Source of the DNA: Minisyncoccia bacterium
Lineage (GTDB): Bacteria; Patescibacteriota; Minisyncoccia; Phycocordibacterales; PALSA-1337
Reading direction: 5' to 3'
DNA: 64,000 nt
Assembly: GCA_049997795.1 (NCBI GenBank)
Contig: JBEKVT010000001.1
Location: 101,067-165,066 of the forward strand
The position numbers and the translations under genes are program-made. The notes under the pieces were generated by a model. That model made no database searches and was not told the origin of the DNA. It saw only the letters and a list, made by a program, of their open reading frames with translations. Of the stretch, positions 1 through 64,000 are shown piece after piece (positions within the stretch are counted from its first letter, which is position 1; the number at the start of each line of letters is the position of its first letter).

Positions 1-1028
1 TTCCTCGGCCAAGAAGGCCGGGGTCTCCAGTTTTCCGAAGGGGTCGGCGTACACGACATCGGTCTGGAAGCTGACCTTGGCCAGATCGGTGAAGCCCTTC
101 AGAAGGACGCCGCCGCCGGTCAAGATGACCTTGCCGACATTCTTCTGGTATTTCTTCTGATAGTTGAGCAGAGCGGCGTTGGCTTCATAGAAGATGTAAT
201 CGAGGTTGACGGTGATGATCTCGGTCAGCTCCTTGTATTCCGGACCGCCCTTCAGGCCTTTGGAGCGCTTCATGGTCTCGGCGTCGATGACCGGCACGGA
301 CAGAGCCTTGGACAAGGCCAGGGTGATGTCCTGGCTTCCTTTGTTCACGATGTGCGAGGCGCGCAAGATGCCTCGCTCGACGACATAGAGCTTGGTGGCC
401 CTGGCGCCCATATCTATGATCATGACCGTGGAGACGCCCTGATCGGCCACTGCCCGGATGGAGCTGAAGATCTCGATCTCGTAGAAGCTCGGCTGGAGGC
501 CGCTCGAGGACATGATCGACTGGTATTCATTCAGGTATTCGTTGTGGATGGCCACCACCAGGACGTCGCGCCGCTCCGGCTCGGTCTTGGCTGTTTCATT
601 CTCGCCGACGTACGTATCCTCTTTGGGGATTATCGAATAATCCAAGAAGACTTCGTTCAGAGGGACGGGGATATACTTGCGGGCTTCGATGGTCACCACG
701 TCACCGACCTGTTTGTCGGGCACGGGAGGTATGGAGATGAAAGTTATGAGGCTCGACGAGAGCGGCAGGGCAGCGCCGCAGGAGACGGTGGTCGTCTTGG
801 ACTCGCGCAGGAGATCCTTGACGGCCTCGATCATCTTGGCGGCCGGCAGGCTGACGGCCCGGCCGACCTCGGTAGCCGCGTAGGGGCCGAGAGCCAGCTC
901 GCCGTAGGTCTCGAGGACCGCCCGGCCGCGCTTCTTCCTGATCTGCACGACCTTGACGGCCGAGGAGCCGATGTCTATGCCGAGGACGCTGGTCTCCTTT
1001 TGGAAGATTGGGGAGAAGAAAGACGCCA
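1..1028 (-). CDS. pilM: Type IV pilus assembly protein PilM (actin/FtsA-like ATPase fold); partial, C-terminus lies beyond the window start
   Basis: Manual reverse-complement translation from ATG at 1028..1026 gives MASFFSPIFQKETSVLGIDIGSSAVKVVQIRKK..., an open frame to position 1. GIDIGSS and later GGG motifs are typical of PilM/FtsA. This gene is not in the ORF track because it runs off the window edge. Confidence 0.7.
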
Positions 1029-1081
1029 TTATCGCACAGTATAGCAGATTCCTGGCCGGAAAATCCTGTATACTGTGCCGA

Positions 1082-1858
1082 ATGCCTCCGATCCGTGCCT
1101 TGTACAACACGATCCTCGACGCTCTTTTCCCCGTCCCGAAAGCCGAGGAAGAGCTGTCATCTCTCACGCCCGAAACGGCCTTCGAGGTCCTGCCGCGCGC
1201 CCCGGCATACACGGGGCTTGCCGTTTCTTTGCCGGAAGCGCGCTCGATATTCGCCTATAAGGACGAGCGGGTCTCGAAGCTCGTCTGGAGCCTGAAATAC
1301 AAGAGATCGGCCCGCGCAGCCGCTCTGGGCGGGTACGCGCTTTGGCGAGAATTATGCGCGGGGGCGGGAGTGATGTGTGTTCCGGTGAAAATTCACTTAC
1401 CAACCGGCCAGACCGGACCGATAAATCACTCTGCTTCGTCCTTTGAATTTTCACCGGAACACACATCACTCCCGCTCCATGCCATCATCATATCCATGCC
1501 GATCACGCCGCGCCGACGGCGGGAGCGCGGCTTCAATCAGTGTGAGCTTCTGGTCGACGAGATAGAGCGCCTCGATAAGGACGGGCGATTCGCCATCGAA
1601 AAGAACCTGCTCATGCGCGTCCGTCACGCCTCGCGCCAGACGCTGAAGGGCCGGACCGACCGCCTGTCCAGCGCCAAGGGAGTATTCGCAGTGAATGGAG
1701 AGGCGGCCGCGAGATTAAGGAGCTCGCCGCGATTCGAAGAGATGTCGATTGTCGTCATCGACGATGTCATCACCACGGGCAGCACAATGCGGGAAGCCTT
1801 GGATGCCTTGAAAAAGGCCGGCTTCGCAAAAATATCCGGCCTGTCGCTGGCGCACTAG
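1082..1858 (+). CDS. comFC: ComF family protein (phosphoribosyltransferase domain, competence)
   Basis: C-terminal PRTase motifs (RGFNQCELL, IVVIDDVITTGSTMREAL) are present. The upstream in-frame start at 953 would overlap the divergent pilM start. Start 1082 (MPPIRAL) sits 8 nt after a TATACT -10. The start is uncertain. Confidence 0.6.
   Translation: MPPIRALYNTILDALFPVPKAEEELSSLTPETAFEVLPRAPAYTGLAVSLPEARSIFAYKDERVSKLVWSLKYKRSARAAALGGYALWRELCAGAGVMCVPVKIHLPTGQTGPINHSASSFEFSPEHTSLPLHAIIISMPITPRRRRERGFNQCELLVDEIERLDKDGRFAIEKNLLMRVRHASRQTLKGRTDRLSSAKGVFAVNGEAAARLRSSPRFEEMSIVVIDDVITTGSTMREALDALKKAGFAKISGLSLAH
1364..1475. repeat. 32-bp perfect inverted repeat (gcgggagtgatgtgtgttccggtgaaaattca ... 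tgaattttcaccggaacacacatcactcccgc) with a 48-nt loop, embedded in-frame inside the comF coding sequence
   Basis: Read directly from the sequence. The arms are 1364-1395 and 1444-1475. The comF reading frame continues through it. Confidence 0.7.
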
Positions 1859-1870
1859 ATTTAACACTGT

Positions 1871-3073
1871 CTAAACTTTAATCCTGACGAACCGCCGTTT
1901 CCCTATCTTTAGCACGACGGTACCAGCCGGCTTCCAGTTCGGGTCGGTGATCTTCTCATCTTTCTCCGTCTTGACAGCTCCGTCATCGATCAGTCGCCGC
2001 CACTCGGTCTTCGACGGCACGACGCCGGCCCTGATGAGCGCGTCTGCGAGCGACGCGCCTTCTTTGACTGATATTTCTAGAGCGTCATCCGGCACGCCGC
2101 CTTTGGCGAAGGTCTTCTCGAACGCCTCTTCAGCCGTCTCGGCCGCCGCTTTCCCGTGGAATCTTCCGACGATGTCGGAAGCCACGCGCGCCTTGGCCAG
2201 GCGCGGGCCCAGAGCCATGAGAGCGTCTTTCTCGCCCATGGGGATGCGCGTGCAATTCAGGAACAAAGGCTCGATCATCGGGTCGGGCAGAGCCATGAGC
2301 GCGCCGAAAAGCTCGTTCGGGCCCTGGTCGATGAAGACGCCGGTGCCATTCGACTTGGACATGAGCTCGCCGGTCTTCGGGTTGGCGAGGAGGTTCAGGG
2401 CGATGACGAATTTATCCTTGTTCTTCAGGCGTTTGAGGAGGGTCCGGCCGGCCAGGGCGTTGAAGATCTGATCGGTGCCACAAAGCTCGGCGTCCACGTC
2501 CATGGCCACGCTGTCATAGCCCTGCATCAGAGGATACAGAAACTCATGGAGATATATGGGGATTCCCTCTTTAAACCGTTTCTCGAACATATCTCTCTCT
2601 ATCAGTTGCTGAACGGTAAAATTCTGCGCGAGTGCAGCCACTTCTTGCATGGTAAGTTTCGACAGCCATTCAGAATTATGCTTTATCCCTGTTGGATTAT
2701 CCTTGTCTTCGAGATCGATCACCGGCTCGATTTGCCTTAACCAGTCTGATTCATTCCTTTTAACCTCACGACTGGTCAATTGGGTCCGGGCCGCTGTTTT
2801 GCTGCTCGGATCGCCGATCATGGCGGTGAAGTCGCCGAAGAGCACTATGACCTCATGGCCGAGCTGCCGCAACTCTTCCAGGAACATCAGGTTCTTGGCA
2901 TGGCCGAGGTGGAGGGCCGGCGAAGTGGGATCGAGGCCTATGTAGATCTTGAGGCGTTTGCCGCTCTCGAGCGCCTTCAAAAGCTCTTCCTTGGAAGGAA
3001 AAGCTTCGACCACGGTGCCGCGGGCAAAGACTTCCTCAAGCCGCCTTCGGTCCGTTATGGTTGGCGTTCTCAT
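1871..3073 (-). CDS. tyrS: Tyrosyl-tRNA synthetase
   Basis: HLGH motif, KMSKS-like ELMSKS, a class I Rossmann layout and a C-terminal S4-like domain; 400 aa. Confidence 0.85.
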   Translation of the reverse strand: MRTPTITDRRRLEEVFARGTVVEAFPSKEELLKALESGKRLKIYIGLDPTSPALHLGHAKNLMFLEELRQLGHEVIVLFGDFTAMIGDPSSKTAARTQLTSREVKRNESDWLRQIEPVIDLEDKDNPTGIKHNSEWLSKLTMQEVAALAQNFTVQQLIERDMFEKRFKEGIPIYLHEFLYPLMQGYDSVAMDVDAELCGTDQIFNALAGRTLLKRLKNKDKFVIALNLLANPKTGELMSKSNGTGVFIDQGPNELFGALMALPDPMIEPLFLNCTRIPMGEKDALMALGPRLAKARVASDIVGRFHGKAAAETAEEAFEKTFAKGGVPDDALEISVKEGASLADALIRAGVVPSKTEWRRLIDDGAVKTEKDEKITDPNWKPAGTVVLKIGKRRFVRIKV

Positions 3074-3350
3074 TGCCGCTCATCTTACCGCCTGTGAGGC
3101 CCTTGTGCCACTTCTTGACGAAGAAGACGATGTAGACCAGCTCTAGGATGCCGGCGGTGTTGATGATGAGCATGATCACGAACCACCATTTCTCGTCGCG
3201 CTTGGCCGCGTACCAGAGAGCATAGCCTTTCAAGGCGATCATCACGACCACCATGACGGTAATCAGGATAAAGGAAAGGACGCCCATAGCGCCGAGGCCC
3301 ACGAAAGCGGTCGGACCCCACCACGAATAGCTGCTCCATGAATGCATCAT
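3036..3350 (-). CDS. Small integral membrane protein (3 predicted TM helices), hypothetical
   Basis: Hydrophobic 104-aa ORF. Its 3' end overlaps the tyrS start by 38 nt. Confidence 0.4.
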   Translation of the reverse strand: MMHSWSSYSWWGPTAFVGLGAMGVLSFILITVMVVVMIALKGYALWYAAKRDEKWWFVIMLIINTAGILELVYIVFFVKKWHKGLTGGKMSGNENANHNGPKAA

Positions 3351-3417
3351 GATAGTAAGGGGATTAAATCTGGTACGGACGCATTATAGCACGTCAATGC
3401 GTCTCGTCGAACGCGGT

Positions 3418-3675
3418 TCAGGCTTTGGAAACCCCATCTCCTTCCCGGACCGGCTGGGAGACTTTGACGCCTATGACTTCGCCCTTCTTGGCTGACTCTA
3501 TGTTCGCATGCTCCACTTGCATGGAAGAGACGGCTTCCTTGAAGTCGGTGGTCTTGCCCTTGAAGTGGAGCTCATCGCCCGCCGAGACGGCCGCGGAGAG
3601 CTCGACGATGGCTACGCCGATCTTCGGGTAATAATGCGTCACCTTTCCGACGATCTTTTCTACTTCTTTGGCCAT
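3418..3675 (-). CDS. Hypothetical small protein (beta-barrel, EF-Tu domain-2-like)
   Basis: 85-aa ORF, MAKEVEKIVGKVTHYYPKIGVAIVEL... Confidence 0.4.
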   Translation of the reverse strand: MAKEVEKIVGKVTHYYPKIGVAIVELSAAVSAGDELHFKGKTTDFKEAVSSMQVEHANIESAKKGEVIGVKVSQPVREGDGVSKA

Positions 3676-3867
3676 ATTTTGAGCTTTATTCGGCTGATAA
3701 TGGAGACATTATAGCACCAACGGATCATTAATGCCTGTAGATGGATTTTAACGAAAATTCATCGGATTTTGAACCTTTTTTGAACGTTTCTTCATCCCCC
3801 TAGGCGTATGATGGCAGAGGCCGCATTCGAGGCGGCATTTTTATTATGAGGTCGTCTCATAGCTAAT

Positions 3868-4971
3868 ATGCATATATTAAGAGCCGCATTCGCGATCGTC
3901 TTGGGGGTGATGCCCGTTCAGGCCGCCGCTATCAAAACCGGCACGATCGACGCTTTCGAAGCCAGGCCGCCTATTCACGCCCTGGCCGGAACCATGACTG
4001 CTCCTCTCGGGCTCACGCCGAGCGAGGTCCGCGCTGCGTATCATCTGCCCGCCTCCGGCGGCTCCGGGACCGTCGCCATCATCTCGGCCTTCCATCACCC
4101 GTCGCTTGAAAGCGATCTCTCGGCGTTCGGCGCCGAATTCATGCTTCCCGGCTGCACGCAGGCGGATGGCTGCCTGGAAATCCATCGGATGGCGTCCGGC
4201 ACGAAAGAGAACGCCGGCTGGGCCCTCGAGTCGGCGCTCGACACCGAGTGGGCGCATGCCATCGCTCCGTCGGCCAAACTGCTCGTGGTCGAGGCGGGGA
4301 GCGCCAAGGGAGGAGACCTGATGAAGGCCGTCGATTACGCCCGCGGCCGGCCGGACGTCGTGGCGGTCTCGATGAGCTGGGGCGGCGATGAATTCTCCGG
4401 AGAGACGAAGTTAGACGGACATTTCAGGGCGGCGAATTCTTCGCCGAACCGTCCCATGGCATTCTTCGCTTCTTCCGGAGATGACGGGGCTGGGGCGAGC
4501 TGGCCGGCGGTCTCGCTGAATGTCGTCGCCGTCGGCGGCACGACGCTCGACATATCTAAGAAGCCGGTCTCGGAAAGGGCCTGGGCGGGGAGCGGCGGCG
4601 GAGTGAGCGCGTACGAGAGCGAGCCTCCGTACCAGAGGGGATATTCAATCCCCCGATCCACGGGCAAGCGGGCTATCCCCGACGTGGCTTACGCGGCTGA
4701 CCCGGATCATGGTTTTTCCGTGTATCACGCCAAGAGGTGGTACGTGGTCGGCGGCACTTCGGCCGGGGCGCCGCAATGGGCGGCCATCGAGGCCCTCGGC
4801 AGGAGCGTCACGCCGGAGAGGCTCTACGCCGATAAGGCCGGCCCGGCGCCGGGCGATTATTTCCGGGATATCAAGAGCGGCTCGAACGGCGCTTGCGCCT
4901 ATTATTGCGAGGCCCGGGCGCGATACGACTACGTGACCGGCCTGGGTTCGCCAGTGACCTACAGGTTCTAG
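3868..4971 (+). CDS. Secreted S8/S53 (sedolisin-like) family serine peptidase
   Basis: N-terminal signal peptide. GGTSAGAP matches the sedolisin SGTSxxAP motif, and SMSWGG is also present. Confidence 0.6.
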   Translation: MHILRAAFAIVLGVMPVQAAAIKTGTIDAFEARPPIHALAGTMTAPLGLTPSEVRAAYHLPASGGSGTVAIISAFHHPSLESDLSAFGAEFMLPGCTQADGCLEIHRMASGTKENAGWALESALDTEWAHAIAPSAKLLVVEAGSAKGGDLMKAVDYARGRPDVVAVSMSWGGDEFSGETKLDGHFRAANSSPNRPMAFFASSGDDGAGASWPAVSLNVVAVGGTTLDISKKPVSERAWAGSGGGVSAYESEPPYQRGYSIPRSTGKRAIPDVAYAADPDHGFSVYHAKRWYVVGGTSAGAPQWAAIEALGRSVTPERLYADKAGPAPGDYFRDIKSGSNGACAYYCEARARYDYVTGLGSPVTYRF

Positions 4972-5480
4972 GGTGATCGCCGCTTGCGGACGAGGGGGCT
5001 CAGGGCGCAGGCGGTCAGGGCGGCGCCGAGGATGGAGAACGTCATGTCGCCCATGGTGTCGCTATCGGTCGGCTGGTCCAAGCGATTCGGGACAGTCATG
5101 TTCTCATGCAGGATCTTCATCCTGAATTGGTCGTGGCAGAATTCGCCGAATTCCCAGGACACCGCGATCATGGCGACGAGGGAGACGATGATGAGGAAGT
5201 TCTTCCAGAAGCGCTCATGGAACAAGTCGATCGCGGGGAATCTTCTCATGAGCCAGACGATGAGGGAAGCGTCCATGACGCCGCTCACGAAATGGAGGGC
5301 GGCGTCATAGCCGAAGAATCCGATATTGCATCCGAGGATGGCGTAGCATCTGTCATTGGCGATGAGGACCGGTCCCTTGACGCCCAAGAACCAGCCGACG
5401 ACGAAGACGGCGACTACAATGACGACTGCTCTGTTGAGGATGCGGTCGCTCCGGCCGGGTGATGATGGTTCCATAGACAT
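4968..5480 (-). CDS. Hypothetical membrane protein
   Basis: 170-aa ORF with several hydrophobic helices. It is convergent with the peptidase gene. Confidence 0.4.
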   Translation of the reverse strand: MSMEPSSPGRSDRILNRAVVIVVAVFVVGWFLGVKGPVLIANDRCYAILGCNIGFFGYDAALHFVSGVMDASLIVWLMRRFPAIDLFHERFWKNFLIIVSLVAMIAVSWEFGEFCHDQFRMKILHENMTVPNRLDQPTDSDTMGDMTFSILGAALTACALSPLVRKRRSP

Positions 5481-5577
5481 GGATTATATATCAGACGACG
5501 CGCCGCAATCAAAAGATCCGCGGGCTTTCCCGCGGATCTTTGAGATGTTTCTATGACTTCCCAGCCGTCGCATCGGT

Positions 5578-6417
5578 TCAAAATCCGAACAGATGCATGA
5601 AGAACTGGCCGATGCTACCGAAGAAGCCGCGCGACTGTCCTTTGCTATGGGCCGGCGTCGCGCTCGGAGGCGCATGCTGATCGACGATCGTCGTGGCGGT
5701 GACGGAAGTGCCGTTCACCGCACCTTGGATGAGCACTTTGTCGCCGACGGTGAGGCCTGAGAGGACGATCGTGCTCTGGCCCTCTAGGATCTTGGCGCTA
5801 GACGCGTCGACAGTGTAGGTCACGTTGCTTCCGGTCGTCAGGGTGAGCGATGCGCCATTTATAGCCGAGATCGTGCCGGCGATGACCGGCTGGCCGTTGC
5901 CTACGAATGGGGGCGTAGAAGTGGCGTGGCCTTGGTCGCCCTGGCCATTTTTGTCCTGACTGCCATTGTTGCCCGTGCGGCCCATGACGCTGTCGAATAT
6001 CATGGTAGCGGCCACATTCGTGCCCGTGACCGTGCCTTGAGCGAAGATCCTGTCGCCTACCAAGATGCTCGAAACGGTGCTTGTGGCGTTATTCTTCCTG
6101 ACCGTGGCATTCGTGGCATCGACGGTATAAACGACGGGAGCCGCGGTCGCCGCCGGGCCGAAGCCTTGGCGGCCGCTTACGGTGATGATGTCGCCGTTTA
6201 TGGCCGAGACCGTCCCGAAGACGCCGGGTTTCATGCCTTGGCCTGGCATCCTGCCTTGGCCACGCATCTGGCCGTTCCAGGCGCCGACATTGGGATGATT
6301 ATTATCGCCCGATTGATCGTTGGGACTGTTGGTCTGGGCGAATGTCGGGATGGCCAGAGCCATGCTCGCCATCAAGGCGAGACCTGCGCTGATAAATATG
6401 ATCTTTTTAGCGTTCAT
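5578..6417 (-). CDS. Secreted protein with two tandem internal repeat domains, hypothetical
   Basis: Signal peptide. An internal duplication (GTVSAINGDIITVSG...VYTVDATNATV...VGDRIFAQGTVTGT / GTISAINGASLTLTTG...VTYTVDASSAKI...VGDKVLIQGAVNGT) is visible in the translation. Confidence 0.5.
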   Translation of the reverse strand: MNAKKIIFISAGLALMASMALAIPTFAQTNSPNDQSGDNNHPNVGAWNGQMRGQGRMPGQGMKPGVFGTVSAINGDIITVSGRQGFGPAATAAPVVYTVDATNATVRKNNATSTVSSILVGDRIFAQGTVTGTNVAATMIFDSVMGRTGNNGSQDKNGQGDQGHATSTPPFVGNGQPVIAGTISAINGASLTLTTGSNVTYTVDASSAKILEGQSTIVLSGLTVGDKVLIQGAVNGTSVTATTIVDQHAPPSATPAHSKGQSRGFFGSIGQFFMHLFGF

Positions 6418-6581
6418 GTGGTTTTGATGGATATACTAGGTTGATAAAGGAAGGGGCTCGATTGGCCCCGCGCTGTATATACGCTTTATAAGAAAGAGGC
6501 GGTGCAGCCGCGTTCCCTATGCCACAAGATGCCGTGTCGCTCAAAGATCGATTACGCGCCGATCGCCGTCGCGGTATCCTT

Positions 6582-7181
6582 TCAGGCCGGCCTAGCGGGG
6601 TCCTCCTTCTTCAGAAAAAGCTTGAAGACCAAGAAGATCAGGGCGGCGACGAGGACTATCCAGCCGGCGAGCTCAGCGATGTCGGAAAAGTTCTCGCTGT
6701 AAACGCCCAGGACATAACCGGCCAGGAGGAAAAAGACGATATCGAGGGCGTTCCCTATCGCGTCATAGAGCACGAAGCGTCTGAACGGCACGCCAAGAAG
6801 ACCGCACAGGAAATTCACGACCACGCCAGGCGTACCTAGGAAACGCGTCACCAGGATGGTCATACGGGCGTACTTATGGACGAACCGCTCTATCTTGACC
6901 ACGGCCGAAAAGCGCTCGAGGCGGGCCCTGGTCACGATGCGCGTCCCCCAGAACCGCGTGAGCGAGTAGCCCAGGCTGTCGCCCAAGACGTTCGAGACAA
7001 GGGCGACCAGGAAGATCGTCGTCACGTTCATGTAGCCCTGGCTCGAGAAGGCGCCGGCGGCAAGAAGGAGCGTATTGGACGGCAAGGGCAGGATGAGGCC
7101 GGAAAGGAAGACGACGACGGAGATCGTCGCGTACTTGTACAGCAGGAGGTAAGACAGCAATGCGCTCAAGATGTAGTTCAT
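6582..7181 (-). CDS. DedA/SNARE-associated family membrane protein
   Basis: 199 aa with DedA-like TM topology, including the FLCGLLGVPFRRFVLYDAIG region. Confidence 0.65.
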   Translation of the reverse strand: MNYILSALLSYLLLYKYATISVVVFLSGLILPLPSNTLLLAAGAFSSQGYMNVTTIFLVALVSNVLGDSLGYSLTRFWGTRIVTRARLERFSAVVKIERFVHKYARMTILVTRFLGTPGVVVNFLCGLLGVPFRRFVLYDAIGNALDIVFFLLAGYVLGVYSENFSDIAELAGWIVLVAALIFLVFKLFLKKEDPARPA

Positions 7182-7193
7182 ATGAGCGCCTGC

Positions 7194-7598
7194 TTACCGC
7201 CCCTTGGGGACGAGATAGCTCTCCACCGCCCCGCGCACCGCCTGCGTGAAGCCGTCCGAGCTGGTAGCTATCGTCCTGGCATATCGGCCGAGCGTGAGAT
7301 TCGGATATCCGGCGGTCGAGCTCGAGATCCCGAGCGCGGTCATAAGATACAGGGCCGGCACCTTGAATGAGACGCTGACGTAATCGAAGGTCATCCACGG
7401 CTCGATGAGCCCGGCGTCCGCGGCGCCGAGCGGATGATGACTGGCGAACTCGGCGAACCGGATGCGTTCCGAGGAGACGATCCCCTGGCGCACGGCGATC
7501 CGATATTGCCGCACCAGGAAGCCGCAAAGGACGACGAGCACGACGATCAAGACGGCTACGGCGATCTGGGCATACCAGTTGGAGCGTCGGGGGGTCAT
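7194..7598 (-). CDS. Hypothetical membrane-anchored protein
   Basis: 134-aa ORF with one N-terminal TM helix, tightly packed between the DedA and tatC genes. Confidence 0.4.
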   Translation of the reverse strand: MTPRRSNWYAQIAVAVLIVVLVVLCGFLVRQYRIAVRQGIVSSERIRFAEFASHHPLGAADAGLIEPWMTFDYVSVSFKVPALYLMTALGISSSTAGYPNLTLGRYARTIATSSDGFTQAVRGAVESYLVPKGR

Positions 7599-8380
7599 GT
7601 TCGATCGGCATTAAGAGCTAATGGTTCCTGGCCGGCTGCCGCGGCGGCTTCCGCTTGGGCGGCGCGCCGGGCGGAGTAGCCTGAATTGGCCCAGATGGTC
7701 ATCTCATATATGAGGATGAGGGGCAGGGCCTCGAGGATCGTCGAGAAGATGTCCGGCGGCGGCAGGAAACCGACGAAGATGAATATTATGGCGATGGCGA
7801 AGCGGCGCTTCTTGCGCAGATATGCCGTGTCGAAGAGACCGGCCCTTATGAGGAAGGTCAGGACTATGGGGAACTGGAAGACAAGTCCGAGAAGGGCCGA
7901 CGTCAGGATCACTTGCGACAAGAAGGTGCTGATATCCCACATGTTCTTCAGGCCGAAGGCCAGATTGATGCCGGAGACGGAGTTGAGATAGAAGAACAGT
8001 ATCCCGTAGCCGTAAGCGAATCCGACCGCGAACAGGACGAGGCCGACCGGCAACAGGATGAAGAACAGCCTCTTCTCTTTTCCGGAGAGGCCGTCTTTCA
8101 GGAAATCATACATTTGATAGATGAAGAGCGGCAGACAGACGATGAGCCCGGTATACAGGCCGATCTTCGTCGCCAAGTCCAGGAATTGGAACGGCGAAGT
8201 GGTGACGATGACGGCGTTCTGCAGATCGAAGACGCCGACCGCCGTCCTCAGGATGTATCCGGCCCCGAAGAATCCGACGACGAAGAATATGAAGAAGAAG
8301 ACGGCCAGGACGTATATCCTCTTCCTGATGCTCTCGAAATATTCGGAGTAACCGGAGAATATTTGGTTGAATTTTTCCAT
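7595..8380 (-). CDS. tatC: Twin-arginine translocase subunit TatC
   Basis: Six-TM pattern and the conserved FQFPIVLTFLIRAGL region. Confidence 0.8.
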   Translation of the reverse strand: MEKFNQIFSGYSEYFESIRKRIYVLAVFFFIFFVVGFFGAGYILRTAVGVFDLQNAVIVTTSPFQFLDLATKIGLYTGLIVCLPLFIYQMYDFLKDGLSGKEKRLFFILLPVGLVLFAVGFAYGYGILFFYLNSVSGINLAFGLKNMWDISTFLSQVILTSALLGLVFQFPIVLTFLIRAGLFDTAYLRKKRRFAIAIIFIFVGFLPPPDIFSTILEALPLILIYEMTIWANSGYSARRAAQAEAAAAAGQEPLALNADRT

Positions 8381-8383
8381 AGA

Positions 8384-8473
8384 TGGCGGAGACGGTGGGA
8401 TTCGAACCCACGAGGGAGTTTCCCCCCTAACACCTTAGCACGGTGCCGCTTTCGACCGCTCAGCCACGTCTCC
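8384..8473 (-). tRNA. tRNA-Ser (anticodon GCU), 90 nt including an encoded CCA
   Basis: Manual fold: acceptor GGAGACG/CGUCUCC, anticodon loop GUGCUAA, a long variable arm and T-arm GGGUUCGAAUCCC. Confidence 0.8.
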
Positions 8474-8579
8474 GGGAATTAAAAGCGGGCGGACCAGGCC
8501 ATTCTGGCACAAAAGATCGGTTTTTACAAAAACATGGAAGTCCCCGACAGGCGGGCTCAAATCATGTAGAATTGAACCC

Positions 8580-10814
8580 ATGCCGCTTTCTCTCGAAACG
8601 CCCTTGAACGAACGCTTCCGCCTGACTCAAGCGCAGAGGGACGCCCTGCGGCGCCTCGGCATATCGGATGTGAGAGACCTCCTCTATCACTTCCCCGTCC
8701 GCTACGGCGACGTGGCGGAATCGCGGAACATCAACACGCTCGAGAAGGGCGACGTCGCCGTGGTCTTCGGCAAGGTCTCCGGCCTCAAAGCCTCGAAGGG
8801 CTGGAAGTCGAAGGTGGCCATGGCCGAGGCGGACGTCAAGGACGAGACGGGTAAGATCCACTGCGTCTGGTTCAACCAGCCGTACCTGGCCAAGATGACG
8901 CCTGAAGGAGCCTCGGTGCGCCTCGAGGGCCGGGTGTCGCAGAGGAGGGGAAGCGGCGAGCTGTATTTCTCGAATCCGAAGATCGAGGTCGTTAATGAAT
9001 TGCCGTCCGGCGCTCCCGATTCCCTTTTCGGCGAAGGCGAAGGGGCGCACAATCTGTATCCGGTCTATCCGGAATCGCGCGGCATAAGCTCGGCTTGGCT
9101 CTATCACAACATCGCCAAGCTATTCAAGGGCGGCATCCTGGAAGAGTTGGAAGATCCTCTGCCCGGTCATATCTTGGTCAAATATCATCTGCCGAACGTC
9201 CGCACCGCCCTGGTCTGGATCCACGCGCCCAAGAAGAAAGAGGACGCCGAGGCGGCCCGGAAGCGCTTCGCCTTCGAGGAGATATTCATCATCCAATTGT
9301 CCAGGCAGAAGGCCAGAGCGGAATACCGGCGGAATCCGGCTTTTGTCATCGAGCCATCGAAGAGGTCGGTGGAGGAATTCGTGCGGCGATTTCCCTTCAA
9401 GATAACGGCCGCCCAGAAGCGCTCGATAGACGCCATCCTCGGCGACTTCGCCCGCGACGAGGCCATGACGAGATTGCTTGAAGGCGATGTCGGGAGCGGT
9501 AAGACGGCCGTAGCCGCAGCCGCGGCCTTCGCCGCCGTGACCACCAGGCCGTCGCTCGTCCGTCCGGACGGCATGCGCGTACTCCAAAAGTTCGGTAGCC
9601 TACAAGTCGCCTACATGTGCCCGACGGAGATCCTGGCCGCCCAACATTTCGAGTCATTCATACAATATTTCTCATATCTAGGAATCCGTATCGGCCTTAT
9701 CACCTCCTCTGGCTGTAGGGTCTTCCCTTCGAAAGTGAATCCCAAGGGCTCCACCGATATCTCAAAGAATCAACTGCTCTCTTGGGTGGCAAACGGGGAA
9801 ATCCCAATCCTGGTCGGCACTCACGCTCTCATCCAGAAGTCAGTCACTTGGAAGCATCTGGCTTTCGTCATCATTGACGAACAGCACCGTTTCGGCACGG
9901 CCCAGCGGGCGCGGCTGCTCATGAAACACCTGGAGCCGCCGAAGAAAAAGGTTTCTCCGGATCTTTCTCCCTCGCCCGTTCCTCACTTGCTCTCGATGAC
10001 CGCCACGCCCATCCCGCGCACCTTGGCTCTGACTCTGTACGGCGACCTCGACCTGACTCTCCTAGACGAGATGCCGGCCGGCCGCAAGCCGGTCGTGACC
10101 GAGATCGTCTATCCGACCAAGCGTGCCGAAGTCTACGAGAAGATACGCCGCGAGCTTGCGGCCGGCAGGCAAGCTTACGTCATCTGCCCGCGCATAGACG
10201 AGCCTGACCCGGCCAAAGAAGCGGCCATCATCGCCAAATCCGTCAAGGAAGAGGCCAAGCGCCTGAAGAAAGACGTCTTCCCCGAATTCGAGATCGGCGT
10301 CCTCCACGGCAAGATGAAGCCGGATGAGAAAGATGCCATTATGGACGGCTTTAGGAAGGGCCACATCCATATCCTCTGCTCGACTTCTGTCGTCGAAGTG
10401 GGCATGAACGTGCCGAATGCCACGGTCATGGTCATCGAAGGCGCCGAGCGGTTCGGCCTGGCCCAATTGCACCAATTCCGCGGCCGGGTCATGAGGAGTT
10501 CCGATCAGGCTTACTGCTATTGCTTCGCCGAGACGACTTCCGAGAAGTCCGTCGAGCGTTTGAAGGCCTTGAAGACAGCCAAGAACGGCTTCGAGCTCGC
10601 CGAATTCGATCTTACGCAGCGCGGGGCCGGCGAATTATCCGGCGCCAGGCAATGGGGAGTCTCCGACATAGCCATGGACGCCCTCCGGAATCTGCGCCTG
10701 GTAGAGGCCGCCAGGACCGAAGCGGTCCGCCTCATAACCGAAGACGCCGAATTGACCAGGCACCCCGCCCTCAAAAGACTGATCGAGAGCGAGACGGTGG
10801 CGCATTTCGAATAG
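8580..10814 (+). CDS. recG: ATP-dependent DNA helicase RecG
   Basis: 744 aa with an N-terminal wedge region, helicase motifs (GDVGSGKT, DEQHRFG) and a RecG-like C-terminus. Confidence 0.85.
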   Translation: MPLSLETPLNERFRLTQAQRDALRRLGISDVRDLLYHFPVRYGDVAESRNINTLEKGDVAVVFGKVSGLKASKGWKSKVAMAEADVKDETGKIHCVWFNQPYLAKMTPEGASVRLEGRVSQRRGSGELYFSNPKIEVVNELPSGAPDSLFGEGEGAHNLYPVYPESRGISSAWLYHNIAKLFKGGILEELEDPLPGHILVKYHLPNVRTALVWIHAPKKKEDAEAARKRFAFEEIFIIQLSRQKARAEYRRNPAFVIEPSKRSVEEFVRRFPFKITAAQKRSIDAILGDFARDEAMTRLLEGDVGSGKTAVAAAAAFAAVTTRPSLVRPDGMRVLQKFGSLQVAYMCPTEILAAQHFESFIQYFSYLGIRIGLITSSGCRVFPSKVNPKGSTDISKNQLLSWVANGEIPILVGTHALIQKSVTWKHLAFVIIDEQHRFGTAQRARLLMKHLEPPKKKVSPDLSPSPVPHLLSMTATPIPRTLALTLYGDLDLTLLDEMPAGRKPVVTEIVYPTKRAEVYEKIRRELAAGRQAYVICPRIDEPDPAKEAAIIAKSVKEEAKRLKKDVFPEFEIGVLHGKMKPDEKDAIMDGFRKGHIHILCSTSVVEVGMNVPNATVMVIEGAERFGLAQLHQFRGRVMRSSDQAYCYCFAETTSEKSVERLKALKTAKNGFELAEFDLTQRGAGELSGARQWGVSDIAMDALRNLRLVEAARTEAVRLITEDAELTRHPALKRLIESETVAHFE

Positions 10815-10815
10815 T

Positions 10816-10887
10816 GCACGCGCCAGGACTTGAACCTGGAACCGATCGCGTATAAGGCGACTGCTCTACCATTGAGCTACGCGTGCG
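10816..10887 (-). tRNA. tRNA-Ile with anticodon UAU as encoded (possible Ile2-type), 72 nt, CCA not encoded
   Basis: Manual fold: acceptor GCACGCG/CGCGUGC, D-arm GCUCAAUGGUAGAGC, anticodon loop CUUAUAC and T-arm CCAGGUUCAAGUCCUGG. Confidence 0.65.
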
Positions 10888-10898
10888 ACACCGGAAGC

Positions 10899-12839
10899 TT
10901 AAACCTTTTTCTCTTTCTTAACAATGATGCCGTTCGCCGCCAGCAATTTCTCGTATTCTTCGCGCTCGATGGTCTCCTTCTCGACGAGCGTCTTGGCCAC
11001 GGCCTCGAAGGCCTTCTTGTGAGAGGAGAGCGTCTTCTCGGCGGTCGTCCGGGCTTCCGTCATGATACGGGTCACTTCGGCGTCTATCTCCGCCGCCACT
11101 TTCTCCGAATATTCCCTGTCGGCCACGCCCATGCCGAACATCACCCTGCCCTGGGCGCTGTCCAAGGCCACCGGACCTATCTTCTCCGACATGCCGTAGC
11201 GCGTCACCATGTCCCGGGCCAGGGCCGTCGAGACCTGCAGGTCATTGGAGGCGCCGGTCGTCATATCGTCGAAGACCATGCGTTCGGCCACGTATCCGCC
11301 GAGCGAGACGGCGATGTCGTCCAGGAATTCCTTGCGCGACTGTAATCTCCTGTCCTCGAACGGCAATTTCAATGTATAACCGGCGGCGCGGCCTCTCGAG
11401 ATTATGGAGATCTTGTGCACCGGATCGGCGTGAGGCAATACGGAAGCGACGATGGCGTGGCCGGCCTCGTGGTAGGCGGTGATCTCCTTCTCGTGCGGCG
11501 ACAGGACGTGCGAGCGGCGCTCGGGGCCCAGCATGACCTTCTCGATCGAGCGGATGAAATCGAACTGGCCAATCTTGGAGCGGCCTTCGCGGGCGGCCAA
11601 TATGGCCGCTTCGTTGGTGAGCGAGGCCAGGTCGGCCCCGGAGAAGCCTGGAGTGCGCTCGGCCACTATCCGCAGATTGACGTCCTCGGCCAACTGCTTC
11701 TTGCTGACGTGTATCTTCATGATGTCTTCGCGGTCATTCCTGTCGGGCAGGTCTATCGTCACCCGGCGGTCGAAGCGGCCCGGCCGAAGGAGCGCCGGAT
11801 CGAGGACATCAGGCCGGTTGGTTGCGGCCATGACGATGACCTTCTCATTCGGCTCGAAGCCGTCCATCTCCACCAGGATCTGATTCAGGGTCTGTTCACG
11901 CTCATCGTTGCCGCCGCCCCAGCCGCCGCCCCGGGTCCTTCCTACGGCGTCTATCTCATCCACGAAGACGATGGCCGGCGCGGCTTCTTTGGCCATCTTG
12001 AAGAGGTCGCGCACCCGCGAGGCCCCGACGCCGACAAACATCTCCACGAATTCCGAGCCGGAGATCGCGAAGAAGGCTACGCCGGCTTCGCCGGCCACCG
12101 CCCGGGCGAGGAGCGTCTTGCCTGTCCCCGGCGCGCCCATCAGGATGACGCCCTTCGGGATCTCCGCTCCGATGTCTATGAATTTCTTCGGGTTCTTCAG
12201 GAAGTCGACGATCTCCAGCAGTTCCTGCTTGGCCTCCTTGGCTCCGGCCACGTCTTTGAAAGTGATCTTTGGCTTCTGGTCCTCGGGCAAGGTCACTCTG
12301 GCCTTTGATTGGCCGAATGAGAGGGCCGCCATGCCGGCTCCGCGCATCTGTCGCGACAGGAGCCAGACGAAGAAGATGAGGAAGATGAACGGCAGGATGA
12401 AAGGCGCCAGCTGACCAGCCCAGTATAGGAAGCCGGAAGGCTCGGCCACGGTTATGGTGGTAGTCGACAGTTGGGCAGGTGTGACGCCGAGGCGAGTCAG
12501 GGATTCGGTGAGAGATGAGTCTGTCTCCTTCTGTGCAGTCCTCGTCGTCTTGTCGGTATATTGAGTGGTGACGGTCGTGTCCTGGATGGTCAATGAAGAA
12601 ATAAGGCCGCGTTTCAGGCCGTCGGCGATGGTCGAGAGCGGCACGGACGGCGCCGGCTGGTTCTGGGCGGAATATTCGGCATATATGCCGGAGACCAGAA
12701 GGAAGACCAGGATGATGGTGGCGACGATGTTGACGAAATTCCAGCGGGGCGCTGCGGGGCCGCGGCCGTCTTTCTTGCCGCTGCGGCGGCCATTGCCTTG
12801 GCCGTTGGACCGGCCGTTCGGGTTGGCGAATGGAGGCAT
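10899..12839 (-). CDS. ftsH: ATP-dependent zinc metalloprotease FtsH
   Basis: AAA+ Walker A GAPGTGKT, the SRH region and the HEAGHA zinc motif; 646 aa. Confidence 0.9.
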
Positions 12840-12900
12840 GATGGTTGATTATACAGAAAAGCCCTGAAATTGAAAGAAATCCGGGGTCTTGACTGGTACC

Positions 12901-12928
12901 TTGCGGATTTTACGGCCCGGTGTATACT
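12901..12928 (+). promoter_or_regulatory. Candidate sigma70-type promoter (TTGCGG-16-TATACT)
   Basis: Read directly from the sequence. It precedes the structured leader/ncRNA candidate. Confidence 0.35.
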
Positions 12929-12934
12929 GCTTAC

Positions 12935-13086
12935 GCAATGCCAGAGAATCGCGGATTCATTATGTCCACCGGGAAGCAGGTCCTCGCCTATCGTCGGGGG
13001 CTCATGTTTGGCATTGCGAGAGAGTAATAAGATTTAGACCAAGATACCAAACACGAGCCCCCGACATCCGGGGGCTCGTTTCGTTG
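12935..13086 (+). ncRNA. Candidate structured RNA (riboswitch-like leader or small ncRNA) bounded by a promoter and an intrinsic terminator
   Basis: A 10-bp closing stem (cgcaatgcca/tggcattgcg) encloses further hairpins. A possible anti-terminator segment gtcgggggctc is followed by the terminator acgagccccc-gacatcc-gggggctcgt-UUUCGUU (13052-13086), then AAAGGAG and ATG at 13123. The RNA class is not recognised. Confidence 0.35.
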
Positions 13087-13122
13087 GGCTCTTTAGCTCT
13101 TTAGAAAGGAGAAGAACCCCCC

Positions 13123-13305
13123 ATGAAGACAGTCAACGGCAAAGACCCGTCGACGACCACTGCACCGAAAAACGGCAGGGATCATGGATTGAGGGGCACA
13201 GTGCTCCTGCCCGTAACCGGCAGACGCGCCATCACCTTGATTTCGATCCCGGCTGATCTTCTCAGTAGGCCGTCCTTCAGGCGCCTGGTCCACGAGATCA
13301 GGTAG
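13123..13305 (+). CDS. Hypothetical small protein (60 aa) with a strong RBS
   Basis: AAAGGAGAAG lies 8 nt upstream of the ATG. The gene sits directly after the terminator of the candidate leader and is followed by a terminator hairpin at 13312-13337. Confidence 0.35.
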   Translation: MKTVNGKDPSTTTAPKNGRDHGLRGTVLLPVTGRRAITLISIPADLLSRPSFRRLVHEIR

Positions 13306-13359
13306 CCAAAACCCCCGGATGCTTACGCGTCCGGGGGTCTTCTCATTCAAGGTCGAGGC

Positions 13360-13566
13360 CTATTTCTTCTCCTCGCAGCACTTGCAGCGGCAGAGCTTCG
13401 GCCAGACCGCCACGATGAGGAGGATCGGCCAGATGATGTCGGCCACGTACCAGCTGAAGACGTTGAAGTTCGCCAGAAGGACAGTGACGGCGATCAGGAC
13501 GACCGCAACGGGCATGACCTTGTGGTGCGGGCACTTGCACACCTTTGGACCTTCGTTCGGATTCAT
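13360..13566 (-). CDS. Small Cys/His-rich membrane protein (putative metal-binding), hypothetical
   Basis: 68 aa, CKCPHHK ... two TM helices ... CRCKCCEEKK. Confidence 0.45.
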   Translation of the reverse strand: MNPNEGPKVCKCPHHKVMPVAVVLIAVTVLLANFNVFSWYVADIIWPILLIVAVWPKLCRCKCCEEKK

Positions 13567-13668
13567 GGTTATTGTGGATGATTATGCTAGTAAAAGTAGA
13601 CATATTATAGCATCTCCCGGCGCCTCATGGCCCGCAACGGTTGTGGGGAAAGTAATGAAGGACAGGCA

Positions 13669-13697
13669 AGAAAAAGGGCCCGTTTTTGGTGGGGCCC
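13669..13697 (-). terminator. Intrinsic terminator downstream of gene 13706..14434
   Basis: Stem gggccc/gggccc with a 10-nt loop, followed by a T-run on the minus strand. Confidence 0.5.
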
Positions 13698-13705
13698 TCG
13701 CAAAA

Positions 13706-14434
13706 TTAACGAGATCGGCTGCTGGCGACTGCTTCGACAGGCGATCTCAATGGCTCGAAGCGGAAGTAATACCCTTTCTTGTGCTTGACGATCCCGAAGA
13801 TATCGTGAAGGAGGAGATACAGCTCATCGAACTCGCAGCTGCATCGATCACGTGAAGCCTGGGTGAGCTGCCGGTTGCTTTCGACGCCGACGTCGAAGCG
13901 GCCGGCTGCTTCTCCTTCGCCTTCCACGCGTTTCAGCCTCAAGATCTCATCGGCGATGGGCTGCAAATCAGAGTCAGCGGCCGATTCCGCCTCGGACAGG
14001 CTCTCGGCCGTCGCGATCGACGAGTGCTCTTCAAGGAGCTTGCCGTACTGTTCGAGTAAATATCCGAACCCTCTCGACACAGACACTCGGTCGGGCAGCT
14101 CCGCCCTCTTGTTCCAGAGCGAAATCAGGACCCGGATGGCGGCAGCCGGCGCCGCCAGACTGCTCACGGCGCTCAGGGCGATCGCCAGGATCGGATGGAG
14201 ATTGACGTCCATCCGCGCGATGATCATGAACGACATCGCTGTCCACAAGATGAAGGACACGACAGCGAAGACGATGGCACAGGCGTTGTTCCGTCTCCTG
14301 CGGACCATGTCTTTCGCCTTTTCCATGAGGATCTCATGTTCCCAGCGGAGATCGACCCTCTGGGATTTCTCCCAGCAATCGAATACCCACGGCCGCATTT
14401 TCTTCAAGATGCGGACGAGCTTGGATGCTTTCAT
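13706..14434 (-). CDS. Hypothetical membrane protein
   Basis: 242-aa ORF with two TM helices and an acidic C-terminal half. Confidence 0.45.
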   Translation of the reverse strand: MKASKLVRILKKMRPWVFDCWEKSQRVDLRWEHEILMEKAKDMVRRRRNNACAIVFAVVSFILWTAMSFMIIARMDVNLHPILAIALSAVSSLAAPAAAIRVLISLWNKRAELPDRVSVSRGFGYLLEQYGKLLEEHSSIATAESLSEAESAADSDLQPIADEILRLKRVEGEGEAAGRFDVGVESNRQLTQASRDRCSCEFDELYLLLHDIFGIVKHKKGYYFRFEPLRSPVEAVASSRSR

Positions 14435-14678
14435 TCTTCCCTTTCTGTTCTCAATGGGCTTTTGGCCGTCATCCCCCCGTCTCCGGAGGGCGACACTTCA
14501 TCGAGTTCTGCATCGCCCCGGACGAGACTGTTCGTAACGTCCTGGCTTTGCACCGCCATTTGTTTTTAGCAATGGCGGGGATGATTCCGCCACAAATAAT
14601 ATCACCGCTAGGAGAATTTGTCAAATCAGTTCAGATGATGTGGCTAGGCGATGAAAATCGCCGCGCCAAGCGGATGTT

Positions 14679-14957
14679 CTAGCCGAGAGCCAGCCGGATG
14701 GCGGCCTTGCAGGCATCGGAGACCATGCCTCCGACCTCCCTGCTGTTGTCTTCGATGCGCACCTTTTCCCCATTCCTCGGCAGATAGACGTATTCACCCT
14801 CTATGTAGGCGATCCTTTTGCCGGTCATGTCGAAGACCTCCGTGCTCGAGAAGTAAGCGACCTTATTGCCGTTATGGTCGTATATATGGTCGCCGTCCAC
14901 CCGGCCGATCTTCACCCCGCCGCGCCTGATCTCGTTGTTGTTCACGACCTGGATCAT
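14679..14957 (-). CDS. Hypothetical small protein
   Basis: 92-aa ORF, MIQVVNNNEIRRGGVKIGRVDGDHIYDHNGNKVAYF... Confidence 0.4.
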   Translation of the reverse strand: MIQVVNNNEIRRGGVKIGRVDGDHIYDHNGNKVAYFSSTEVFDMTGKRIAYIEGEYVYLPRNGEKVRIEDNSREVGGMVSDACKAAIRLALG

Positions 14958-15031
14958 GGCCCTATTGTATCAGATGGGGAAATAAAAATCCCGCGGTACG
15001 ATTATCGTCGCATTTATACTATAATCAAGGG

Positions 15032-15838
15032 ATGGAATTCTTCGTACTGCTCGGCGCCCGCACTCCCAGGAACGAGAGGGGGGAGATCACGTTCCCTCTT
15101 GTCGCCGGGACCAGGACGAATTCAAACGCCTCCATGGAAGAAGAGGTCTCGGGAGGATGGGCGCGGATGGGCGGATTGAGGATATTGAAACAGCAGTTCA
15201 CGTCCAACGTCCATCCGTCAGACCTTATCGTATTCGTCACGGGCGGCCAAGAGCCTGGGGCCGATGCTTCTCGCGCCGAAAACATGGCGAGGGCCTTGGT
15301 GGAGACTTTCGGTTTCGACCCCGCAAAAGTCATCCCCATCCGGGGTAAGGGCTCTACTCAAGGGAACGCCGAGTCGATCATCCGCTATATGGTGGAGAAG
15401 AAATACATGAAGAAGACTCCTCTGGTGCTGAATCTCGTGACCAACGACTATCACATGCTCCGCGCGTGGCTCTTGTTCGCGTTCGCCTTCTACGAACATC
15501 ACAACGGCACCTCGCTCGTATTGCCGGCCGAGGATATCGAAACGATAAGGACGATCCTGAAAAAGGCCACCGAGAAGCTCGCGGAAAAAAAGAAATGCGA
15601 CCCGGACGCGTTCCGAGAGGTGCGCGACCACGTGCTGTCGATCGTCCGTCCCCACCTTCTGGGGGAGCTCGCCGTGCAATTGGAGCCCTGTGTCGTCGAG
15701 GACATCTTCCAGCACACCCACCGCCATCTTCTGGAGAGGTACGCGGAGTGGCTCCGCGAGCACCCGAAGGTCCTCGAGACCACCAAATACGAGTACAAGG
15801 GAGTGATGGACCTGCTCGAAGGAAAATACGGACTATAG
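15032..15838 (+). CDS. DUF218/YdcF-like domain protein
   Basis: GSTQGNAES resembles the DUF218 GxS..T.ENA motif; 268 aa. Confidence 0.45.
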   Translation: MEFFVLLGARTPRNERGEITFPLVAGTRTNSNASMEEEVSGGWARMGGLRILKQQFTSNVHPSDLIVFVTGGQEPGADASRAENMARALVETFGFDPAKVIPIRGKGSTQGNAESIIRYMVEKKYMKKTPLVLNLVTNDYHMLRAWLLFAFAFYEHHNGTSLVLPAEDIETIRTILKKATEKLAEKKKCDPDAFREVRDHVLSIVRPHLLGELAVQLEPCVVEDIFQHTHRHLLERYAEWLREHPKVLETTKYEYKGVMDLLEGKYGL

Positions 15839-15950
15839 CCGCGGCCCCGGGAACAGATCGGCACTGAATAAGACACACCATTAAAAATTGGCGCCACTGT
15901 CTTCACCAACATAAAATCTCTGGAACCAGTCAGGGCCCTTTCTGCCCTTT

Positions 15951-16883
15951 TTATGTCGCTTTTAAGGCAAGCGATCTGTTGTGATGCCGCCGCGATTTCT
16001 CGAAAAACCAACCTACGGTCAAGAATGTCACCAACGGCGATACCCAGCCTGGTATATCCATGTGAAATGCGTTTAACGACATAATGATTCCCAGGAATAA
16101 TATCGAATACATCGCTCCGTTCTTCAGGAAAACATAATTCTTGATCCGCTGTATGTTTCCGACTGTTAATTGGCGCACGACGTACGCTCCGAGGCCGTTA
16201 CCAAGGATGATCACGGGCACGGATAGCGTGAAAGCGAACGCGCCCAGTACCCCGTCTATCGAGAATGTCGCGTCGATGATCTCGAGATAGAGCACCTTGC
16301 TCACGTCGGAACGCGTCTTTTTGATCAGGTTTTCTTCCGCCAATTCGGCGCTCTGTTTGAAGCCGTGCGTGATGAAAAAGGCTGTCGATCCTACGACGGC
16401 GCCGAACGCCATGAATGGATTTACCTTGATGGCAAACCAAACGATGACCGCGAGCATGATGGAAGTGGTCGCATAGAACCAGACGCCTTGTTCCAAGAAG
16501 AATCTCTCATGAGGCAATCCGATATTCTTGTCTTCAAGGAAAAGCCAGTGGAGAAAAAGCAATATGAGGAACATCCCGCCGCCGAGCAGCAAGATGGGCG
16601 CTGCGTATCCGATCGCGTCCAATACGGCCGGGTCGCTGCTGAACGTGGCGGTGAAGGCGCCGATAGGTCCAAGCGCCGGACTCGTCGTCCAGATGATGAT
16701 CCAGGGCAATGCCCCGCGAATCACGAAGACCGCGAACAGAAGTCCCCAGAACAAGAACCATTTCCTGGCCCGCGGCCGCATGGTCGCAAGGACTTCCGCA
16801 TTTACGATCGCATTGTCGACGCTACTGATAGTTTCGAAGAGAGCCAAACCGCAGATAGTAATGGCAAGAGTAAATAGATTCAT
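15951..16883 (-). CDS. TerC/DUF475 family integral membrane protein
   Basis: 310 aa with multiple TM helices and TerC-like FSIDGVLGAFAFT segments. Confidence 0.6.
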   Translation of the reverse strand: MNLFTLAITICGLALFETISSVDNAIVNAEVLATMRPRARKWFLFWGLLFAVFVIRGALPWIIIWTTSPALGPIGAFTATFSSDPAVLDAIGYAAPILLLGGGMFLILLFLHWLFLEDKNIGLPHERFFLEQGVWFYATTSIMLAVIVWFAIKVNPFMAFGAVVGSTAFFITHGFKQSAELAEENLIKKTRSDVSKVLYLEIIDATFSIDGVLGAFAFTLSVPVIILGNGLGAYVVRQLTVGNIQRIKNYVFLKNGAMYSILFLGIIMSLNAFHMDIPGWVSPLVTFLTVGWFFEKSRRHHNRSLALKAT

Positions 16884-16926
16884 ACGGCCACATTATAGCT
16901 CTTAAGAGACGTCATTCGAAATAGTT

Positions 16927-17024
16927 GAGATGGGTGCGTCTCTGTAGAACTGAATTCTCTAAAGCTATATGAGAAGATTTAGCCTGCATATAAAAAGTGC
17001 GATGAACCCGAAGGTCCATCGCAC
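16927..17024 (-). repeat. Intergenic repeat, copy 1 (~100 bp), containing a minus-strand intrinsic terminator
   Basis: It shares gagatgggtRcRtctctgtagaacYgaattctctaa ... tatataaaaagtgcgatgaacccgaaggtYcatcgcac with copy 2. The hairpin (16999-17024) plus the TTTTTATATA run on the minus strand is terminator-like. Confidence 0.55.
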
Positions 17025-17059
17025 CTGACCGAGCCGACTACTGTAGCGTGTGGCCGTCG

Positions 17060-17404
17060 TTACATGAGGTAGTGAAGGACCCAACCGAAGGAAAGCGCGA
17101 GGAGTGCATAAAGTAGGCTGGTTCCTAATGAGAGATACAGCATATAACCCCAACCCCGCTCCACTTCCTCATTGTAAGATCCGGAATGCATCGTGAGATA
17201 GCCCACGATCATGGAAATTCCCATTGCCGGAATGATTTTCAACACCGGCAAATGAAAAACCGGGACTACAAACCATCCCCACAGCACGCTCAGCACGAAG
17301 CCGTCGAGAATCGTCACGAGAGCCAGTGAGGCAATAAAACCGACGATGATCCAACTGGTTCGATTGAATTCGAGCCTGATACGTTGTCTTTCAGAGAACC
17401 ACAT
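17060..17404 (-). CDS. Hypothetical small membrane protein (114 aa)
   Basis: Three or four TM helices. It is flanked by AT-rich DNA and the two repeat copies. Confidence 0.45.
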   Translation of the reverse strand: MWFSERQRIRLEFNRTSWIIVGFIASLALVTILDGFVLSVLWGWFVVPVFHLPVLKIIPAMGISMIVGYLTMHSGSYNEEVERGWGYMLYLSLGTSLLYALLALSFGWVLHYLM

Positions 17405-17494
17405 GATTCCTTTCTATTTCAAGATGCATGCTTGCTACCTTGAACTGTGATTTAGGTGTATTGGGAAATTGCTACTCCCAGATGTTCTGAAAAT

Positions 17495-17524
17495 ATTGTA
17501 GCACACTTGATAACCATTAGTCAA
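17495..17524 (-). promoter_or_regulatory. Candidate sigma70 promoter (TTGACT-18-TACAAT) for the 114-aa membrane protein gene
   Basis: Read on the minus strand in the AT-rich spacer. It would give a ~90-nt 5' UTR. Confidence 0.45.
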
Positions 17525-17537
17525 GTGATAAATGGTG

Positions 17538-17637
17538 GAGATGGGTACATCTCTGTAGAACCGAATTCTCTAATCTATATATCTAGAGGTATTAATCTGT
17601 ATATAAAAAGTGCGATGAACCCGAAGGTTCATCGCAC
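17538..17637 (-). repeat. Intergenic repeat, copy 2, with a perfect terminator hairpin downstream of the SPFH gene
   Basis: gtgcgatgaac-ccgaag-gttcatcgcac followed by TTTTTATATA on the minus strand (hairpin 17609-17637). Confidence 0.55.
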
Positions 17638-17658
17638 TCGAACTAACGAAATGACAAG

Positions 17659-18984
17659 CTATTTCTCACCACTGCTGGTAGGCTGCTTCGGCACTGACAT
17701 GTCCAAGGACAAGTCCTTGGCTGCTTTCGCCGTCAGCAGATTGATGAGGTCGACCGCACCAGAACCGGCGTTGCTGCCGGAACCAGTGTTGCTGCCCGCC
17801 ATAAAGATGCTGGGCACCCACGGGCCTTGGTGATTCTGAATCGCCACGGCGTACGCTTTGTTGACCTCGATGTAAGCATTCAGCTTTATCGCGAGGGCGC
17901 CGTCGGCTTCCATTACGAGCTTCCGACGAGTCGCGTCGCCTTCGCCTTCGAGCGTCTGCTGGCGCTTGTACTGTTCGGCAGCCTGGGCTTTCAGCGTCGC
18001 CACGGAGAGATCTCGCTGTGCATTTCTCTGCTGCACATTGTATTCCCGTTCGGCGTCGGTCTCGGCTACGGCCTTCTGCTGCTGGGCCTTGGTGACTTCG
18101 GTCGCCTTGATGACTTCCTGTTCCCACTTGGCCTTGGCGGCGTTCGCCTCGCCCTGCTTGGCGACAGTGATCGCATTCTGCTCAGCGGTCTTGGACTGGG
18201 CGATGGCCGTCTGCACGTCCATGATCGCCTTTTGCTGGGCTTGAATCTGCTGTTCCACCGTGTCGCCATATTTGACTTCATTGATGGAGAGGTTGAAGAC
18301 CTTGACGCCGAATTCCTTGAGCGGGGATTCCTCCTCGCGCACGAAGTTCCCGTCCGGTCCCTTCAACGGCTCGACGAATTTGATCGTCTTCTTCTGGCCG
18401 GTGAGAAGGTCGTCCGTCAGCACATCCTTGGAGGCCGTGCGATAGACGCCGTTGACCTGCTGGTCATAGATGAGGCTCAACAGATCGTTACGCCGGGTGG
18501 CGTAGGATTCCGCCGAGGACATCAATGGTCCTGTCATGTAGAGGCTTTTCTCCAGGTTGGTCCTGATCAGCTGCTGTTCCACCGCCCTCTCGCTGCCATA
18601 CTTTGTGTGGATGAGCGTAAGGTGAGCGGAATCCAGCGGCATTTCCCACGACATGGAACCGGAGATGTGGGCCTCGGCGCCGTCGTTGAAGCGGATCTTG
18701 ACCGCCTCGTTCTGCGCACTGCCCTGGTCGGGCTTTGAAGAGAACCAGAACTGCATGCGCTTGTGATATGTCACGACGTGTCCGAGATACTGGAGTTTGA
18801 GCCCCGGCATCGTATACCATTCCAGTTTGCCCGAGATGGGGTGCTGGACGACGACGATCTCGTCGGCGGCAACGTGAGTGAACGAGCGAGTGAGGACGAA
18901 GAGGCCAATGAGCACACCTACGACGGTGAGGACAGTGGCCACGATTTTCCGGGTCTGGATTTCCTGACCTGAGGAGTTAGTCAT
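17659..18984 (-). CDS. SPFH/band-7 (flotillin/prohibitin-like) domain protein
   Basis: An N-terminal TM helix, an SPFH-like core and a long Q/A/E-rich coiled coil; 441 aa. Confidence 0.65.
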   Translation of the reverse strand: MTNSSGQEIQTRKIVATVLTVVGVLIGLFVLTRSFTHVAADEIVVVQHPISGKLEWYTMPGLKLQYLGHVVTYHKRMQFWFSSKPDQGSAQNEAVKIRFNDGAEAHISGSMSWEMPLDSAHLTLIHTKYGSERAVEQQLIRTNLEKSLYMTGPLMSSAESYATRRNDLLSLIYDQQVNGVYRTASKDVLTDDLLTGQKKTIKFVEPLKGPDGNFVREEESPLKEFGVKVFNLSINEVKYGDTVEQQIQAQQKAIMDVQTAIAQSKTAEQNAITVAKQGEANAAKAKWEQEVIKATEVTKAQQQKAVAETDAEREYNVQQRNAQRDLSVATLKAQAAEQYKRQQTLEGEGDATRRKLVMEADGALAIKLNAYIEVNKAYAVAIQNHQGPWVPSIFMAGSNTGSGSNAGSGAVDLINLLTAKAAKDLSLDMSVPKQPTSSGEK

Positions 18985-19035
18985 GTCTGATTGGGGTTGT
19001 CTGAGTTGAGTTGTGTGTCTGAGGTTGGGACAGAA

Positions 19036-19293
19036 TCAGGATTGCGGTCCTCCAGATTCCGGCTTGGGAGCAGCGGGGGTAGCTTTGGCGCGAGTGGAAT
19101 CGAGTTCCCTCGCGATCCGCTGCTCATCCAGTGTGCCGCGGGCATCCCGGAGTGCCGCCTTGAGTTTGCGGCGGTTTCCCCGGAACATCGGGAACAGCGG
19201 CTTATTCGTCCAGAGCGGAACGGCTATCTGGAAGAATAAGAACGTCAGGAACAGGATCGTTCCTACGGCGACTGACATTTCAGCGAAGTTCAT
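19036..19293 (-). CDS. Small membrane protein upstream of the SPFH gene (NfeD-like partner), hypothetical
   Basis: 85 aa with an N-terminal TM helix, co-oriented with and adjacent to the SPFH gene. Confidence 0.4.
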   Translation of the reverse strand: MNFAEMSVAVGTILFLTFLFFQIAVPLWTNKPLFPMFRGNRRKLKAALRDARGTLDEQRIARELDSTRAKATPAAPKPESGGPQS

Positions 19294-19528
19294 GGCTGAT
19301 TTGGGTTTGGGTTGACAGTACAGGTTGATATTTTGCTTGACTTTCTACCTCGAAATGAGGGAGTCAATCACAGCTCACGAAAAACCAAGGAATCATTGGA
19401 TGGATTTTCCATAAGCTGTGATCGAATCAGCAAACTATTTCAATGATCCTTTTGCGGCAGTATAACAAAAGTAATACTATTTGTCAATAGTTCCATTGAC
19501 ATTGTTAAAAAATCATGAAATCGGGAAT

Positions 19529-19550
19529 GGAAAAAGGACGCCGGGCGTCC
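19529..19550 (-). terminator. Intrinsic terminator after ssrA
   Basis: ggacgcc-cgg-gcgtcc followed by TTTTTCC on the minus strand. Confidence 0.5.
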
Positions 19551-19558
19551 TTAAGAAC

Positions 19559-19924
19559 TGGTGGAGATGGCGGGAATCGAACCCGCGTGCAATCGAAGCG
19601 AACCGGACGGTTCTACGGCGGTAGTCAGGTTTGATGTCTGACGGCCGTGCTCGAAACGAGACAAAACACATGGCCGCGATCTCTTTGATTCGGATGGCGG
19701 AGTGAGAAGCTCCGCCGCCCTACATCCAGGTTATGACATCGCACTACGGTAAGGATCCCCGTAGATAGACGCGCTCTACTTAAGCGAGAGCGAATGCAAA
19801 GTCCTTCGCTCCGAAATACGGAGAAACGGTTGATTTGGCACTTCAGATTTGGAACGGATTTGCGAGTCATTCCGGCTCGCGCCGCCCGAACGGACGCCGG
19901 CGATTGTCTATGCCGATCATCCCC
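19559..19924 (-). ncRNA. ssrA: tmRNA (ssrA), ~366 nt
   Basis: The 5' end GGGGAUGAUCGGCAUAGAC resembles the tmRNA 5' consensus. The 3' end is tRNA-Ala-like, GGUUCGAUUCCCGCCAUCUCCACCA. The internal tag frame ...GCG AAG GAC UUU GCA UUC GCU CUC GCU UAA gives (A)KDFAFALA*. The ORF-track hits inside this region are spurious. Confidence 0.85.
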
Positions 19925-19936
19925 ATATGCTCTTTG

Positions 19937-20383
19937 TCAACGATCGTTCATTGCCCGTCTCGCCTCCATGGCCGTCTCGCGCTTCTTTATCGCCTGGCGC
20001 TTGTCGTAGCGCTTCTTGCCGCGGGCCACGGCTACCGAGACCTTGACGAGGTGGCCTTTATTATATATCGAAATCGGCACGATTGTCAATCCTTTGCCCG
20101 TTTCGAGCGACGCCAGGCGCGCGATCTCCTTCTTGGAGAGGATGAGCCGGCGGTTCCGACGCGGCTCGTAACCCGGCGGAGTATTCCTTTCCTGATACGG
20201 CGGCACCAGGGCGTTCACCATGAAAGCCTCCCCGCCGCGGACGATGACGTGCGAGCCGTCGAGCGAGCCCTGGCCCTTCTTCAGGGATTTGACCTCGAGG
20301 CCGAGGAGCTCGATGCCCGCCTCGAAGGTCTCGAGGATCTCGTAATCGAACCGGGCCTTCCTGTAGTCGACTAAAACGCTCAC
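19937..20383 (-). CDS. smpB: SsrA-binding protein SmpB
   Basis: The translation from the GTG start matches SmpB (VLVDYRKARFDYEILETFEAGIEL...). The longer track ORF (to 20695) is an artefactual upstream extension that overlaps the divergent cls gene. Confidence 0.85.
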   Translation of the reverse strand: MSVLVDYRKARFDYEILETFEAGIELLGLEVKSLKKGQGSLDGSHVIVRGGEAFMVNALVPPYQERNTPPGYEPRRNRRLILSKKEIARLASLETGKGLTIVPISIYNKGHLVKVSVAVARGKKRYDKRQAIKKRETAMEARRAMNDR

Positions 20384-20408
20384 GGATGATATCGTAACAC
20401 ATATTCCC

Positions 20409-21503
20409 GTGACTTCTCTCACCAAATGGACCTTATACGCCTCGAATGAGGAAGCTTGGACAGCCATGCTCGGGGACTGCTCGCGCGCCAGGAAGTCGAT
20501 CGTCCTCGAGCAATTCATCTTCACCGCCGACGATTTCGGCAAGAGGTTGATCGATGTATGCGCCGAGCGAGCGGCGGCCGGCGTCAAGGTCCGTTTCCTC
20601 TGGGACGCCGCCGGCAGCTTCAGCTTCTTCGGCTCGAACATCGTCGAAGACCTCCGCAAGAAGGGCATCAGGCTCGTCTTCTGGAAGACCCTCATCCCCG
20701 GCTACTTCAAGGTGCCCGACATCCGCTCGTGGTTCCTGCGCAATCATCGCCGGACCTTGGTCATCGACGAGAGCGCGGGATATACCGGCAGCATCTGCGT
20801 CAAAGACGGCATGAGGAATTGGCGGGACACCAACGCCCGCTTCGAGGGACCTGTCGTCCTTTCGATGCAGAACGCCTTCGACCGGATGTGGGCCCGGGCC
20901 CTGAAGCAGAAGCAATTGCCGCCCAAGGATCTGCCGCGCGACCCCGAATTCCGGTATGAGACCAACTATCCCGCTCCCGGTAAGCGGCGGATATACAGGA
21001 GCCTGGTCGAAGCCATCCGCGGCGCGAGCGCCTACATCTACATGACGACGCCTTACTTCGTGCCGACCCGCCGGCTTTCCAGGGTCATCAAGCTGGCGGC
21101 TCATCGCGGCGTGGACGTCCGGCTCATCATCCCCGAGCGGACCGACCACTATCCGGCACTCGATCTCGGCGCCCGGTCGTTCTTCTCCACTCTCCTTTCG
21201 TCCGGGGTGCGCATCTTCCTCTATCCGAACAAGGGCGGCGCTTCTTTGATCCACGGCAAGGCAGTCGTCGTCGACGGCGAATGGGCCACTCTGGGTTCGC
21301 TCAATCTGGACAACGTCAGCCTGCTTTATAACTTTGAAGCGAATATCATCTCAACGGACACGCGCTTCGCCGAAGAGCTTTCGGCCCATTTCGTTCATGA
21401 TATGAACCTATCCAAAGAAGTCGACCCCGATGCCTGGCGCCGGCGGTTCTTCCTGGAGAAGTTGCCGGAGATCGGGATCAGGGTCGTCAGGAAGTTCTTG
21501 TAA
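20409..21503 (+). CDS. Phospholipase D-family protein / cardiolipin synthase-like
   Basis: Two PLD (HKD-type) motifs: a degenerate NHRRTLVIDE and IHGKAVVVDGEWATLGSLNLD; 364 aa. Confidence 0.7.
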   Translation: MTSLTKWTLYASNEEAWTAMLGDCSRARKSIVLEQFIFTADDFGKRLIDVCAERAAAGVKVRFLWDAAGSFSFFGSNIVEDLRKKGIRLVFWKTLIPGYFKVPDIRSWFLRNHRRTLVIDESAGYTGSICVKDGMRNWRDTNARFEGPVVLSMQNAFDRMWARALKQKQLPPKDLPRDPEFRYETNYPAPGKRRIYRSLVEAIRGASAYIYMTTPYFVPTRRLSRVIKLAAHRGVDVRLIIPERTDHYPALDLGARSFFSTLLSSGVRIFLYPNKGGASLIHGKAVVVDGEWATLGSLNLDNVSLLYNFEANIISTDTRFAEELSAHFVHDMNLSKEVDPDAWRRRFFLEKLPEIGIRVVRKFL

Positions 21504-21514
21504 GACGCCTGCGC

Positions 21515-21542
21515 AATAAAAAGCCGCGACGGGAGTCGCGGC
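21515..21542 (-). terminator. Intrinsic terminator (gccgcgac-ggga-gtcgcggc + TTTTTATT on the minus strand)
   Basis: Read directly from the sequence. It lies downstream of ORF 21558..21839 on the minus strand and just after the cls stop on the plus strand. Confidence 0.45.
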
Positions 21543-21557
21543 TGGGGGCAAACAGAC

Positions 21558-21839
21558 TCAGACCGTTTTACCGTTGACGGTGCCTTCCTTCTTTCGACGG
21601 AAGCGGCGAAGATGCCTCGGTATGTCGGCGGCGGCAGGACCCGCCTCAAGGACCAGCAATAAAATGACAGCGAGGAAAAATGCGGGCCCTACAACATGTC
21701 CCATGATGGATTCCAGAAATCCTAGAAAAGAGCTCATGGATAGAATATTGTTAAAAGGCCGGGAGTTTGTCAATGGTGCCAAAGATAGCTGGGTTTGCGC
21801 CCCCGGACGGCCTATGCTATAAATAACGCCTGTAACCAT
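21558..21839 (-). CDS. Hypothetical small protein
   Basis: 93-aa ORF with a hydrophobic centre. It is supported mainly by the downstream terminator. Confidence 0.3.
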   Translation of the reverse strand: MVTGVIYSIGRPGAQTQLSLAPLTNSRPFNNILSMSSFLGFLESIMGHVVGPAFFLAVILLLVLEAGPAAADIPRHLRRFRRKKEGTVNGKTV

Positions 21840-21856
21840 AATCGTCCGACAATTCG

Positions 21857-22366
21857 TTGGCCATCCGCGTCAAAATCAACCATCAAATCAAGGCGCCTGA
21901 GCTGCGGGTCATCACCGCGGAAGGCGAGAATCTGGGGGTCATGCCGACTGGCAGGGCCCTTGAGGAGGCTCGCTTACGAGGCCTTGATCTGATAGAGATA
22001 TCGCCCATGGCGACGCCGCCCATAGGGAAGATCATGGATTACGGCAAGTACCTTTACGACGACAAGAAGAAGGCGAAGGCGGCCAGATCCAAGACCCAGA
22101 CCACCGACGTCAAGACCGTCCAGGTCAAGATCGGCACCGGCGAGCACGACCTCAACCTGAAGGCCAAGAGGGTATCTGAATGGCTCTCCGAAGGCAATAG
22201 GGTCAAGATAGATCTCTTCCTCGTCGGCCGCTCCAAGTACATGGACTTCAACTTCCTGAAGGAGAGGCTCGAGCGCATCCTGAAGCTCATCACCGTCGAT
22301 TACAAGGTGGCCCAGGACGCCGTCAAGGGACCGAGGGGCCTCACCATATACGTCGAGAAGAAATGA
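21857..22366 (+). CDS. infC: Translation initiation factor IF-3
   Basis: INHQIKAPELRVITAEGENLGV and the following sequence match IF-3. The start is non-ATG (TTG at 21857, or a nearby ATT). Confidence 0.8.
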   Translation: MAIRVKINHQIKAPELRVITAEGENLGVMPTGRALEEARLRGLDLIEISPMATPPIGKIMDYGKYLYDDKKKAKAARSKTQTTDVKTVQVKIGTGEHDLNLKAKRVSEWLSEGNRVKIDLFLVGRSKYMDFNFLKERLERILKLITVDYKVAQDAVKGPRGLTIYVEKK

Positions 22367-22367
22367 C

Positions 22368-22559
22368 ATGAGGAAAACCGTAAAATCATACGCCAAGCGC
22401 CTGAAGGTGACTCGCACCGGCAAGGTGAAGTCGCGCAAGCCCGGCCAGAATCATTTCAACGCCAAGGAGCGCAGCCGCATCGGCATGAACAAGCATCGCC
22501 TGAATGATCAGGTTATGAACAACGACGCCAAGAGCCGTTTTTTGATTAATCTAGGATAA
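22368..22559 (+). CDS. rpmI: 50S ribosomal protein L35
   Basis: A basic 63-aa protein matching the L35 pattern, in the infC-rpmI-rplT order. Confidence 0.8.
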   Translation: MRKTVKSYAKRLKVTRTGKVKSRKPGQNHFNAKERSRIGMNKHRLNDQVMNNDAKSRFLINLG

Positions 22560-22568
22560 ATAACCGCC

Positions 22569-22934
22569 ATGACCAGAGTCAAAAAGGCCGTCCACGCCCT
22601 GAAGAATCGCCGCAATACCTTGCGCCAGGCCAAGGGCTTCCGTTTTCGCCGTTCGAACACCGAGCGGGCCGCCAATGAAGCTCTCATGCATGCCGGAGCT
22701 TACGCTTTCGCCCATCGCCGCGACAAGAAGGGCGTCTTCCGCCGCCTCTGGAACGTCAAGATAAACGCTGCTCTGCGCCAGATCGACGCTTCCTATTCAT
22801 ACAGCAAGTTCATGGGCGCCGCCAAGAAGAAGGGTCTGGCTCTCGACCGCAAATCACTGGCTTACCTGGCAGAATCCAAGCCCGAGGCCTTCAAGAAAGT
22901 AGTGGATAAGGTCGTCGCCGCTCCGGCACGATAG
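22569..22934 (+). CDS. rplT: 50S ribosomal protein L20
   Basis: MTRVKKAVHALKNRR... fits L20; 121 aa. Confidence 0.85.
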   Translation: MTRVKKAVHALKNRRNTLRQAKGFRFRRSNTERAANEALMHAGAYAFAHRRDKKGVFRRLWNVKINAALRQIDASYSYSKFMGAAKKKGLALDRKSLAYLAESKPEAFKKVVDKVVAAPAR

Positions 22935-24288
22935 CCTTCTTGCCTAACTCGTCGTTCAATCGCTGGGCGAGGTGCATCGACGCGCCCGGTTCGCCCATGA
23001 CGACAAATGTCTCCTTCAGTCTGTCGCCGGCCGTCCGGACGAATTCGACCAAGTGGTCGCCGTCCTTGTGGGCCGAATAGCCGTATAAGGTCTCGATCTT
23101 GGCTTTGACTTTGATATTCTCGTGGTTCGCATGGATCCTCTTCGCGCCGTCGGCCAGTTCCCTGCCGAGCGAGCCCGCTGCCTGGTAGCCGACTAGGAGG
23201 ATGGTGCTCTTCGGATCCGGCAGGAAGCGCGCCTCGTGGCTTATGACCCGGCCGCCCATGGACATGCCTGAGCCGGCTAGGATGATCTTGGCGCCTTTCA
23301 TCTTCTCGATGTCCTGCGACTCTTCCCTCGACATGGTGTATTCGAGCCGCGGGAATTTAAAGATATCATCGCCGCGCTTGATCTGCTCCCGGACCTGATC
23401 ATTGAACAAGGCCTCACTTGATCTGTAGATCTCGGTTGCCTTGATGGCCATGGGCGAATCGATGAAGACCGGCACCTTCGGGATCCTGCCCTGCTCGACC
23501 AAGTTGTTCAATTCGTAAAGCAACACCTGGGTGCGGTCGATGGCGAAGGTGGGGATGACCAAGGTGCCACCGCGGCCGAGCGTTTCTTTGATGATCCGTT
23601 CGAATTCCTTGAGGCGTTCCTCTTTCGGCTCGTGATTCCGGTCGCCATAAGTGCTTTCCATTACGAGGTAATCGACATTGCCGACCGCTTCGGTATCGCG
23701 GAGGAGGGGCGCCGGCGAATTGCCGAGATCGCCGGTGAACAGAATCTTCGTCGAGATCGGCATGGAGGCCGGCACGGAGACTTCGACCATGGCCGAGCCT
23801 AGGATGTGGCCGGCGTCTTTCAGGAATATAGAGATGTCGCCTGTCACGTCGAGCCGTTCGTGATACGGCACGGTCTTCCACAAAGGGAAAACCCTCTGCA
23901 CATCGTCGCTGCCGTAAAGAGGCGGCTTGCCGTCTTGCTTGGCTTCGCTCGCGATAATGCCTGCGGCATCGTTCAAGACGAGTTCCGCCAAGGACTTCGT
24001 CTCCGGCGTCGAATAGATCGCCCCCTTGAAGCCTTCTCGGACGAGCTTGGGGATGCGGCCGACGTGATCGAGGTGGGCGTGGGTGACGATGAGGGCCCGG
24101 ATCGAGGCCGGCTCGTACGGGAATGGCTCGCGGTTCTCGTCGAGAGCGACTCTCTCTCCCTGGACCATGCCGCAATCGACGAGGATCTTCGAGCTGGTGG
24201 GCGATTCGAGGAGGAAATTCGCGCCGGTCACGGTGCCGACGCCCGAACAAAAGGTGATCTGCGGTCTTTCATCCATGATACAGTCCAT
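22891..24288 (-). CDS. Beta-CASP family MBL-fold ribonuclease (RNase J / CPSF-like)
   Basis: HAHLDHVG metallo-beta-lactamase motif, beta-CASP-type length (465 aa) and downstream motifs. Confidence 0.65.
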   Translation of the reverse strand: MDCIMDERPQITFCSGVGTVTGANFLLESPTSSKILVDCGMVQGERVALDENREPFPYEPASIRALIVTHAHLDHVGRIPKLVREGFKGAIYSTPETKSLAELVLNDAAGIIASEAKQDGKPPLYGSDDVQRVFPLWKTVPYHERLDVTGDISIFLKDAGHILGSAMVEVSVPASMPISTKILFTGDLGNSPAPLLRDTEAVGNVDYLVMESTYGDRNHEPKEERLKEFERIIKETLGRGGTLVIPTFAIDRTQVLLYELNNLVEQGRIPKVPVFIDSPMAIKATEIYRSSEALFNDQVREQIKRGDDIFKFPRLEYTMSREESQDIEKMKGAKIILAGSGMSMGGRVISHEARFLPDPKSTILLVGYQAAGSLGRELADGAKRIHANHENIKVKAKIETLYGYSAHKDGDHLVEFVRTAGDRLKETFVVMGEPGASMHLAQRLNDELGKKAIVPERRRPYPLLS

Positions 24289-24550
24289 TATAAATCAAAA
24301 ACACCGCCTCAGGCGATGTTCTTGATCGGTTGCGGAAGTACAATCCTGTTTGCACAGGTGGGTGACCTCGCGCGGAACGCCAAGGCGCCCGCGAATAGTT
24401 GGTCTCCCGTAAAAATTTATTTTGTAGATTTATACTCACGCAACCTGAGTATATTCTAGACCTGCTTCCGGCGGGCGCAAGGGGCAAAAACAGTTGCGAC
24501 ACTGATTTGACAGCTGTGGCAAAGTTGACAGCTTACTTTTATCCGCCAGA

Positions 24551-25174
24551 TTATTCCAGGGTGCCGTCCAGATTGACGTCGTAGAGAACCGATTCCTGGA
24601 CGATTTTGTAGTCGACAAGCTCTTCTTTCTTGAACCAGTGGGCGATCTCAGCCTCGGCTTCCTTCACGGAGCCGGAAGCGTGGACGAGATTGCGGAGAGC
24701 ACGGCCGTCGGCGTCGCTCATGCGATAGGAATCGAGCATGTAATCGCCCCGGATGGTGCCGACGTCGGAAGTCAGGGGCTCCGTGCCGCCGGTCAGTTTG
24801 CGCACGATCTCCACGGCATGGGCGCCCTGCCAGACCATGGCGATGACCGGGCCGCTAGTCATGTATCTCGCGAGATTCTTCAGGATTATCTCGGTTATCT
24901 TGAGCGGGTCGGTATGCGGAGGCGTCAAGCCCTTGTCGGTATATCCTTTGATGGTCTTCAGGCCGGTCTTTACGCGCCATTCCGGATCGAGAGTGTAGTG
25001 CTTCTCGATAAGTTCGGCGGTCGGGACCATCATCTTGATGCCGACCAGCTTCAAGCCTATCTGCTCGTAGCGCTTCACGATCTCGCCGATAAGGCTCCTC
25101 TGGACGCCGTCAGGCTTGATGATGACCAGAGTGCGTTCGTGTTTGGGGTGTGCTGCATTCTTCACGTTTTTCAT
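24551..25174 (-). CDS. ndk: Nucleoside diphosphate kinase (with an insertion)
   Basis: ERTLVIIKPDGVQR ... GTIRGD ... HASGS pattern of Ndk. Confidence 0.75.
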   Translation of the reverse strand: MKNVKNAAHPKHERTLVIIKPDGVQRSLIGEIVKRYEQIGLKLVGIKMMVPTAELIEKHYTLDPEWRVKTGLKTIKGYTDKGLTPPHTDPLKITEIILKNLARYMTSGPVIAMVWQGAHAVEIVRKLTGGTEPLTSDVGTIRGDYMLDSYRMSDADGRALRNLVHASGSVKEAEAEIAHWFKKEELVDYKIVQESVLYDVNLDGTLE

Positions 25175-25199
25175 AGACGAGAATGATACAGGAAGCGCT

Positions 25200-25967
25200 T
25201 CACGCCGTCAAAATCTCCGCGTCGCCCTTGGTGATGAGCACGGTATGCTCGAAATGGGCGCTTTGCTTCCCGTCCGCCGCACGATAGGTGTAACCGTCGG
25301 GGTCGAGCTTGATCCTGTGCGTGCCGAGATTAAACATCGGCTCGATGGCGATGACCAAGCCCGGTTTCAAGACTTCCCCGCGGCCCGCTTCGCCGTAATT
25401 CGGCACATAAGGATCCTCGTGGACGCGATAGCCGACGCCGTGGCCGGCGAGCTCTTCGACGATGCCGTACTTCCCCGCCGCGCCGACGCGTTCAATCGCA
25501 TTCGAAATGTCTCCTACTCGCCTGCCGCCCTTGGCTTCTTTGATGCCGGCCATCAAAGCTTCCTTGGTCGTTTTGAGGAGCCTCTCCAATTCAGGCTTGA
25601 TCTTTCCGACGCCGACCGAGACGGCCGCGTCGGTTATCAATCCTTTATGGACGAGGCCGAGATCAAGGCTGACTATGTCGCCCTCTTTCAGGATCTTGTC
25701 TCCTTCGTTCGGGATGCCGTGGACTATCTCGTCGTTAACGGAGACGCAGAGCGAGGCCGGGTATGGCCTCGGCGCGCCCTGGGGTCTGTAATTCAAGAAG
25801 GCCGATCGGTCGCCACCCGCGACAATGAGCTCTTCGGCCTTGGTGTTCAGTTCCGCCGCCGTGACGCCGGGCCTCACCATGCCGGCCAGCTCTCTCAGGA
25901 TGACCGCGTGCCGGCGGCCGCCCTCGCGCAGGATGGCGACGTCTTTCTTGGTCTTTATGGTTATCAT
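25200..25967 (-). CDS. map: Type I methionine aminopeptidase
   Basis: The conserved metal-ligand pattern of MetAP (DxxD, HGIP, GHGVG, E...E). Confidence 0.85.
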   Translation of the reverse strand: MITIKTKKDVAILREGGRRHAVILRELAGMVRPGVTAAELNTKAEELIVAGGDRSAFLNYRPQGAPRPYPASLCVSVNDEIVHGIPNEGDKILKEGDIVSLDLGLVHKGLITDAAVSVGVGKIKPELERLLKTTKEALMAGIKEAKGGRRVGDISNAIERVGAAGKYGIVEELAGHGVGYRVHEDPYVPNYGEAGRGEVLKPGLVIAIEPMFNLGTHRIKLDPDGYTYRAADGKQSAHFEHTVLITKGDAEILTA

Positions 25968-26010
25968 GCTGAAAATCTCCGAACTGCCCGGACGCTCCCT
26001 CGAGGCCCGG

Positions 26011-26604
26011 TCATGAGAGGCCGAGCCGGCTCATGATGTCCTGGTGGATGTCTTCGATTGATCGTTCGCCGTCGATCTTGAGGAAGTGGTATCTCGGATT
26101 AGTGCGGTAATATTCGACAGCCGGGGCAACGTCAGTCTCGTACCAGGCCAAGCGTTTCTTGATCTCTTCGGTGTCGTCATCGAAGCGCTTGCGCAGGAGG
26201 AGGCGCTTCATGGATTCTTCCGGGCTGATGTCGATGTTCAAGACCCACATGGTCTCGATGCCGTAGAAGCCGAAGACGGAATCGAGCACGCCGGCCTCGT
26301 GGAACTTGCGCGGCGTGCCGTCGAAGATGATGTGCTCGCCGCCCTTGTATTTTTCGATGAGAGGCTTTTCCCACATCTGCACGGCCAAAAATTCCGGCTG
26401 AAGGCCGCCGGCCTCGTATATCTCGCGAGCTTTCTTTTGCGTGAATGTATCTCCTTTGATGAAATCCCTGAATCCCTGGCCGGTCTGGACATAGATGATG
26501 TCCCGCGAGGGTTCGGCGCGCCTCAAGGCCTCGTCGAGGAGCTTGACCTGAGTGCCCTTGCCGCAGCCCGAGCGGCCGATGAAGATGTATGCTTGCGGTT
26601 TCAT
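26011..26604 (-). CDS. adk: Adenylate kinase
   Basis: GRSGCGKGTQ P-loop and LID region. The start is taken at MKPQAYIFIG. Confidence 0.85.
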   Translation of the reverse strand: MKPQAYIFIGRSGCGKGTQVKLLDEALRRAEPSRDIIYVQTGQGFRDFIKGDTFTQKKAREIYEAGGLQPEFLAVQMWEKPLIEKYKGGEHIIFDGTPRKFHEAGVLDSVFGFYGIETMWVLNIDISPEESMKRLLLRKRFDDDTEEIKKRLAWYETDVAPAVEYYRTNPRYHFLKIDGERSIEDIHQDIMSRLGLS

Positions 26605-26650
26605 GCGTACATTATAACGCAACGCACGGAAGAAAAGAGTGGCGCGGCTC

Positions 26651-27946
26651 CTAATATTCCCTCATGGCTATCTGGGCGTCTATCTTCTTCAGGAGATCTA
26701 GGACAACGGAGACCACGATGAGGAGGGCCGTGCCGCCGACGGCGAACGACTGGGTGGAATCCGGCGAGAAGAGCTGGATCAAGAGGGGCAGGATAGCCAC
26801 CACGCCGAGGAAGATGGCGCCGACCAGGGTGATCCTGGTCACGATGTTGCCGAGATAGTCGCGCGTGTGCTCGCCTGGCCTGACGCCGGGGATGAAGGCT
26901 CCAGAGCGCTGGAGATTCTCGGAGATCATCTGGGGATCGAAGGTCACGGCCGTGTAGAAATAGGTGAAGGCCACCACCATGATGAAGTATAGGCAGCCGT
27001 AGACCAGGGATGGCGGCGTAAGGAGGAGGGCCACCGACTGCGACCAGGACGCCAGGGCCGGATGAGCAGCCCATTTCGCCAGGGCGTTGAAGATAATCTG
27101 CGGGAAGAGCAGGATGGAAAGGGCGAAGATGATGGGTATGACGCCGGACTGGTTCAGGCGCAAGGGGATGTAAGTGGAAGCGCCGCCGTAGACCTTGTTG
27201 CCGCGGACCTGCTTGGCATATGTGACCGGCACCGAGCGCTCGGCCTCGGTGACATAGATGACGCCGGCTGTGGCGAGGATGGCCACGACAAGGACGCCGA
27301 GATAGAACGGCAGGTTGGCCATATCCGAGGCCATGAGCTTCTGAAGATTCTGGATGAAGGAGATGGGCAGGCGAGAGACGATGCCGGCGAAGATGATGAG
27401 GCTGACGCCGTTTCCGATGCCGAACTCGGAGACGAGCTCGCCGAGCCACATGAGCAGGATCGAGCCGCTGGCCACGACCAGGACGTTGGTGGAGAAGGCG
27501 AAGGTCCCCAAGTGCGGCAGGACGCCTTGGGACTGGAATAGGATGAGATAGCCGATGCCCTGGAGGATGGCAAGGGGCGCTCCCAGGATGCGCGAGTATT
27601 GCGACAGCTTCATGCGGCCGGCTTCGCCTTCCTCGTGCATCAGAGCTTTCCATTTCGGCAGGACCATAGTGAGGACCTGGACGATGATGGAGGCAGTGAT
27701 GAACGGGCCGACGCCGAGCATGACGATGGAGAGGTTAGACAGGCCGCCGCCGGAGAAGATGTTCAGGAAGCCGAAGAATTGGCTGGAATTCAAAAGCGAG
27801 GCGAGGGTAGCGGGATTGACGCCTGGAACAGGGATGGCGGCGAGGAGCCGGAAGAGGATGAGGGCTCCGATGGTGAAGCCGATGCGCTTCCGGAGGGCCG
27901 GGTCCTTGATCGCAGCGGAGATCTTTTGTAAGAAAGACTGCATCAT
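26651..27946 (-). CDS. secY: Preprotein translocase subunit SecY
   Basis: 10-TM SecY pattern, 431 aa, at the end of the spc operon. Confidence 0.9.
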   Translation of the reverse strand: MMQSFLQKISAAIKDPALRKRIGFTIGALILFRLLAAIPVPGVNPATLASLLNSSQFFGFLNIFSGGGLSNLSIVMLGVGPFITASIIVQVLTMVLPKWKALMHEEGEAGRMKLSQYSRILGAPLAILQGIGYLILFQSQGVLPHLGTFAFSTNVLVVASGSILLMWLGELVSEFGIGNGVSLIIFAGIVSRLPISFIQNLQKLMASDMANLPFYLGVLVVAILATAGVIYVTEAERSVPVTYAKQVRGNKVYGGASTYIPLRLNQSGVIPIIFALSILLFPQIIFNALAKWAAHPALASWSQSVALLLTPPSLVYGCLYFIMVVAFTYFYTAVTFDPQMISENLQRSGAFIPGVRPGEHTRDYLGNIVTRITLVGAIFLGVVAILPLLIQLFSPDSTQSFAVGGTALLIVVSVVLDLLKKIDAQIAMREY

Positions 27947-28557
27947 TTATCGTTTTCGGACTTGGAAGGCTTCGTTCCTTTCTTGGTCCCAGTCTTGGCT
28001 TTCCCGGTTTTGGCGGGAACAGCTGGAATCTTTGTCTCCGCTTTCGGGGCCTGTCTCGCCTTTATTTCCTTCTTGAACGCCGGAGGAAGAGGCACGACCG
28101 AGCCGCCGGCCTTTTCAATGGCAGCCTTAGCCGATTCGGAGACTCCGCAACCGGATATCTTAAGAGATTTTTCGAGTTCGCCGTCGCCCAAGATCTTGAT
28201 GCGAGAGACGCGCCCGGAAAAGGTTGGGACCACGCCGCGCTCGACGAGAGAGGCCGGAGTGACGGCCTCGCCGGAGCTGAAGGCGGCCTCGAGGGCTTCC
28301 AAGTCAACAATCGCCGGTCTTCCTGAGTCGGTTTTCACCGACTTGTTGGAGTTCTTGCCGCGGCCGCGGAGCTTCGGCAGCCTCTTGATGATGTCGCGCC
28401 ATTCCGGCCGGCGCTTGTTACCGGCCCGGGCCGTCTGTCCTTTGCCGCCCCGGCCGGAGGTCTTGCCGCGCTTACCGCCTCTTGCGACCTGCATGCGCTT
28501 CCTGTTCGGATGGGTGCGTCTTAGGGCGTCGGTTTGCATGTTATTTCTTCGGGGCAA
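27943..28557 (-). CDS. rplO: 50S ribosomal protein L15 with a Lys/Ala-rich C-terminal extension
   Basis: GGKRGKTSGRGGKGQ matches the L15 motif. Its position after rpsE with no L30 gene in between is CPR-like. Confidence 0.8.
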   Translation of the reverse strand: MPRRNNMQTDALRRTHPNRKRMQVARGGKRGKTSGRGGKGQTARAGNKRRPEWRDIIKRLPKLRGRGKNSNKSVKTDSGRPAIVDLEALEAAFSSGEAVTPASLVERGVVPTFSGRVSRIKILGDGELEKSLKISGCGVSESAKAAIEKAGGSVVPLPPAFKKEIKARQAPKAETKIPAVPAKTGKAKTGTKKGTKPSKSENDK

Positions 28558-29269
28558 GGGCTGACCTCTGGACCTTCGAGAGCTTCTCCAGGGCGGCGAT
28601 GGCTACTCTGGCGTTATTGAGCTTGTTCTTGCTGCCGGAGAGGTACTTGGCGCAGATATCCTTGATGCCGGCCAATTCGATGACCGCTCTGGCGGAAGAG
28701 CCGGCCACGACTCCGGAACCGCGAGCCGGGAAGATCTTTATCCTGGAGCTGCCGAGCTTAGCTTCGACGGCATGCGGAATAGTCATATACTGCGAGAGCG
28801 GGACTTTTATGAGATGCTTCTTGGCTTCGCGGGTGGCCTTCTCCATGGCCACAGCGGTGTCGGCGCCTTTGCCGAGACCGACTCCGACACGGCCCTTCCT
28901 GTCGCCCGCGACCACGGCCACGCTGAAATTGAGCCGTCGGCCGCCGGCAGTCACTCTGGTGACCCGGCGGACGTCGATGATCCTGGAATCGAATTCCGGC
29001 TTGACGCGCTCACGGTTGTCTCCGCCTCTTCCGCCGCCGCGGCCTCCCCTCCTCCCGCCGCCCGGGCCCTGCATGGAGGCGCCCCGGCCGCCGCGGCGGG
29101 CCGAATCGCGCATCCTGCGGCCCGGCGTGATCTTGCCCGTCGGAGCGGGCGCGGGGACCGGAGCCGGGACCGCTTCGGCCTGCGCCTCTTCGGGCACGGC
29201 CGGAAGATCGGCTGCTGGCAAGGCCTGCGTCTCTTCTCTTTCTTCTTTTTTGATCTCTGGGTCTTTCAT
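28541..29269 (-). CDS. rpsE: 30S ribosomal protein S5 with a Pro/Ala/Gly-Arg-rich N-terminal extension
   Basis: The S5 core RVTRVTAGGRRLNFSVAVVAGDRKGRVGVGLGKG is present. Confidence 0.85.
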   Translation of the reverse strand: MKDPEIKKEEREETQALPAADLPAVPEEAQAEAVPAPVPAPAPTGKITPGRRMRDSARRGGRGASMQGPGGGRRGGRGGGRGGDNRERVKPEFDSRIIDVRRVTRVTAGGRRLNFSVAVVAGDRKGRVGVGLGKGADTAVAMEKATREAKKHLIKVPLSQYMTIPHAVEAKLGSSRIKIFPARGSGVVAGSSARAVIELAGIKDICAKYLSGSKNKLNNARVAIAALEKLSKVQRSALAPKK

Positions 29270-29274
29270 GATAT

Positions 29275-29625
29275 TCAGAATTGAAGGCCTCCTTCCCTGG
29301 CGGCTTCCGCCACCACCTTGATCTTGCCGGCGAAAGGATAGCCGCCCCGATCGAAGACGACCTTGACGATCTTGGCCGCTTTGGCTTTCTTGGCGATCTC
29401 GAGGCCGACTTCCTTGGCTCGTTCGACCGGCTTCTTGCCGTCCGCCCTGCGGGAATCGGCGGCGGCCAAGGTGCGGCCCTTATCGTCGTCTATCAATTGG
29501 GCGTAGATGTACCGGTGCGACTTGAAGACGGACAGGCGCGGACGCTCCGCCGTGCCGTTTATCTTGGCGCGGACACGGGCCCTCCTGCGGGCGAAAGTAA
29601 TCTGTTTCTTTTCTAGGGTGTTCAT
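29275..29625 (-). CDS. rplR: 50S ribosomal protein L18
   Basis: RLSVFKSHRYIYAQLIDDDKGRTLAAAD matches L18. Confidence 0.85.
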   Translation of the reverse strand: MNTLEKKQITFARRRARVRAKINGTAERPRLSVFKSHRYIYAQLIDDDKGRTLAAADSRRADGKKPVERAKEVGLEIAKKAKAAKIVKVVFDRGGYPFAGKIKVVAEAAREGGLQF

Positions 29626-29651
29626 GGTGATTATGTGCCAATCGTCCCGGC

Positions 29652-30185
29652 CTAAGCGGCCTTCTTGCCCTGTTTCCTCCGGATGACCTCGTCCGAGTAG
29701 CGGATGCCCTTGCCGAGATACGGCTCCGGCTTCTTCAGGGCCCTGACGTCGGCGGCGAACTGGCCGACTTTCTCGCAGTCCACGCCGGAGATGGTGATGT
29801 TGTTCTTCTCGGTGGTCACCTTGAGGTCGGCCGGGATGGGCATGACGACGGGATGGGAGAAGCCGAGCGAAAGGGCCAGGTCCTTGCCCTTGACGTCCGC
29901 CTTGAAGCCGATGCCTTCGACTATGAGCTTCTTCTCGTACGGCTTATTGACTCCCGAGAGCATGTTCCTGACGTGCGAGGCGTAGGTGCCGACGGCGACC
30001 TTGGCCTCCGGCGAGCCGCTTGCCGGCGCCAGGATGACCTTGCCGCCCTCGACGGCGATCGAGACCAGCGGCCGGAAGGCCTTCGAGACCGTGCCGAGCG
30101 GACCCTTGACGGCCATCACGCCGCCCGAGTATGAGACCTCGGTCTTGGGCGGGATGATGATGGGCTTTTTGGCTAGGCGCGACAT
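29652..30185 (-). CDS. rplF: 50S ribosomal protein L6
   Basis: Two-domain L6 pattern, 177 aa. Confidence 0.85.
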   Translation of the reverse strand: MSRLAKKPIIIPPKTEVSYSGGVMAVKGPLGTVSKAFRPLVSIAVEGGKVILAPASGSPEAKVAVGTYASHVRNMLSGVNKPYEKKLIVEGIGFKADVKGKDLALSLGFSHPVVMPIPADLKVTTEKNNITISGVDCEKVGQFAADVRALKKPEPYLGKGIRYSDEVIRRKQGKKAA

Positions 30186-30204
30186 GATATTGAAATAGGC
30201 ATTA

Positions 30205-30600
30205 TCACCAGATCTTGAAAAGGACTTCCCCGCCGGCCCTCGTCTTCTTGGCGTCTTCGTCCATGAGCACTCCCTTCGGCGTAGACAGGAAGGTGTTGCC
30301 GAAGCCGCTCCGGAAGGCGCGGATGTCGCCGGCTCTCTGATAGACCCGGCGCGACGGCTTGGAGACGCGTTCCACTCCGTGGATCCTCGGGCCGGCCTGG
30401 TCGAAATATCGAAGGCCGATCTCCAGGCTCCTGTCGAAGAGCTCGCCTTTCTTCTCGACCGATTCGATGTAGCCGGCCTTCTTCAGGGCGTAGGCGACGT
30501 TCTCGGCGAACTTCGAATACGGCACTTCGACCGACGGTTTCTTGGCGTTCGAGCCGTTCTTCAGGCGGATGATGAAATCTCCGATGGGGTCGGTCACCAT
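30205..30600 (-). CDS. rpsH: 30S ribosomal protein S8
   Basis: [16 protein letters not shown]... matches S8. Confidence 0.85.
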
Positions 30601-30779
30601 GATGATTTCTTGATGCCGGGGATCATGCCTTCATTGGCGAATTCGCGGAAGCAGATGCGGCAAAGGTCGAAATCCCTCATGTAGCCGCGCTTCCGGCCGC
30701 AACGGAAACAGCGCCGGACCACGCGCGACTTGAATTTCGGCTTCCTTTTCGACCTGACGACGACTGACGTCTTTGCCAT
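30594..30779 (-). CDS. rpsZ: 30S ribosomal protein S14 (type Z, zinc-binding)
   Basis: 61 aa with the CxxC...CxxC pattern ([22 protein letters not shown]). Confidence 0.85.
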
Positions 30780-30953
30780 GGATGTTCGGGTAGCTCCGTT
30801 CCCCGGAAAAACAAAGGGGATTGGTCAGCTCCGCCCTGCCGGGGTTCGCTTCCAATCGCTTTTTCCTCGAAATGCCGGGTATCTAGAGGTAAGGGAGATG
30901 CTAACAGATGCCCGGTGGCGAGTCAAGGCTCGGGACCGGCCGGGGGCTCGCCA

Positions 30954-31298
30954 CTAATCGCCCCCTTTCAGGGCGTTCAGGAGGCCGTGGATGACCGCGA
31001 GGACAAGAGCGAAGAAGAAGGCCGCCCAGAAGCCGGACACCGTGAAATCCGGCACCATATAGGCGGCTAGCATCACCAGGGCGGCGTTGATGACCAAGGT
31101 GAAGAGGCCGAGAGTGATCACGTTTATCGGCAGGGTCAGGAAGATCAGTATCGGCCTAAGGAGCATGTTGATGGCGCCGAGCACCGCGGCGAGGATGAGC
31201 GCCGCCACGAAGCCGCTCACGGCCACGCCGGGCAGGATGTAGGCAGTCACGAGTATGGCCGCGGCGTATAGGAACCAGTTGAGGATCAATTTGATCAT
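30954..31298 (-). CDS. Holin-like / 4-TM small membrane protein family, hypothetical
   Basis: 114 aa with four hydrophobic helices, inserted between rpsZ and rplE. Confidence 0.45.
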   Translation of the reverse strand: MIKLILNWFLYAAAILVTAYILPGVAVSGFVAALILAAVLGAINMLLRPILIFLTLPINVITLGLFTLVINAALVMLAAYMVPDFTVSGFWAAFFFALVLAVIHGLLNALKGGD

Positions 31299-31399
31299 TG
31301 CGAGATAGATGATACCAGAAGAGAGCCGCCTCGGCTATCCCTTTTCTCGCCTTGACCGGTTCACTATCCCAGGGTAAGGTGAAGAAAAAGGAGGTTGTT

Positions 31400-31819
31400 A
31401 TGGATAAAAACAGTTCTTCGAACAATAACAATGTAAGGTGGTTCATCAAGGCCATCAGCACCAATCTCAAGACTGCAATCGAGCAGAGGGACGACAAAAT
31501 GATCACTGCTCGGTATAAGGTGAGTTGTGTCGATCGTAACGGCAGAGAGATCGGTCCGTATAGTCTCTATGAGATCCCGGCTGATTTCAAAGACGACATC
31601 GTCAAGAACAGGGTCGACTTCGGTTTCGAGTTCGTGCTGTTCCGCGCCGTGGGCGAAGGCCGGCCGGTCGTCTATTACGAATGGCCCAGAGGCAGACCTG
31701 CTTACCCGGCGCCAAAACACCGGCGGCTGAAGAAGGGTTCGGTCTTCCCGGGCAGCGCCCTTCTCGGCGACAGAGTGCTCTTCGCTGAAAGAGCTGCCCG
31801 CGTCGATAGCCACCCCTAG
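31400..31819 (+). CDS. Hypothetical protein (139 aa) with a low-complexity N-terminus. It is the only plus-strand gene inside the minus-strand r-protein run
   Basis: AAGGAGG lies 6 nt upstream of the ATG at 31400. The track ORF starts further upstream. Confidence 0.45.
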   Translation: MDKNSSSNNNNVRWFIKAISTNLKTAIEQRDDKMITARYKVSCVDRNGREIGPYSLYEIPADFKDDIVKNRVDFGFEFVLFRAVGEGRPVVYYEWPRGRPAYPAPKHRRLKKGSVFPGSALLGDRVLFAERAARVDSHP

Positions 31820-31863
31820 TCCCAGCCTTTCCCCGTAGGCGGAGCTCTGCTCCGCTTTTTTAT

Positions 31864-32496
31864 TCAACGATCCAAGGCCCTTGCCACTTCCGCGTCGCTC
31901 GTCTGGTCGAAATCGTCGTAATATTCCCCGACGGCGCCGAGATAATCGGGGTCGACGAAGATGGCGACAACATCGTCGGCCTCGGCCTTGAGGGCCTCGG
32001 CCGCGGACGCCGGCATGACAGGCACGGCGATGACAAGCCTCAATGGCTTCTGTTTCCGGAGCATCCTGGCCGCAGCCATGATCGTCAGGCCGGTGGCGAT
32101 GCCGTCGTCAGTGAGGATGGCTGTCTTGCCCGTCGCGGGAATGGCCGGCCGGCTGCCCTGATAGAGCTCCTTACGGCGCTTGATCTCCTCCGTTTGGCGC
32201 TCAATCTCCCGTTCGAGCCAATCACGGTCGACCGTCTTCAATTCAGTTCCTTGGCCGACGAATGTCCCGTCTTCGGCCACTGCTCCGATCGCATATTCTG
32301 GATGGAGCGGGTGTCCGATCTTGCGGGTGATAGCCAGCTCGAGAGGCGCTTTCAGATGTTTTGCTGCTTCCGCGGCCACGATCACGCCGCCGCGCGGCAG
32401 GCCGTATATCACTGTCTTCGGCGAAAGGTACGGTTCGAGCAACTTCGCCAGCCGTTGGCCGGCATCAGCCCGGTTTTTGAAGCATGGCCTGTTCAT
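31864..32496 (-). CDS. Phosphoribosyltransferase-domain protein
   Basis: The PRTase fold signature AILTDDGIATGLTI; 210 aa. Confidence 0.6.
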   Translation of the reverse strand: MNRPCFKNRADAGQRLAKLLEPYLSPKTVIYGLPRGGVIVAAEAAKHLKAPLELAITRKIGHPLHPEYAIGAVAEDGTFVGQGTELKTVDRDWLEREIERQTEEIKRRKELYQGSRPAIPATGKTAILTDDGIATGLTIMAAARMLRKQKPLRLVIAVPVMPASAAEALKAEADDVVAIFVDPDYLGAVGEYYDDFDQTSDAEVARALDR

Positions 32497-32882
32497 GATC
32501 TCTTGCTCTTCTCCCGCTTCACCACCTCGTCTTCGTTCAGGCCGAAATGGTGCGCCACCTCGTGCCAGATCGTTTCTTCCACGACCCGCTGCACCGGGAT
32601 ACCGTCCTCTTCAGCGGCCTTGAGGATCGGCCGGCGGTACAGAGTGATGGTATCCGGTAGGGTGCCGGCTATGCCGTAGCTCTCGCCTCGGGCGGTCCGG
32701 GGGATGCCGTGATAGAGGCCGAGCAGAGTCTCGTCCTTAGCAAGCCCCATGTCGCGGCGCGTCTCTTCCGGCACATCGTCCTCGACGAGCAGAGCCGCAT
32801 TCTCGATCAGACCTCGGAACTTCTCCGGCACGGGCGAGAAGCCTACGTCCGCCACGAGCCTTTTGAATGCGGTCCAGTCCAT
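32493..32882 (-). CDS. Putative zinc metallopeptidase (DUF1025-like, HExxH)
   Basis: WHEVAHHFGLNEDE motif; 129 aa. Confidence 0.5.
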   Translation of the reverse strand: MDWTAFKRLVADVGFSPVPEKFRGLIENAALLVEDDVPEETRRDMGLAKDETLLGLYHGIPRTARGESYGIAGTLPDTITLYRRPILKAAEEDGIPVQRVVEETIWHEVAHHFGLNEDEVVKREKSKRS

Positions 32883-32930
32883 ACGTCATTTATAGCACAA
32901 AAAACCGCCCGGGGTCCTTCCGAGCGGCTG

Positions 32931-33494
32931 TTATTTCTTCGCCTCTTCCCTCTTCAAGGGCAAGCCTAGGTGCTCGAGGAAGGCCAGAGTGGCGTTCTTG
33001 TCTCTCGAGGTGGTGACGATAGTGATGGACATGCCGAAGACGTCTTTCAGGTCCTCGTCGGCGGTCTCCGGGAATATGGTGTGCTCCTTTATGCCGATGG
33101 TGAAATTGCCCATGGCGTCGACGGAAGTCCTCGGCAGGCCACGGAAATCTTTGGTGCGGGGCAGGGCGAGGTGGATGAGACGGTCCAGGAAATCGGTCAT
33201 GCGCCTGCCGCGCAGGGTCACTTGGTAGGCGACCGGGTCGCCTTCGCGCGTCTTGAAAGAAGCGATGGCCTTTTTGGTGACCCGAACGGCCGGCTTCTGG
33301 CCGGTTATCCTGGTCAAGCGGTCGGCGATGAGCTCTATCTTCTTCTTGTCCTTGACCGAGCCGAAGCCGCTCGAGACGACGATCTTCGCGAGGCGCGGCG
33401 TCTGCATCGGGTTCGTGAGATGGAGCTTCCCGCCGAGGTCCCTGAAAGAATCCTTGCTGAGCTCGTATGAGGTTTTGGGCGTGATGACAGTCAT
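32931..33494 (-). CDS. rplE: 50S ribosomal protein L5
   Basis: MTVITPKTSYELSKDSFRDLGG... matches L5. The track ORF to 33872 is a spurious upstream extension. Confidence 0.85.
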   Translation of the reverse strand: MTVITPKTSYELSKDSFRDLGGKLHLTNPMQTPRLAKIVVSSGFGSVKDKKKIELIADRLTRITGQKPAVRVTKKAIASFKTREGDPVAYQVTLRGRRMTDFLDRLIHLALPRTKDFRGLPRTSVDAMGNFTIGIKEHTIFPETADEDLKDVFGMSITIVTTSRDKNATLAFLEHLGLPLKREEAKK

Positions 33495-33505
33495 GGGGAT
33501 GGCGC

Positions 33506-33736
33506 TTATTTGGAGGCCTTGTCGGCTTTCACGGCCTTCGAAGCGTAGATCGGCATGGCCCGCTCGACGGTCTGGCCCTTGCCTTCCTGGGTCTTCGCGC
33601 GCTCGTGCTTCTTCATCACGTTCACGCCTTCGACCAGGATCTTGTTCTCGGCCGGAAAGGCCCGGAGGACCTTGGCGGTCTTGCCTTTGTCGTCGCCTGA
33701 AAGTATGGTCACCATATCTCCTTTCTTGATGCGCAT
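33506..33736 (-). CDS. rplX: 50S ribosomal protein L24
   Basis: MRIKKGDMVTILSGDDKGKTAKV matches L24 (KOW). Confidence 0.85.
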   Translation of the reverse strand: MRIKKGDMVTILSGDDKGKTAKVLRAFPAENKILVEGVNVMKKHERAKTQEGKGQTVERAMPIYASKAVKADKASK

Positions 33737-33744
33737 GGTATGTA

Positions 33745-34116
33745 TCAGACGATCTCGGCCGCCCGGGAAGCGATGGTCTGGAAGCCGGCCTCCTGGACCT
33801 CGCGCGGGATCGGCCCGAATATGCGCCCGGCGATCGGCTCCTTTTTGCCCTTCTCGATGATGACCACGGCATTCTCGTCGAAACGGACGTATGAGCCGTC
33901 CTTGCGGCGAGTAGGTTTCACCTGGCGCACTACTACGGCGTGCAGGATGTCCTTCTTCTTGACGGCCTTACGCGGCTCGGCCTTCTGGACGGAAAGGACG
34001 ACCACTTCCCCGAGCTCGGCGGAGCGTTTCTTGGAAGCGCCGAGGACCTTGAAGATGCGCCCGATCTTGGCCCCGGAATTGTCCGCGATATTGACGATGG
34101 TTCTCGGCTGGATCAT
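33745..34116 (-). CDS. rplN: 50S ribosomal protein L14
   Basis: MIQPRTIVNIADNSGAK matches L14. Confidence 0.9.
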   Translation of the reverse strand: MIQPRTIVNIADNSGAKIGRIFKVLGASKKRSAELGEVVVLSVQKAEPRKAVKKKDILHAVVVRQVKPTRRKDGSYVRFDENAVVIIEKGKKEPIAGRIFGPIPREVQEAGFQTIASRAAEIV

Positions 34117-34141
34117 GGGATTATTGTCTGGGTGGCGCCGA

Positions 34142-34417
34142 TCAGGCGACTATCTTGAAGGCCTTGCGCTTCGATATCGGCCGGCAGGCTTCGACCGTCG
34201 CCTTCTCTCCTTCTTTCTTGGTGTTGCCCGGGTCGTGGGCCATGACTTTCGTCCGGCGGACGACGTACTTGCCGTACTTCGGGTGCTTGACGTAGCGCAG
34301 GACGAGGATGACTGCCGTGTCTTTCATCTTGCTTGAAACCACCGTGCCAGTCATGGTCTGGCGGCGGATGCCGGCGTTCTTCTGCTTCGCTCCTCTGTCG
34401 GTCGTTTTGTTAGACAT
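34142..34417 (-). CDS. rpsQ: 30S ribosomal protein S17
   Basis: A 91-aa basic OB-fold protein at the S17 position. Confidence 0.8.
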   Translation of the reverse strand: MSNKTTDRGAKQKNAGIRRQTMTGTVVSSKMKDTAVILVLRYVKHPKYGKYVVRRTKVMAHDPGNTKKEGEKATVEACRPISKRKAFKIVA

Positions 34418-34460
34418 GGTATTCGAGTGTATGCGATAAGTCGGCGCTTGTCCAGAAAAT

Positions 34461-34658
34461 TCAGGCTTTCTTCGCCTTTATGTCGTTAAGGGCCGTCAAG
34501 ATCCTGGCGATGTCCTTCCTCACGGCCCGGCCTTCGCGGACGTTCTTCGATTTGGCTCCGGCGGCCCCGAACCGGAAGACGCGCAAGGTCTCGCGCTTGT
34601 CGGAAAGCATCTTGAGGAGGTCGGCGGCGGTCTTGTTGACGATGTCTTTGCTCTTCAT
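34461..34658 (-). CDS. rpmC: 50S ribosomal protein L29
   Basis: 65 aa, helical, at the L29 position. Confidence 0.8.
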   Translation of the reverse strand: MKSKDIVNKTAADLLKMLSDKRETLRVFRFGAAGAKSKNVREGRAVRKDIARILTALNDIKAKKA

Positions 34659-34667
34659 GATGATTTA

Positions 34668-35093
34668 TCAGGCGCGACTGACCACTCTCGTCTTCACCGG
34701 CAGCTTGGTGCCGGCTTTGCGCAGGGCCTCGGCGGCCACCTCCGGCTCGACTCCGTCTATCTCGAAGACGATGCGGCCGGGCTTGACCTCGGCGATGAAG
34801 CCCTGTGGGTCGCCCTTGCCTTTGCCCATCTTCACTTCGGCCGGCTTCTGGGTGAACGGATGGTCCGGGAAGACGCGGATCCAGACCTTGCCGGTCTTCC
34901 CCGCGTGGTGCATGGCCGCCTTCCTGGCCGCCTCGATCTGGTTCGAAGTCACCCTGGCGTACTTCGTCGCCTTGAGGCCGTAAGAGCCGAAAGCCAGTTC
35001 TATACCGCGCGTCTCCGCGTGAGCGGCTTCTTTCACCGGATGCTCCCGCATAGTGAACCACTTGCGATGTTTGACTTTTTTGGGGAATAGCAT
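34668..35093 (-). CDS. rplP: 50S ribosomal protein L16
   Basis: MLFPKKVKHRKWF... matches L16. Confidence 0.9.
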   Translation of the reverse strand: MLFPKKVKHRKWFTMREHPVKEAAHAETRGIELAFGSYGLKATKYARVTSNQIEAARKAAMHHAGKTGKVWIRVFPDHPFTQKPAEVKMGKGKGDPQGFIAEVKPGRIVFEIDGVEPEVAAEALRKAGTKLPVKTRVVSRA

Positions 35094-35102
35094 GGCGGTA
35101 GC

Positions 35103-35786
35103 TTATGCGGGGCGCTCTCCCTTCTGGTCCTTCTTGAATATCTCGCCCTTGTATATCCAGACCTTGATGCCGAGGTCACCGTAGGTCATGTGGGCCTTCT
35201 CGCGGGCGAAATCGATGTCGGCCCGCAGGGTCTGAAGGGGCACCCGGCCGCGCTTCATCTCCTCGGAGCGGGCGATCTCCGCCCCGCCCAGGCGGCCGCC
35301 CAGGTAGACGCGCACGCCCTTGACCTCCTTGTTGGCCATGACCTTCTCGAGAGTCTGCTTCATGACGCGGCGGAAAGGCAGGCGCTTCTCCAGGGCCTCG
35401 GCTATCATGAGGCCCACGATGGCGGCGTTCGATTCCGGGCTCCTGACCTCTTCGACGTCGAGCTTCAGCTCCTGGCCGCCCAAGTCGATATGATTCTTCG
35501 TAAGGAGAGCCAGGACCTTCGCCCGCAATTTGGTGATGCCGTCGCCGGCCTTGCCTATGAGCATGCCGGGACGCGAGGTCTTGATGATGATCCGGAGGAC
35601 TTTTTGGCTGCGCTCGATCTCGAGCCCGCCCAAAAAGTACGGCCGGAGCTCCTTCACCAAGAATTCGCGGATCACGATGTCGGCTTTCAGGGCTGCGCGG
35701 TAATTCTTGTGCAAAAGGAACCAGCGGCTCTTCCAGTCGCGGGTGATCCCCAGTCTGTGCGAATACGGATGGACGGTGTGAGACAT
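35103..35786 (-). CDS. rpsC: 30S ribosomal protein S3
   Basis: MSHTVHPYSHRLG (KH domain) matches S3. The start is trimmed from the track ORF. Confidence 0.85.
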   Translation of the reverse strand: MSHTVHPYSHRLGITRDWKSRWFLLHKNYRAALKADIVIREFLVKELRPYFLGGLEIERSQKVLRIIIKTSRPGMLIGKAGDGITKLRAKVLALLTKNHIDLGGQELKLDVEEVRSPESNAAIVGLMIAEALEKRLPFRRVMKQTLEKVMANKEVKGVRVYLGGRLGGAEIARSEEMKRGRVPLQTLRADIDFAREKAHMTYGDLGIKVWIYKGEIFKKDQKGERPA

Positions 35787-35787
35787 G

Positions 35788-36126
35788 TTACTTCGTGGGA
35801 AGCGGGGCAAGCACCAAGGTGACGTTCGCGGTGCGCTTCTTTATGGGGAAGGCCGAGCCCCGCGCCATCGGCATCGAGCGCTTCAGGGTGCGGCCCTGAT
35901 CGACGCGGATCTCCTTGACGTACAGGTTCTCGGCTTCGAGCTTGAAATTATGAGAGGCATTCGAGACGGCCGAATCGATGAGGTCGGATATCGGGTGGCG
36001 GGCCTTCTTCCCGGCGTTTCCCAGGATGGCCTTGGCTTCGTTCGCATTCTTGCCGCGGATCATATCGGCCACCAGGCGGACCTTGCGGGGAGAGATCCTG
36101 TAGTTTTGAAGGGTGGCGATGATCAT
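35788..36126 (-). CDS. rplV: 50S ribosomal protein L22
   Basis: 112 aa, ...ISPRKVRLVADMIRGK... matches L22. Confidence 0.85.
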   Translation of the reverse strand: MIIATLQNYRISPRKVRLVADMIRGKNANEAKAILGNAGKKARHPISDLIDSAVSNASHNFKLEAENLYVKEIRVDQGRTLKRSMPMARGSAFPIKKRTANVTLVLAPLPTK

Positions 36127-36153
36127 GGCGGTGTGTTGTCGGGCGTCAGCGGA

Positions 36154-36504
36154 TTATTTCTTCGTGTCGGCGGCTAGGGCGGCGGCTTTGGCGGCCTGAG
36201 CAGAAGCGATCTCGGCCTCCTTGGCCTTGATCTCGAGCTCTTTCTGCATCTTGCCGCCGTGGCGGACGAACTTCTTAGTGGGCGAAAATTCACCGAGGCG
36301 GTGTCCTACCATGTCCTCGGTGACGAATACTTCTATATGCTGTTTGCCGTTGTGGACGCCGAAAGTGAAGCCGATCATCTCCGGCGAGATCTGGGAGCGG
36401 CGGGCCCAAGTATTCACCACGCCCAAAGAGGCCGGCTTCTTGCCGGAGATCTTTTTGATGATCGATTCATCGACGTAAGGGCCTTTTTTTAGCGAGCGGG
36501 ACAT
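36154..36504 (-). CDS. rpsS: 30S ribosomal protein S19 with an Ala/Lys-rich C-terminal extension
   Basis: [18 protein letters not shown]... matches S19. Confidence 0.85.
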
Positions 36505-36585
36505 TGAGGCTTGTAGAAAGAAAATCAGCTCCGAGGAGCTTCCCCGCATAGTAGCAGAGCCGTATTTTTAAGTCAATATGATATA

Positions 36586-37386
36586 ATGAGCGGCATCATT
36601 ATGAACGTCTATCTCGTGGCCGCCGTGGTCGTCATCGCCTTGACCGGGGCCGCCATGGCGGCCATTCTGGCCGTCTTGTGGCGCAAGCTCCGTGAGGACG
36701 AGAGCATGAAGCGCGAGTTCGCCTCCATCATCGCCCACAAGTTCCGCACTCCCCTGACCCACATCAAATGGTCGGCCGACAACCTGATCATGAGCGAGAC
36801 GGATCCGTACAGCAAGCGCAGTCTCGCCGACATCAAGGAATCCAACGAGAAGCTCATCAAGCTGACCGGCACGCTCCTCGAGCTTACCGATTCGGACGAC
36901 GCCGCGGTCTCGTCGTACAAATTCGAGCGCCTCGACATCTGTTCCCTGGCCCGGACCGCCGTCGAGGCTTCGAGGAAGGCTCTCCACGAGAAGAACCTGT
37001 TCCTGTCGATCAATTGCGCGGAACCGGAGATATTCGTCAGAGCGGACCGTTCGCGGATGGAGTTCGTCCTAGCCGCTCTCCTCGACAATGCCTGCCTCTA
37101 CAGCCCGCCCGGACGCGACGTCTCTGTGGCCGTGTCGGCAGAAGGCAGCGATGCCGCCATATCGGTCACCGACAACGGCATCGGCATGGCTCCGGCCGAC
37201 ATTTCAAGGGTCTTCACCAAGTTCTTCCGGTCCAAAGAGGCTAAGGCGGCCGACAGCGAGGGGTTCGGCGTCAGCTTGTATCTGGCTCAGAGCGTCGCGA
37301 GGCGCCACGGCGGTAAGATCCGGGCCGAGTCCGAAGGATCGGGCAAGGGCTCGACCTTCAGCGTCGTCCTGCCGAGAGTGAATTGA
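36586..37386 (+). CDS. Sensor histidine kinase (HisKA + HATPase_c), no adjacent response regulator
   Basis: H-box SIIAHKFRTPL, G1 DNGIGM, G2 GFGVSLYLA, and an N-terminal TM helix. Confidence 0.75.
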   Translation: MSGIIMNVYLVAAVVVIALTGAAMAAILAVLWRKLREDESMKREFASIIAHKFRTPLTHIKWSADNLIMSETDPYSKRSLADIKESNEKLIKLTGTLLELTDSDDAAVSSYKFERLDICSLARTAVEASRKALHEKNLFLSINCAEPEIFVRADRSRMEFVLAALLDNACLYSPPGRDVSVAVSAEGSDAAISVTDNGIGMAPADISRVFTKFFRSKEAKAADSEGFGVSLYLAQSVARRHGGKIRAESEGSGKGSTFSVVLPRVN

Positions 37387-37417
37387 TCAGGTATATTTTT
37401 CCGGTCTCCTCCAGTAA

Positions 37418-37852
37418 TCACTTCCTGCCGCGCCGGCGCTTGTAGAAATTCTTCGATTCGCGGGTGATAGCCAGGATGCCGATCACGCCGATATAAGAGG
37501 CGCTGACTTCGGCCGGCAGATGGTATGACGGATTGTAGAAGGTGTCCCCGACGATGAGGGCAAGCACCAGGATCGTCCAGAGGATGGCATAGAGCTCGCC
37601 GGGATGCATGGAGCTGTGCATGTGGTGCCAGCGTCGGAATTCCTTCTCGGCGCTGTATATGGCGAGAAGAGCCGTGTAGATAGCGGCGATGGCCAGGAGA
37701 ACCTCGGCTTTCGAAAGGATATTGTCTTGGTAGAAATCGTAGGCGATGGCCGCGAAGAAGATCGCCGTCCAGAAATTGACCATGTGGCGCCAGAGCTTGA
37801 ACGAACCGGCCTTTTGAAGATCGAAGTGTTTCATGTTTGAGACCTGTATCAC
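37418..37852 (-). CDS. Hypothetical membrane protein
   Basis: 144 aa with four TM helices, directly upstream of the ABC permease gene. Confidence 0.4.
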   Translation of the reverse strand: MIQVSNMKHFDLQKAGSFKLWRHMVNFWTAIFFAAIAYDFYQDNILSKAEVLLAIAAIYTALLAIYSAEKEFRRWHHMHSSMHPGELYAILWTILVLALIVGDTFYNPSYHLPAEVSASYIGVIGILAITRESKNFYKRRRGRK

Positions 37853-39090
37853 TCGAACCGCAGGGCCTCGATGGGGCTCTTCTTGGAAGCTTGGCTAGCC
37901 GGGTAGCCGCCGAAGACCAAGCCGATCACGGTGGAAACCGAGAGCCCGAGGATGACGCCGCTCCACGGGAAGACGAACTGCCAATTGAGAGCCAAGAAGT
38001 GCGACAAGGCAAAAGCGGTCAGGAAGGCCAGACCGGCGCCCAAGACGATGCCTATCACTCCGCCGATCACCGTGAGAAGAACGGCTTCCAGGAGGAATTG
38101 CGTGAGGATGTCGCGGTCTTTCGCCCCGAGAGCCTTCCTCAAGCCGATCTCTCTGGTGCGCTCGGTCACGGAGACCAGCATGATGTTCATGATGCCGACG
38201 CCGCCCACGAATAGGGCGATCGAGGCCACGGCCACAAGGAACCAGGTCAGGGCCGAGGTGATGGTGCCCAGGGTGTTGGCCAGGGTCTGCTGGGTCTCTA
38301 TGGTGAAATCGTCCTTCGTCGGATCGGTGATGTTATGCGATTCCTCCAGGGTCAGCTTGATGTAGCTTGCGGTCACCGGAACGGCCGCGTCGGAGACGGC
38401 TTGGGTGACGATGCGGTTGTAATACTTCTGGCCGGTCACGTACGTCATGGCCGTCGTATAAGGCATGATGACCATGGAGTCGAAATTGAAGAGCGAGCCG
38501 CCGCCTGACTTAGGCAACACCGCCACTATGCGGAAATTGCGGCCTTTTATCTTTATGTTCTGATTCAACGGATCCTGATTGTCGAAAAGGTATTTGGCGA
38601 CGTCGCCGCCTATCACAACCACGCTCAAATACGAGTCCACGTCGCTCTGGTCGAAGAACAGCCCTTCCGAAGGCACAAGGTTGAAAATGTCGGCGATCAA
38701 GTTGGTGCCGCCGAAGATAGTGACCTGATAGGTGTTCGGTCCGTATGAAGCCACATCGGCGCCGATCACGACCGGCATGAGCGACTCTAGGCCGGGCACG
38801 TTCGCTTTGTTCTCGAGGGCCGTCACGTCCTTCGGTTTCAATGAATCGCTGAACAGGGCGGAGGCGTTCGACGACGGATTAGTCGATACTTGGCCGGGGA
38901 TAATGGCGATGGTATTCGTGCCGAGGCCCTGGACCTCGCCCAAGATCAGGTTCTGGGCTCCGGCCCCCAAGGACACCACCAGCATGATGGCGGTTATGCC
39001 GATCACGATGCCGAGGATGGTCAAGGACGACCGCGAACGGTTGGTGGTGAGTCCGGTCAGCGAGGTCTTGAAGGTGTGGCGCCAGGTCAT
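37849..39090 (-). CDS. ABC transporter permease, FtsX/MacB family
   Basis: MTWRHTFKTSL... shows the MacB/FtsX topology: an N-terminal TM helix, a large periplasmic domain and three C-terminal TM helices. The N-terminal 123 aa of the track ORF overlap the ATPase gene and were trimmed. Confidence 0.75.
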   Translation of the reverse strand: MTWRHTFKTSLTGLTTNRSRSSLTILGIVIGITAIMLVVSLGAGAQNLILGEVQGLGTNTIAIIPGQVSTNPSSNASALFSDSLKPKDVTALENKANVPGLESLMPVVIGADVASYGPNTYQVTIFGGTNLIADIFNLVPSEGLFFDQSDVDSYLSVVVIGGDVAKYLFDNQDPLNQNIKIKGRNFRIVAVLPKSGGGSLFNFDSMVIMPYTTAMTYVTGQKYYNRIVTQAVSDAAVPVTASYIKLTLEESHNITDPTKDDFTIETQQTLANTLGTITSALTWFLVAVASIALFVGGVGIMNIMLVSVTERTREIGLRKALGAKDRDILTQFLLEAVLLTVIGGVIGIVLGAGLAFLTAFALSHFLALNWQFVFPWSGVILGLSVSTVIGLVFGGYPASQASKKSPIEALRFE

Positions 39091-39095
39091 ATGGA

Positions 39096-39821
39096 TTATT
39101 TTATGAATTCGTCCTCCGACGTCAGGCGGTCTTTGACCTTGACGTCGCTCTCGATCTCCCCGTCCATGAGCTTCATGATGCGTTCGGCATGGTCGGCCGT
39201 GGTAGCCTCGTGGGTGATGAGGACGATGGTCTTGCCGTGCTCCTCGTTCAGGTGCTGGATGATCGACATGACGTTCTTGCCGGCCTTGGAGTCGAGATTG
39301 CCCGTCGGCTCGTCGGCGAAGATGATCTCCGGATCGTTGACCAGGGCCCTGGCTATGGCCACGCGCTGTTTCTCTCCGCCGGAGAGCTCCGCCTGCTTGT
39401 GATGCATGCGCTGGCCGAGGCCGACGTCTTCGACCGCCTTCCTGGCGCGCTTCTCCCACTCATGCTCCGGCACGCTCGAGTAATAGAGGGGCAGTTTGAC
39501 GTTTTCCAGGACGGTGGTGCGCGGCAGGAGGTTGAAGGCCTGGAAGACGAAGCCGAGCTTCTCGTTCCGGATCTTGGCCAATTCGTTGCCAGAGTAAGAT
39601 GATACGTCTTTGCCGTCGAAGTGATAGACGCCGGAAGTCGGCTCGTCGAGGAGACCCAGAAGGTGGAGTAGGGTCGATTTGCCTGATCCTGACGGACCCA
39701 TGATAGCCAGGAACTCCCCTTTCCTGACGTTGAAAGTCACGCCGTTCAGGGCCACCGTGGCGGTGGCTCCGCCGTCGTGATAGACCTTCTTCAAGTCCTT
39801 GACTTCGATGATGTTAGCCAT
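39096..39821 (-). CDS. ABC transporter ATP-binding protein (MacB/LolD-like)
   Basis: Walker A GPSGSGKST, signature LSGGEKQR and Walker B IIFADEPT. Confidence 0.85.
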   Translation of the reverse strand: MANIIEVKDLKKVYHDGGATATVALNGVTFNVRKGEFLAIMGPSGSGKSTLLHLLGLLDEPTSGVYHFDGKDVSSYSGNELAKIRNEKLGFVFQAFNLLPRTTVLENVKLPLYYSSVPEHEWEKRARKAVEDVGLGQRMHHKQAELSGGEKQRVAIARALVNDPEIIFADEPTGNLDSKAGKNVMSIIQHLNEEHGKTIVLITHEATTADHAERIMKLMDGEIESDVKVKDRLTSEDEFIK

Positions 39822-41296
39822 TACTTCACGTACGTCACTACCTTGTCGCCGACAGAGAGGCCGGAAACGATCTCGATAGTGCCGTAAGAGCCCTTGAGGC
39901 CTGTCACGACGGGCACGGGAGCGTAAGTCTTGCCGTCGGGACTGACAAGGCGCACGGTCTTCGAGCCACTGGTGTCGGTGACGGCCCGATAAGGGATCTC
40001 TAAGACGCCGTCGCGCTCGTGGGTCAGGATCTCGAGATTGGCCGTCATGCCGGAACGGATGCGGCTATCCGGATTCACGAATACCAGAGTGACTTTGTAG
40101 GTCGGTACGCCTTCGAGGACGGTCTCGGCCGGATCGATCATGATGACCTTGGCCGGAAAATCCGTGTCTGAGCCGTAAGCGTCGAGAGTGCTCGACGCCA
40201 GATCGCCGACGGAGACTTTGGCGATATCGGCTTCAGGCACGTAAGCCTCTACCTTGAAATCATTGTTCTGCACCGCGAAGCCGGACTGGCCTGGCGCCGC
40301 GTATTCGCCGACATCCGGGTCGGCCCTGGTGACGACGCCGTCGATCGGCGAGACGAGGGTGTCTTGGTCGAGAAGGGCTTGGGCTTGGGCGACTTTAGCG
40401 GCCAGGGCGGCGATCGATTGGGAGGAATTGCCGGCGAGCTTCAGGTCATAATTGGATTGAGCGGTGGAAAGGCCGGTTTGCGCCGCCGTCACGGAGTCGG
40501 TGGCGGTATTCAGAACGGAAAGCCCGGAATTCATGGTCGCTACGACGGCATTGATCTGGACTTGAGTCATGCTCGAGTTCCCGGGATTCAGCGCATTAAC
40601 GACGACCGAAAGGTCGGTCATGAAGCTCTTCACGGTCGAGAGATACCCGCTTGAGCGCGAGATGAGGCTTGCCGGGTCGAGGGCAGCGCTCAAGAGGTCG
40701 GCTGACCATTGGTTGAGGATCCCTGTGATGTTCAGGCGCTCTTGGTTCAAGGCGGTCTGGATGGGAACGGTGTCGGTGCGGATATAGAGGGTCGGGTTGG
40801 AACTCTGGGGGTTGGAGAAGAAGGCATCGGTGTAATTGAACAGGGCGTTCTGGGCCTTGACGAGGCCGTCATGAGCGGCGTTCAGGGCGTCTTTCTTGGC
40901 GTTGTCGAGCGAGGTCTTCTGGACGGCCAGCTCTTCGGGCGTCAGGCCGCGCGACAGGTCGGCCAAACTAGCTTCGGCGCTTGAGAGGGCCGCCCGATCG
41001 TTGCCGCTGTCGAGCGAAGCTATAAGGTCTCCCCTCTTCACGGCATCGCCAACCTTGACATAGATCCTGGAGATGACTCCGCCCTTCTCGAAAGCCAAGT
41101 CGGCCTTGGCGATCGGCGAGATCGTGCCGGTTACGCTCACCGTTTCTATGACGTTGCCTATTTGGGCCGCGGCCGTCTCGAATATCGGGACAGAACTACC
41201 GCTTCGCGCCCAGACGATGAGGATGACTATGATGATGACGGCGAGCCCGGCGATGACCCACTTATTTTTTAAATACTGCCAATAAGATTTTTTCAT
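39821..41296 (-). CDS. Efflux periplasmic adaptor subunit (HlyD/MacA family)
   Basis: An N-terminal TM helix, a long coiled coil, and beta-barrel/MP domains (SPIDGVVTRADPDVGEY...). Confidence 0.7.
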   Translation of the reverse strand: MKKSYWQYLKNKWVIAGLAVIIIVILIVWARSGSSVPIFETAAAQIGNVIETVSVTGTISPIAKADLAFEKGGVISRIYVKVGDAVKRGDLIASLDSGNDRAALSSAEASLADLSRGLTPEELAVQKTSLDNAKKDALNAAHDGLVKAQNALFNYTDAFFSNPQSSNPTLYIRTDTVPIQTALNQERLNITGILNQWSADLLSAALDPASLISRSSGYLSTVKSFMTDLSVVVNALNPGNSSMTQVQINAVVATMNSGLSVLNTATDSVTAAQTGLSTAQSNYDLKLAGNSSQSIAALAAKVAQAQALLDQDTLVSPIDGVVTRADPDVGEYAAPGQSGFAVQNNDFKVEAYVPEADIAKVSVGDLASSTLDAYGSDTDFPAKVIMIDPAETVLEGVPTYKVTLVFVNPDSRIRSGMTANLEILTHERDGVLEIPYRAVTDTSGSKTVRLVSPDGKTYAPVPVVTGLKGSYGTIEIVSGLSVGDKVVTYVK

Positions 41297-42360
41297 GCGG
41301 TATATTGTAGCATATCGTCCTTGCGCTGTTTAATGAGACTCTCCAGCTTCTTGGCGTTGCCGTGGCTGATCAGGCCGAGGTATGACTGCACAGTCTCCGC
41401 CTTTCCTTGTTTTTGCCGGATGCCTCGGAACATGCGCTTTTTCGTCGCCGTCCGTAGCACTCGATGATCCGGGAAAGTGACCCAACCGAGATAATCGACG
41501 CCAGACGCAATAGTTTTAATTGAGATTTTTCTCGGGTGAAGTTGAAGTTTCAACTTGCTCGATAAAAACTCTTTGATCGGGGGTAAAAGCCCGATGAGCC
41601 ATTCCTTATCGCGGGAAATGATAATGAAATCGTCGGCATAGCGGATATAGTATTTCGCCTTTAATTTGTGCTTCACGAACTGGTCGAACTCGTTCATATA
41701 GACATTCACGAGAAGCTGTGAGGTCAGGTTGCCGAGAGGCAGGCCGATGCCCTTTTTTACTGATGAAAAGCTTTTGATGACCTTTGATAGAAGGCCAACC
41801 GTATTTTTGTCAGGAATACGTTCGTCGAGGATGCCTATTAAAACCTCCTGGTCTATCGACGCGAAGAACTTCCTGATATCGCATTTCAGGACCCAGACGG
41901 TCTTCGTATGATTCTGCGAGGCCTTGTAGGCGAATGACCGGAATCTGTCCATGGCCTTGTGCGTTCCCTTGCCCAGACGGCATGAGAATGAATCAGATAT
42001 GAACCTCCTGTCGAAGAACGGATAAAGTTTCCTGTGCAGTGCATGATGCAACAGCCTGTCTCTCACCTCGGCCTTGTGGATATCGCGGCGCTTGGGATCA
42101 TAGATCCGGAAAAATTCATAAGGCGAGTGCTCGTAAGTTTTGGACGCCAGATCGTTGTGGAGCGAGATGATATTGCCCATCAAATCCCGCTCGAATTCTT
42201 GGACATCCTTGCGTTTTCGTTTCCCTTTTACAAATTCCTTCCAGGCCTCAAGAAGATTTTCGAGAGAAATGATATCATCATAGGCATGAACAAATTGGAT
42301 CCGTCGCAGACCCGTAAAGCCCCCCCCCCACGCAATTTTGCCGGTTTTGAATAAGATCAA
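41293..42360 (-). CDS. Diversity-generating retroelement reverse transcriptase (Brt-like)
   Basis: DGR-specific motif GLPLGNLTSQLLVNVYM (a SQ motif instead of the group II QG) and YADDFIII. The N-terminus ENLLEAWKEFVKGKRKRK and other blocks align with Bordetella phage Brt. An adjacent TR/VR pair is present. Confidence 0.85.
   Translation of the reverse strand: MILFKTGKIAWGGGFTGLRRIQFVHAYDDIISLENLLEAWKEFVKGKRKRKDVQEFERDLMGNIISLHNDLASKTYEHSPYEFFRIYDPKRRDIHKAEVRDRLLHHALHRKLYPFFDRRFISDSFSCRLGKGTHKAMDRFRSFAYKASQNHTKTVWVLKCDIRKFFASIDQEVLIGILDERIPDKNTVGLLSKVIKSFSSVKKGIGLPLGNLTSQLLVNVYMNEFDQFVKHKLKAKYYIRYADDFIIISRDKEWLIGLLPPIKEFLSSKLKLQLHPRKISIKTIASGVDYLGWVTFPDHRVLRTATKKRMFRGIRQKQGKAETVQSYLGLISHGNAKKLESLIKQRKDDMLQYTA
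42320..42329. repeat. Homopolymeric C10 (G10 on the minus strand) tract
   Basis: Read directly from the sequence. It lies in the 5' coding region of the RT (codons W-G-G-G) and just upstream of the avd start. Confidence 0.8.
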
Positions 42361-42688
42361 AGATGCTTATCTGCTTTGGCATGGTTATCACCAGGAATTA
42401 CCGAAAATCCACAGGTATTCGCTAGGATCTCGCATTGACTCGTTATTTATAGAGATCATCGAGGCCGTCGCGGCGGCAAGCTTCTTGTCTCGCGAAGAAA
42501 AACACCCTTACGTGCGCCTGGCGATCAGAAAATCGGATGCGCTCAAGATACTTCTGATGGTCCTCTGGGAAACGAAATCGCTCGACGACAAGAAGTATAT
42601 CGCATTGTCGGTGAAATTGGACGAGGTTGGCAGAAACCTCGGCGGCTGGAGCGGCCAGCTCATGAAACAAAACTCCCCCAACAAATAG
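42338..42688 (+). CDS. avd: Avd-like accessory variability determinant (four-helix-bundle family), encoded divergently from the RT
   Basis: LPKIHRYSLGSRIDSLFIEIIEA and the C-terminal VGRNLGGWSGQLMKQ resemble Avd/four-helix-bundle proteins (compare bAvd ...VGRILGSWIARVNRK). The start is TTG at 42338 or 42347. Confidence 0.65.
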   Translation: MPVLNKIKDAYLLWHGYHQELPKIHRYSLGSRIDSLFIEIIEAVAAASFLSREEKHPYVRLAIRKSDALKILLMVLWETKSLDDKKYIALSVKLDEVGRNLGGWSGQLMKQNSPNK

Positions 42689-42712
42689 TAGGGGGAGAAA
42701 TGAAGAGAGTTA

Positions 42713-42834
42713 CGGACACCGCCGCCGGATTGTCACTGTTCCAGTCGTTGTCGAGCCTGTTGTAGTTCCAGTTCCACCTGTCGTCGTCCCAGTAGAGGTA
42801 ACGGACGTTGAGGTCGCCGTCAGCGTTGCGGTAT
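42713..42834 (-). repeat. DGR template repeat (TR), 122 nt core
   Basis: Hand alignment to the VR gives 122 nt without indels and 24 mismatches, 23 of them at TR adenines on the minus (sense) strand. The TR carries AAC/TAC/GAC codons where the VR has CTC/TTC/GGC and so on. The track ORF 42660..42860 is this repeat, not a gene. Confidence 0.8.
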
Positions 42835-43081
42835 CGTACGAAGTGCCCTCCGTGCCACAACCCCTCGAATGCTCTCGGGGTTGAATCGTATTCGGCATAT
42901 TTAATGCCCTAGCACCTCGTACCAAGTATTTTCATTTTTTAATGAAGTTCTGCATACACCACCCTACCCAAAACCTTGGTCGTGGATATTCTCGATGTAC
43001 GGATACTAGTTTCGGTAGCAAGCAACCTTGGTCGCTCACGTATTCACCTACTCCCGCCCCATCTTACCATACAGAAATCAG

Positions 43082-43109
43082 CCCTGTGCGTTGTCGCACA
43101 GGGCTGAGG
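43082..43109 (-). other. GC-rich hairpin ~55 nt downstream of the VR (cagccctgtgcg-ttgt-cgcacagggctg)
   Basis: Perfect 12-bp stem. Its position is analogous to the hairpin/cruciform 3' of the VR in the Bordetella phage DGR. Confidence 0.5.
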
Positions 43110-43155
43110 TTAAAGGTCATAGGTTCCGAAGAACAAATTGACCGAGGTTCAAGAA

Positions 43156-43779
43156 CTAACTTGCGGACACCGCCGCCGGATGGCCACTGAGCCAGAAGGA
43201 GTCGAGCCAGAAGAAGAGCCAGAGCCACCTGTCGTCGTCCCAGAAGAGGAAACGGACGAAGAGGCCGCCGCCAGCGCGGCGGTATATCGTGCCCCAGAAG
43301 AAGATGTAGCGGGTGTTGCCCTCTTCATCCTTTTTCCACTCCTCAGGGATGAGGTGCGGATTCTTCAGAAGGTAGTCGAGCACGTTGGCGTCCAGGACAG
43401 GCATCTTAGCGAGCTCCTTGCGGAGGTCGTTACCAACGATGGAACTGCCCTTCCTCTGCTTCTTCGACAAGTAGAACTCGATCTTCTTGCCGTCGACGTA
43501 GAGGTCGGGACCTTTCCGTTCGAGCTTGACGATACCGCCCTTGTGGTGCTCCTCGACCGTCCAGTTGTAGCCGGAGGGGATGACCGCATCGACACCGCAG
43601 TCGATGGCGTGTTCAACGGGCTTGATTTCGGCAAGACCTCGTTGGACATCCCTCACGCGGCCGAGGAAATCCCCGACTGTGAGAGCTTTTACTTCTTCCA
43701 GCGACTGGAAGCCGTTGCGGTTGAGTGCATGCTCGATTTCTTGAGCCAAACCAACACCGAGGATTAACTTGTCATTCAT
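43156..43779 (-). CDS. DGR variable (target) protein: N-terminal helix-hairpin-helix domain (ComEA-like), C-terminal variable region; no signal peptide
   Basis: 207 aa. LILGVGLAQEIEHALNRNGFQSLEEVKALTVGDFLGRV resembles an HhH motif. The VR occupies the last ~45 codons (...YRRAGGGLFVRFLFWDDDRWLWLFFWLDSFWLSGHPAAVSAS*). Confidence 0.75.
   Translation of the reverse strand: MNDKLILGVGLAQEIEHALNRNGFQSLEEVKALTVGDFLGRVRDVQRGLAEIKPVEHAIDCGVDAVIPSGYNWTVEEHHKGGIVKLERKGPDLYVDGKKIEFYLSKKQRKGSSIVGNDLRKELAKMPVLDANVLDYLLKNPHLIPEEWKKDEEGNTRYIFFWGTIYRRAGGGLFVRFLFWDDDRWLWLFFWLDSFWLSGHPAAVSAS
43164..43285 (-). repeat. DGR variable repeat (VR) at the 3' end of the target gene
   Basis: Cognate of the TR. The 17-nt 3' end is identical and GC-rich (IMH-like ccggcggcggtgtccg), after which the flanks diverge. 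Confidence 0.8.
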
Positions 43780-43943
43780 GACGTGTTTTTCTCCATAATG
43801 GACATGTTCGTTTAGAACTAGTCTGGTACTGTTGGGCTCCTCGTGTTGAGGTTTGCCACAGCGCTCAAGGACCTGAAGGGATTCAAGTCCCTAAACGCTG
43901 CGGCAAATGCAAGTTAGTCTTTCAAAGACCTTATTACCTTGCT

Positions 43944-43973
43944 ATTATACACCAAATGTGACTTGTATGTCAA
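43944..43973 (-). promoter_or_regulatory. Consensus sigma70 promoter TTGACA-18-TATAAT directed toward the DGR target gene
   Basis: Read on the minus strand. It is followed by a long imperfect hairpin (43853-43906) in the ~155-nt leader, then GGAG and ATG at 43779. Confidence 0.5.
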
Positions 43974-44032
43974 GATGTCCAAATCTGCCTTGAAACAAGG
44001 CCATTTCCTTCCACATAGAGAGGGTATGACGA

Positions 44033-44887
44033 TCAGCTTCCGCTCCTCATCAGTCGGCCGGGATTGCGGCGCGAGACGATGAAGACATTAGAATACTTCT
44101 TGGGAGTGCGGGTCTTCTGGCCCTTGCCCGCGGGCTTGCCCCAGCGGGTCTTCAGGCGGCGCAGGCCGCGGCCTTGGCGCTGTTCGCCGCCGCCGTAAGG
44201 ATGGTCGACCGGGTTCTGGGCGGTGCCGCGCACCGTGGGACGTATCCCCATCCAGCGCGAGCGGCCGGCCTTGCCGATGACCACCAGGCGATTCTCCTCG
44301 TTGGAAACGGCGCCGATCGAAGCCCAGGAATTCTGGTGGACTTTGCGGACCTCGGTCGAAGGCATCTTGATGTGGGTGTAGCCGGCGTCATTGGCGATGA
44401 CTTGGGCGAAAGAACCGGCCGAGCGGACAAGTTTGGCGCCGGAGCCGGGATTGATTTCGATGTTGTAGACGTATGTGCCGACCGGGATGTTCTTCAAAGG
44501 CAGGCGATTGCCTGTCTCGATCGGGGCTTTTTCGGAAACGATGAATGTGTTGCCGACTTTCATGGTCTTCGGCAGGAGGACGTAGCGCTTGGCGCCATCC
44601 CTGTAGGCGACCAGGCCGATGTAGCCGGTGCGGAAGGGATCGTACTCGACGGTCTTCACTGTGGCCGGGATGTCTTTCTTGTCATACAGGAAATCGACGA
44701 GGCGATAGAGCTTCTTGTGGCCGGCGCCCTTGTGGCGGACGGTGATGCGGCCGAAAGCGTTCCTGCCGACGTCGCGCTTGAAACCTGTTGTGAGCGGCTT
44801 GTACGGCTCGGACGCCGTCAAGTATTCCTTGAACGGCAAGGTTGTCATGTGGCGGCGCGATTTGGTTGTGGGTCGGTATGTCTTCAT
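44033..44887 (-). CDS. rplB: 50S ribosomal protein L2
   Basis: 284 aa with the GRNxxGxITxRHxGGGHK pattern. Confidence 0.9.
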   Translation of the reverse strand: MKTYRPTTKSRRHMTTLPFKEYLTASEPYKPLTTGFKRDVGRNAFGRITVRHKGAGHKKLYRLVDFLYDKKDIPATVKTVEYDPFRTGYIGLVAYRDGAKRYVLLPKTMKVGNTFIVSEKAPIETGNRLPLKNIPVGTYVYNIEINPGSGAKLVRSAGSFAQVIANDAGYTHIKMPSTEVRKVHQNSWASIGAVSNEENRLVVIGKAGRSRWMGIRPTVRGTAQNPVDHPYGGGEQRQGRGLRRLKTRWGKPAGKGQKTRTPKKYSNVFIVSRRNPGRLMRSGS

Positions 44888-44896
44888 GGAGCTTGA

Positions 44897-45385
44897 TTAT
44901 ACGAAGTCTATCTTCTCGCCTTTCTTGACGGTGACGATCGCTTTTCTCACGCCGGAAACGGTGCCGCGCCGGCCCTTGACGAAGACATTCTTCGACGGCA
45001 GGTTGACCATGGCGACTTTGACCGGAGTGACCTTGTACAGGGCGCGCATGGCCTTGGCCACTGAAGATTTGTTCGCATTGGAAGTGACCTGGAAAGTGTA
45101 AGCGCCGGATTGGCTCAAGATGCCGGACTTCTCCGTGATGTGCGGACGGATGATGCTCTCGGTCGCGCTTCCGAACGAGCCTTTCGGCAGGGCAGGACCG
45201 GCCTTCCCGGCACCCGCGTCCTTTGTCACGACCGCCGAGGAGATCTTTTCGGGTTTCGGGGACGAGAACTGCTTGGCGCCCTTATCTTTGGCATCGCCCT
45301 TCTTCACTGTCTTGGCCAATTCGGCCGTGGCCTGAATGTGGCTCTGCTCGTGCTTCTTGTCTTTTCTGAATCCGAATAATGGCAT
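44897..45385 (-). CDS. rplW: 50S ribosomal protein L23 with a ~70-aa N-terminal extension
   Basis: The C-terminal core SIIRPHITEKS... matches L23. Confidence 0.75.
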   Translation of the reverse strand: MPLFGFRKDKKHEQSHIQATAELAKTVKKGDAKDKGAKQFSSPKPEKISSAVVTKDAGAGKAGPALPKGSFGSATESIIRPHITEKSGILSQSGAYTFQVTSNANKSSVAKAMRALYKVTPVKVAMVNLPSKNVFVKGRRGTVSGVRKAIVTVKKGEKIDFV

Positions 45386-45395
45386 GGTATTGAAA

Positions 45396-46070
45396 TTATT
45401 TGTCGGTCTTATCCGTCTTCACAGTAAGGGCCTTCAGCGACTCTTCCGGATCTGTAACGATAAGGTATGTATGATTCAAAACGGACACCGGATTCAGGTT
45501 GCGAAACTCCTCGACAGAGACATTGCCAAAATTGCGGAAGCTCTTAGCTACAGCGTCGGTCTTCTGGCCGAGAGCGATCAGGGCGGCGTTCTCCTTCTTC
45601 GTGGCGAGCTTCTCATAGCCCTTGATCTTGGCCAATGAATGCAAAATGGTCCGAGCTTCTTTGGCCTTGGGCGCGGCAAGCTTCATGGCGTCGAGGAAGA
45701 GCACTTCGCCGTCCTTGAATTTCCGGGACAGGATCGTGTAAAGGGCCTTGACCCGGGCCTTCTTGTTTATCTTGCGGGTGAAATTCTTGTCGTTTCTCGG
45801 GCCATGAGCGACGCCGCCGCCGACCCAGATCGGGGAGCGGGTGGAACCGTGGCGGGCCCGGCCGGTGCCCTTCTGCTGCCAGGGCTTCCTGCCGCCGCCG
45901 CGGACCTCGCCGCGGGTCTTGGTGTGAGCGACATTGGTGCGGCTGTTGGAATTCATCAGGCGGACGATCTCATGGACGAGATCGGCATTCCAAGGGACGT
46001 TGAAGATGCTCTCCGGGAGCTTTATCTTCCCTGCGGCCTTACCTTCTTGATTGTATATCGGTGCGTCCAT
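45396..46070 (-). CDS. rplD: 50S ribosomal protein L4
   Basis: The GTGRARHGS motif region; 224 aa. Confidence 0.85.
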
Positions 46071-46089
46071 GGTGATATTGAAATGACGA

Positions 46090-46716
46090 TCAGTTCTTGG
46101 CGACGATCTCGACCAACGTGCCCCGGCGGCCGGGAACCGCTCCGGAAACGTAAAGGATGCTCTCTTCCGGATCGACGTGCACGACCTTCAAGTTCGTGAC
46201 CGTCACCCGGTCCGAACCCATCCTGCCGGCCATCCTGGTACCGACTGGCACGTGAGTGCGCAAGCCGCCGCCGATTGAGCCGGGCTCGCGCTCGGAATGC
46301 TTCTGGCCGTGGGAACGCGGACCGCCGTGGAAGCCGTGGCGCTTGACCACGCCCTGGAAGCCTTTGCCTTTGGAGATGGCGGAGACTTGGACGACGTCGC
46401 CGGCCTTGAATTGGGAGAGTTCCAGCTTGTCGCCGACTTTGGCCGTCGGTCCGCCGGCTGGCGGATCCGTCCGGAATTCCTTGACCGAAGCGAAACTGCC
46501 CAAATCTTTCCACTGGCCCTTCTGGGGCTTAGCGATGCGGCTTGCGTGCCGCGAGCCTTCGCCGACCTGCACGGCTTCATAGCCGTCATTCTCCTTGGTG
46601 CGGACTTGAGTGACGACGTTGCCGCGCACGAGGACGGCCGTAGCGGGGATGGCGGCGCCGGAGGCGTCATAGATCTGGGTCATATTCAGCTTTCTTCCGA
46701 TAATGAATTTCATGAT
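46090..46716 (-). CDS. rplC: 50S ribosomal protein L3
   Basis: MKFIIGRKLNMTQIYD matches the L3 start. The track ORF to 46833 is a spurious extension into the structured spacer. Confidence 0.85.
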   Translation of the reverse strand: MMKFIIGRKLNMTQIYDASGAAIPATAVLVRGNVVTQVRTKENDGYEAVQVGEGSRHASRIAKPQKGQWKDLGSFASVKEFRTDPPAGGPTAKVGDKLELSQFKAGDVVQVSAISKGKGFQGVVKRHGFHGGPRSHGQKHSEREPGSIGGGLRTHVPVGTRMAGRMGSDRVTVTNLKVVHVDPEESILYVSGAVPGRRGTLVEIVAKN

Positions 46717-46722
46717 CTTTAC

Positions 46723-46845
46723 GAACGGTAGCGGATGTCCTTCTCGATACGCGGAAAGTTTTCTGCAGAAAACTTTCCTAATCCTCGACGATTCTCTGCT
46801 GAGAATCGTCTGCGGACATATCTCGAAAGACATCCGCTACCGTTC
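46723..46845 (-). other. Structured intergenic element between rpsJ and rplC: a 17-bp outer stem enclosing two perfect hairpins (three-way junction)
   Basis: Outer stem gaacggtagcggatgtc/gacatccgctaccgttc. Inner palindromes are ggaaagttttctg-cagaaaactttcc and gacgattctc-tgct-gagaatcgtc. Confidence 0.55.
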
Positions 46846-46853
46846 TTTCAAAA

Positions 46854-47273
46854 CTACATCATCTTGACGTCGATGTTCACGCCGGACGGAAGGGAGAGAT
46901 TGGTCAGGGCTTCGATGACCTTCTGGTTCGGGTTGACGATGTCGATCAGGCGCTTGTGCACCCTCATCTCGAACTGCTCGCGGGCGTTCTTGTCTATGAA
47001 CGACGAGCGGTTGACCGTGTACTTCTTGATCTCGGTCGGGAGGGGCGTCGGGCCGTGGATCACGGCGTCGTAACGGGCAGCCGTGTCCATTATCTGGCGC
47101 AAGCTGGCATCGAGGATCTTGTGCTCGTAGGCGCGCACCCGGATCCTAAGGTGCGGCACTTCGCCTGCCGGCTTGGCCTTGCGCGAGCGCACCGGCTTTC
47201 CGGCCGACACGGACTTCGCTGCGGCGGATGGCGCGGCGGCTTTCTTCTTGGTTGTTTCTTTCGCTGTCGCCAT
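46854..47273 (-). CDS. rpsJ: 30S ribosomal protein S10 with a ~35-aa basic N-terminal extension
   Basis: The core LRIRVRAYEHKILD... matches S10. Confidence 0.85.
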   Translation of the reverse strand: MATAKETTKKKAAAPSAAAKSVSAGKPVRSRKAKPAGEVPHLRIRVRAYEHKILDASLRQIMDTAARYDAVIHGPTPLPTEIKKYTVNRSSFIDKNAREQFEMRVHKRLIDIVNPNQKVIEALTNLSLPSGVNIDVKMM

Positions 47274-47302
47274 GTTCTTGATCTTTATCTCGTGACAGAC
47301 GG

Positions 47303-48490
47303 TTAGGCGATTACTTTGGTGACCACGCCCGAGCCGACGGTCTTGCCGCCCTCGCGGACGGCAAAGCGTATCTGGGCTTCGAGAGCGACGGGTGCGACGA
47401 GCTTCACCTTGAAGCTGGCGGTGTCGCCGGGCATGACCATCTCCACCTTTTCCGGCAGAGTGACCTCGCCGGTCACATCGGTGGTACGGATGTAGAACTG
47501 CGGCTTGTAGCCGGTGAAGAACGGGGTGTGGCGTCCGCCCTCTTCCTTCTTCAGGATATAGACTTCAGCCTCGAATTCGGTGTGGGGCTTGACGGAGCCG
47601 GGTTTGGCCAGGACCTGGCCGCGGGAGACGTCATCCTTGGCAGTGCCGCGCAGGAGGATACCGGCGTTGTCGCCGCAAATGCCTTCTTTCAGGGACTTAT
47701 TGAACATCTCGATGCCTGTCACGACTGTCTTCACCGTATCCCTGAAGCCGACTATCTCGACTTCGTCGCTGATCTTGACCTTGCCGCGCTCGATCCTGCC
47801 GGTCACGACGGTGCCACGGCCTTCGATCGAGAAGATGTCTTCTATCGGCATGAGGAACGGCTTATCGACGTCGCGGACCGGTTCCGGGATGAAGGTATCG
47901 ATGGCATCCATGAGCTCGTCGATCTTCCCCGTCCAGACCGGATCGCCTTCGAGGGCCTTCAGGGCCGAACCGCGGATGACCGGGGCGTTCTTGCCGTCGA
48001 ATTCGTACTTGGTGAGGAGCTCGCGCACCTCTTCCTCGACCAGATCGATCAAGTCCTTCTCCTCCACCATGTCGCACTTGTTGAGGAAGACCAGGACCTT
48101 CGGCACGCCGACCTGGCGGGCCAGAAGGATGTGCTCCCTGGTCTGGGGCATGACGCCGTCCTGGGCGGACACGACCAGGATGGCTCCGTCCATCTGGGCG
48201 GCGCCGGTGATCATATTCTTGACGAAGTCGGCGTGGCCGGGACAGTCGATGTGGGCGTAGTGGCGCTTCGGCGTCTCGTACTCGACGTGCGAGAGCGAGA
48301 TGGTGACGGTCTTGGTGGCGTCACGGACGGTGCCGCCTTTGGTGATGTCGGCGTAAGCCTTGAGCTTGGCCATGCCCTTCTTGGCCTGGACGGCCAGGAT
48401 GGCGGCGGTCAAGGTGGACTTGCCGTGGTCGATGTGACCGATCGTGCCGACGTTCACGTGCGGCTTATTGCGATTGAATTCAGCTGCCAT
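47303..48490 (-). CDS. tuf: Elongation factor Tu
   Basis: [16 protein letters not shown] and NKCD GTPase motifs; 395 aa. Confidence 0.95.
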
Positions 48491-48605
48491 ATTATTTACT
48501 TAGTGCTTTGGCTTCCAACGTGCGGGCGCGAACGCCGCGCGACGGGCGCCAAAGATAAAGTTGTTAATAGCGATTTATAAAACGCCGGGTAGGCGTGTAA
48601 ATCAG

Positions 48606-48633
48606 AGGATAGCAGAGGGGGATGGGGTTGTCA
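48606..48633 (-). promoter_or_regulatory. Candidate promoter for tuf (TTGACA-16-TATCCT), immediately after the Fic stop codon
   Basis: Read on the minus strand. Confidence 0.35.
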
Positions 48634-48645
48634 AATATATACAAA

Positions 48646-49860
48646 CTAGACCCCGTCCTCTGATTTCCTGTTTAAGAATTCAGGGACAAAACCATTTTCT
48701 TCCAGAGCTCTTACTACATCCCTGAGAAGATAATTGTTACGGAACTGAATTGTATATTTTCTGCTTTTATTGCCCTTGGTCGGCACGAGCATCTCTTTAT
48801 CCTTTAACCGTTTAATTATGCGCGACCTTTGAACAGGCGAAGCCTCGTTCAATGCAGCTTTTATGTCTAAGGATTTAATCGTCATATCCTTAGTCTTAAC
48901 AACACAGCTCAAAACAGCATGCTCCTGATTATTTATACTCTTACGTTCAAGAGAATATCGGAGCGCGGGTATGAGAATGGTATCGGTGATATATTCCAAG
49001 TTAAGCAATTTATCAATTTTTTCTATCTCTTTACGTAAACCGTTTAGAACATATTCGCACCATTCAAGAACTTTGACTTCATCGCCAGTATCGGCAACCG
49101 CAAGCATTTCATAGTATTTCGCTCGATCCATACAAAAAATAGCAGTGGGGTTCAATATACGCCCTGTCTTAACCTGGAATCCTTGTTTGATTAACAGGGC
49201 GTATGTGAACATTCGGACAAATCTACCGTTGCCGTTATCAAATGGATGTATCCAAGCCATTCGGTGATGGGCAAGCGCAGTAATAAGCAGATGATACTTG
49301 GAACTGACAGAGGCATTAACAAATGTCATAAGTTCTTCAAAATATTCAGGCACCTTAATGCTCTTTGGTGGGACATGCGGCGACCCTGTAATCGATACAT
49401 CCACTGGTCTCAAGGCGCCAGGATAGTGAGAACCCTCTCCCCCTGGGGGAGGTGTGAGATCTTTTACAATAATCCTGTGTATTTCGGAAATCAGGGCGCG
49501 GTCAAAGATAGTTGTCTTCTTTATATTTTTCTCAATAAAATCAATGACATCTTCCAAATTAAAAATCTCTTTCATGCTTTCGTCCGCAGTAGCTCTGGAA
49601 GGATTTTCTATTACCTTTTCGACAAATTCCATCAGGGTCGTTCTATTCCCCTCAATGCGAGCAGATCCGAGGCTCTCAAATAATTGAAAAATCTCCTTCA
49701 ATTGGAAAAATACATGTGGTGGAACTGGGCCTCCAAGCCTTTTAACCCTTAATTTCTCTAGCTCTATGATAGTAGTCGCTAAATCAGAGCTCCATTTTGG
49801 ATCATAGAGCTTGAGTTCTGTGTGTTTAAATTGTTTAGTATTTTCCTTATCCATAATCAT
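48646..49860 (-). CDS. Fic/Doc (Fido) family protein, class II (N-terminal inhibitory S-x-x-x-E-G motif), C-terminal winged-helix domain
   Basis: The Fic active-site motif HPFDNGNGRFVR and the N-terminal SARIEGN inhibitory-helix motif. The coding GC content (~40%) is much lower than in the flanking genes. Confidence 0.8.
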   Translation of the reverse strand: MIMDKENTKQFKHTELKLYDPKWSSDLATTIIELEKLRVKRLGGPVPPHVFFQLKEIFQLFESLGSARIEGNRTTLMEFVEKVIENPSRATADESMKEIFNLEDVIDFIEKNIKKTTIFDRALISEIHRIIVKDLTPPPGGEGSHYPGALRPVDVSITGSPHVPPKSIKVPEYFEELMTFVNASVSSKYHLLITALAHHRMAWIHPFDNGNGRFVRMFTYALLIKQGFQVKTGRILNPTAIFCMDRAKYYEMLAVADTGDEVKVLEWCEYVLNGLRKEIEKIDKLLNLEYITDTILIPALRYSLERKSINNQEHAVLSCVVKTKDMTIKSLDIKAALNEASPVQRSRIIKRLKDKEMLVPTKGNKSRKYTIQFRNNYLLRDVVRALEENGFVPEFLNRKSEDGV

Positions 49861-49869
49861 GATTTAACA

Positions 49870-49898
49870 ATTATACCAAAAAACACATATGTGTCAAC
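49870..49898 (-). promoter_or_regulatory. Consensus promoter TTGACA-17-TATAAT; the predicted TSS is 0-3 nt from the Fic start codon (leaderless)
   Basis: Read on the minus strand. The -10 element ends 9 nt before the ATG at 49860. Confidence 0.5.
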
Positions 49899-49965
49899 GT
49901 ATATTACTAGTGCAAAATTGATTTCAATTAACACAGCCAGTCCTACCATTTAACAATATTTAAAT

Positions 49966-49996
49966 ATCGAAAAGGCCCTTATAAATTAAGGGCCTT
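49966..49996 (-). terminator. Intrinsic terminator after fusA (aaggccctta-...-taagggcctt + T-run)
   Basis: Read directly from the sequence. It separates fusA from the Fic cassette. Confidence 0.55.
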
Positions 49997-50018
49997 TTTA
50001 GTAATTAACCAATATTTC

Positions 50019-52163
50019 TTATTTCCTCTTCTCCTTTATCTCCTCGGCCACATTGGCCGGCACGACCTCGTAGTGATCGAATTCGAGCATGGCGCTCCCT
50101 TGGCCAGAGGTCATTGAGCGCAACTGGGTGGTGTAGCCGAACATCTCGGAGAGCGGCACTTTGGCGATGATGGAGACGGCCTGGCCCTTCGGGTTCTGGC
50201 CTTCAATCATGCCGCGCTTCGAGGCGATACTGCCGTTCACGTCGCCGATGTACTTTTCAGGGCAGACGACTTCAAGCTTCATGATGGGCTCCAGGATGAC
50301 CGGCTTGGCGCGCTTGGCGGCGTCCTGGAAGGCTTGGGAGGCGGCGATCTTGTAGGCGATCTCCGAGGAGTCGACGTCATGGTACGAGCCGAAGGTCAGT
50401 TCGCAGGAGATGTTGACCATCTTGTAGCCGGCCACGATGCCGCGGTCCATGGCTTCGTGGACGCCTTTCTCGACGGCTGGGATGAATTCCTGCGGGATGA
50501 CGCCACCCTTGATAGAGTTGATGAATTCGAAATCATCGTAGCGCTTGACGTTCTTCGGGACCTTCTCGCCTTCGACGAGTGGTTTCATCGGACGCAAGGT
50601 GATGCGGACGTGGCCGTACTGGCCCTTGCCGCCCGTCTGTTTGATGTACTTGTTCTCGGCCTCGGCTGTACCGAGGATGGACTCGTGATAAGCCACCTGC
50701 GGCTCGCCGACGTTGGCCTCCACGCCGAATTCGCGCTTCATGCGGTCAACCATGATCTCGAGGTGGAGCTCGCCCATACCGGAGATGATGGTCTCGCCGG
50801 TCTCCTGGTTGGAAGTGATCTTGAAGGTCGGGTCTTCATTAGCCAATTTGTGGAGAGCGATGCCCATCTTCTCCTGGTCGGCCTTGGTCTTCGGCTCGAT
50901 CCGGAGAGAGACGACCGGCTCCATGAATTTGATGACTTCGAGGACGATCGGGTGCTCCTCGTCGCAGAAAGTGTGCGAAGTCAGGGCGTCTTTCAAGCCC
51001 ACGGCCGCGGCGATCTCGCCGGCGAAGACTTTCTTGACCTCTTCGCGCTTATCGGCCTGCAAACGGACGATGCGGCCCAGGCGCTCTTTCTTGCCGGTCG
51101 TCGAATTGTAGAGATAAGTGCCGGCTTCGATGGTGCCGGAATAGACGCGGAAGAAGGTCAGTTGGCCGACGAACGGGTCGTTCTGGAGCTTGAAGGCCAG
51201 AGCGGAGAATGGTTCGCTGTCGGAAGCGTGGCGGACGATCTCTTCGCCGGTATTCGGGTCGATGCCCTTGATAGGCGGCATGTCGAGAGGCGACGGCAGG
51301 TAGTCCACGACGCCGTCCAAGACCAGTTGCACGCCGATATTCTTCAGAGCGGAACCGGTGAAGACCGGGAACATCTTGTTCTCGATCACGGCCTTCCTGG
51401 TGATCTTCTTCAATTCCTCCACGGGAACTTCGTGGCCCTCCAGATATTTGTGCATGGCCGCGTCGTCGTGCTCGACGATCTTCTCGACGAGCTCGGCGCG
51501 ATATTTCTTGGCCTCTTCCAGAAGATCGGCCGGGATCTCCTTCTCGACGACCTTCTCTCCTTTGTCGCCCTCGAACGTATAGGCCTTCATCTTCAAAAGA
51601 TCGATGACACCGGAATGGTTCTCTTCGAGACCGATGGGGATCTGGAACCGGACAGCGTTCTTATTCAAGCGTTCCAGAATAGACTTAAATGATTTCTCGA
51701 AAGATGCGCCCATCCGGTCCATTTTGTTGATGAAGCAGAGGCGCGGCACTTTGCCGTCGTCGGCATAGCGCCAGTTGGTCTCCGATTGAGGCTCCACGCC
51801 GGCCACGCCGTCGAAGACGACGACCGCACCATCAAGGACGCGCAACGAACGTTTGACCTCGACCGTGAAATCGATGTGCCCCGGGGTGTCGATGATATTG
51901 AAACGGACCTTTTTCGACAGGTCGGCCGCCGGCATATACGTTGGGTTCCAGAAACAGGTGATGGCCGCGGCCGTGATGGTGATGCCGCGCTCCCTTTCCT
52001 GCTCCATCCAGTCGGTCACGGTGTCGCCCTCGTGGACCTCGCCAATCTTGTGGGTCATGCCTGTGTAATACAAGATACGCTCCGACGTGGTCGTCTTGCC
52101 GGCGTCGATGTGGGCGATGATGCCGAAGTTCCTTACTCGTTCAAGCGGGTAGTCGCGTTGCAT
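50019..52163 (-). CDS. fusA: Elongation factor G
   Basis: 714 aa with the G-domain motifs [14 protein letters not shown] and NKMD. Confidence 0.95.
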
Positions 52164-52172
52164 AAAGCTTTG

Positions 52173-52643
52173 TTACCAGGCGAAGTGGGCGAAGGCCTTG
52201 TTGGCTTCGGCCATCTTGTGGACATTCTCGCGCTTCTTGACGGCTTCGCCCTCGTTCTTCGAGGCGGCGATGATCTCGTCGGCCAATTTCTCGGCGATCG
52301 GCTTGCCTTTCTTGGAGCGGGCGGCTTCGATGATCCACTTCATGGACAGGGCGCTTCGGCGCTCCGGCCGGACTTCGCGGGGAACCTGGTAGTTGGCACC
52401 GCCAACGCGGCGGGAACGGACTTCCATGGCCGGGGCCGTGTTCCGGAGGGCCGTTTCGAAGACTTCGAGCGGATTCTCCACCTTGGCTTTCTCTTTGATG
52501 GCGGTCATGCAGTCGCTCATGATGGCCCGGGCGATCGTCTTCTTGCCGGATTCCATGATGTAATTGGTGAACTTGGCCAGCTTCAGGGACTCGTAGGCCA
52601 TGTCGGGCTTGAGGTCGCGCTTTATGTTGATCTTGCGTCGCAT
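52173..52643 (-). CDS. rpsG: 30S ribosomal protein S7
   Basis: 156 aa, MRRKINIKRDLKPD... matches S7. Confidence 0.9.
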   Translation of the reverse strand: MRRKINIKRDLKPDMAYESLKLAKFTNYIMESGKKTIARAIMSDCMTAIKEKAKVENPLEVFETALRNTAPAMEVRSRRVGGANYQVPREVRPERRSALSMKWIIEAARSKKGKPIAEKLADEIIAASKNEGEAVKKRENVHKMAEANKAFAHFAW

Positions 52644-52664
52644 GATATTGGAAAAACGTCCGAA

Positions 52665-53087
52665 CTAAGCGGCTTTGGCGGCCTTCGGCTTCTTATTGCC
52701 GTACTGGCTGCGGCCCTTCCTCCTGGCTTCGACGCCGGCGCAGTCGAGGACGCCGCGCACGATGGAATAGCGCAGGCCGACATCCTTGACGCGGCCGCCG
52801 CGGAGGAGGACTACGGCGTGTTCCTGGAGGTTATGCCCCATGCCCGGCACGTAGGCCGTGACTTCCATGCCGTTGGTGAGGCGCACGCGGGCGATCTTGC
52901 GGATGGCGGAGTTGGGCTTCTTCGGGGTCTTGGTGGTGACCTTGACACAGACGCCGCGCTTGAACGGGGCCGGGAAGAAGATCGGCCGGTTCTTGATGGA
53001 ATTGAAAGTACGAGTCAGGGCCACGGACTTCGACTTCCGCTTGAAGCGCTTCCTGTGAGTCTTCGTCAACTGGTTGATGGTCGGCAT
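52665..53087 (-). CDS. rpsL: 30S ribosomal protein S12
   Basis: [14 protein letters not shown]... matches S12. The start is trimmed from the track ORF. Confidence 0.9.
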
Positions 53088-53318
53088 GATGAGATGCTTT
53101 TGCGTGGATCCGCTTGGATTTTCACCATTTTCGGCTAGAGAGCCTGAATGATTACTCACGCGGGTCCGATAATCGTGTTTTTATGCCCTCGGGGGCAGTG
53201 GCGATACATTAGCATGCCGGCAGACCCGACGCAATGCCGGCCATTCCGAACAAAAAAGACCGCCAGGTGTTGTAGGCACCTAGCGGCTTCGACGCGAATG
53301 AATGAGCGGTTGGTCGCG

Positions 53319-53615
53319 TCAGACTGTGGGGGCGACGGCAGGATCGAGCCAATCATGCGCGAGCGCTTTGAATGGTCCGATGCTGCCCCGTTTCACCTGC
53401 AAGAGCTTTCCGGGCGACGGGCGGTCTTCCAGCCTGGACACGACGATGTTTAGATCGTCATTGAGGGCTTGGATGGCCGCGAGATCGGCCCGAATGCTCG
53501 CGCCAACGGCTGGCGCCCGAGGAGCTATGGCGAGCTCCGCAGGAACCAGCTCGGTAACTTCACGCACAGGCGGGGATACCGCCGGTACGACGAGCAGGAG
53601 CACGACAGAGAGCAT
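53319..53615 (-). CDS. Hypothetical small secreted protein (weak call)
   Basis: 98-aa ORF with an N-terminal hydrophobic segment in the S12 upstream region. It could be a leader region instead of a gene. Confidence 0.2.
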   Translation of the reverse strand: MLSVVLLLVVPAVSPPVREVTELVPAELAIAPRAPAVGASIRADLAAIQALNDDLNIVVSRLEDRPSPGKLLQVKRGSIGPFKALAHDWLDPAVAPTV

Positions 53616-53690
53616 ACAAGGAACAAGTATAATCGAGAGACGGAGAAAAAGTAAACCGGGTTATCCACCAAGCGATCGGTCTCTGCCAGG

Positions 53691-54209
53691 CTACCCTTCT
53701 AATTTCTCCAGAACGTTCGACTCGTCCACGTCCGTCCGTCCGTATTTTTCAGCCTGCTCCTTCATCCTTTGGATCAGGAACTCTGGTCTATGCCATTCGA
53801 CCAAGCTGTTCGTCTCAATATCCGTGCCCGTGCGCTTGGAAGCGTCCTCGGAGACGACCTTGCACAAGAAATACAAAGTGGTCTTCTCCACTTCGACGCC
53901 CTTATCCTTGAAATGGCTTTGGATCGAGCCGATGTAATCTTCCGTCTCGGCCGTGGCACCGAATTCTTCCGCGAGACCGCGATCTAGGGCGTGCTCGAGC
54001 GGCTCGCCCGGTTCGAGCGTCTTGCGCATCAGGAGATAGAAGTCATCCAGACCTTGTTCCTTCCAATAGCCCTTCAGGTCTTTGGTCTTGAAATGATGGC
54101 AGCAGACCTCGCCCTTGTCGTTCATGAGGACCGCGCCGACGGACACATGGCGTGGATGCCGGCTATTCCCTTGAAAATATGTCGGGGCCATACACATATA
54201 TTGTACCAC
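53691..54209 (-). CDS. NUDIX hydrolase
   Basis: The Nudix box region EPGEPLEHALDRGLAEEFG. Confidence 0.6.
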   Translation of the reverse strand: MVQYMCMAPTYFQGNSRHPRHVSVGAVLMNDKGEVCCHHFKTKDLKGYWKEQGLDDFYLLMRKTLEPGEPLEHALDRGLAEEFGATAETEDYIGSIQSHFKDKGVEVEKTTLYFLCKVVSEDASKRTGTDIETNSLVEWHRPEFLIQRMKEQAEKYGRTDVDESNVLEKLEG

Positions 54210-54210
54210 T

Positions 54211-54885
54211 TCAGAAATTAATGCCAGTGAACAAACGGAACACCCACGGGATGACCGGCGACAGGATCTGCCAGAGGAAGAAGACTACGATGAGGACGAA
54301 GACCGGCGCGTAGGATTCGAGGACGTAGCGGACGCGGCCGTACTGGGTCGGCAGAGCGGCGAAGAGGAGTTTCGAGCCGTCGAGGGGCGGCAACGGGATC
54401 AGGTTGAAAACGGCCAGCACTATGTTGATGACGACGATATAAGAGATAATGGTGATGAACGGCGCTATGGCCACGGCGGAAGCGGCATCCGTGATGCCGT
54501 ACGATATGAAACGCAGGATGGTGCCGAAGACGAGGGCGATCGCCAGATTCGATGCCGGCCCGGCGATGGCTATCAAGGGCTCGCCGATGCGCCTGTTCTT
54601 CAGGTTGTAAGGGTTGTACGGTACCGGCTTGGCCCAGCCGAAAGTGAAGCCCATGAGCGAGGTCACGAGCGGCACGATGATAGAGCCGATGGGGTCGATG
54701 TGCTTCAGGGGGTTCAGCGAGAGCCGGCCCGATAGCCTCGCCGTCGGGTCGCCCAGAGCTTCGGCCATGTAACCGTGCGACACCTCATGGAGGATGACCG
54801 AGAATATGAGGATGACGATCGAGAGGATGATGAAAAGCATGAAGAGTTTCGGCGGCTTGAATCCGCTCGGACTCCATGATACCAT
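54211..54885 (-). CDS. Site-2 protease family (M50) zinc metallopeptidase
   Basis: HEVSHGYMAEALGD HExxH in a TM helix; multiple TM helices; 224 aa. Confidence 0.65.
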   Translation of the reverse strand: MVSWSPSGFKPPKLFMLFIILSIVILIFSVILHEVSHGYMAEALGDPTARLSGRLSLNPLKHIDPIGSIIVPLVTSLMGFTFGWAKPVPYNPYNLKNRRIGEPLIAIAGPASNLAIALVFGTILRFISYGITDAASAVAIAPFITIISYIVVINIVLAVFNLIPLPPLDGSKLLFAALPTQYGRVRYVLESYAPVFVLIVVFFLWQILSPVIPWVFRLFTGINF

Positions 54886-54901
54886 ACGGGCTCATCGTTT
54901 T

Positions 54902-55144
54902 ATGGCCAAATCCTGCGACATCACCAAGCGAGGCTCCGTCTCCGGCGGCCGGTATTCCAACCGGACGCGCGCCACGCAGTTCAATCCCTGCGGCACCATA
55001 AGGCGCTACCCGAATCTCCAGAAGAAGACCGTCTACGTCCCCGAATTGAAGAAATCGGTGCGCATCACCGTCTCCGCCCGCGGCCTCCGCACTATCGAGA
55101 AGAAGGGCGCTTTCCGGGCCCTGCGCGACGCCGGGATAATCTAA
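54902..55144 (+). CDS. rpmB: 50S ribosomal protein L28
   Basis: MAKSCDITKRGSVSGGRYSNRTRATQF... matches L28. The start is trimmed to the ATG at 54902. Confidence 0.8.
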   Translation: MAKSCDITKRGSVSGGRYSNRTRATQFNPCGTIRRYPNLQKKTVYVPELKKSVRITVSARGLRTIEKKGAFRALRDAGII

Positions 55145-55170
55145 GGCTTGCCGTCGTTTTCGAGCTTGAA

Positions 55171-55197
55171 GGCCGCGTTACCGCGGTTTTTTGTTTT
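55171..55197 (+). terminator. Intrinsic terminator after rpmB (ccgcg-ttac-cgcgg + TTTTTTGTTTT)
   Basis: Read directly from the sequence. Confidence 0.5.
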
Positions 55198-55212
55198 ACC
55201 TGGCGCTGGTTC

Positions 55213-56139
55213 TTATTGATTACTGACGCCTACATGCATTCCGTCTGACACGATCTTCACCGTGCCGGTCTTGCGGACATTGAACCGGCGGTCATCCGTG
55301 ATCCCGGCCAATGGGTCGCCAGCGGCTTTTTTCTTCGCAGCGGCCGGCGGCTTCTTCGGCGACTTCATAATCTGCTGTGAGTACAGCAGAAAATCCGGTG
55401 CCATTGAATCCACTAATTCGGCCGAGACGTTCGATGCCGTAGCGCTCTGTGAGATAACCACGGCATCGGCCGGTTTTTGATTCTCTGTGGCGACGAACTT
55501 CTGGATCTTGACGCCGGCCCCGCCGAGAAGAGCAACGGAGGTCGAGCCATACTCTATTCTCATGACGATCTCGGGAACGCTGGCCTTAGAATAATTGAAT
55601 CGGTCGGCAGGAACGGGAAACAGAGTGTCGGCCGTTACGCCGTCATTTGAATCAATACCGGTTCGATCAAGAACTAGTCTGTCTCCGGACAAGACTTTCT
55701 GAACGGGAATATGATGTAAGTCGATCGTCTCGATGAATGTCCGGTAGATCGGGTCGCTCGAGCTGGCCAGACCGAGGCTTTCCAAGGTTACGTCCGGAAT
55801 AATGGCCTTATCGACAGAATAGCGATTCAAGGCCTCGATGAGCCCAGTCACATTTTTACCATCGGCGGCCGTGGCGACGACGGAATCTATCCGTCTGGAA
55901 TAAAAAGGCAGGATCTTCGTCAGGCGGCGGATGACTTCCGCGTTCGAGCCGCCATCGATCAATATCCTCTTGTCGTTTGGAGTCCTGATGAAAACAGCTG
56001 GGGCTCCGGGCAGGTCGAAGACGAAAAGCTCGAGGACCGCCGGCCGGCGCGATTCGTGCCAGGCATAAAGACCGGTGCCGCTTAGGGCCGCGGCCCCGGC
56101 AGCAAAAATGAGCAGTGGTTTCGACGCACCTTTTATCAT
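55213..56139 (-). CDS. MBL-fold metallo-hydrolase with an N-terminal TM helix, resembling the ComEC C-terminal beta-lactamase domain, encoded as a separate gene
   Basis: An N-terminal signal/TM segment and an MBL-like core (ILIDGGSN...). It lies 1.6 kb downstream of the comEC competence-domain gene with three genes in between. Confidence 0.55.
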   Translation of the reverse strand: MIKGASKPLLIFAAGAAALSGTGLYAWHESRRPAVLELFVFDLPGAPAVFIRTPNDKRILIDGGSNAEVIRRLTKILPFYSRRIDSVVATAADGKNVTGLIEALNRYSVDKAIIPDVTLESLGLASSSDPIYRTFIETIDLHHIPVQKVLSGDRLVLDRTGIDSNDGVTADTLFPVPADRFNYSKASVPEIVMRIEYGSTSVALLGGAGVKIQKFVATENQKPADAVVISQSATASNVSAELVDSMAPDFLLYSQQIMKSPKKPPAAAKKKAAGDPLAGITDDRRFNVRKTGTVKIVSDGMHVGVSNQ

Positions 56140-56243
56140 AGCGCGGACAGTATAGACAGAGCCGGTTCAAAAAACCCTCAAAAAAGGTTAAAATGCCGGT
56201 GAAGAAAGATTAAAATCCTAATGAACTTTCTTTCAAAATCACC

Positions 56244-56837
56244 ATGAAAACATTCACTGCCAGGACCTTCGAGATACCGGTCTTGAAAGGCATATCCACC
56301 AAGACCGTCGAAGAGCACCTGAAGCTCTACCAGGGCTACGTCAAGAACGCCAACTCGGTCCTCGAGAAGATCGAGGAATTGAAAGCGGATGCCGACAAGA
56401 ATACCTATCTTCTCGGCGAACTTAACCGCCGCTTCAGCTTCGAATACAACGGCATGCGCAATCATGAGGTCTATTTCGCCTCTCTCGAAGGCAGCGCCGC
56501 GGCCCCCTCGGACTCGGGCCCGCTCAAGAAGAAGATCGCCGAGACCTGGGGCTCGTTCGAGGCCTGGCTTGCCGGCTTCAAGGCCTTGGCTATGACTCGC
56601 GGCATTGGCTGGGCGGTCCTATGGTACGACCGCAAGGACGACCGACTCCTCGCTTCCTGGGTAGATGAACAGCACCTGGGCCAACTGAATGACTGCGCCA
56701 TGATCCTCGGTCTCGACATGTGGGAGCACTCGTACGTTGCCGATTACCAGCCTTCCGGCAAGAAGAATTACGTCGAAGACTTTTTCGCCAACCTAAATTG
56801 GGAAGTCGTCGAGAAGAACTTCAAGGAAGCCCGATAA
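56244..56837 (+). CDS. sodA: Fe/Mn superoxide dismutase-family protein
   Basis: All four metal-ligand positions are present (EEH, RNHEVYF, DMWEHSYV), and the GIGWAVLW region matches the SOD C-terminal domain. Confidence 0.65.
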   Translation: MKTFTARTFEIPVLKGISTKTVEEHLKLYQGYVKNANSVLEKIEELKADADKNTYLLGELNRRFSFEYNGMRNHEVYFASLEGSAAAPSDSGPLKKKIAETWGSFEAWLAGFKALAMTRGIGWAVLWYDRKDDRLLASWVDEQHLGQLNDCAMILGLDMWEHSYVADYQPSGKKNYVEDFFANLNWEVVEKNFKEAR

Positions 56838-56897
56838 GAAAAAATCTACCGGGGTCAGGATATCGGATTTTTGCTTTCGATCTGATATGATTCCGGC

Positions 56898-57359
56898 ATG
56901 CACGGAAACGACACCGACAAGCAGGTCTTCTTCTATGAGCACGAATTCTACGTCCTCTCCAACTTCTCTTCTTTCGCCATCGAATGGAAGGGCAAGCTGT
57001 GGCCGACATCGGAACACGCCTATCAGGCAGAATGTTTCGACGACGAGGGCTTGAAAGAGAAGATAAGGAACGCCCGTTCCGCCCACAATGCGATGAAGCT
57101 TGCGGAGGCTAATGAAAAGAGATATCGAAGCGGTTGGGATGACATCAAACTGGACGTCATGAGAGAGATTCTGCGCGCTAAGGTCGCCCAGCACCCGTAT
57201 ATCAGGAAGAAGCTTTTGGAGACCGGCGATAGAGAGCTTATCGAAGACTCGTGGCGCGACTCATATTGGGGTTGGGGGCCAGCTAAGGACGGCGAGAATC
57301 ATCTCGGCAAGCTTTGGATGGAAGTCAGGGCGGAGTTGAAGGAAAAATCTGGGGTATAA
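56898..57359 (+). CDS. NADAR (YbiA/DUF1768) family protein
   Basis: LSNFSSFAIEWKGKLWPTSEHAYQAECF ... SYWGWGP ... NHLGKLWMEVR pattern. Confidence 0.65.
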   Translation: MHGNDTDKQVFFYEHEFYVLSNFSSFAIEWKGKLWPTSEHAYQAECFDDEGLKEKIRNARSAHNAMKLAEANEKRYRSGWDDIKLDVMREILRAKVAQHPYIRKKLLETGDRELIEDSWRDSYWGWGPAKDGENHLGKLWMEVRAELKEKSGV

Positions 57360-57436
57360 GCTTTTTGATCTGTCGGTGTTTTATCAGAAAAAACCCGCGA
57401 ACGACATCGCGGGTCTTGATACCGACGTAAATGAGG

Positions 57437-57682
57437 CTAGTTTCCGGAGTGCGGGCCTGAATCTTGTTCAAGAGCCTTGAATTCGATCTCTTCCTGCGTG
57501 ATCTCGATCCAGAGCTGACGGGCCGCCGGGATCTTGCCGCAGACATCGTCCGGGCACGCCTTAAGCGGTGCGCCGGACATGATATTGGCAATGGTTTCTC
57601 CGTCGAGATTCCGAACCATCTCGCTGAGACGGGCGCGTTTCTCGCCCAGCGTTTCGCCGCCGATGACTGTGGAAGCTTGCAT
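57437..57682 (-). CDS. Hypothetical small protein
   Basis: 81-aa ORF with GGAGGG 7 nt upstream of the ATG. Confidence 0.4.
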   Translation of the reverse strand: MQASTVIGGETLGEKRARLSEMVRNLDGETIANIMSGAPLKACPDDVCGKIPAARQLWIEITQEEIEFKALEQDSGPHSGN

Positions 57683-57736
57683 GATAGTTGCCCTCCTGTC
57701 TTTTGAATGTTGAGAACGTGGTTACCGCCCAAGATA

Positions 57737-59164
57737 CTAGTCCCGAGATATTGCCATGTCAATACGACCGCGCTTGATTCTTCCCCGCCAAAAGAAGGCG
57801 CCGACGAACGCGGCGTAAAAAGCCGCCACCCACCAGATCGAGAATGGAGGAAAGTGGGCTGCGGCGAACGGCAACCGAGCGGAATGCTCAACGGTGAAAA
57901 GCTCGTATGAGAGGAGGGTGTGGGCACCCCAGCCGACAACTACGGAGACGGCGTATGAGACGAAGCCGGCGACGCCGGTCAGAAAGACGAGGAGCATCGT
58001 CGCCGGGATGAACGGCAGGATCAGGATGTTGACCGCCACGCCGATGATCGAGATCTGCCCCATCATATATAGAATGTAGGGCGAGACGAAGATCTGGGTG
58101 GCTAGACACGAAGCGACCGTGCCACGCATGCCGAACTTCTCGGGGATGAACCGGAGGTGCTCTTCGATGGGCGAGGCCAGAAGGACGAGGCCGACGGTGG
58201 CCAGAAAAGACAGCTGGAACGACGGGTCGTGCATCAATATGAGCGGATTGGCTATGAGCATGATGAGAGCGGCGAAAGCCAGAGCGCGATGGACGCTGTA
58301 ATCCCGGCGGATGAGGTCGGCTATCAAGGCGATACCGGCCATGAAGCAAGAGCGGACGACCGTGGCCCCGCCGCCCACAAGGATGCCGAAGAGGGCGATG
58401 CCTATGCCGCCCACGACTATGCCCCAGACTCTGGGCAAGAACGAGAGGGTGCGCCGGAGGGCCACCGCCACGATGGTGGTGTTGAAACCCGACAGGACGA
58501 CAATGTGGATCAGGCCGACCGTCCGGAAGTCGTTGAGAAGGCTTGCGCCGAGCGCGCTCTTCTCCCCCACTACCAAGCCGGCGGCCAGGGCGGCATGCGG
58601 CTCGCCGAGGACTCGCTCTAGATTGGCCACGAATCCGCGCTTCAGGGAGAAAAGACTGGAATTTGTGCCGTCGGCCAATGATCCAAGCGACCCGAGAATC
58701 GATCTTTGCTTAAAATCTTCGATCGTGCTCGTGCTCAACGAGACAACGGCGCTTTTCATCTCGTAATAGACGCCGTCTTTGGCCAGGTATCCCTTGTAAT
58801 CGAAGGTGCGGCCGCTGTCGCCTGAAAAATTGAACGGTTTTGACAGTTTCCCTGTGAATATGACACGGTCACCATAGGAAAAACGTGGATACGGTTTGGT
58901 TTTCACTCTGACCAAGATGTCGGCGGCGCACAGGATGGCTCTGCTCGAGCTCGCGGTCGGGACGACGAAGACCTTCTCGGCAGATATGATAAATACTTGC
59001 CCTGTTTCTTTGCGTTCCGGGTCTTCGGTTACCGTGCCGACGCCGCGATCGACGTGCTTGAGGCAGTCGTAAGCGTCTGGTGGACGCGACGAGAGCGACG
59101 CAGCCACGCGGAAGATCGCCGCGGCGACGAATATGCCCCAGAAGATGAAAACGCGCCCTTTCAC
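57737..59164 (-). CDS. comEC: ComEC/Rec2 DNA internalisation channel (DUF4131 + competence domain), lacking the fused MBL domain
   Basis: 475 aa with an N-terminal OB/DUF4131 region, then a multi-TM competence domain (LIHIVVLSGFN...); GTG start. Confidence 0.75.
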   Translation of the reverse strand: MKGRVFIFWGIFVAAAIFRVAASLSSRPPDAYDCLKHVDRGVGTVTEDPERKETGQVFIISAEKVFVVPTASSSRAILCAADILVRVKTKPYPRFSYGDRVIFTGKLSKPFNFSGDSGRTFDYKGYLAKDGVYYEMKSAVVSLSTSTIEDFKQRSILGSLGSLADGTNSSLFSLKRGFVANLERVLGEPHAALAAGLVVGEKSALGASLLNDFRTVGLIHIVVLSGFNTTIVAVALRRTLSFLPRVWGIVVGGIGIALFGILVGGGATVVRSCFMAGIALIADLIRRDYSVHRALAFAALIMLIANPLILMHDPSFQLSFLATVGLVLLASPIEEHLRFIPEKFGMRGTVASCLATQIFVSPYILYMMGQISIIGVAVNILILPFIPATMLLVFLTGVAGFVSYAVSVVVGWGAHTLLSYELFTVEHSARLPFAAAHFPPFSIWWVAAFYAAFVGAFFWRGRIKRGRIDMAISRD

Positions 59165-59260
59165 GGGCGCATCTTACAGTCCGAAGGTTAAATTTCCGTT
59201 CAAAAAAGCCTCAAATCCTGGTGAATTTTTATTCAAAATCCGATGAAGAGGCTCTCTCCA

Positions 59261-59986
59261 TCAAAACGTCCCGAATTCCTCGATTATCCTGCTTTCATCC
59301 GCGGCGTCAGTCGATTTTTTGTACTTGGCGCCGGCTACACTCTTCACTCTTTTCTCGCACTCTTCCCAGGTGTGATGGACTTCGATGACGCCGTCGACCA
59401 TACTGACATAGGAATATGCCTTGGCGCGGGAATGCGACGCTTCCGATCTCTTCGCAGTTAACTTTGATTTGTCGCCCGAGACATCCAGGATGTCTGGCAA
59501 GTCGTATCCGGCGAGCGGGCCTCTATAAAGCTTCACCTTCATGCCGTCGGCGAAGGCTGTGGCTATATGATCGCACCTCTCGTTTCCCAGAACGCCGACG
59601 TGTCCGCCGACGCGTCGCCAATCTATCTCGCGGGCCTCGGCCAAGCCGTCCAGTTCCTCCCATAGATCCCGGTTGAGGACGTCTTTCTTTGCCTTCGTCT
59701 TCCATTTGCCTTTCTTCCAGACCTTTATCCATTTGGTTATGCCGTTCATGACGTAAGAAGAGTCTGTATGGAGCGCGACCTTCGAGCCTTTCGGCGTCTT
59801 TTTGAGCGCCTTGATGGCCGCCGTCAATTCCATGACGTTATTGGTGGTCTCTTTCGCGCCTCCGCCAAGCTCGACAACCTTGTTTCCGTCAGCCACCAAG
59901 ACCGCCCCCCAGCCGCCGGGTCCGGGGTTGCCTCTCGAGGCGCCGTCGGTGAATATGACGATGATGGAAGGCTTGGCCATATTCAA
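59261..59986 (-). CDS. rnhA: Ribonuclease HI with a C-terminal hybrid-binding (Cauli_VI-like) domain
   Basis: The RNase H1 catalytic core (TDGASRGNPGPGGWGAVL ... ELTAAIKAL ... HTDS) plus the C-terminal YSYVSMVDGVIEVHHTWEECEKRVKSVAGAKYKK HBD-like segment. Confidence 0.75.
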   Translation of the reverse strand: MNMAKPSIIVIFTDGASRGNPGPGGWGAVLVADGNKVVELGGGAKETTNNVMELTAAIKALKKTPKGSKVALHTDSSYVMNGITKWIKVWKKGKWKTKAKKDVLNRDLWEELDGLAEAREIDWRRVGGHVGVLGNERCDHIATAFADGMKVKLYRGPLAGYDLPDILDVSGDKSKLTAKRSEASHSRAKAYSYVSMVDGVIEVHHTWEECEKRVKSVAGAKYKKSTDAADESRIIEEFGTF

Positions 59987-61719
59987 GATTTTATCACGTC
60001 GACGACGCGCAGTCGCAGCTCGGGCGTATTCCGGAACATGGATTTCTCCAATGAAGCCACCAGATCAAGCGTTTTTCCGGCCTGAAGGGCAGGAGCCCAA
60101 TCGTTCGTGACACCGAAGAACGATATCGCGGAGATCTTTCCGCCGTTCTCTTTATCGAAGACCAGCTCTATGTGCTCGCTTCCCTTCCCGAAGCGGCGCA
60201 CTGACGTCGGCGACACCTTTTTGAATAGAAAAACTGGCTTCGGATTGCCGATGCCGAATGGAGCGAGCCTCGAGATATCGTCATACAGGCGCGAATCGAT
60301 GTCTTCCAGGGACAGCTCGGCGTCAATCATGTCATCCTCGCCGCCGGCCGGCCCATTTGCTTCTCCAGAATCGGAACTCAGTCGTTTTGCGCCCTCATTC
60401 AGGCGCTGTTCAAGATAATGGACGGCCTCGTCATTCACGGTGAATCCCCCGGAATGCCTGTGGCCGCCGAATTCCGTCAGGACGCCCGGCGCGACCGCTC
60501 TCATTAGCTCGACGACGTGAGTCTTCCCTTCCGATCTGCATGAGCCCTTGAAACGCGAGTCGCCGTCGCGGCCCCAGAGGAAGACCGGCCGATGGAATTC
60601 TTCGACGCACGAGTTCGCCGCAAGGCCGAGGAGCGAGGGGCGCCAAGCCGGATTGCCGAGGACGATGACCGAGGGCATGTCGGTGCCGTGGCGGCTCCGG
60701 ACAGTCTTTTTGACTTCCTTGACGAGCGAGGCCACCACGCCCTTGCGTTCGTCGTTCACGCGGTCCAAGCGCTCCGCCCGTAGGGCCGCGTCAGCGTCGT
60801 TATCGGCGATCAGGAGATCATATGCGTCCATCGGCACGCCCATTCGGGAGGCGGCGTTTATCCTGGGCGTGATCATGAAAGTGATATCGTCTTCGGTCAC
60901 ATATCCCTGCGGCATCCTCAATCTCGAGAACAATTGCTTCAAGCCTTTCCGCTGGCTTTTGCGCATGACCGCCAAGCCGTAATGGGCGAACACCCGGTTC
61001 TCCCCGGTGAGCGGCACCATGTCGGAGAGCGTGGCCAAGCCGACGAGATCCAGAAGCCATTTTTCCATGCCTTTCTTCAGACCGAAGCGGTCCTTGGCCA
61101 GGATCGCCTGGATCAGCTTGAAAGCCACGCCTGTGCCGCAGAGATCCTTGTCGGGGTAGGCGCAATCGGCCTGCTTGTGATCGACGATGGCGAAAGCCGG
61201 CGGCAATCCTTGCGGCGGTTCGTGGTGATCAGTGATGATCACGTCTATTCCAAGCTTATTGGCGCGCTCGACAGCCACAGTATCAGAAATACCGCAATCG
61301 ACAGTGATGACGAGCTTGGCGCCCTGCTCCGATAATGAAGCGACGGCTTCCTCATTCAAACCGAAACCTTCGTGGTGGCGGTGCGGGATGTAGATGATGA
61401 AATCCTTGAAGCCGATCCTGTTGAAGAAATCGTAGAACATGGCCGCGCCCGGGATGCCGTCGGCGTCATAATCAGCGTATATGGCGATTTTTTCGTTGTT
61501 CTTGACCGCTTTGATGATCCTGTCGGCAGCCTTGTCGGCGTCTTTCAAGAGCGACGGATCATAGGTATCGCGTTCGTAGTCTGGGTTCAAAAATCTATCG
61601 GCGGAGGTCTTGTCGGCAAGGCCGCGATGAAATAAAAGATGTGCGAGTAGGTCTGAATGCCCGGTTAAGGCATCCTTTTCGTGGGCGGTGAGCGTTCGGC
61701 GCTTGGCGTATGCGGGCAT
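59983..61719 (-). CDS. recJ: Single-stranded-DNA-specific exonuclease RecJ
   Basis: DHH family motifs (IYADYDADG, ITDHH) and a DHHA1 region; 578 aa. Confidence 0.85.
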   Translation of the reverse strand: MPAYAKRRTLTAHEKDALTGHSDLLAHLLFHRGLADKTSADRFLNPDYERDTYDPSLLKDADKAADRIIKAVKNNEKIAIYADYDADGIPGAAMFYDFFNRIGFKDFIIYIPHRHHEGFGLNEEAVASLSEQGAKLVITVDCGISDTVAVERANKLGIDVIITDHHEPPQGLPPAFAIVDHKQADCAYPDKDLCGTGVAFKLIQAILAKDRFGLKKGMEKWLLDLVGLATLSDMVPLTGENRVFAHYGLAVMRKSQRKGLKQLFSRLRMPQGYVTEDDITFMITPRINAASRMGVPMDAYDLLIADNDADAALRAERLDRVNDERKGVVASLVKEVKKTVRSRHGTDMPSVIVLGNPAWRPSLLGLAANSCVEEFHRPVFLWGRDGDSRFKGSCRSEGKTHVVELMRAVAPGVLTEFGGHRHSGGFTVNDEAVHYLEQRLNEGAKRLSSDSGEANGPAGGEDDMIDAELSLEDIDSRLYDDISRLAPFGIGNPKPVFLFKKVSPTSVRRFGKGSEHIELVFDKENGGKISAISFFGVTNDWAPALQAGKTLDLVASLEKSMFRNTPELRLRVVDVIKS

Positions 61720-61921
61720 TGTGTCGATTATATCACGCTCATCCTAGGACTATCTGACGGACTGACACAGTATTTGACCGACAGCCAGGTACATGGTAAG
61801 TTCTCTCCCGGTCTAAAAGTACAAACGGCTGGCGTTCCGCCGGCCAAGAAAGGAATCTCTGAAAACAACGAATGGAGCGAAGGTCCATCCTCTGGACCTT
61901 AAAGAGGACGATCGGATAACC

Positions 61922-62269
61922 GTGGTCAAGAAGACGGTCGCCAAGGAATGTTCTGTGGATCTTGTCTGTTTCTTCCAAGAGAAGCGGGGCAAGGAAAGCA
62001 TAAGCTGGGCGCGTCAGCTCGCCATGTATCTTTGTCTGGAGTTCAAGCTCGGTTCGCAGGAGGAGGTCGCCGAGAGATTCGGGCGAAATCGCACGAACCT
62101 CGTCTATGTCCAGAAGATCATCGCCACACAGCTCGAGATGTTCGACTTGAAGTCCAGGCTGCGGAACGAACAGCTATTCAAATGCCGCAGGCTGATCCAG
62201 GAACATCCGGTCTTCGAGTACGCGAGGTTGTCTCCGCCTCAGCTGATTTCCCAGCCCGTTTCCGCCTGA
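61922..62269 (+). CDS. Stand-alone DnaA domain-IV-like (HTH) protein
   Basis: ISWARQLAMYLCLEFKLGSQEEVAERFGRNRTNLVYVQKI matches the DnaA C-terminal DNA-binding domain; 115 aa; GTG start. Confidence 0.5.
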   Translation: MVKKTVAKECSVDLVCFFQEKRGKESISWARQLAMYLCLEFKLGSQEEVAERFGRNRTNLVYVQKIIATQLEMFDLKSRLRNEQLFKCRRLIQEHPVFEYARLSPPQLISQPVSA

Positions 62270-62313
62270 GAAGTGGAACGGGCTTTTTATTTTTGTAGTA
62301 CAATAAGGACGTC

Positions 62314-62679
62314 ATGATGCCAGACTGCGTCTTTTGCAAGATGGTCAAGAGGGAAATCCCGGCTTATATCGTCTACGAGGACGAGGATTTCATGGCATTC
62401 CTCGACATCCATCCACAATCGCCCGGGCATGTTCAGGTCGTTCCCAAGAAGCATTATCGTTGGGTCTGGAACGTGCCGAACCTGGGCCAGTACTTCGAGG
62501 TGGTCGGCAAGATCGCCCGGGCGCAACAAAAGGCCTTCAGTAACGACCAGGTCCTATGCCGGATCGTCGGTGAGGAAGCAGAACATGCTCATATCTGGAT
62601 CTATCCCAGCTACAAGGCTAAGGGAGACAAGATGGATTTCGAGTGGAATGCGAAGAAGATCATAGAGAAGCTACGATAG
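62314..62679 (+). CDS. HIT family (histidine triad) protein
   Basis: HAHIWIYP histidine triad and an N-terminal CVFCKM zinc-binding region. Confidence 0.8.
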   Translation: MMPDCVFCKMVKREIPAYIVYEDEDFMAFLDIHPQSPGHVQVVPKKHYRWVWNVPNLGQYFEVVGKIARAQQKAFSNDQVLCRIVGEEAEHAHIWIYPSYKAKGDKMDFEWNAKKIIEKLR

Positions 62680-63792
62680 CGCTTCTATCCCCGGCAGAGT
62701 GCCTGTAGCCAGGAAGTCGAGCATGGCTCCGCCGCCGGTCGAGATGAAGGTGAACTTGTCCGCCACGCCGAGAGTATCGATGGCCGCCAAGGTGTCGCCG
62801 CCGCCGACTATGGTTGTGGCGCCTCGAGCCGTGGTATCGCCGATCATTTTGGCCAACTCGAGAGTCGGCCCTTTGTAGCCGTCCTCGTATACGCCGAGCG
62901 GGCCGTTCCAGAGGATGAATCTGGCGGCATTTATTTTCTCTTGAAGCGCGGCGACTGTCTTCTCTCCCGCGTCGACTATCTTGTCGTCCGCCGACAGGGC
63001 ATTGGAGGCCCTGGTCTCGCGTTTCTCCGTGACGACATCGACCGGCAGGAGTAGTTTGGAGCTGCCCAGGAACTTTTTGAAATCGAAACCTGTTTTCGAA
63101 AGAGCGGATAGGCCTGTCTCATAGCCCTTGGCTTTGAAGAAATCGTTGGCCAGGGCCCCGCCCACGAAAATAGTATCGGCGGTATCGAAAAATCTCTCGA
63201 TGACGGGTAATTTCGTCTCGAATTTAGCCCCGCCCAAGATGAAGAGGAACGGATGGGCGGGATCGAAGGCTCGCGACAGGTTCGCTACTTCTTTCTCCAG
63301 CTGAAGGCCGGCGTAGCTCGGCAGGAATCTGGGGACGCCGACGATTGAGGCGTGCTTCCGGTGACAGACCGAGAAGGCGTCGTCGACGTATATGTCGGCG
63401 AGCGAGGCGAGATCTCTGGCGAACTTCTCGCTGTTGGCCTTCTCGCCCTCGAACTGGCGGAGATTCTCCAAGAGCATGCAGTCGCTCCCCGCCGAGCCGC
63501 TCTCGATGAGATCGCGGGCGGTCCTGATACTGCTCACGAACAGGGCGTGTAGACCGAGCTCGGCGAGGCGCCGGACGACCGGTTCGAGCGAAGGAGTCCC
63601 GCCGTCGATCGATTCCATATGGCTTGCGAGCACGATCTTCGCCCCCTTGGCCCGCAGGAAATCGACGGTCGGCATGGCAGCTTTGATGCGGGTGTCGTCT
63701 GAGACGACGCCGTCTCGCAACGGCACATTGAAATCGACGCGCAGAAAGACCTTCACGCCTTCAAAATTCCCTATGTCGCGGAGGGTTTTCAT
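62671..63792 (-). CDS. pgk: Phosphoglycerate kinase
   Basis: RVDFNVP, the hinge and C-domain motifs. The start is taken at MKTLRD (an alternative lies 15 nt upstream and overlaps tpiA). Confidence 0.9.
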   Translation of the reverse strand: MKTLRDIGNFEGVKVFLRVDFNVPLRDGVVSDDTRIKAAMPTVDFLRAKGAKIVLASHMESIDGGTPSLEPVVRRLAELGLHALFVSSIRTARDLIESGSAGSDCMLLENLRQFEGEKANSEKFARDLASLADIYVDDAFSVCHRKHASIVGVPRFLPSYAGLQLEKEVANLSRAFDPAHPFLFILGGAKFETKLPVIERFFDTADTIFVGGALANDFFKAKGYETGLSALSKTGFDFKKFLGSSKLLLPVDVVTEKRETRASNALSADDKIVDAGEKTVAALQEKINAARFILWNGPLGVYEDGYKGPTLELAKMIGDTTARGATTIVGGGDTLAAIDTLGVADKFTFISTGGGAMLDFLATGTLPGIEALS

Positions 63793-63794
63793 GT

Positions 63795-64000
63795 CATCCG
63801 ACCGCATCTACCGCCTTCAGAAGCTCGATGAACCCTGGCATATTGACGCTCTCGCGGCCGACCAGGAGGCCATCCACCTTGCCGATCCTCACGATGTCCT
63901 GGGCATTCCTAAAATTCACCGCCCCGCCGTAAAGAACCCTGACCCGGAGGCCGGCCTCATGCCCGAAGATGTCGGCGAAGGCTTTCTTGACGAAGATGGA
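63795..64000 (-). CDS. tpiA: Triose-phosphate isomerase, C-terminal part (partial; continues beyond the window end)
   Basis: Manual translation ...LYGGAVNFRNAQDIVRIGKVDGLLVGRESVNMPGFIELLKAVDAVG* matches the TIM C-terminus. The stop TGA is at 63797..63795. Confidence 0.8.

Follow-up and report, generated by a model that had tools for sequence, protein, structure and literature searches.

A complete DGR in a Minisyncoccia bacterium, probably active recently and rewriting a soluble, most likely intracellular protein

Organization of the locus

The analyzed window, a 64-kb stretch of a Minisyncoccia bacterium contig, contains a complete DGR composed of a target gene, a TR, an inverted avd gene and an RT gene. 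The 207-aa gene at 43156..43779 on the minus strand is the target of this element, which agrees with the small DGR target proposed at this position by the sequence-only reading. The features of the cassette are as follows:

41293..42360 (-), DGR RT gene, a 355-aa ORF from a putative TTG start, assigned by profile matches
42320..42329 (-), poly-G tract at the avd/RT junction, G10 on the RT strand
42338..42688 (+), avd, accessory gene, inverted relative to the target, TR and RT, assigned by profile matches
42675..42694 (-), small hairpin with a T-rich tail directly after the TR, overlapping the avd end on the opposite strand (pattern match only)
42713..42834 (-), TR, from the repeat alignment, with an IMH*-like end at 42713..42728
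43078..43107 (-), 13-bp GC-rich hairpin with a 4-nt loop, 51 nt past the target stop codon
43156..43779 (-), DGR target gene, 207 aa, from ORF translation, member of a large Patescibacteria-specific family
43164..43179 (-), IMH-like GC-rich VR 3' end, CCGGCGGCGGTGTCCG, from the alignment and the divergence from the TR directly downstream
43164..43285 (-), VR, codons 166-206 of 207, from the repeat alignment
43852..43907 (-), 26-bp hairpin in the presumed target 5' leader, from folding energy
43944..43973 (-), sigma-70-like consensus promoter upstream of the target, TTGACA-18-TATAAT, 12/12 (pattern match only)

The TR (42834..42713, minus strand) and the VR (43285..43164, minus strand) are each 122 nt long and are spaced 451 nt apart. 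Their alignment reveals changes at 23 of 32 TR adenines compared with 1 of 90 non-adenines, with 16 changed codons located between residues 168 and 200. The segment that the VR rewrites is C-terminal and rich in aromatic residues, and the peptides previously quoted for it, NWNYNRLDNDWNSDN encoded by the TR and LWLFFWLDSFWLSGH by the VR, are correct. The sole non-adenine change, which had also been noticed from the sequence, is real: G42746 of the TR corresponds to T in the VR, converting codon 195 from GAC to TTC. Given that 17 of 36 related cassettes carry at least one non-adenine change, such a difference is ordinary for the family; across these 36 cassettes, 606 of 650 TR/VR mismatches fall at TR adenines. 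The two repeats share a 16-nt GC-rich segment, followed by CAAGTTAG in the VR and TAACTCTC in the TR, and this shared end appears IMH-like in the VR and IMH*-like in the TR. Relatives keep the nucleotide sequence of the VR 3' end (..GCAAGTT..), even where no RT is adjacent.

The RT gene product matches RVT_1 (4e-23) and PHROG 1423 RT (1e-105), and its intact ORF displays the DGR-type LGNLTSQ and YADD motifs. The accessory protein matches NCBIfam DivGenRetAVD NF033474 (7e-15, residues 1-104), PHROG Avd (1e-13) and Pfam bAvd (1.5e-8), all three matches lying below curated cut-offs. The cassette order target-TR-avd(inverted)-RT, including the inverted position of avd, is kept in approximately 30 related cassettes, as is the Patescibacteria host, which makes the element a candidate member of the 'B3' architecture of Wu 2018 and of clade 2 of Roux 2021. 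The hairpin downstream of the target is terminator-like and is also a candidate DGR target-recognition hairpin, and a similar hairpin occurs 46-65 nt past the stop codon in many relatives. The target leader has a minimum free energy of -61.3 kcal/mol (z = -6.3), and its hairpin matched no Rfam family.

Based on established DGR knowledge, the RT, with Avd as cofactor, would reverse-transcribe TR RNA and place random bases opposite template adenines. The resulting cDNA would then replace the VR at the 3' end of the target gene, with the IMH-like GC-rich end, and possibly the downstream hairpin, setting the direction of this transfer.

The neighbors named in the sequence-only reading were all recovered:

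36586..37386 (+), HisKA+HATPase_c kinase core, 266 aa
37849.., MacB/FtsX gene
39096..39821, ABC ATPase gene
39821..41296, HlyD-like gene

Two minus-strand ORFs in this region (36568..36987 and 37418..37852) yielded no family matches, the former probably being a shadow ORF of the histidine kinase gene on the plus strand. An insertion splits the ribosomal-protein operon, and the DGR target sits inside that operon.

The target protein and its family

The ATG of the target gene is the first possible start after the in-frame stop, with GGAG located 11 nt upstream. The 38 upstream codons contain no ATG, GTG or TTG, which excludes an upstream in-frame start that would add a signal peptide. The product is predicted to be a 23.7-kDa soluble protein in which an N-terminal three-helix accessory domain precedes a conserved module of approximately 150 aa:

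43639..43779 (-), N-terminal three-helix accessory domain, aa 1-47, with AlphaFold 2 (AF2) helices at 9-21, 27-32 and 38-46
43159..43617 (-), core module of approximately 150 aa, aa 55-207, 'IDCDADP...LNANVLDYL...FFWGT...PAA', delimited by tandem repeats and AF2

The accessory domain is the most variable part of the family outside the VR (mean entropy 1.89 bits) and is missing or replaced in viral-contig homologs. The core module is repeated two to four times in tandem in P0124, P0125, P0134 and P0142. AF2 modeled the whole protein with a pLDDT of 94.8 and residues 96-207 alone with 95.1; these C-terminal 112 residues fold by themselves in AF2 in the order beta-alpha-alpha-beta-beta-beta-beta (DSSP of the isolated domain: E5-8, H21-28, H36-44, E64-72, E78-86, E89-96, E107-110). 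Hypervariable family columns coincide with adenine-containing TR codons (2.40 vs 0.41 bits), variable and conserved positions alternate along strands 173-181 and 184-191, and the variable positions map to the last hairpin and loop of the model. Up to 23 adenine-templated codons (residues 166-200) would thus sit on the last beta-hairpin and its loops, where alternate strand positions vary and invariant Trp, Leu and Arg residues appear to make the core. This would give a single hypervariable face for binding, carried by a rigid scaffold that is probably C-type-lectin-like.

Structure prediction had been proposed as a means of finding an HhH fold together with a CLec-like or other VR scaffold. 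The model lends no support to an HhH fold. For the scaffold, a Foldseek search of the target model against the PDB gave no significant match, the weak top matches being C-type lectins, and the six best PDB matches of the isolated domain are all C-type lectin domains, again not significant. Significant Foldseek similarity to the CLec domains of Mtd, TvpA, AvpA, TaqVP or FGE was likewise absent. No Pfam FGE-sulfatase, DUF1566 or Lectin_C match was detected among 78 family members at E<=10, and the target itself has no Pfam, NCBIfam or PHROG match. A weak ScsC_N match (33 of the 78 members, best 3e-4) was dismissed as a motif match, as it spans only a short 'YLLxNPxLI' helix.

The target family comprises 3,411 representatives at E<=1e-3 (approximately 3,400 clusters at 50% identity); at least 883 homologs are without a Pfam match. 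It occurs in 362 of 185,579 species genomes, nearly all of them Patescibacteria, and in only four of 2.9 million IMG/VR contigs, whereas 50,697 phage genomes contained no match. No published description of this IDCDADP...FFWGT target family was found in a literature search. Across 80 species loci, RT and Avd are the only conserved neighbors, the aminoacyl-tRNA synthetase and ABC clusters near family loci being generic. Since no partner gene is conserved beside the family, its surroundings offer no contextual clue to function.

Activity, location and origin

With moderate confidence, the locus is interpreted as a complete CPR-lineage DGR that was recently active and rewrites a soluble, most likely intracellular variable binder. 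Evidence for recent activity comes from a second contig, Ga0116116_1028467, which carries the same element with an identical TR and a different VR. Its flanks match those in the window over 92 nt upstream and 1,670 nt downstream save for one G in the poly-G tract, with zero substitutions over approximately 1.76 kb. The VR of this contig differs from the window VR at 25 positions and from the TR by 17 adenine-site changes plus one other. The window allele is hydrophobic, and that of the second contig is rich in Gly and Asp. The presence of a second VR allele between the same flanks and beside the same TR therefore indicates that the element has recently been active. In six other 90%-identity family clusters, variable columns lie almost solely after the FWGT motif (for example, 16/43 after the motif vs 0/156 elsewhere, and 20/43 vs 0/160). 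An alternative, considered improbable, is that the element is a decaying relic, with the repeat pair left from past activity and the target no longer diversified. In its favor, the window VR allele is identical in at least eight assemblies shown (at least 23 contigs from many samples), so that no diversification is visible at the consensus level within those samples; the RT gene also has CTG where relatives carry the start ATG, and the TR codes Arg (AGG) at the family-invariant Trp191, each of which could mean lowered activity. However, the RT ORF is intact with its catalytic motifs, the same TR is present in 11 further assemblies of the organism as well as in the second contig, and the dead-element reading drawn from the invariant VR, the CTG and the AGG codon is overturned by the second VR allele in otherwise identical DNA. 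What the recently active element diversifies was earlier thought to be a DNA- or RNA-associated protein, on the ground that its N-terminus resembled a ComEA-type HhH. This assignment is very improbable. A phmmer search aligned residues 8-53 with the Thermus RNA polymerase alpha C-terminal domain, whose fold includes an HhH, and the motif 'A-F-x-R-x-G-W/F-T/S-x-x-D/E-I/V-K' weakly recalls the helix-turn-helix repeats of TALE-like BurrH; but the former match, obtained with a single sequence (E=0.24, non-significant), was lost with the family profile, and each BurrH repeat gave a non-significant E of at least 70. In addition, no HhH Pfam model matched any of the 78 family members even at E<=10, and neither Foldseek nor a search of the PDB with the family profile retrieved an HhH protein. 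The 'GVG' in question (G8-V9-G10) precedes helix 1, with coil alone before it in the model, and is not conserved, G8 being D, T or S in most relatives, while the whole N-terminal domain is dispensable in viral-contig homologs. This helical domain is more probably an adaptor than an HhH nucleic-acid binder.

Regarding location, the target was previously described as apparently cytoplasmic rather than a surface protein, without a signal peptide or TM segment. Its maximum Kyte-Doolittle value is 0.97 (19-aa window), and its first 30 residues include five acidic and two basic ones. Because the gene cannot start further upstream, the protein has no hydrophobic segment, and its acidic N-terminus is packed as a three-helix bundle in the AlphaFold model, a Sec-type export signal appears to be absent; none of 120 relatives reaches a Kyte-Doolittle value of 1.6 (19-aa window), and none shows a recognizable signal peptide, lipobox or TM segment. 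Given the lack of any Sec, Tat, lipoprotein or membrane signal, the target most likely works inside the cell, where it would act as a variable ligand-binding module; it might recognize molecules from phage or host, or serve in regulation. For episymbiotic CPR bacteria the common assumption is binding of host-cell surfaces, and the target might be exported by a non-classical route, perhaps via the adjacent HlyD/ABC/MacB set, and be displayed or released for that purpose. Such a route is unlikely, albeit with some arguments on its side. The RT stop and the HlyD-like start share 4 nt and the genes are all co-oriented, the closest other species has an HlyD/ABC/MacB set approximately 4.5 kb away from its cassette, and small AvpA-like DGR targets have been proposed to help symbiosis (PMC5006420). 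The uniform lack of export features in the 120 relatives argues against it, as does the transporter adjacency, which is not conserved: HlyD homologs are found in 4-5 of 81 loci. Furthermore, MacB-type pumps take their substrates from the periplasm and are not known to export proteins of the cytoplasm, and homologs on phage-like contigs are surrounded by replication and early genes instead of tail genes. Another possibility is that the target derives from a phage receptor-binding (tail) protein and is carried by a prophage or integrative element, on the model of the prototype DGR of Bordetella phage. In 8-10 related loci a large serine recombinase adjoins the cassette, a phage RT PHROG is matched by the RT, and the core module is encoded on the four IMG/VR contigs. 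Nevertheless, this origin is highly improbable considering the distribution of the family (362 species genomes against four viral contigs, and none of the phage genomes searched), the lack of a PHROG match for the target, the lack of structural phage genes nearby, the location inside a ribosomal-protein operon, and the absence of the trimerization and tail-attachment domains of Mtd.

Relation to known DGRs and the poly-G tract

DGRs of CPR/Patescibacteria lineages have reportedly been covered by Paul et al. in Nat Microbiol in 2017. Targets of CPR DGRs typically lack transmembrane or other recognizable domains (Roux et al. 2021, PMC8144416), and the present element resembles the CPR DGRs ('clade 2' of Roux 2021; 'CPR set' of Wu 2018) in phylum, in its compact cassette with avd beside TR and RT, and in a target with a C-terminal VR and no TM segment, signal peptide or known domain. 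Wu et al. 2018 (PMC5758913) noted ribosomal-protein genes near five CPR DGRs, as they are beside or within the neighborhood of this cassette. No categorical difference from these elements is evident, the present target being without an ATPase. Cytoplasmic DGR targets have also been described (PMC10907252). The absence of recognizable export or membrane signals stands, but the contrast with surface proteins is not new (PMC8144416, PMC10907252), and the present target adds to a known kind. Roux et al. left open whether CPR targets without export signals are truly non-membrane proteins or membrane proteins that go unrecognized (PMC8144416). The N-terminus confidently predicted here, a folded helical bundle and not a signal peptide, favors the view that the hypervariable binders of this family are truly soluble and probably intracellular, in organisms that have approximately 1,000 genes.

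Similar to the Bordetella phage BPP-1 DGR (mtd-avd-TR-brt), the element combines adenine-specific TR-to-VR transfer and a VR at the target 3' end with a GC-rich IMH-like end, a downstream GC hairpin, Avd, and an RT with the [I/L]GxxxSQ motif. Unlike in BPP-1, its avd sits in inverted orientation between TR and RT, a poly-G tract occupies the avd/RT junction, the monomer-sized 207-aa target lacks trimeric tail-fiber domains, and the element is chromosomal and not in a phage. With AvpA of Nanoarchaeota it shares a small single-polypeptide target with a C-terminal VR in a nanosized organism (PMC5006420, PMC6328139), although its VR is longer than the 23 aa of AvpA. The CLec fold of AvpA was unpredictable from sequence and its function is unknown (PMC5006420; PMC6328139); profile searches against all PDB sequences revealed no similarity to AvpA (nothing at E<=10), which is also absent from the top 50 Foldseek matches. 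For the 'antigen sensors' of multicellular bacteria (PMC10907252), too, a cytoplasmic location is predicted, and their hypervariable ligand-binding domain is C-terminal. However, these proteins carry STAND NTPase or other signaling domains and lie in conflict-system operons, whereas a 47-aa helical domain and no conserved neighbor are found here. Since the family is abundant, small (approximately 200 aa), confidently modeled and equipped with natural VR alleles, it offers a practical entry point to what CPR bacteria recognize with DGRs.

The poly-G tract at the avd/RT junction is conserved in relatives and length-polymorphic in this species. Homopolymeric G/C tracts are known from phase-variable promoters and ORFs, including Bordetella fim and the contingency loci of Neisseria and Campylobacter (see PMC1891110, PMC4965091). 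As in such loci, a G/C homopolymer of 8-14 nt varies in length, with G9, G10 and G11 occurring within one species, here among nine same-organism assemblies, these being assembled lengths that may include assembly error. In contrast to those loci, both a -10-like hexamer and an ATG are missing after the tract in the window. Among relatives, TAnnnT directly follows the tract in 16 of 28 (background 1.4%), and the RT start lies 13 nt after the tract (7 nt past TAnnnT) in 12 of 28. In the window the tract falls within the only open RT frame, and lengths of 9, 10 and 11 each leave an in-frame GTG or TTG. A conserved and polymorphic tract at this position suggests a layer of control over DGR activity, one that is testable. 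More speculatively, and with doubt outweighing confidence, the IDCDADP...FFWGT module might represent a minimal hypervariable scaffold not described before, be it a novel fold or a novel subclass of CLec, that is intracellular in thousands of Patescibacteria lineages and is served by a retroelement under phase-variable control, gated by a slippage-prone poly-G tract in the promoter or leader of the RT gene. The tract is the sole G/C run of at least 7 in the window, and three contigs end at it.

Components of the DGR and recent retrohoming

The window locus is typical of the CPR (Patescibacteria) lineage of diversity-generating retroelements (DGRs) and carries every sequence-level feature that defines one. 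The recognition of a DGR target in the sequence-only reading is confirmed as a whole by a complete template repeat/variable region (TR/VR) pair, an avd gene and a reverse transcriptase (RT) gene. The reading favored here, with moderate confidence, is that the active DGR would diversify in cis a soluble, hypervariable and probably C-type-lectin-like (CLec-like) binding module. The principal features are as follows.

41293..42360, minus strand: RT (RVT_1 4e-23, PHROG RT 1e-105; LGNLTSQ and YADD motifs)
42338..42688, plus strand: avd, inverted (NCBIfam DivGenRetAVD 7e-15, PHROG Avd 1e-13, Pfam bAvd 1.5e-8; all three matches fall under curated cut-offs)
43078..43107, minus strand: terminator-like 13-bp hairpin 3' of the target
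43156..43779, minus strand: target ORF, 207 aa
43944..43973, minus strand: consensus promoter of the target, 12/12 match

A 122-nt direct repeat pairs TR (42713..42834) with VR (43164..43285), followed by the inverted avd and then RT; both copies share a 16-nt GC-rich 3' end beyond which they diverge, the IMH/IMH* arrangement. Read on the coding strand, VR carries another base at 23 of the 32 TR adenines (13 T, 6 C and 4 G) and departs from TR at just one of 90 non-adenine bases. That single change, TR G42746 to T, falls in codon 195, where GAC becomes TTC. It is the change that had been noted from the sequence alone, and the TR- and VR-encoded peptides quoted there agree with the alignment. 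Upstream of the target, a 26-bp hairpin (43852..43907, minus strand) lies in the presumed 5' leader, downstream of the 12/12 consensus promoter; the leader has an MFE of -61 kcal/mol (z = -6.3), and the hairpin has no match in Rfam.

Identical copies of the target protein are encoded on at least 23 contigs drawn from many samples. The eight assemblies compared do not differ at any nucleotide of VR or TR, and in a second target allele the sole difference is G170D, which falls at an adenine-templated site. Taken alone, the invariant VR would suggest a quiescent element. This interpretation was overturned by scanning a metagenome collection with a TR carrying N for each adenine, which retrieved contig Ga0116116_1028467 (L098). 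It matches the window across 92 nt before VR and 1,670 nt after it, except for one extra G in a homopolymer, and its TR is identical, whereas its VR differs from that of the window at 25 positions. Compared with TR, the L098 VR is substituted at 17 adenines, most often by G, and at one other base (T to G, Trp187 to Gly), and G is retained at the G-to-T site of the window. Two VR alleles in otherwise identical DNA are direct evidence of recent mutagenic retrohoming. Because each allele has one non-adenine change and the flank of approximately 1.76 kb has none, these changes most likely arose during homing itself rather than by subsequent drift.

Non-adenine mismatches are frequent in the family. 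Among 36 related cassettes, 606 of 650 TR/VR mismatches fall at TR adenines, and 17 cassettes have at least one non-adenine mismatch. In six other 90%-identity clusters, variation is almost confined to the region past the FWGT motif, with example clusters showing 16/43 variable columns after it versus 0/156 before, and 20/43 versus 0/160.

The spectra of the two alleles are very unlike. The window allele, produced mainly by A-to-T or A-to-C changes, has a Leu/Phe/Trp-rich surface (fourth most hydrophobic of 120), and the L098 allele, almost all A to G, has a Gly/Asp/Arg-rich one. At residue 191, where Trp is near-invariant in the family, the window VR has TGG; the window TR codon (42759..42761) is AGG (Arg), and 32 of 37 related TRs have TGG. 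The L098 allele retains Arg191 in addition to Trp187 to Gly, and some homing products may for this reason be structurally compromised.

Fold, localization and family of the target

AlphaFold2 modeled the full target with high confidence from a 78-sequence alignment (pLDDT 94.8, pTM 0.84), placing helices at 9-21, 27-32 and 38-46 and a small beta unit at 57-103, followed by a beta-alpha-alpha-beta-beta-beta-beta order; residues 96-207 modeled separately gave a pLDDT of 95.1. Across the family, the 23 adenine-containing codons of VR have an entropy of 2.40 bits, versus 0.41 bits for the remaining VR positions. The strands at 173-181 and 184-191 show an alternation of variable positions and invariant residues (Trp, Leu, Val and Arg), and the predicted hairpin would have a hypervariable side and a side facing the core, with a variable loop (193-200) after it.

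The modeled C-terminal order fits a minimal CLec fold, in line with Roux et al., who expected unannotated VR domains in CPR to be new CLec variants (PMC8144416). When the full model was searched with Foldseek in PDB and BFVD, no match fell under E=0.48. For the isolated C-terminal domain, the best six PDB matches were all C-type lectin domains (MCL, BDCA2, EMS16), at non-significant values (E 0.57-1.2, probability <=0.18, TM 0.3-0.4), and the top 50 contained no known DGR variable protein. Because CLec membership failed at any significance, the scaffold is graded as probably CLec-like, although unproven.

The target ATG, with GGAG 11 nt 5' of it, is the earliest possible start past an in-frame stop. 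The 38 intervening codons lack ATG, GTG and TTG and do not encode a hydrophobic stretch, which excludes a longer form with a signal peptide, a possibility raised in the sequence-only reading. Kyte-Doolittle hydropathy over 19 residues peaks at 0.97, and all 120 relatives examined stay under 1.6. Residues 1-30 include five acidic and two basic residues and are modeled inside a packed helical bundle; no prepilin-like or lipobox sequence was found by eye. The absence of a Sec-type export signal and a probably cytoplasmic location are therefore well supported, though not proven. DGR targets without export or membrane signals have already been stated for the CPR lineage (PMC8144416), and cytoplasmic ones have been described (PMC10907252).

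While the description of a small, apparently cytoplasmic protein thus stands, the accompanying proposal of a ComEA-type helix-hairpin-helix (HhH) N-terminus is not supported. None of 78 family members matches an HhH Pfam family at E<=10, a search of all PDB sequences with the family profile yields no HhH protein, and in the AlphaFold2 model G8-V9-G10 stands before the first helix with no helix upstream, G8 itself being unconserved. Residues 1-55 resemble the Thermus RNA polymerase alpha C-terminal domain (1DOQ, E=0.24), but this match disappears with a 40-sequence domain profile, which instead selects TALE-like BurrH repeats (each E>=70); both are taken as local resemblance to a helix-turn-helix motif ('AFxRxGW/F-T/S-xxD/E-I/V-K').

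The target has no match in Pfam, NCBIfam or PHROG. At least 883 relatives of about 190-250 aa are present in a 90%-clustered database, all annotated as hypothetical proteins (Minisyncoccia, Paceibacterota, Vogel-, Lipton- and Nomurabacteria). The family occurs in 362 of 185,579 species genomes, almost all Patescibacteria, and a profile of the C-terminal 112 aa yields 3,411 representatives at 50% identity (E<=1e-3). In some members (P0124, P0125, P0127, P0134 and P0142), a ~150-aa unit that starts with 'IDCDADP' and ends with 'PAA..AS' is repeated in tandem two to four times, and the IMG/VR contig L096 holds three copies inside 2 kb (427-2006). This arrangement points to residues ~55-207 as the evolutionary module and to the first ~47 residues as an accessory domain. 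The latter are the most variable portion of the family outside VR, and the domain is absent or swapped in all four of the homologues carried by IMG/VR contigs.

Poly-G tract at the avd/RT junction

The G10 run at 42320..42329 is the sole G/C homopolymer of at least 7 nt in the 64-kb window. It sits inside the RT ORF, at the 5' end, 8 nt upstream of the point where the divergent avd starts. Its length varies among same-organism assemblies (G9, G10, G11), and three contigs terminate there. Of 31 related cassettes in other species, 28 have a run of 6-14 G at the same spot, though their RTs are only 50-70% identical, and such tracts account for the majority of G/C runs >=8 in 1.13 Mb of related loci. 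A TAnnnT hexamer directly follows the run in 16 of the 28 (background 1.4%), and in 12 the RT start codon lies exactly 13 nt past it. Hypothetically, this pattern would fit a -10 box, an RT mRNA that has little or no leader, and use of the tract as promoter spacer, making the tract a candidate slippage-controlled spacer or leader; in the literature searched, no paper ties DGRs to such a tract.

The window RT has neither the -10-like box nor the ATG; CTG stands at the homologous codon (~42297..42299, in 'ggtCTGcgacgg'), where related RTs have ATG (e.g., locus L004, ATG CGA CGG ATT CAA TTT). No canonical start is in frame except a TTG located 31 nt 5' of the tract, so RT translation must read through the tract; G11 or G9 would bring other TTG or GTG codons into frame.

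Genomic setting

The layout target-TR-avd(inverted)-RT is repeated in about 30 related loci, some with two targets (L016, L027). In about half of 66 species loci with sufficient flank, RT, Avd and TR are absent within 10 kb (L006, L007, L009, L011, L013 and about 30 more). Because these loci retain an IMH-like nucleotide 3' end, often with a GC hairpin ~50-60 nt past the stop codon, they may represent remote targets or recent orphans. Besides RT and Avd, family loci have no conserved neighbors. A large serine recombinase (Resolvase, Recombinase and Zn ribbon) adjoins the cassette in 8-10 related loci (L024, L026, L027, L029, L031, L055, L058 and L059; e.g., L029:8384-9709), which suggests that the cassettes are mobile and carried on integrative elements.

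In the window, a block of ~7.5 kb splits the ribosomal-protein operon between rplB (L2, 44033..44887) and rpsS (S19, 36154..36549). It contains the DGR cassette, an HlyD/ABC/MacB set and, on the opposite (plus) strand at 36586..37386, a short histidine-kinase core of 266 aa. An RT-less family member also lies between rplE (L5) and rpsH (S8) in L013 (Nomurabacteria), and two such placements in 81 loci are close to chance expectation. Transporter adjacency (HlyD/ABC/MacB) is not regarded as functional because it occurs in only about 5 of 81 loci. The target has its own promoter (43944..43973) and terminator-like hairpin (43078..43107). Elsewhere in the window, a 404-aa Fic-domain protein (48646..49860, minus strand; HPFDNGNGR motif, Pfam Fic 1e-13) is inserted between fusA (EF-G, 50019..52163) and tuf (EF-Tu, 47303..48490), and a full-length tmRNA not reported by ARAGORN lies at 19559..19924 (minus strand; Rfam, 101.8 bits).

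Follow-up and report, generated by a model that had tools for sequence, protein, structure and literature searches.

The gap between fusA and tuf in a Paceibacteria (CPR) genome is filled by a gene encoding a Fic protein. We consider it probable that a self-contained Fic cassette of ~1.4 kb was acquired horizontally in this spacer; it would be a toxin-like or abortive-infection module, and its location looks incidental. In addition to its one gene, the cassette has a near-consensus sigma-70 promoter and three direct TGTTAAAT boxes, with neither a partner gene nor a terminator of its own. In the window, i.e. the whole 64-kb stretch of DNA that was analysed, the gene order is rpsL, rpsG, fusA, Fic, tuf, and rpsJ; the whole set, and each part of the junction given below with its coordinates, lies on the minus strand. 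The Fic coding sequence (48646..49860, 404 aa) was identified as a CccR-family class II Fic using Pfam, PDB, BLASTP, and AF2/Foldseek. It is flanked upstream by fusA (50019..52163; EF-G, 714 aa; Pfam GTP_EFTU, EFG_III, EFG_IV, and EFG_C) and downstream by tuf (47303..48490; EF-Tu, 395 aa; Pfam match).

An earlier note on this DNA had taken the Fic gene to be foreign from its low GC relative to its neighbours, and both the GC profile and a comparison of the fusA-tuf junction across related genomes bore this out. In the binned profile, the bin 49001-50000, which falls in the Fic region, had the minimum GC of the 64 kb (0.388; mean about 0.58). The GC and GC3 of the Fic coding sequence were 0.405 and 0.402, respectively, whereas those of the adjoining genes were 0.57-0.63 and 0.75-0.89; fusA itself is host-like in composition (GC 0.58, GC3 0.82). 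Among 53 long ORFs (GC3 mean 0.726, sd 0.11), the Fic gene had the lowest GC3. No Fic gene was found at the fusA-tuf junction in any of 49 readable relatives, nor in the three closest relatives examined separately (0/3); the closest relatives (89-90% EF-G identity) carry other genes in the gap and not an empty junction. The nearest relatives of the Fic protein (64-71% identity) belong to unrelated MAGs, of CPR and others, and their genes have a low GC throughout. Homologues at 49-71% identity lie in unrelated contexts, and their GC is 0.30-0.46 even in hosts of 0.54-0.61. Members of the family stand alone, as isolated genes, in genomes of great diversity. The GC3 of 0.40 against about 0.8, the lack of Fic at the junction in relatives, and the low-GC relatives elsewhere support horizontal acquisition of the gene. 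Furthermore, the GC3 has not been ameliorated, which argues for a fairly recent arrival rather than long domestication.

A total of 19 contigs encoded the identical Fic protein, and Fic was present on every one of the 17 contigs with an identical EF-Tu, so the cassette is fixed in the population. As no empty-site allele occurred among these 17 contigs, the insertion boundaries are not readable from a pre-insertion allele. No Fic relative was found in the IMG/VR viral contigs, the INPHARED phages yielded remote Fic matches only and no close copy, and plasmids yielded only three matches, at 45-47% identity. Neither an integrase nor a convincing target-site duplication was found at the insert, and 10-11-nt repeats around it were near chance expectation.

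The Pfam Fic domain (PF02661) was detected at residues 119-223 (52.3 bits, cut-off 24; E 1.1e-13). The best-matching characterized protein was CccR of Yersinia pseudotuberculosis (PDB 7XUX; Wang et al. 2022, PMC9755527): a phmmer search aligned residues 10-395 with residues 3-380 of CccR (E 6e-96), and BLASTP gave 45% identity over 387 aa (E 3e-107). The AF2 model (pLDDT 83.7) matched 7XUX in Foldseek with a TM of 0.77-0.90. A winged-helix secondary-structure pattern was present in the model at residues 311-371, and the C-terminal winged helix was placed at about residues 308-375 (about 48736-48939). By these comparisons, the protein is a full-length relative of CccR with the CccR-family fold and a predicted C-terminal HTH.

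Two motifs that the note had read from the translation, and its placing of the protein in class II, stood. The inhibitory helix motif SARIEG (S66-G71, 49648-49665) aligns with S59ARIEG of CccR, and the Fic motif HPFDNGNGRFVR (H205-PFDNGNGRFV-R216) lies at 49213-49248. The former is an (S/T)xxxE(G/N) motif located in cis and N-terminal to the Fic motif, as in class II of the Engel et al. 2012 classification, summarised in PMC9755527. The auto-inhibited class II architecture is supported by homology to CccR over the full length; in the crystal structure of CccR, R203 is blocked by S59ARIEG. Of the canonical HxFx(D/E)GNGRxxR motif, the His, GNGR, and final Arg are present; at position 5, the canonical Mg-binding Asp/Glu is replaced by Asn. 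This substitution, on which the earlier note had not remarked, is invariant in the subfamily and common to CccR, which is reported to be active with the same Asn. S66, E70, G71, H205, N209, N211, G212, R213, and R216 were invariant in 34-40 homologues. Such invariance of the catalytic and inhibitory residues at 46-71% identity argues for selection on the enzyme.

The NCBIfam SoFic equivalog NF046030 scored 32.3 bits against a cut-off of 550, below equivalog level, and the Doc model TIGR01550 scored 12.9 bits against 38.65, below threshold. The broader PADLOC SoFic profile did match residues 42-371 (4.8e-40), and defence-annotation tools would therefore label the gene SoFic. Doc/Phd and the class I FicT/FicA systems are growth-arresting, mobile, and autoregulated toxins of the Fido superfamily that modify essential proteins (EF-Tu in the case of Doc). 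Their inhibitory helix or antitoxin is, however, carried on a separate protein, whereas the window gene encodes the helix in cis and lacks a partner; moreover, Doc is a kinase, and its motif reads HxFx(D/N)(A/G)NKR.

The likeness to CccR extends to an identical SARIEG, the unusual HPFxNGNGRxVR with Asn for the canonical Asp/Glu, the C-terminal HTH domain, and repeated boxes, which in CccR lie near its -35/-10 and in the window gene surround the promoter. CccR AMPylates Thr8 of FtsZ and represses its own promoter via the C-terminal HTH; it is secreted by a T6SS, enters via FhuA, and AMPylates the FtsZ of competitors (PMC9755527). The two proteins differ in their recognition helices (KPAQITYQIGKL against SPVQRSRIIKRL) and in setting, CccR being a gammaproteobacterial T6SS effector and the window gene having no secretion context. 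One could suppose that the CPR cell exports Fic onto neighbouring or host bacteria as a delivered toxin or regulator, as its closest characterized relative is used. CPR bacteria are commonly episymbionts, which would suit such a role. We nevertheless hold it to be very doubtful: the model has no signal peptide or secretion-associated domain, residues 1-11 being simply disordered, neither the window gene nor its homologues have secretion-system genes beside them, a T6SS is not known from CPR, and the family occurs as lone genes in very diverse genomes. No ftsZ was found in the 64-kb window.

The predicted promoter of the Fic gene, TTGACA-16-TGnTATAAT (49870..49897), agrees with the consensus at 12 of 12 positions and was the sole perfect match in the 5.5 kb scanned. 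It comprises a -35 TTGACA (49892-49897), a TG (49877-49878), and a -10 TATAAT (49870-49875), and the sequence of its spacer region includes a 12-bp palindrome, ACACATATGTGT (49883-49894). The TTGACA and TATAAT hexamers and the 9 nt separating the end of the -10 from the ATG (49860) were as the earlier note had described; the spacer is 16 nt rather than the 17 nt given there. The transcript is predicted to start near 49863, leaving a 3-nt leader. In 27 of the 61 homologue loci compared, the box fused to the -10 lay either 6 or 9 nt ahead of the ATG, and in 44 a -10-like hexamer was joined to the proximal box. These features are consistent with a leaderless or near-leaderless Fic mRNA. The absence of an SD is uninformative in this respect, because the ribosomal genes of the host also lack one.

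Three boxes in direct orientation surround this promoter. The distal box (49948..49955) is an exact TGTTAAAT located 95 nt upstream of the ATG, the middle box (49926..49933; TGTTAATT, one mismatch) lies 73 nt upstream of it, and the proximal box (49862..49869) is an exact TGTTAAAT between the -10 and the ATG that covers the expected start at ~49863. The distance of the middle box from its neighbours is 64 nt on the proximal side and 22 nt on the distal side. A count over the 200-nt regions preceding 65 distinct loci gave 125-133 exact forward copies of TGTTAAAT, against 2.1 +/- 1.5 expected from an order-1 Markov model; the density in the flanks was 0.026 per kb, and reverse-orientation copies numbered only 2. 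The phasing was constant across loci, the other two boxes lying about 65 nt and about 88 nt away from the proximal one, and conservation in the aligned homologue upstreams was confined to the box columns. Box variants covaried within a single locus (TGATAAAT twice, TGTTAATT twice, or TGCTACAT twice). These observations, read by analogy with CccR and SoFic, suggest that the boxes are probably autoregulatory sites for the winged helix of the protein itself.

The operator of CccR is inverted, AGATAATCAT-N26-ATGATAATCT, whereas the three TGTTAAAT boxes are direct and ~65 and ~23 nt apart; no CccR-type operator, with inverted AGATAATCAT half-sites 26 bp apart, is present at the Fic promoter. As CccR binds inverted repeats as a two-fold symmetric dimer, either the binding geometry must differ on direct repeats or another factor reads the boxes. 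The array resembles iteron-like or multi-box autoregulated wHTH promoters, in which short direct repeats are phased by ~2 and ~6 helical turns with one repeat over the start, although no replication function is implied here and the Fic winged helix is a presumed binder. In a homologue from a Pasteurella plasmid (45% identity), TGTTAAAT is missing and AGATAAT occurs twice. At loci with TG(C/T)TACAT boxes the start of the recognition helix differs; several divergent helices still pair with TGTTAAAT, and covariation between recognition helix and box is therefore suggestive only.

In a literature search, the box sequence gave unrelated primer matches only, and we did not find the box-array design described; we regard it as new here. 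It provides a family-wide, testable cis design for CccR-like Fic genes, namely three phased boxes fused to the -10, often with a leaderless mRNA, and it would allow autoregulation, which has been shown for CccR and suggested for SoFic, to be tested in a much larger clade. That the phased TGTTAAAT triad is a portable operator, through which a leaderless Fic cassette represses itself as it spreads among ultra-small CPR and related genomes, sometimes accompanied by a 60-65-aa Zn-ribbon partner, is to us an evenly balanced proposition.

Apart from the copies at the Fic promoter, the 64-kb window contained one extra TGTTAAAT, located after a TyrRS-like gene and probably there by chance. We therefore dropped the idea of a wider TGTTAAAT regulon, none being visible in the 64 kb. 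This bears on the proposal that the gene serves chiefly as a source of a DNA-binding regulator or as a selfish addiction gene, that its Fic activity is now irrelevant, and that it persists since deletions beside essential genes are hazardous. The winged helix with its recognition helix ESPVQRSRIIKRLK is indeed strongly conserved among homologues, the cassette lacks a partner gene and a defence-island context in the window, and its fixation would be in keeping with such persistence. The invariant catalytic and inhibitory residues, the confinement of the boxes to the gene's own promoter, and the unameliorated GC3, which argues for a recent arrival, make this proposal improbable.

The insert lies exactly between a hairpin that follows fusA and a promoter that precedes tuf, and thus both essential transcription units are left intact. 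The hairpin (49971..49997) is terminator-like, with an 11-bp stem (AAAGGCCCUUA / UAAGGGCCUUU), a 5-nt loop, and the tail UUUUCGAUAUUU. The 71-nt segment containing it folded at -20.2 kcal/mol (z -4.67), and none of 200 shuffles folded as well. The earlier note had called it an intrinsic terminator: the strong hairpin was confirmed, but its U tract (UUUUCGAUAUUU) is interrupted, on account of which it was missing from our strict terminator scan. Relatives also bear hairpins after fusA, unrelated ones. We considered the hairpin as a component of the cassette and rejected this, as just 13 of the 63 Fic homologue loci had an upstream terminator, at varying positions; on this comparison, it is not conserved with respect to the cassette.

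On the other side, the candidate tuf promoter, TTGACA-17-TATCCT (48606..48634), was identified by scanning, and its -35 starts 11 nt after the Fic stop. Its proposal in the earlier note gained comparative support, as 26 of the 50 relatives, all of them without Fic, have TTGACn-16..18-TAnnnT at a distance of 65-170 nt before tuf. About eleven of those relatives also have a small GC hairpin and a T run just 3' of the tuf promoter. The corresponding fold in the window is ACGCC-UACCC-GGCGU followed by UUUAUAAAU (48582..48596), where the predicted tuf transcript begins; its equivalents in relatives have different stem sequences. The tuf promoter and leader are kept whatever the upstream cargo. On this comparison, the promoter is native and conserved in the clade, and it marks the 3' edge of the insert. 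No terminator was scored between the Fic stop and the tuf promoter, and the hairpin at 48582..48596 may also stop Fic read-through. A search of Rfam returned no family in the spacer regions or the tuf leader.

The fusA-tuf gap of the 49 relatives ranged from 113 to 5805 bp and contained unrelated cargo, including HepT/MNT and Phd/RelB toxin-antitoxin genes, genes for PG-binding proteins, and nucleotide-metabolism genes. Inteins in the EF-G of relatives were also considered and were dropped, the long matches being EF-G cross-matching the downstream EF-Tu. The ribosomal superoperon of the host is broken at two more places, between rplB and rpsS (DGR and efflux genes) and between rplE and rpsH. 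Among 78 Fic homologue loci, none had fusA, tuf, rpsG, or rpsJ within 5 kb. Given these homologue loci, the variable junction, the further interruptions, and the retained tuf leader, the placement looks incidental and would reflect a permissive junction, hypervariable in this clade, rather than a functional tie to the elongation factors. The suggestion of the earlier note that a Fic gene between EF-G and EF-Tu is striking was thus not supported. In Paceibacteria, the str/S10 ribosomal superoperon is not insulated, and the fusA-tuf spacer is a recurrent cargo site. As stated, the finding changes little, being a horizontally acquired class II Fic from a family in which a structure has been solved and a member characterized, at a routine accessory-gene junction.

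The earlier note had also appealed to a link between Fic/Doc enzymes and EF-Tu. On that basis, Fic and the adjoining EF-Tu could form a functional pair, in which reversible AMPylation of switch I tunes translation and the placement upstream of tuf, possibly with read-through, has been selected. Precedents for such a pair exist. SoFic inhibits translation and AMPylates two residues of EF-Tu, T65 and, only when T65 is present, T62, and Doc phosphorylates EF-Tu (bioRxiv 10.64898/2026.07.09.737422). The window protein shares its architecture with SoFic (Shewanella SO_4266 / E. coli Sofic), i.e. an N-terminal αinh helix, a Fic core, and a C-terminal wHTH. SoFic is a stand-alone toxic AMPylase, and it binds its own low-GC promoter-proximal region, within 100 bp upstream of its start codon (bioRxiv 10.64898/2026.07.09.737422). 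The lack of a scored terminator ahead of the tuf promoter would permit read-through, and the T62 equivalent is kept in the host EF-Tu. However, the Fic protein shares only 16-17% structure-based identity with SoFic (TM about 0.5), against 45% with the FtsZ-targeting CccR, and fell far below the SoFic equivalog cut-off; the SoFic motif has the canonical D/E where Asn is found here.

The EF-Tu of the host does not favour the pair either. Its switch I is divergent (..TVT(62)ISL(65)SHVEY..), with Thr at T62 and Leu at the primary acceptor T65 (E. coli positions). Of the 49 relatives, 46 had Leu, Ile, or Val at position 65, Fic or not, and all had Thr at position 62; a substitution that occurs clade-wide is not an adaptation to Fic. 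Together with the relatives' unrelated cargo and the absence of homologues near tuf or fusA, these data make selection of a Fic-EF-Tu pair very improbable. We give still less credence to a cis-linked variant, in which Fic would modify the unusual EF-Tu, with its remodelled switch I, at the T62-type Thr only and read-through would couple the toxin to EF-Tu supply. The lack of the SoFic acceptor Thr65 in the EF-Tu of these CPR matters for extending the SoFic-EF-Tu result across bacteria.

We return to the self-contained cassette as the preferred reading and propose how it might work. AMPylation, the target, and autoregulation are inferred here from CccR and SoFic. The Fic protein would dimerise, and its winged helix would bind the TGTTAAAT boxes round its own promoter, keeping expression low, while Glu70 would hold the AMP-transferase off. 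Relief of the inhibition, e.g. by phage infection or stress, would lead to AMPylation of an essential host protein and to growth arrest; FtsZ for CccR and EF-Tu for SoFic are precedents for the target. The cassette would thus behave as a toxin-like or abortive-infection module.

SoFic is known as a single-gene anti-phage system (Millman et al. 2022, bioRxiv 10.1101/2022.05.11.491447). Among the immediate neighbours of the Fic homologues (n=122), 5 HsdS and 3 ResIII/HsdR-like proteins were found. A defence role is only suggested by these data, and the context in the window is not a defence island. With regard to partners, E. coli Sofic has a downstream 47-aa antitoxin, AS1 (PMC12249575), the ORF of which has no counterpart here; no credible small ORF was found in either flank of Fic, and no neighbour of at least 80 aa was conserved among the homologues. 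A Zn-ribbon ORF of 60-65 aa, with no Pfam family above cut-off and no copy in the window, was located downstream of 21-22 of the 78 homologues (about 27%). If this gene is an antitoxin, the Fic copy in the window may be differently regulated or attenuated.

The fusA-tuf spacer spanned exactly 48491-50018, the interval singled out in the earlier note, within the gene order rpsL, rpsG, fusA (50019-52163), Fic ORF (404 aa, 48646-49860), tuf (47303-48490), rpsJ and rplC onwards, all on the minus strand. The low GC content that had been claimed for the Fic gene relative to its neighbours was confirmed. Its GC was 0.405 and its GC3 0.402, against GC3 values of 0.75-0.89 in the neighbouring ribosomal and factor genes; this GC3 was the lowest among the 53 long ORFs of the window (mean 0.726, sd 0.11), and the bin 49001-50000 (GC 0.388) was the minimum of the 64 kb, which averaged about 0.58. 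An intrinsic terminator had also been proposed at the end of fusA. A strong hairpin with an 11-bp stem was indeed present at 49971-49997 (-), where a 71-nt segment folded at -20.2 kcal/mol (z -4.67), but its U tract was interrupted, and the element is terminator-like rather than textbook.

A Pfam search assigned the protein to the Fic family, and both motifs reported earlier were found in it: the inhibitory motif SARIEG (residues 66-71) and the Fic motif HPFDNGNGRFVR (205-216). The PADLOC SoFic profile matched residues 42-371 at 4.8e-40; the NCBIfam SoFic equivalog scored far under its cut-off (32 bits vs 550), and the Doc profile was also under its cut-off. The nearest solved structure was 7XUX (E 6e-96 over residues 10-395; BLASTP identity 45%), which is CccR of Yersinia pseudotuberculosis (PMC9755527). 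CccR is a class II Fic protein with αinh S59ARIEG and the motif H192PFGNGNGRTVR203; it AMPylates Thr8 of FtsZ, and its C-terminal HTH binds AGATAATCAT-N26-ATGATAATCT and represses its own promoter (PMC9755527). An AlphaFold2 model built on 34 homologues (pLDDT 83.7, pTM 0.84) contained a winged helix at residues 311-371 and aligned with 7XUX at TM 0.77-0.90, but with SoFic structures at only about 0.5. Residues S66, R68, I69, E70, G71, N72, H205, P206, N209, N211, G212, R213 and R216 were invariant across 34-40 homologues. Since N209 is among them, asparagine at the canonical Asp/Glu position characterises the subfamily rather than marking the window copy as defective. The subfamily is sizeable: clusters at 50% identity numbered 139 with E <= 1e-30 in an exhaustive search, and 4755 with E <= 1e-3.

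The closest non-self relatives of the protein were 64-71% identical and came from MAGs labelled Liptonbacteria, Moraniibacteriota, Falkowbacteria, Paceibacterota, Nanoarchaeia and Nitrotoga. In 80 metagenome loci the homologues had a GC of 0.30-0.46 whatever the flank, which placed them well under the flanks in higher-GC hosts (e.g. 0.42 vs 0.61 and 0.41 vs 0.54). At the fusA-tuf junction, Fic was found in none of the 49 Paceibacteria relatives with a readable junction, nor in the three closest relatives, for which the DNA was inspected on its own. Base composition unlike that of the host and the junction comparison both argue that the Fic gene is foreign, as the earlier note had proposed and as far as sequence can tell. 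Relatives on viral contigs were not found, a phage search returned remote matches only, and three plasmid copies of the family were detected at 45-47% identity. Neither an integrase nor a convincing flanking repeat of the insert was found. A homologue with 67% identity, from a MAG labelled Nanoarchaeia (locus L181, 1-5501), lay amid PRiA4_ORF3, Bro-N, Pyr_excise and PIF1-helicase genes, surroundings that look like a mobile or viral-type island.

The host EF-G was most similar (up to 88-90% identity) to proteins of Patescibacteria/CPR MAGs that belong to the Paceibacteria group and carry the labels Taylorbacteria, Paceibacterota, Minisyncoccia or Kaiserbacteria. An identical Fic protein was encoded on 19 contigs (one of 657 kb) from several peat metagenomes, and the order fusA-Fic-tuf was the same wherever the contig extended far enough. 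All 17 contigs with an identical EF-Tu carried Fic, and no empty-site allele was found, so the insert is fixed in the population. The Fic gene is a class II cassette of the CccR family that was, as far as sequence can tell, acquired horizontally and has become fixed in a single Paceibacteria population.

The placement between the EF-G and EF-Tu genes, which had seemed striking, lost its force on comparison. Among the relatives, tuf followed fusA within 6 kb in 49 of 79, with gaps of 113-5805 bp, and the 74 gap ORFs of at least 100 aa fell into 48 different Pfam families; the cargo included HepT/MNT and Phd/RelB toxin-antitoxin genes, PG_binding_1 proteins, and purine and pyrimidine enzymes. 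The upstream synteny was shared by relatives at 89-90% EF-G identity, with other genes filling the gap: in the DNA loci of the closest ones, either a protein of 366-390 aa with no known function together with PG_binding_1 proteins, or proteins of 477 aa and 1015 aa; and in a fourth contig, for which only the gene table was used, a 462-aa gene after fusA. The junction is hypervariable in this clade and commonly filled with accessory genes. In the window, the ribosomal superoperon (S10/spc) was interrupted at two more places, 36549-44033 and 30600-32931. In none of 78 homologue loci did fusA, tuf, rpsG or rpsJ occur within about 5 kb of Fic.

tuf also seems to have kept its own promoter. The candidate noticed earlier right after the Fic stop was borne out: TTGACA-17-TATCCT begins 11 nt 3' of the stop, and a comparable element (TTGACn-16..18-TAnnnT) lay 65-170 nt 5' of tuf in 26 of 50 relatives, followed in about eleven of those 26 by a small GC hairpin and a T run. 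The closest relatives also shared a conserved block, TTTATCTTTGG...CCAAAGCACTAAA, downstream of it. These features identify the window element as the predicted native tuf promoter; the insert would then end within 11 nt after the Fic stop, leaving both essential transcription units intact. The location beside the elongation-factor genes is best explained by coincidence.

The clade-conserved tuf promoter was followed by a structured leader of about 130 nt (promoter and leader at 48491-48634 (-) in the window; 11120-11285, 8151-8316 and 12730-12895 in the relatives' loci L178, L179 and L017). The elements in order were TTGACA-17-TAnnnT, a short GC hairpin with compensating changes in its variable stem, a T run, and TTTATCTTTGG...stem...CCAAAGCACTAAA just 5' of the ATG; an Rfam search gave no match. 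A perfect 11-bp inverted repeat, AAATCAGAGGA / TCCTCTGATTT (48599-48609 and 48656-48666, 46 nt apart), links the last Fic codons with the tuf -10/start region, and a read-through RNA would form a junction-spanning hairpin.

We also considered whether Fic and the neighbouring EF-Tu form a functional pair. The suggestion that Fic enzymes modify EF-Tu has a real precedent: according to a July 2026 preprint, SoFic, which shares its domain architecture with the window protein, AMPylates switch I of EF-Tu, primarily at T65 and secondarily at T62, thereby inhibiting translation, and also binds its own promoter (bioRxiv 10.64898/2026.07.09.737422). However, T62 is modified only if T65 is present (bioRxiv 10.64898/2026.07.09.737422), and in the host EF-Tu the T62 position is Thr, whereas the T65 position is Leu. 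Because the protein is also much closer to CccR, whose target is FtsZ, and a recurrent Fic-tuf adjacency was not seen, such a pair is possible but quite improbable. All 49 relatives had Thr at position 62, while position 65 was occupied by Leu (32 relatives), Ile (13), Val (1) or Thr (3), so the missing acceptor is clade-wide and unrelated to Fic. In the host and its four closest relatives, switch I of EF-Tu (residues about 48-67; gene at 47303-48490 (-)) was remodelled, with a sequence ending in (S/A)HVEY where APEEKARGITI... is near-universal.

The Fic promoter matched the consensus at 12 of 12 positions (TTGACA, TGnTATAAT), the sole perfect match in 5.5 kb, and its -10 ended 9 nt 5' of the ATG, as described earlier; the spacer, however, was 16 nt and not 17. 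Alignment of the upstream regions of Fic homologues revealed the 8-mer TGTTAAAT, with 133 exact forward and 2 reverse copies in the 200 nt upstream of 65 distinct loci (10.2 per kb vs 0.026 per kb in flanks). Copies fully inside these regions numbered 125, against 2.1 +/- 1.5 (maximum 8) expected from 500 order-1 Markov resamples of the same AT-rich regions. The layout was fixed: the proximal box lay at -6, -9, -15 or -18 from the ATG, the middle box 61-66 nt (mode 65) and the distal box 84-89 nt (mode 88) upstream of it, and the conserved columns were the box columns only. The middle box had at most one mismatch in 56 of 65 loci, compared with 0.7% of cases in control windows within CDS, and variant boxes varied jointly within one locus (TGATAAAT x2, TGTTAATT x2, TGCTACAT x2). 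In the window, the proximal (49862-49869) and distal (49948-49955) boxes were exact and the middle one was TGTTAATT (49926-49933); the only other copy in 64 kb, after a TyrRS-like gene, was consistent with chance. The array is a conserved cis-element travelling with the Fic gene. CccR and SoFic bind their own promoter-proximal DNA via the C-terminal domain, and on the simplest interpretation the boxes would serve as an operator for the winged helix of the Fic protein itself. The CccR operator, however, is an inverted repeat and the boxes are direct repeats, and covariation between recognition helix and box sequence was suggestive only. A Pasteurella plasmid homologue (45% identity) had AGATAAT twice, one copy at the start codon, instead of the box.

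In 44 of 61 homologue loci, at least four of the six positions of TATAAT were matched by the hexamer whose last base is the first T of the proximal box, and in 27 of 61 the box lay 6 or 9 nt from the ATG, so that just 5-8 nt separate the -10 from the start codon. The predicted leaderless geometry is therefore a recurrent family trait, not an accident of the window copy. Shine-Dalgarno-like sequences were absent from the 25 nt 5' of rpsG, fusA, tuf, rpsJ, rplC, rplD, rplW and rplB (44000-53200), so their absence before Fic is normal for this host and does not argue for a leaderless mRNA. A perfect 12-bp palindrome, ACACATATGTGT, lay inside the promoter spacer (49883-49894 (-)), and another, GCTTATATAAGC, at the same place in a homologue subgroup (L103, L109, L114, L116); these could be a second, dimer-type operator, or chance.

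From homology and the conserved operator-like array, we propose that Fic may be a self-repressed, auto-inhibited AMP-transferase that would arrest growth once unleashed. A conserved neighbour of at least 80 aa was not found among the homologues; the commonest families among 122 neighbours were HsdS (5), UPF0175 (4) and ResIII (3). HsdS (5 loci) and ResIII/EcoEI_R-type helicase genes (2-3 loci) adjoined homologues in L106, L107, L116, L127, L128 and others, which hints that a minority sit in restriction-modification loci. A 60-65-aa ORF with a four-Cys Zn ribbon (CKKCGS...YDGxSEIxCxxCGARFGRWSGKEL) lay downstream of Fic in 21-22 of 78 loci (L093, L099, L102, L105-L108, L114, L116, L118-L121, L123, L127, L128, L137, L138 and others), with its start between -11 and +70 nt relative to the Fic stop, in most cases between +4 and +19. 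The ORF had no copy in the window, and none of the Pfam families matched it above cut-off. As a possible partner or antitoxin, it is reminiscent of AS1, the 47-aa anti-Sofic protein encoded downstream of E. coli Sofic (PMC12249575).

Of the two further superoperon interruptions, that between rplE and rpsH (30600-32931) held a Zincin_1 gene and a phosphoribosyltransferase gene, and that between rplB and rpsS (about 7.5 kb, 36549-44033) held HlyD-like and MacB/FtsX-like genes, ORFs of unknown function and, directly downstream of rplB, a complete diversity-generating retroelement (41293-43779; genes on the minus strand, bAvd on the plus strand). The latter comprised a reverse transcriptase (41293-42360 (-)), a bAvd-like gene (42338-42688 (+)), a template repeat (42710-42834) and a variable repeat (43161-43285) covering codons 165-207 of a 207-aa target gene without a Pfam match; 23 of 25 mismatches between the repeats fell on template adenines, the classic signature of such elements. 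The window also contained a tmRNA gene (19559-19924 (-)) and a tRNA-Ile with the anticodon TAT (UAU), uncommon in bacteria, at 10814-10886 (-).
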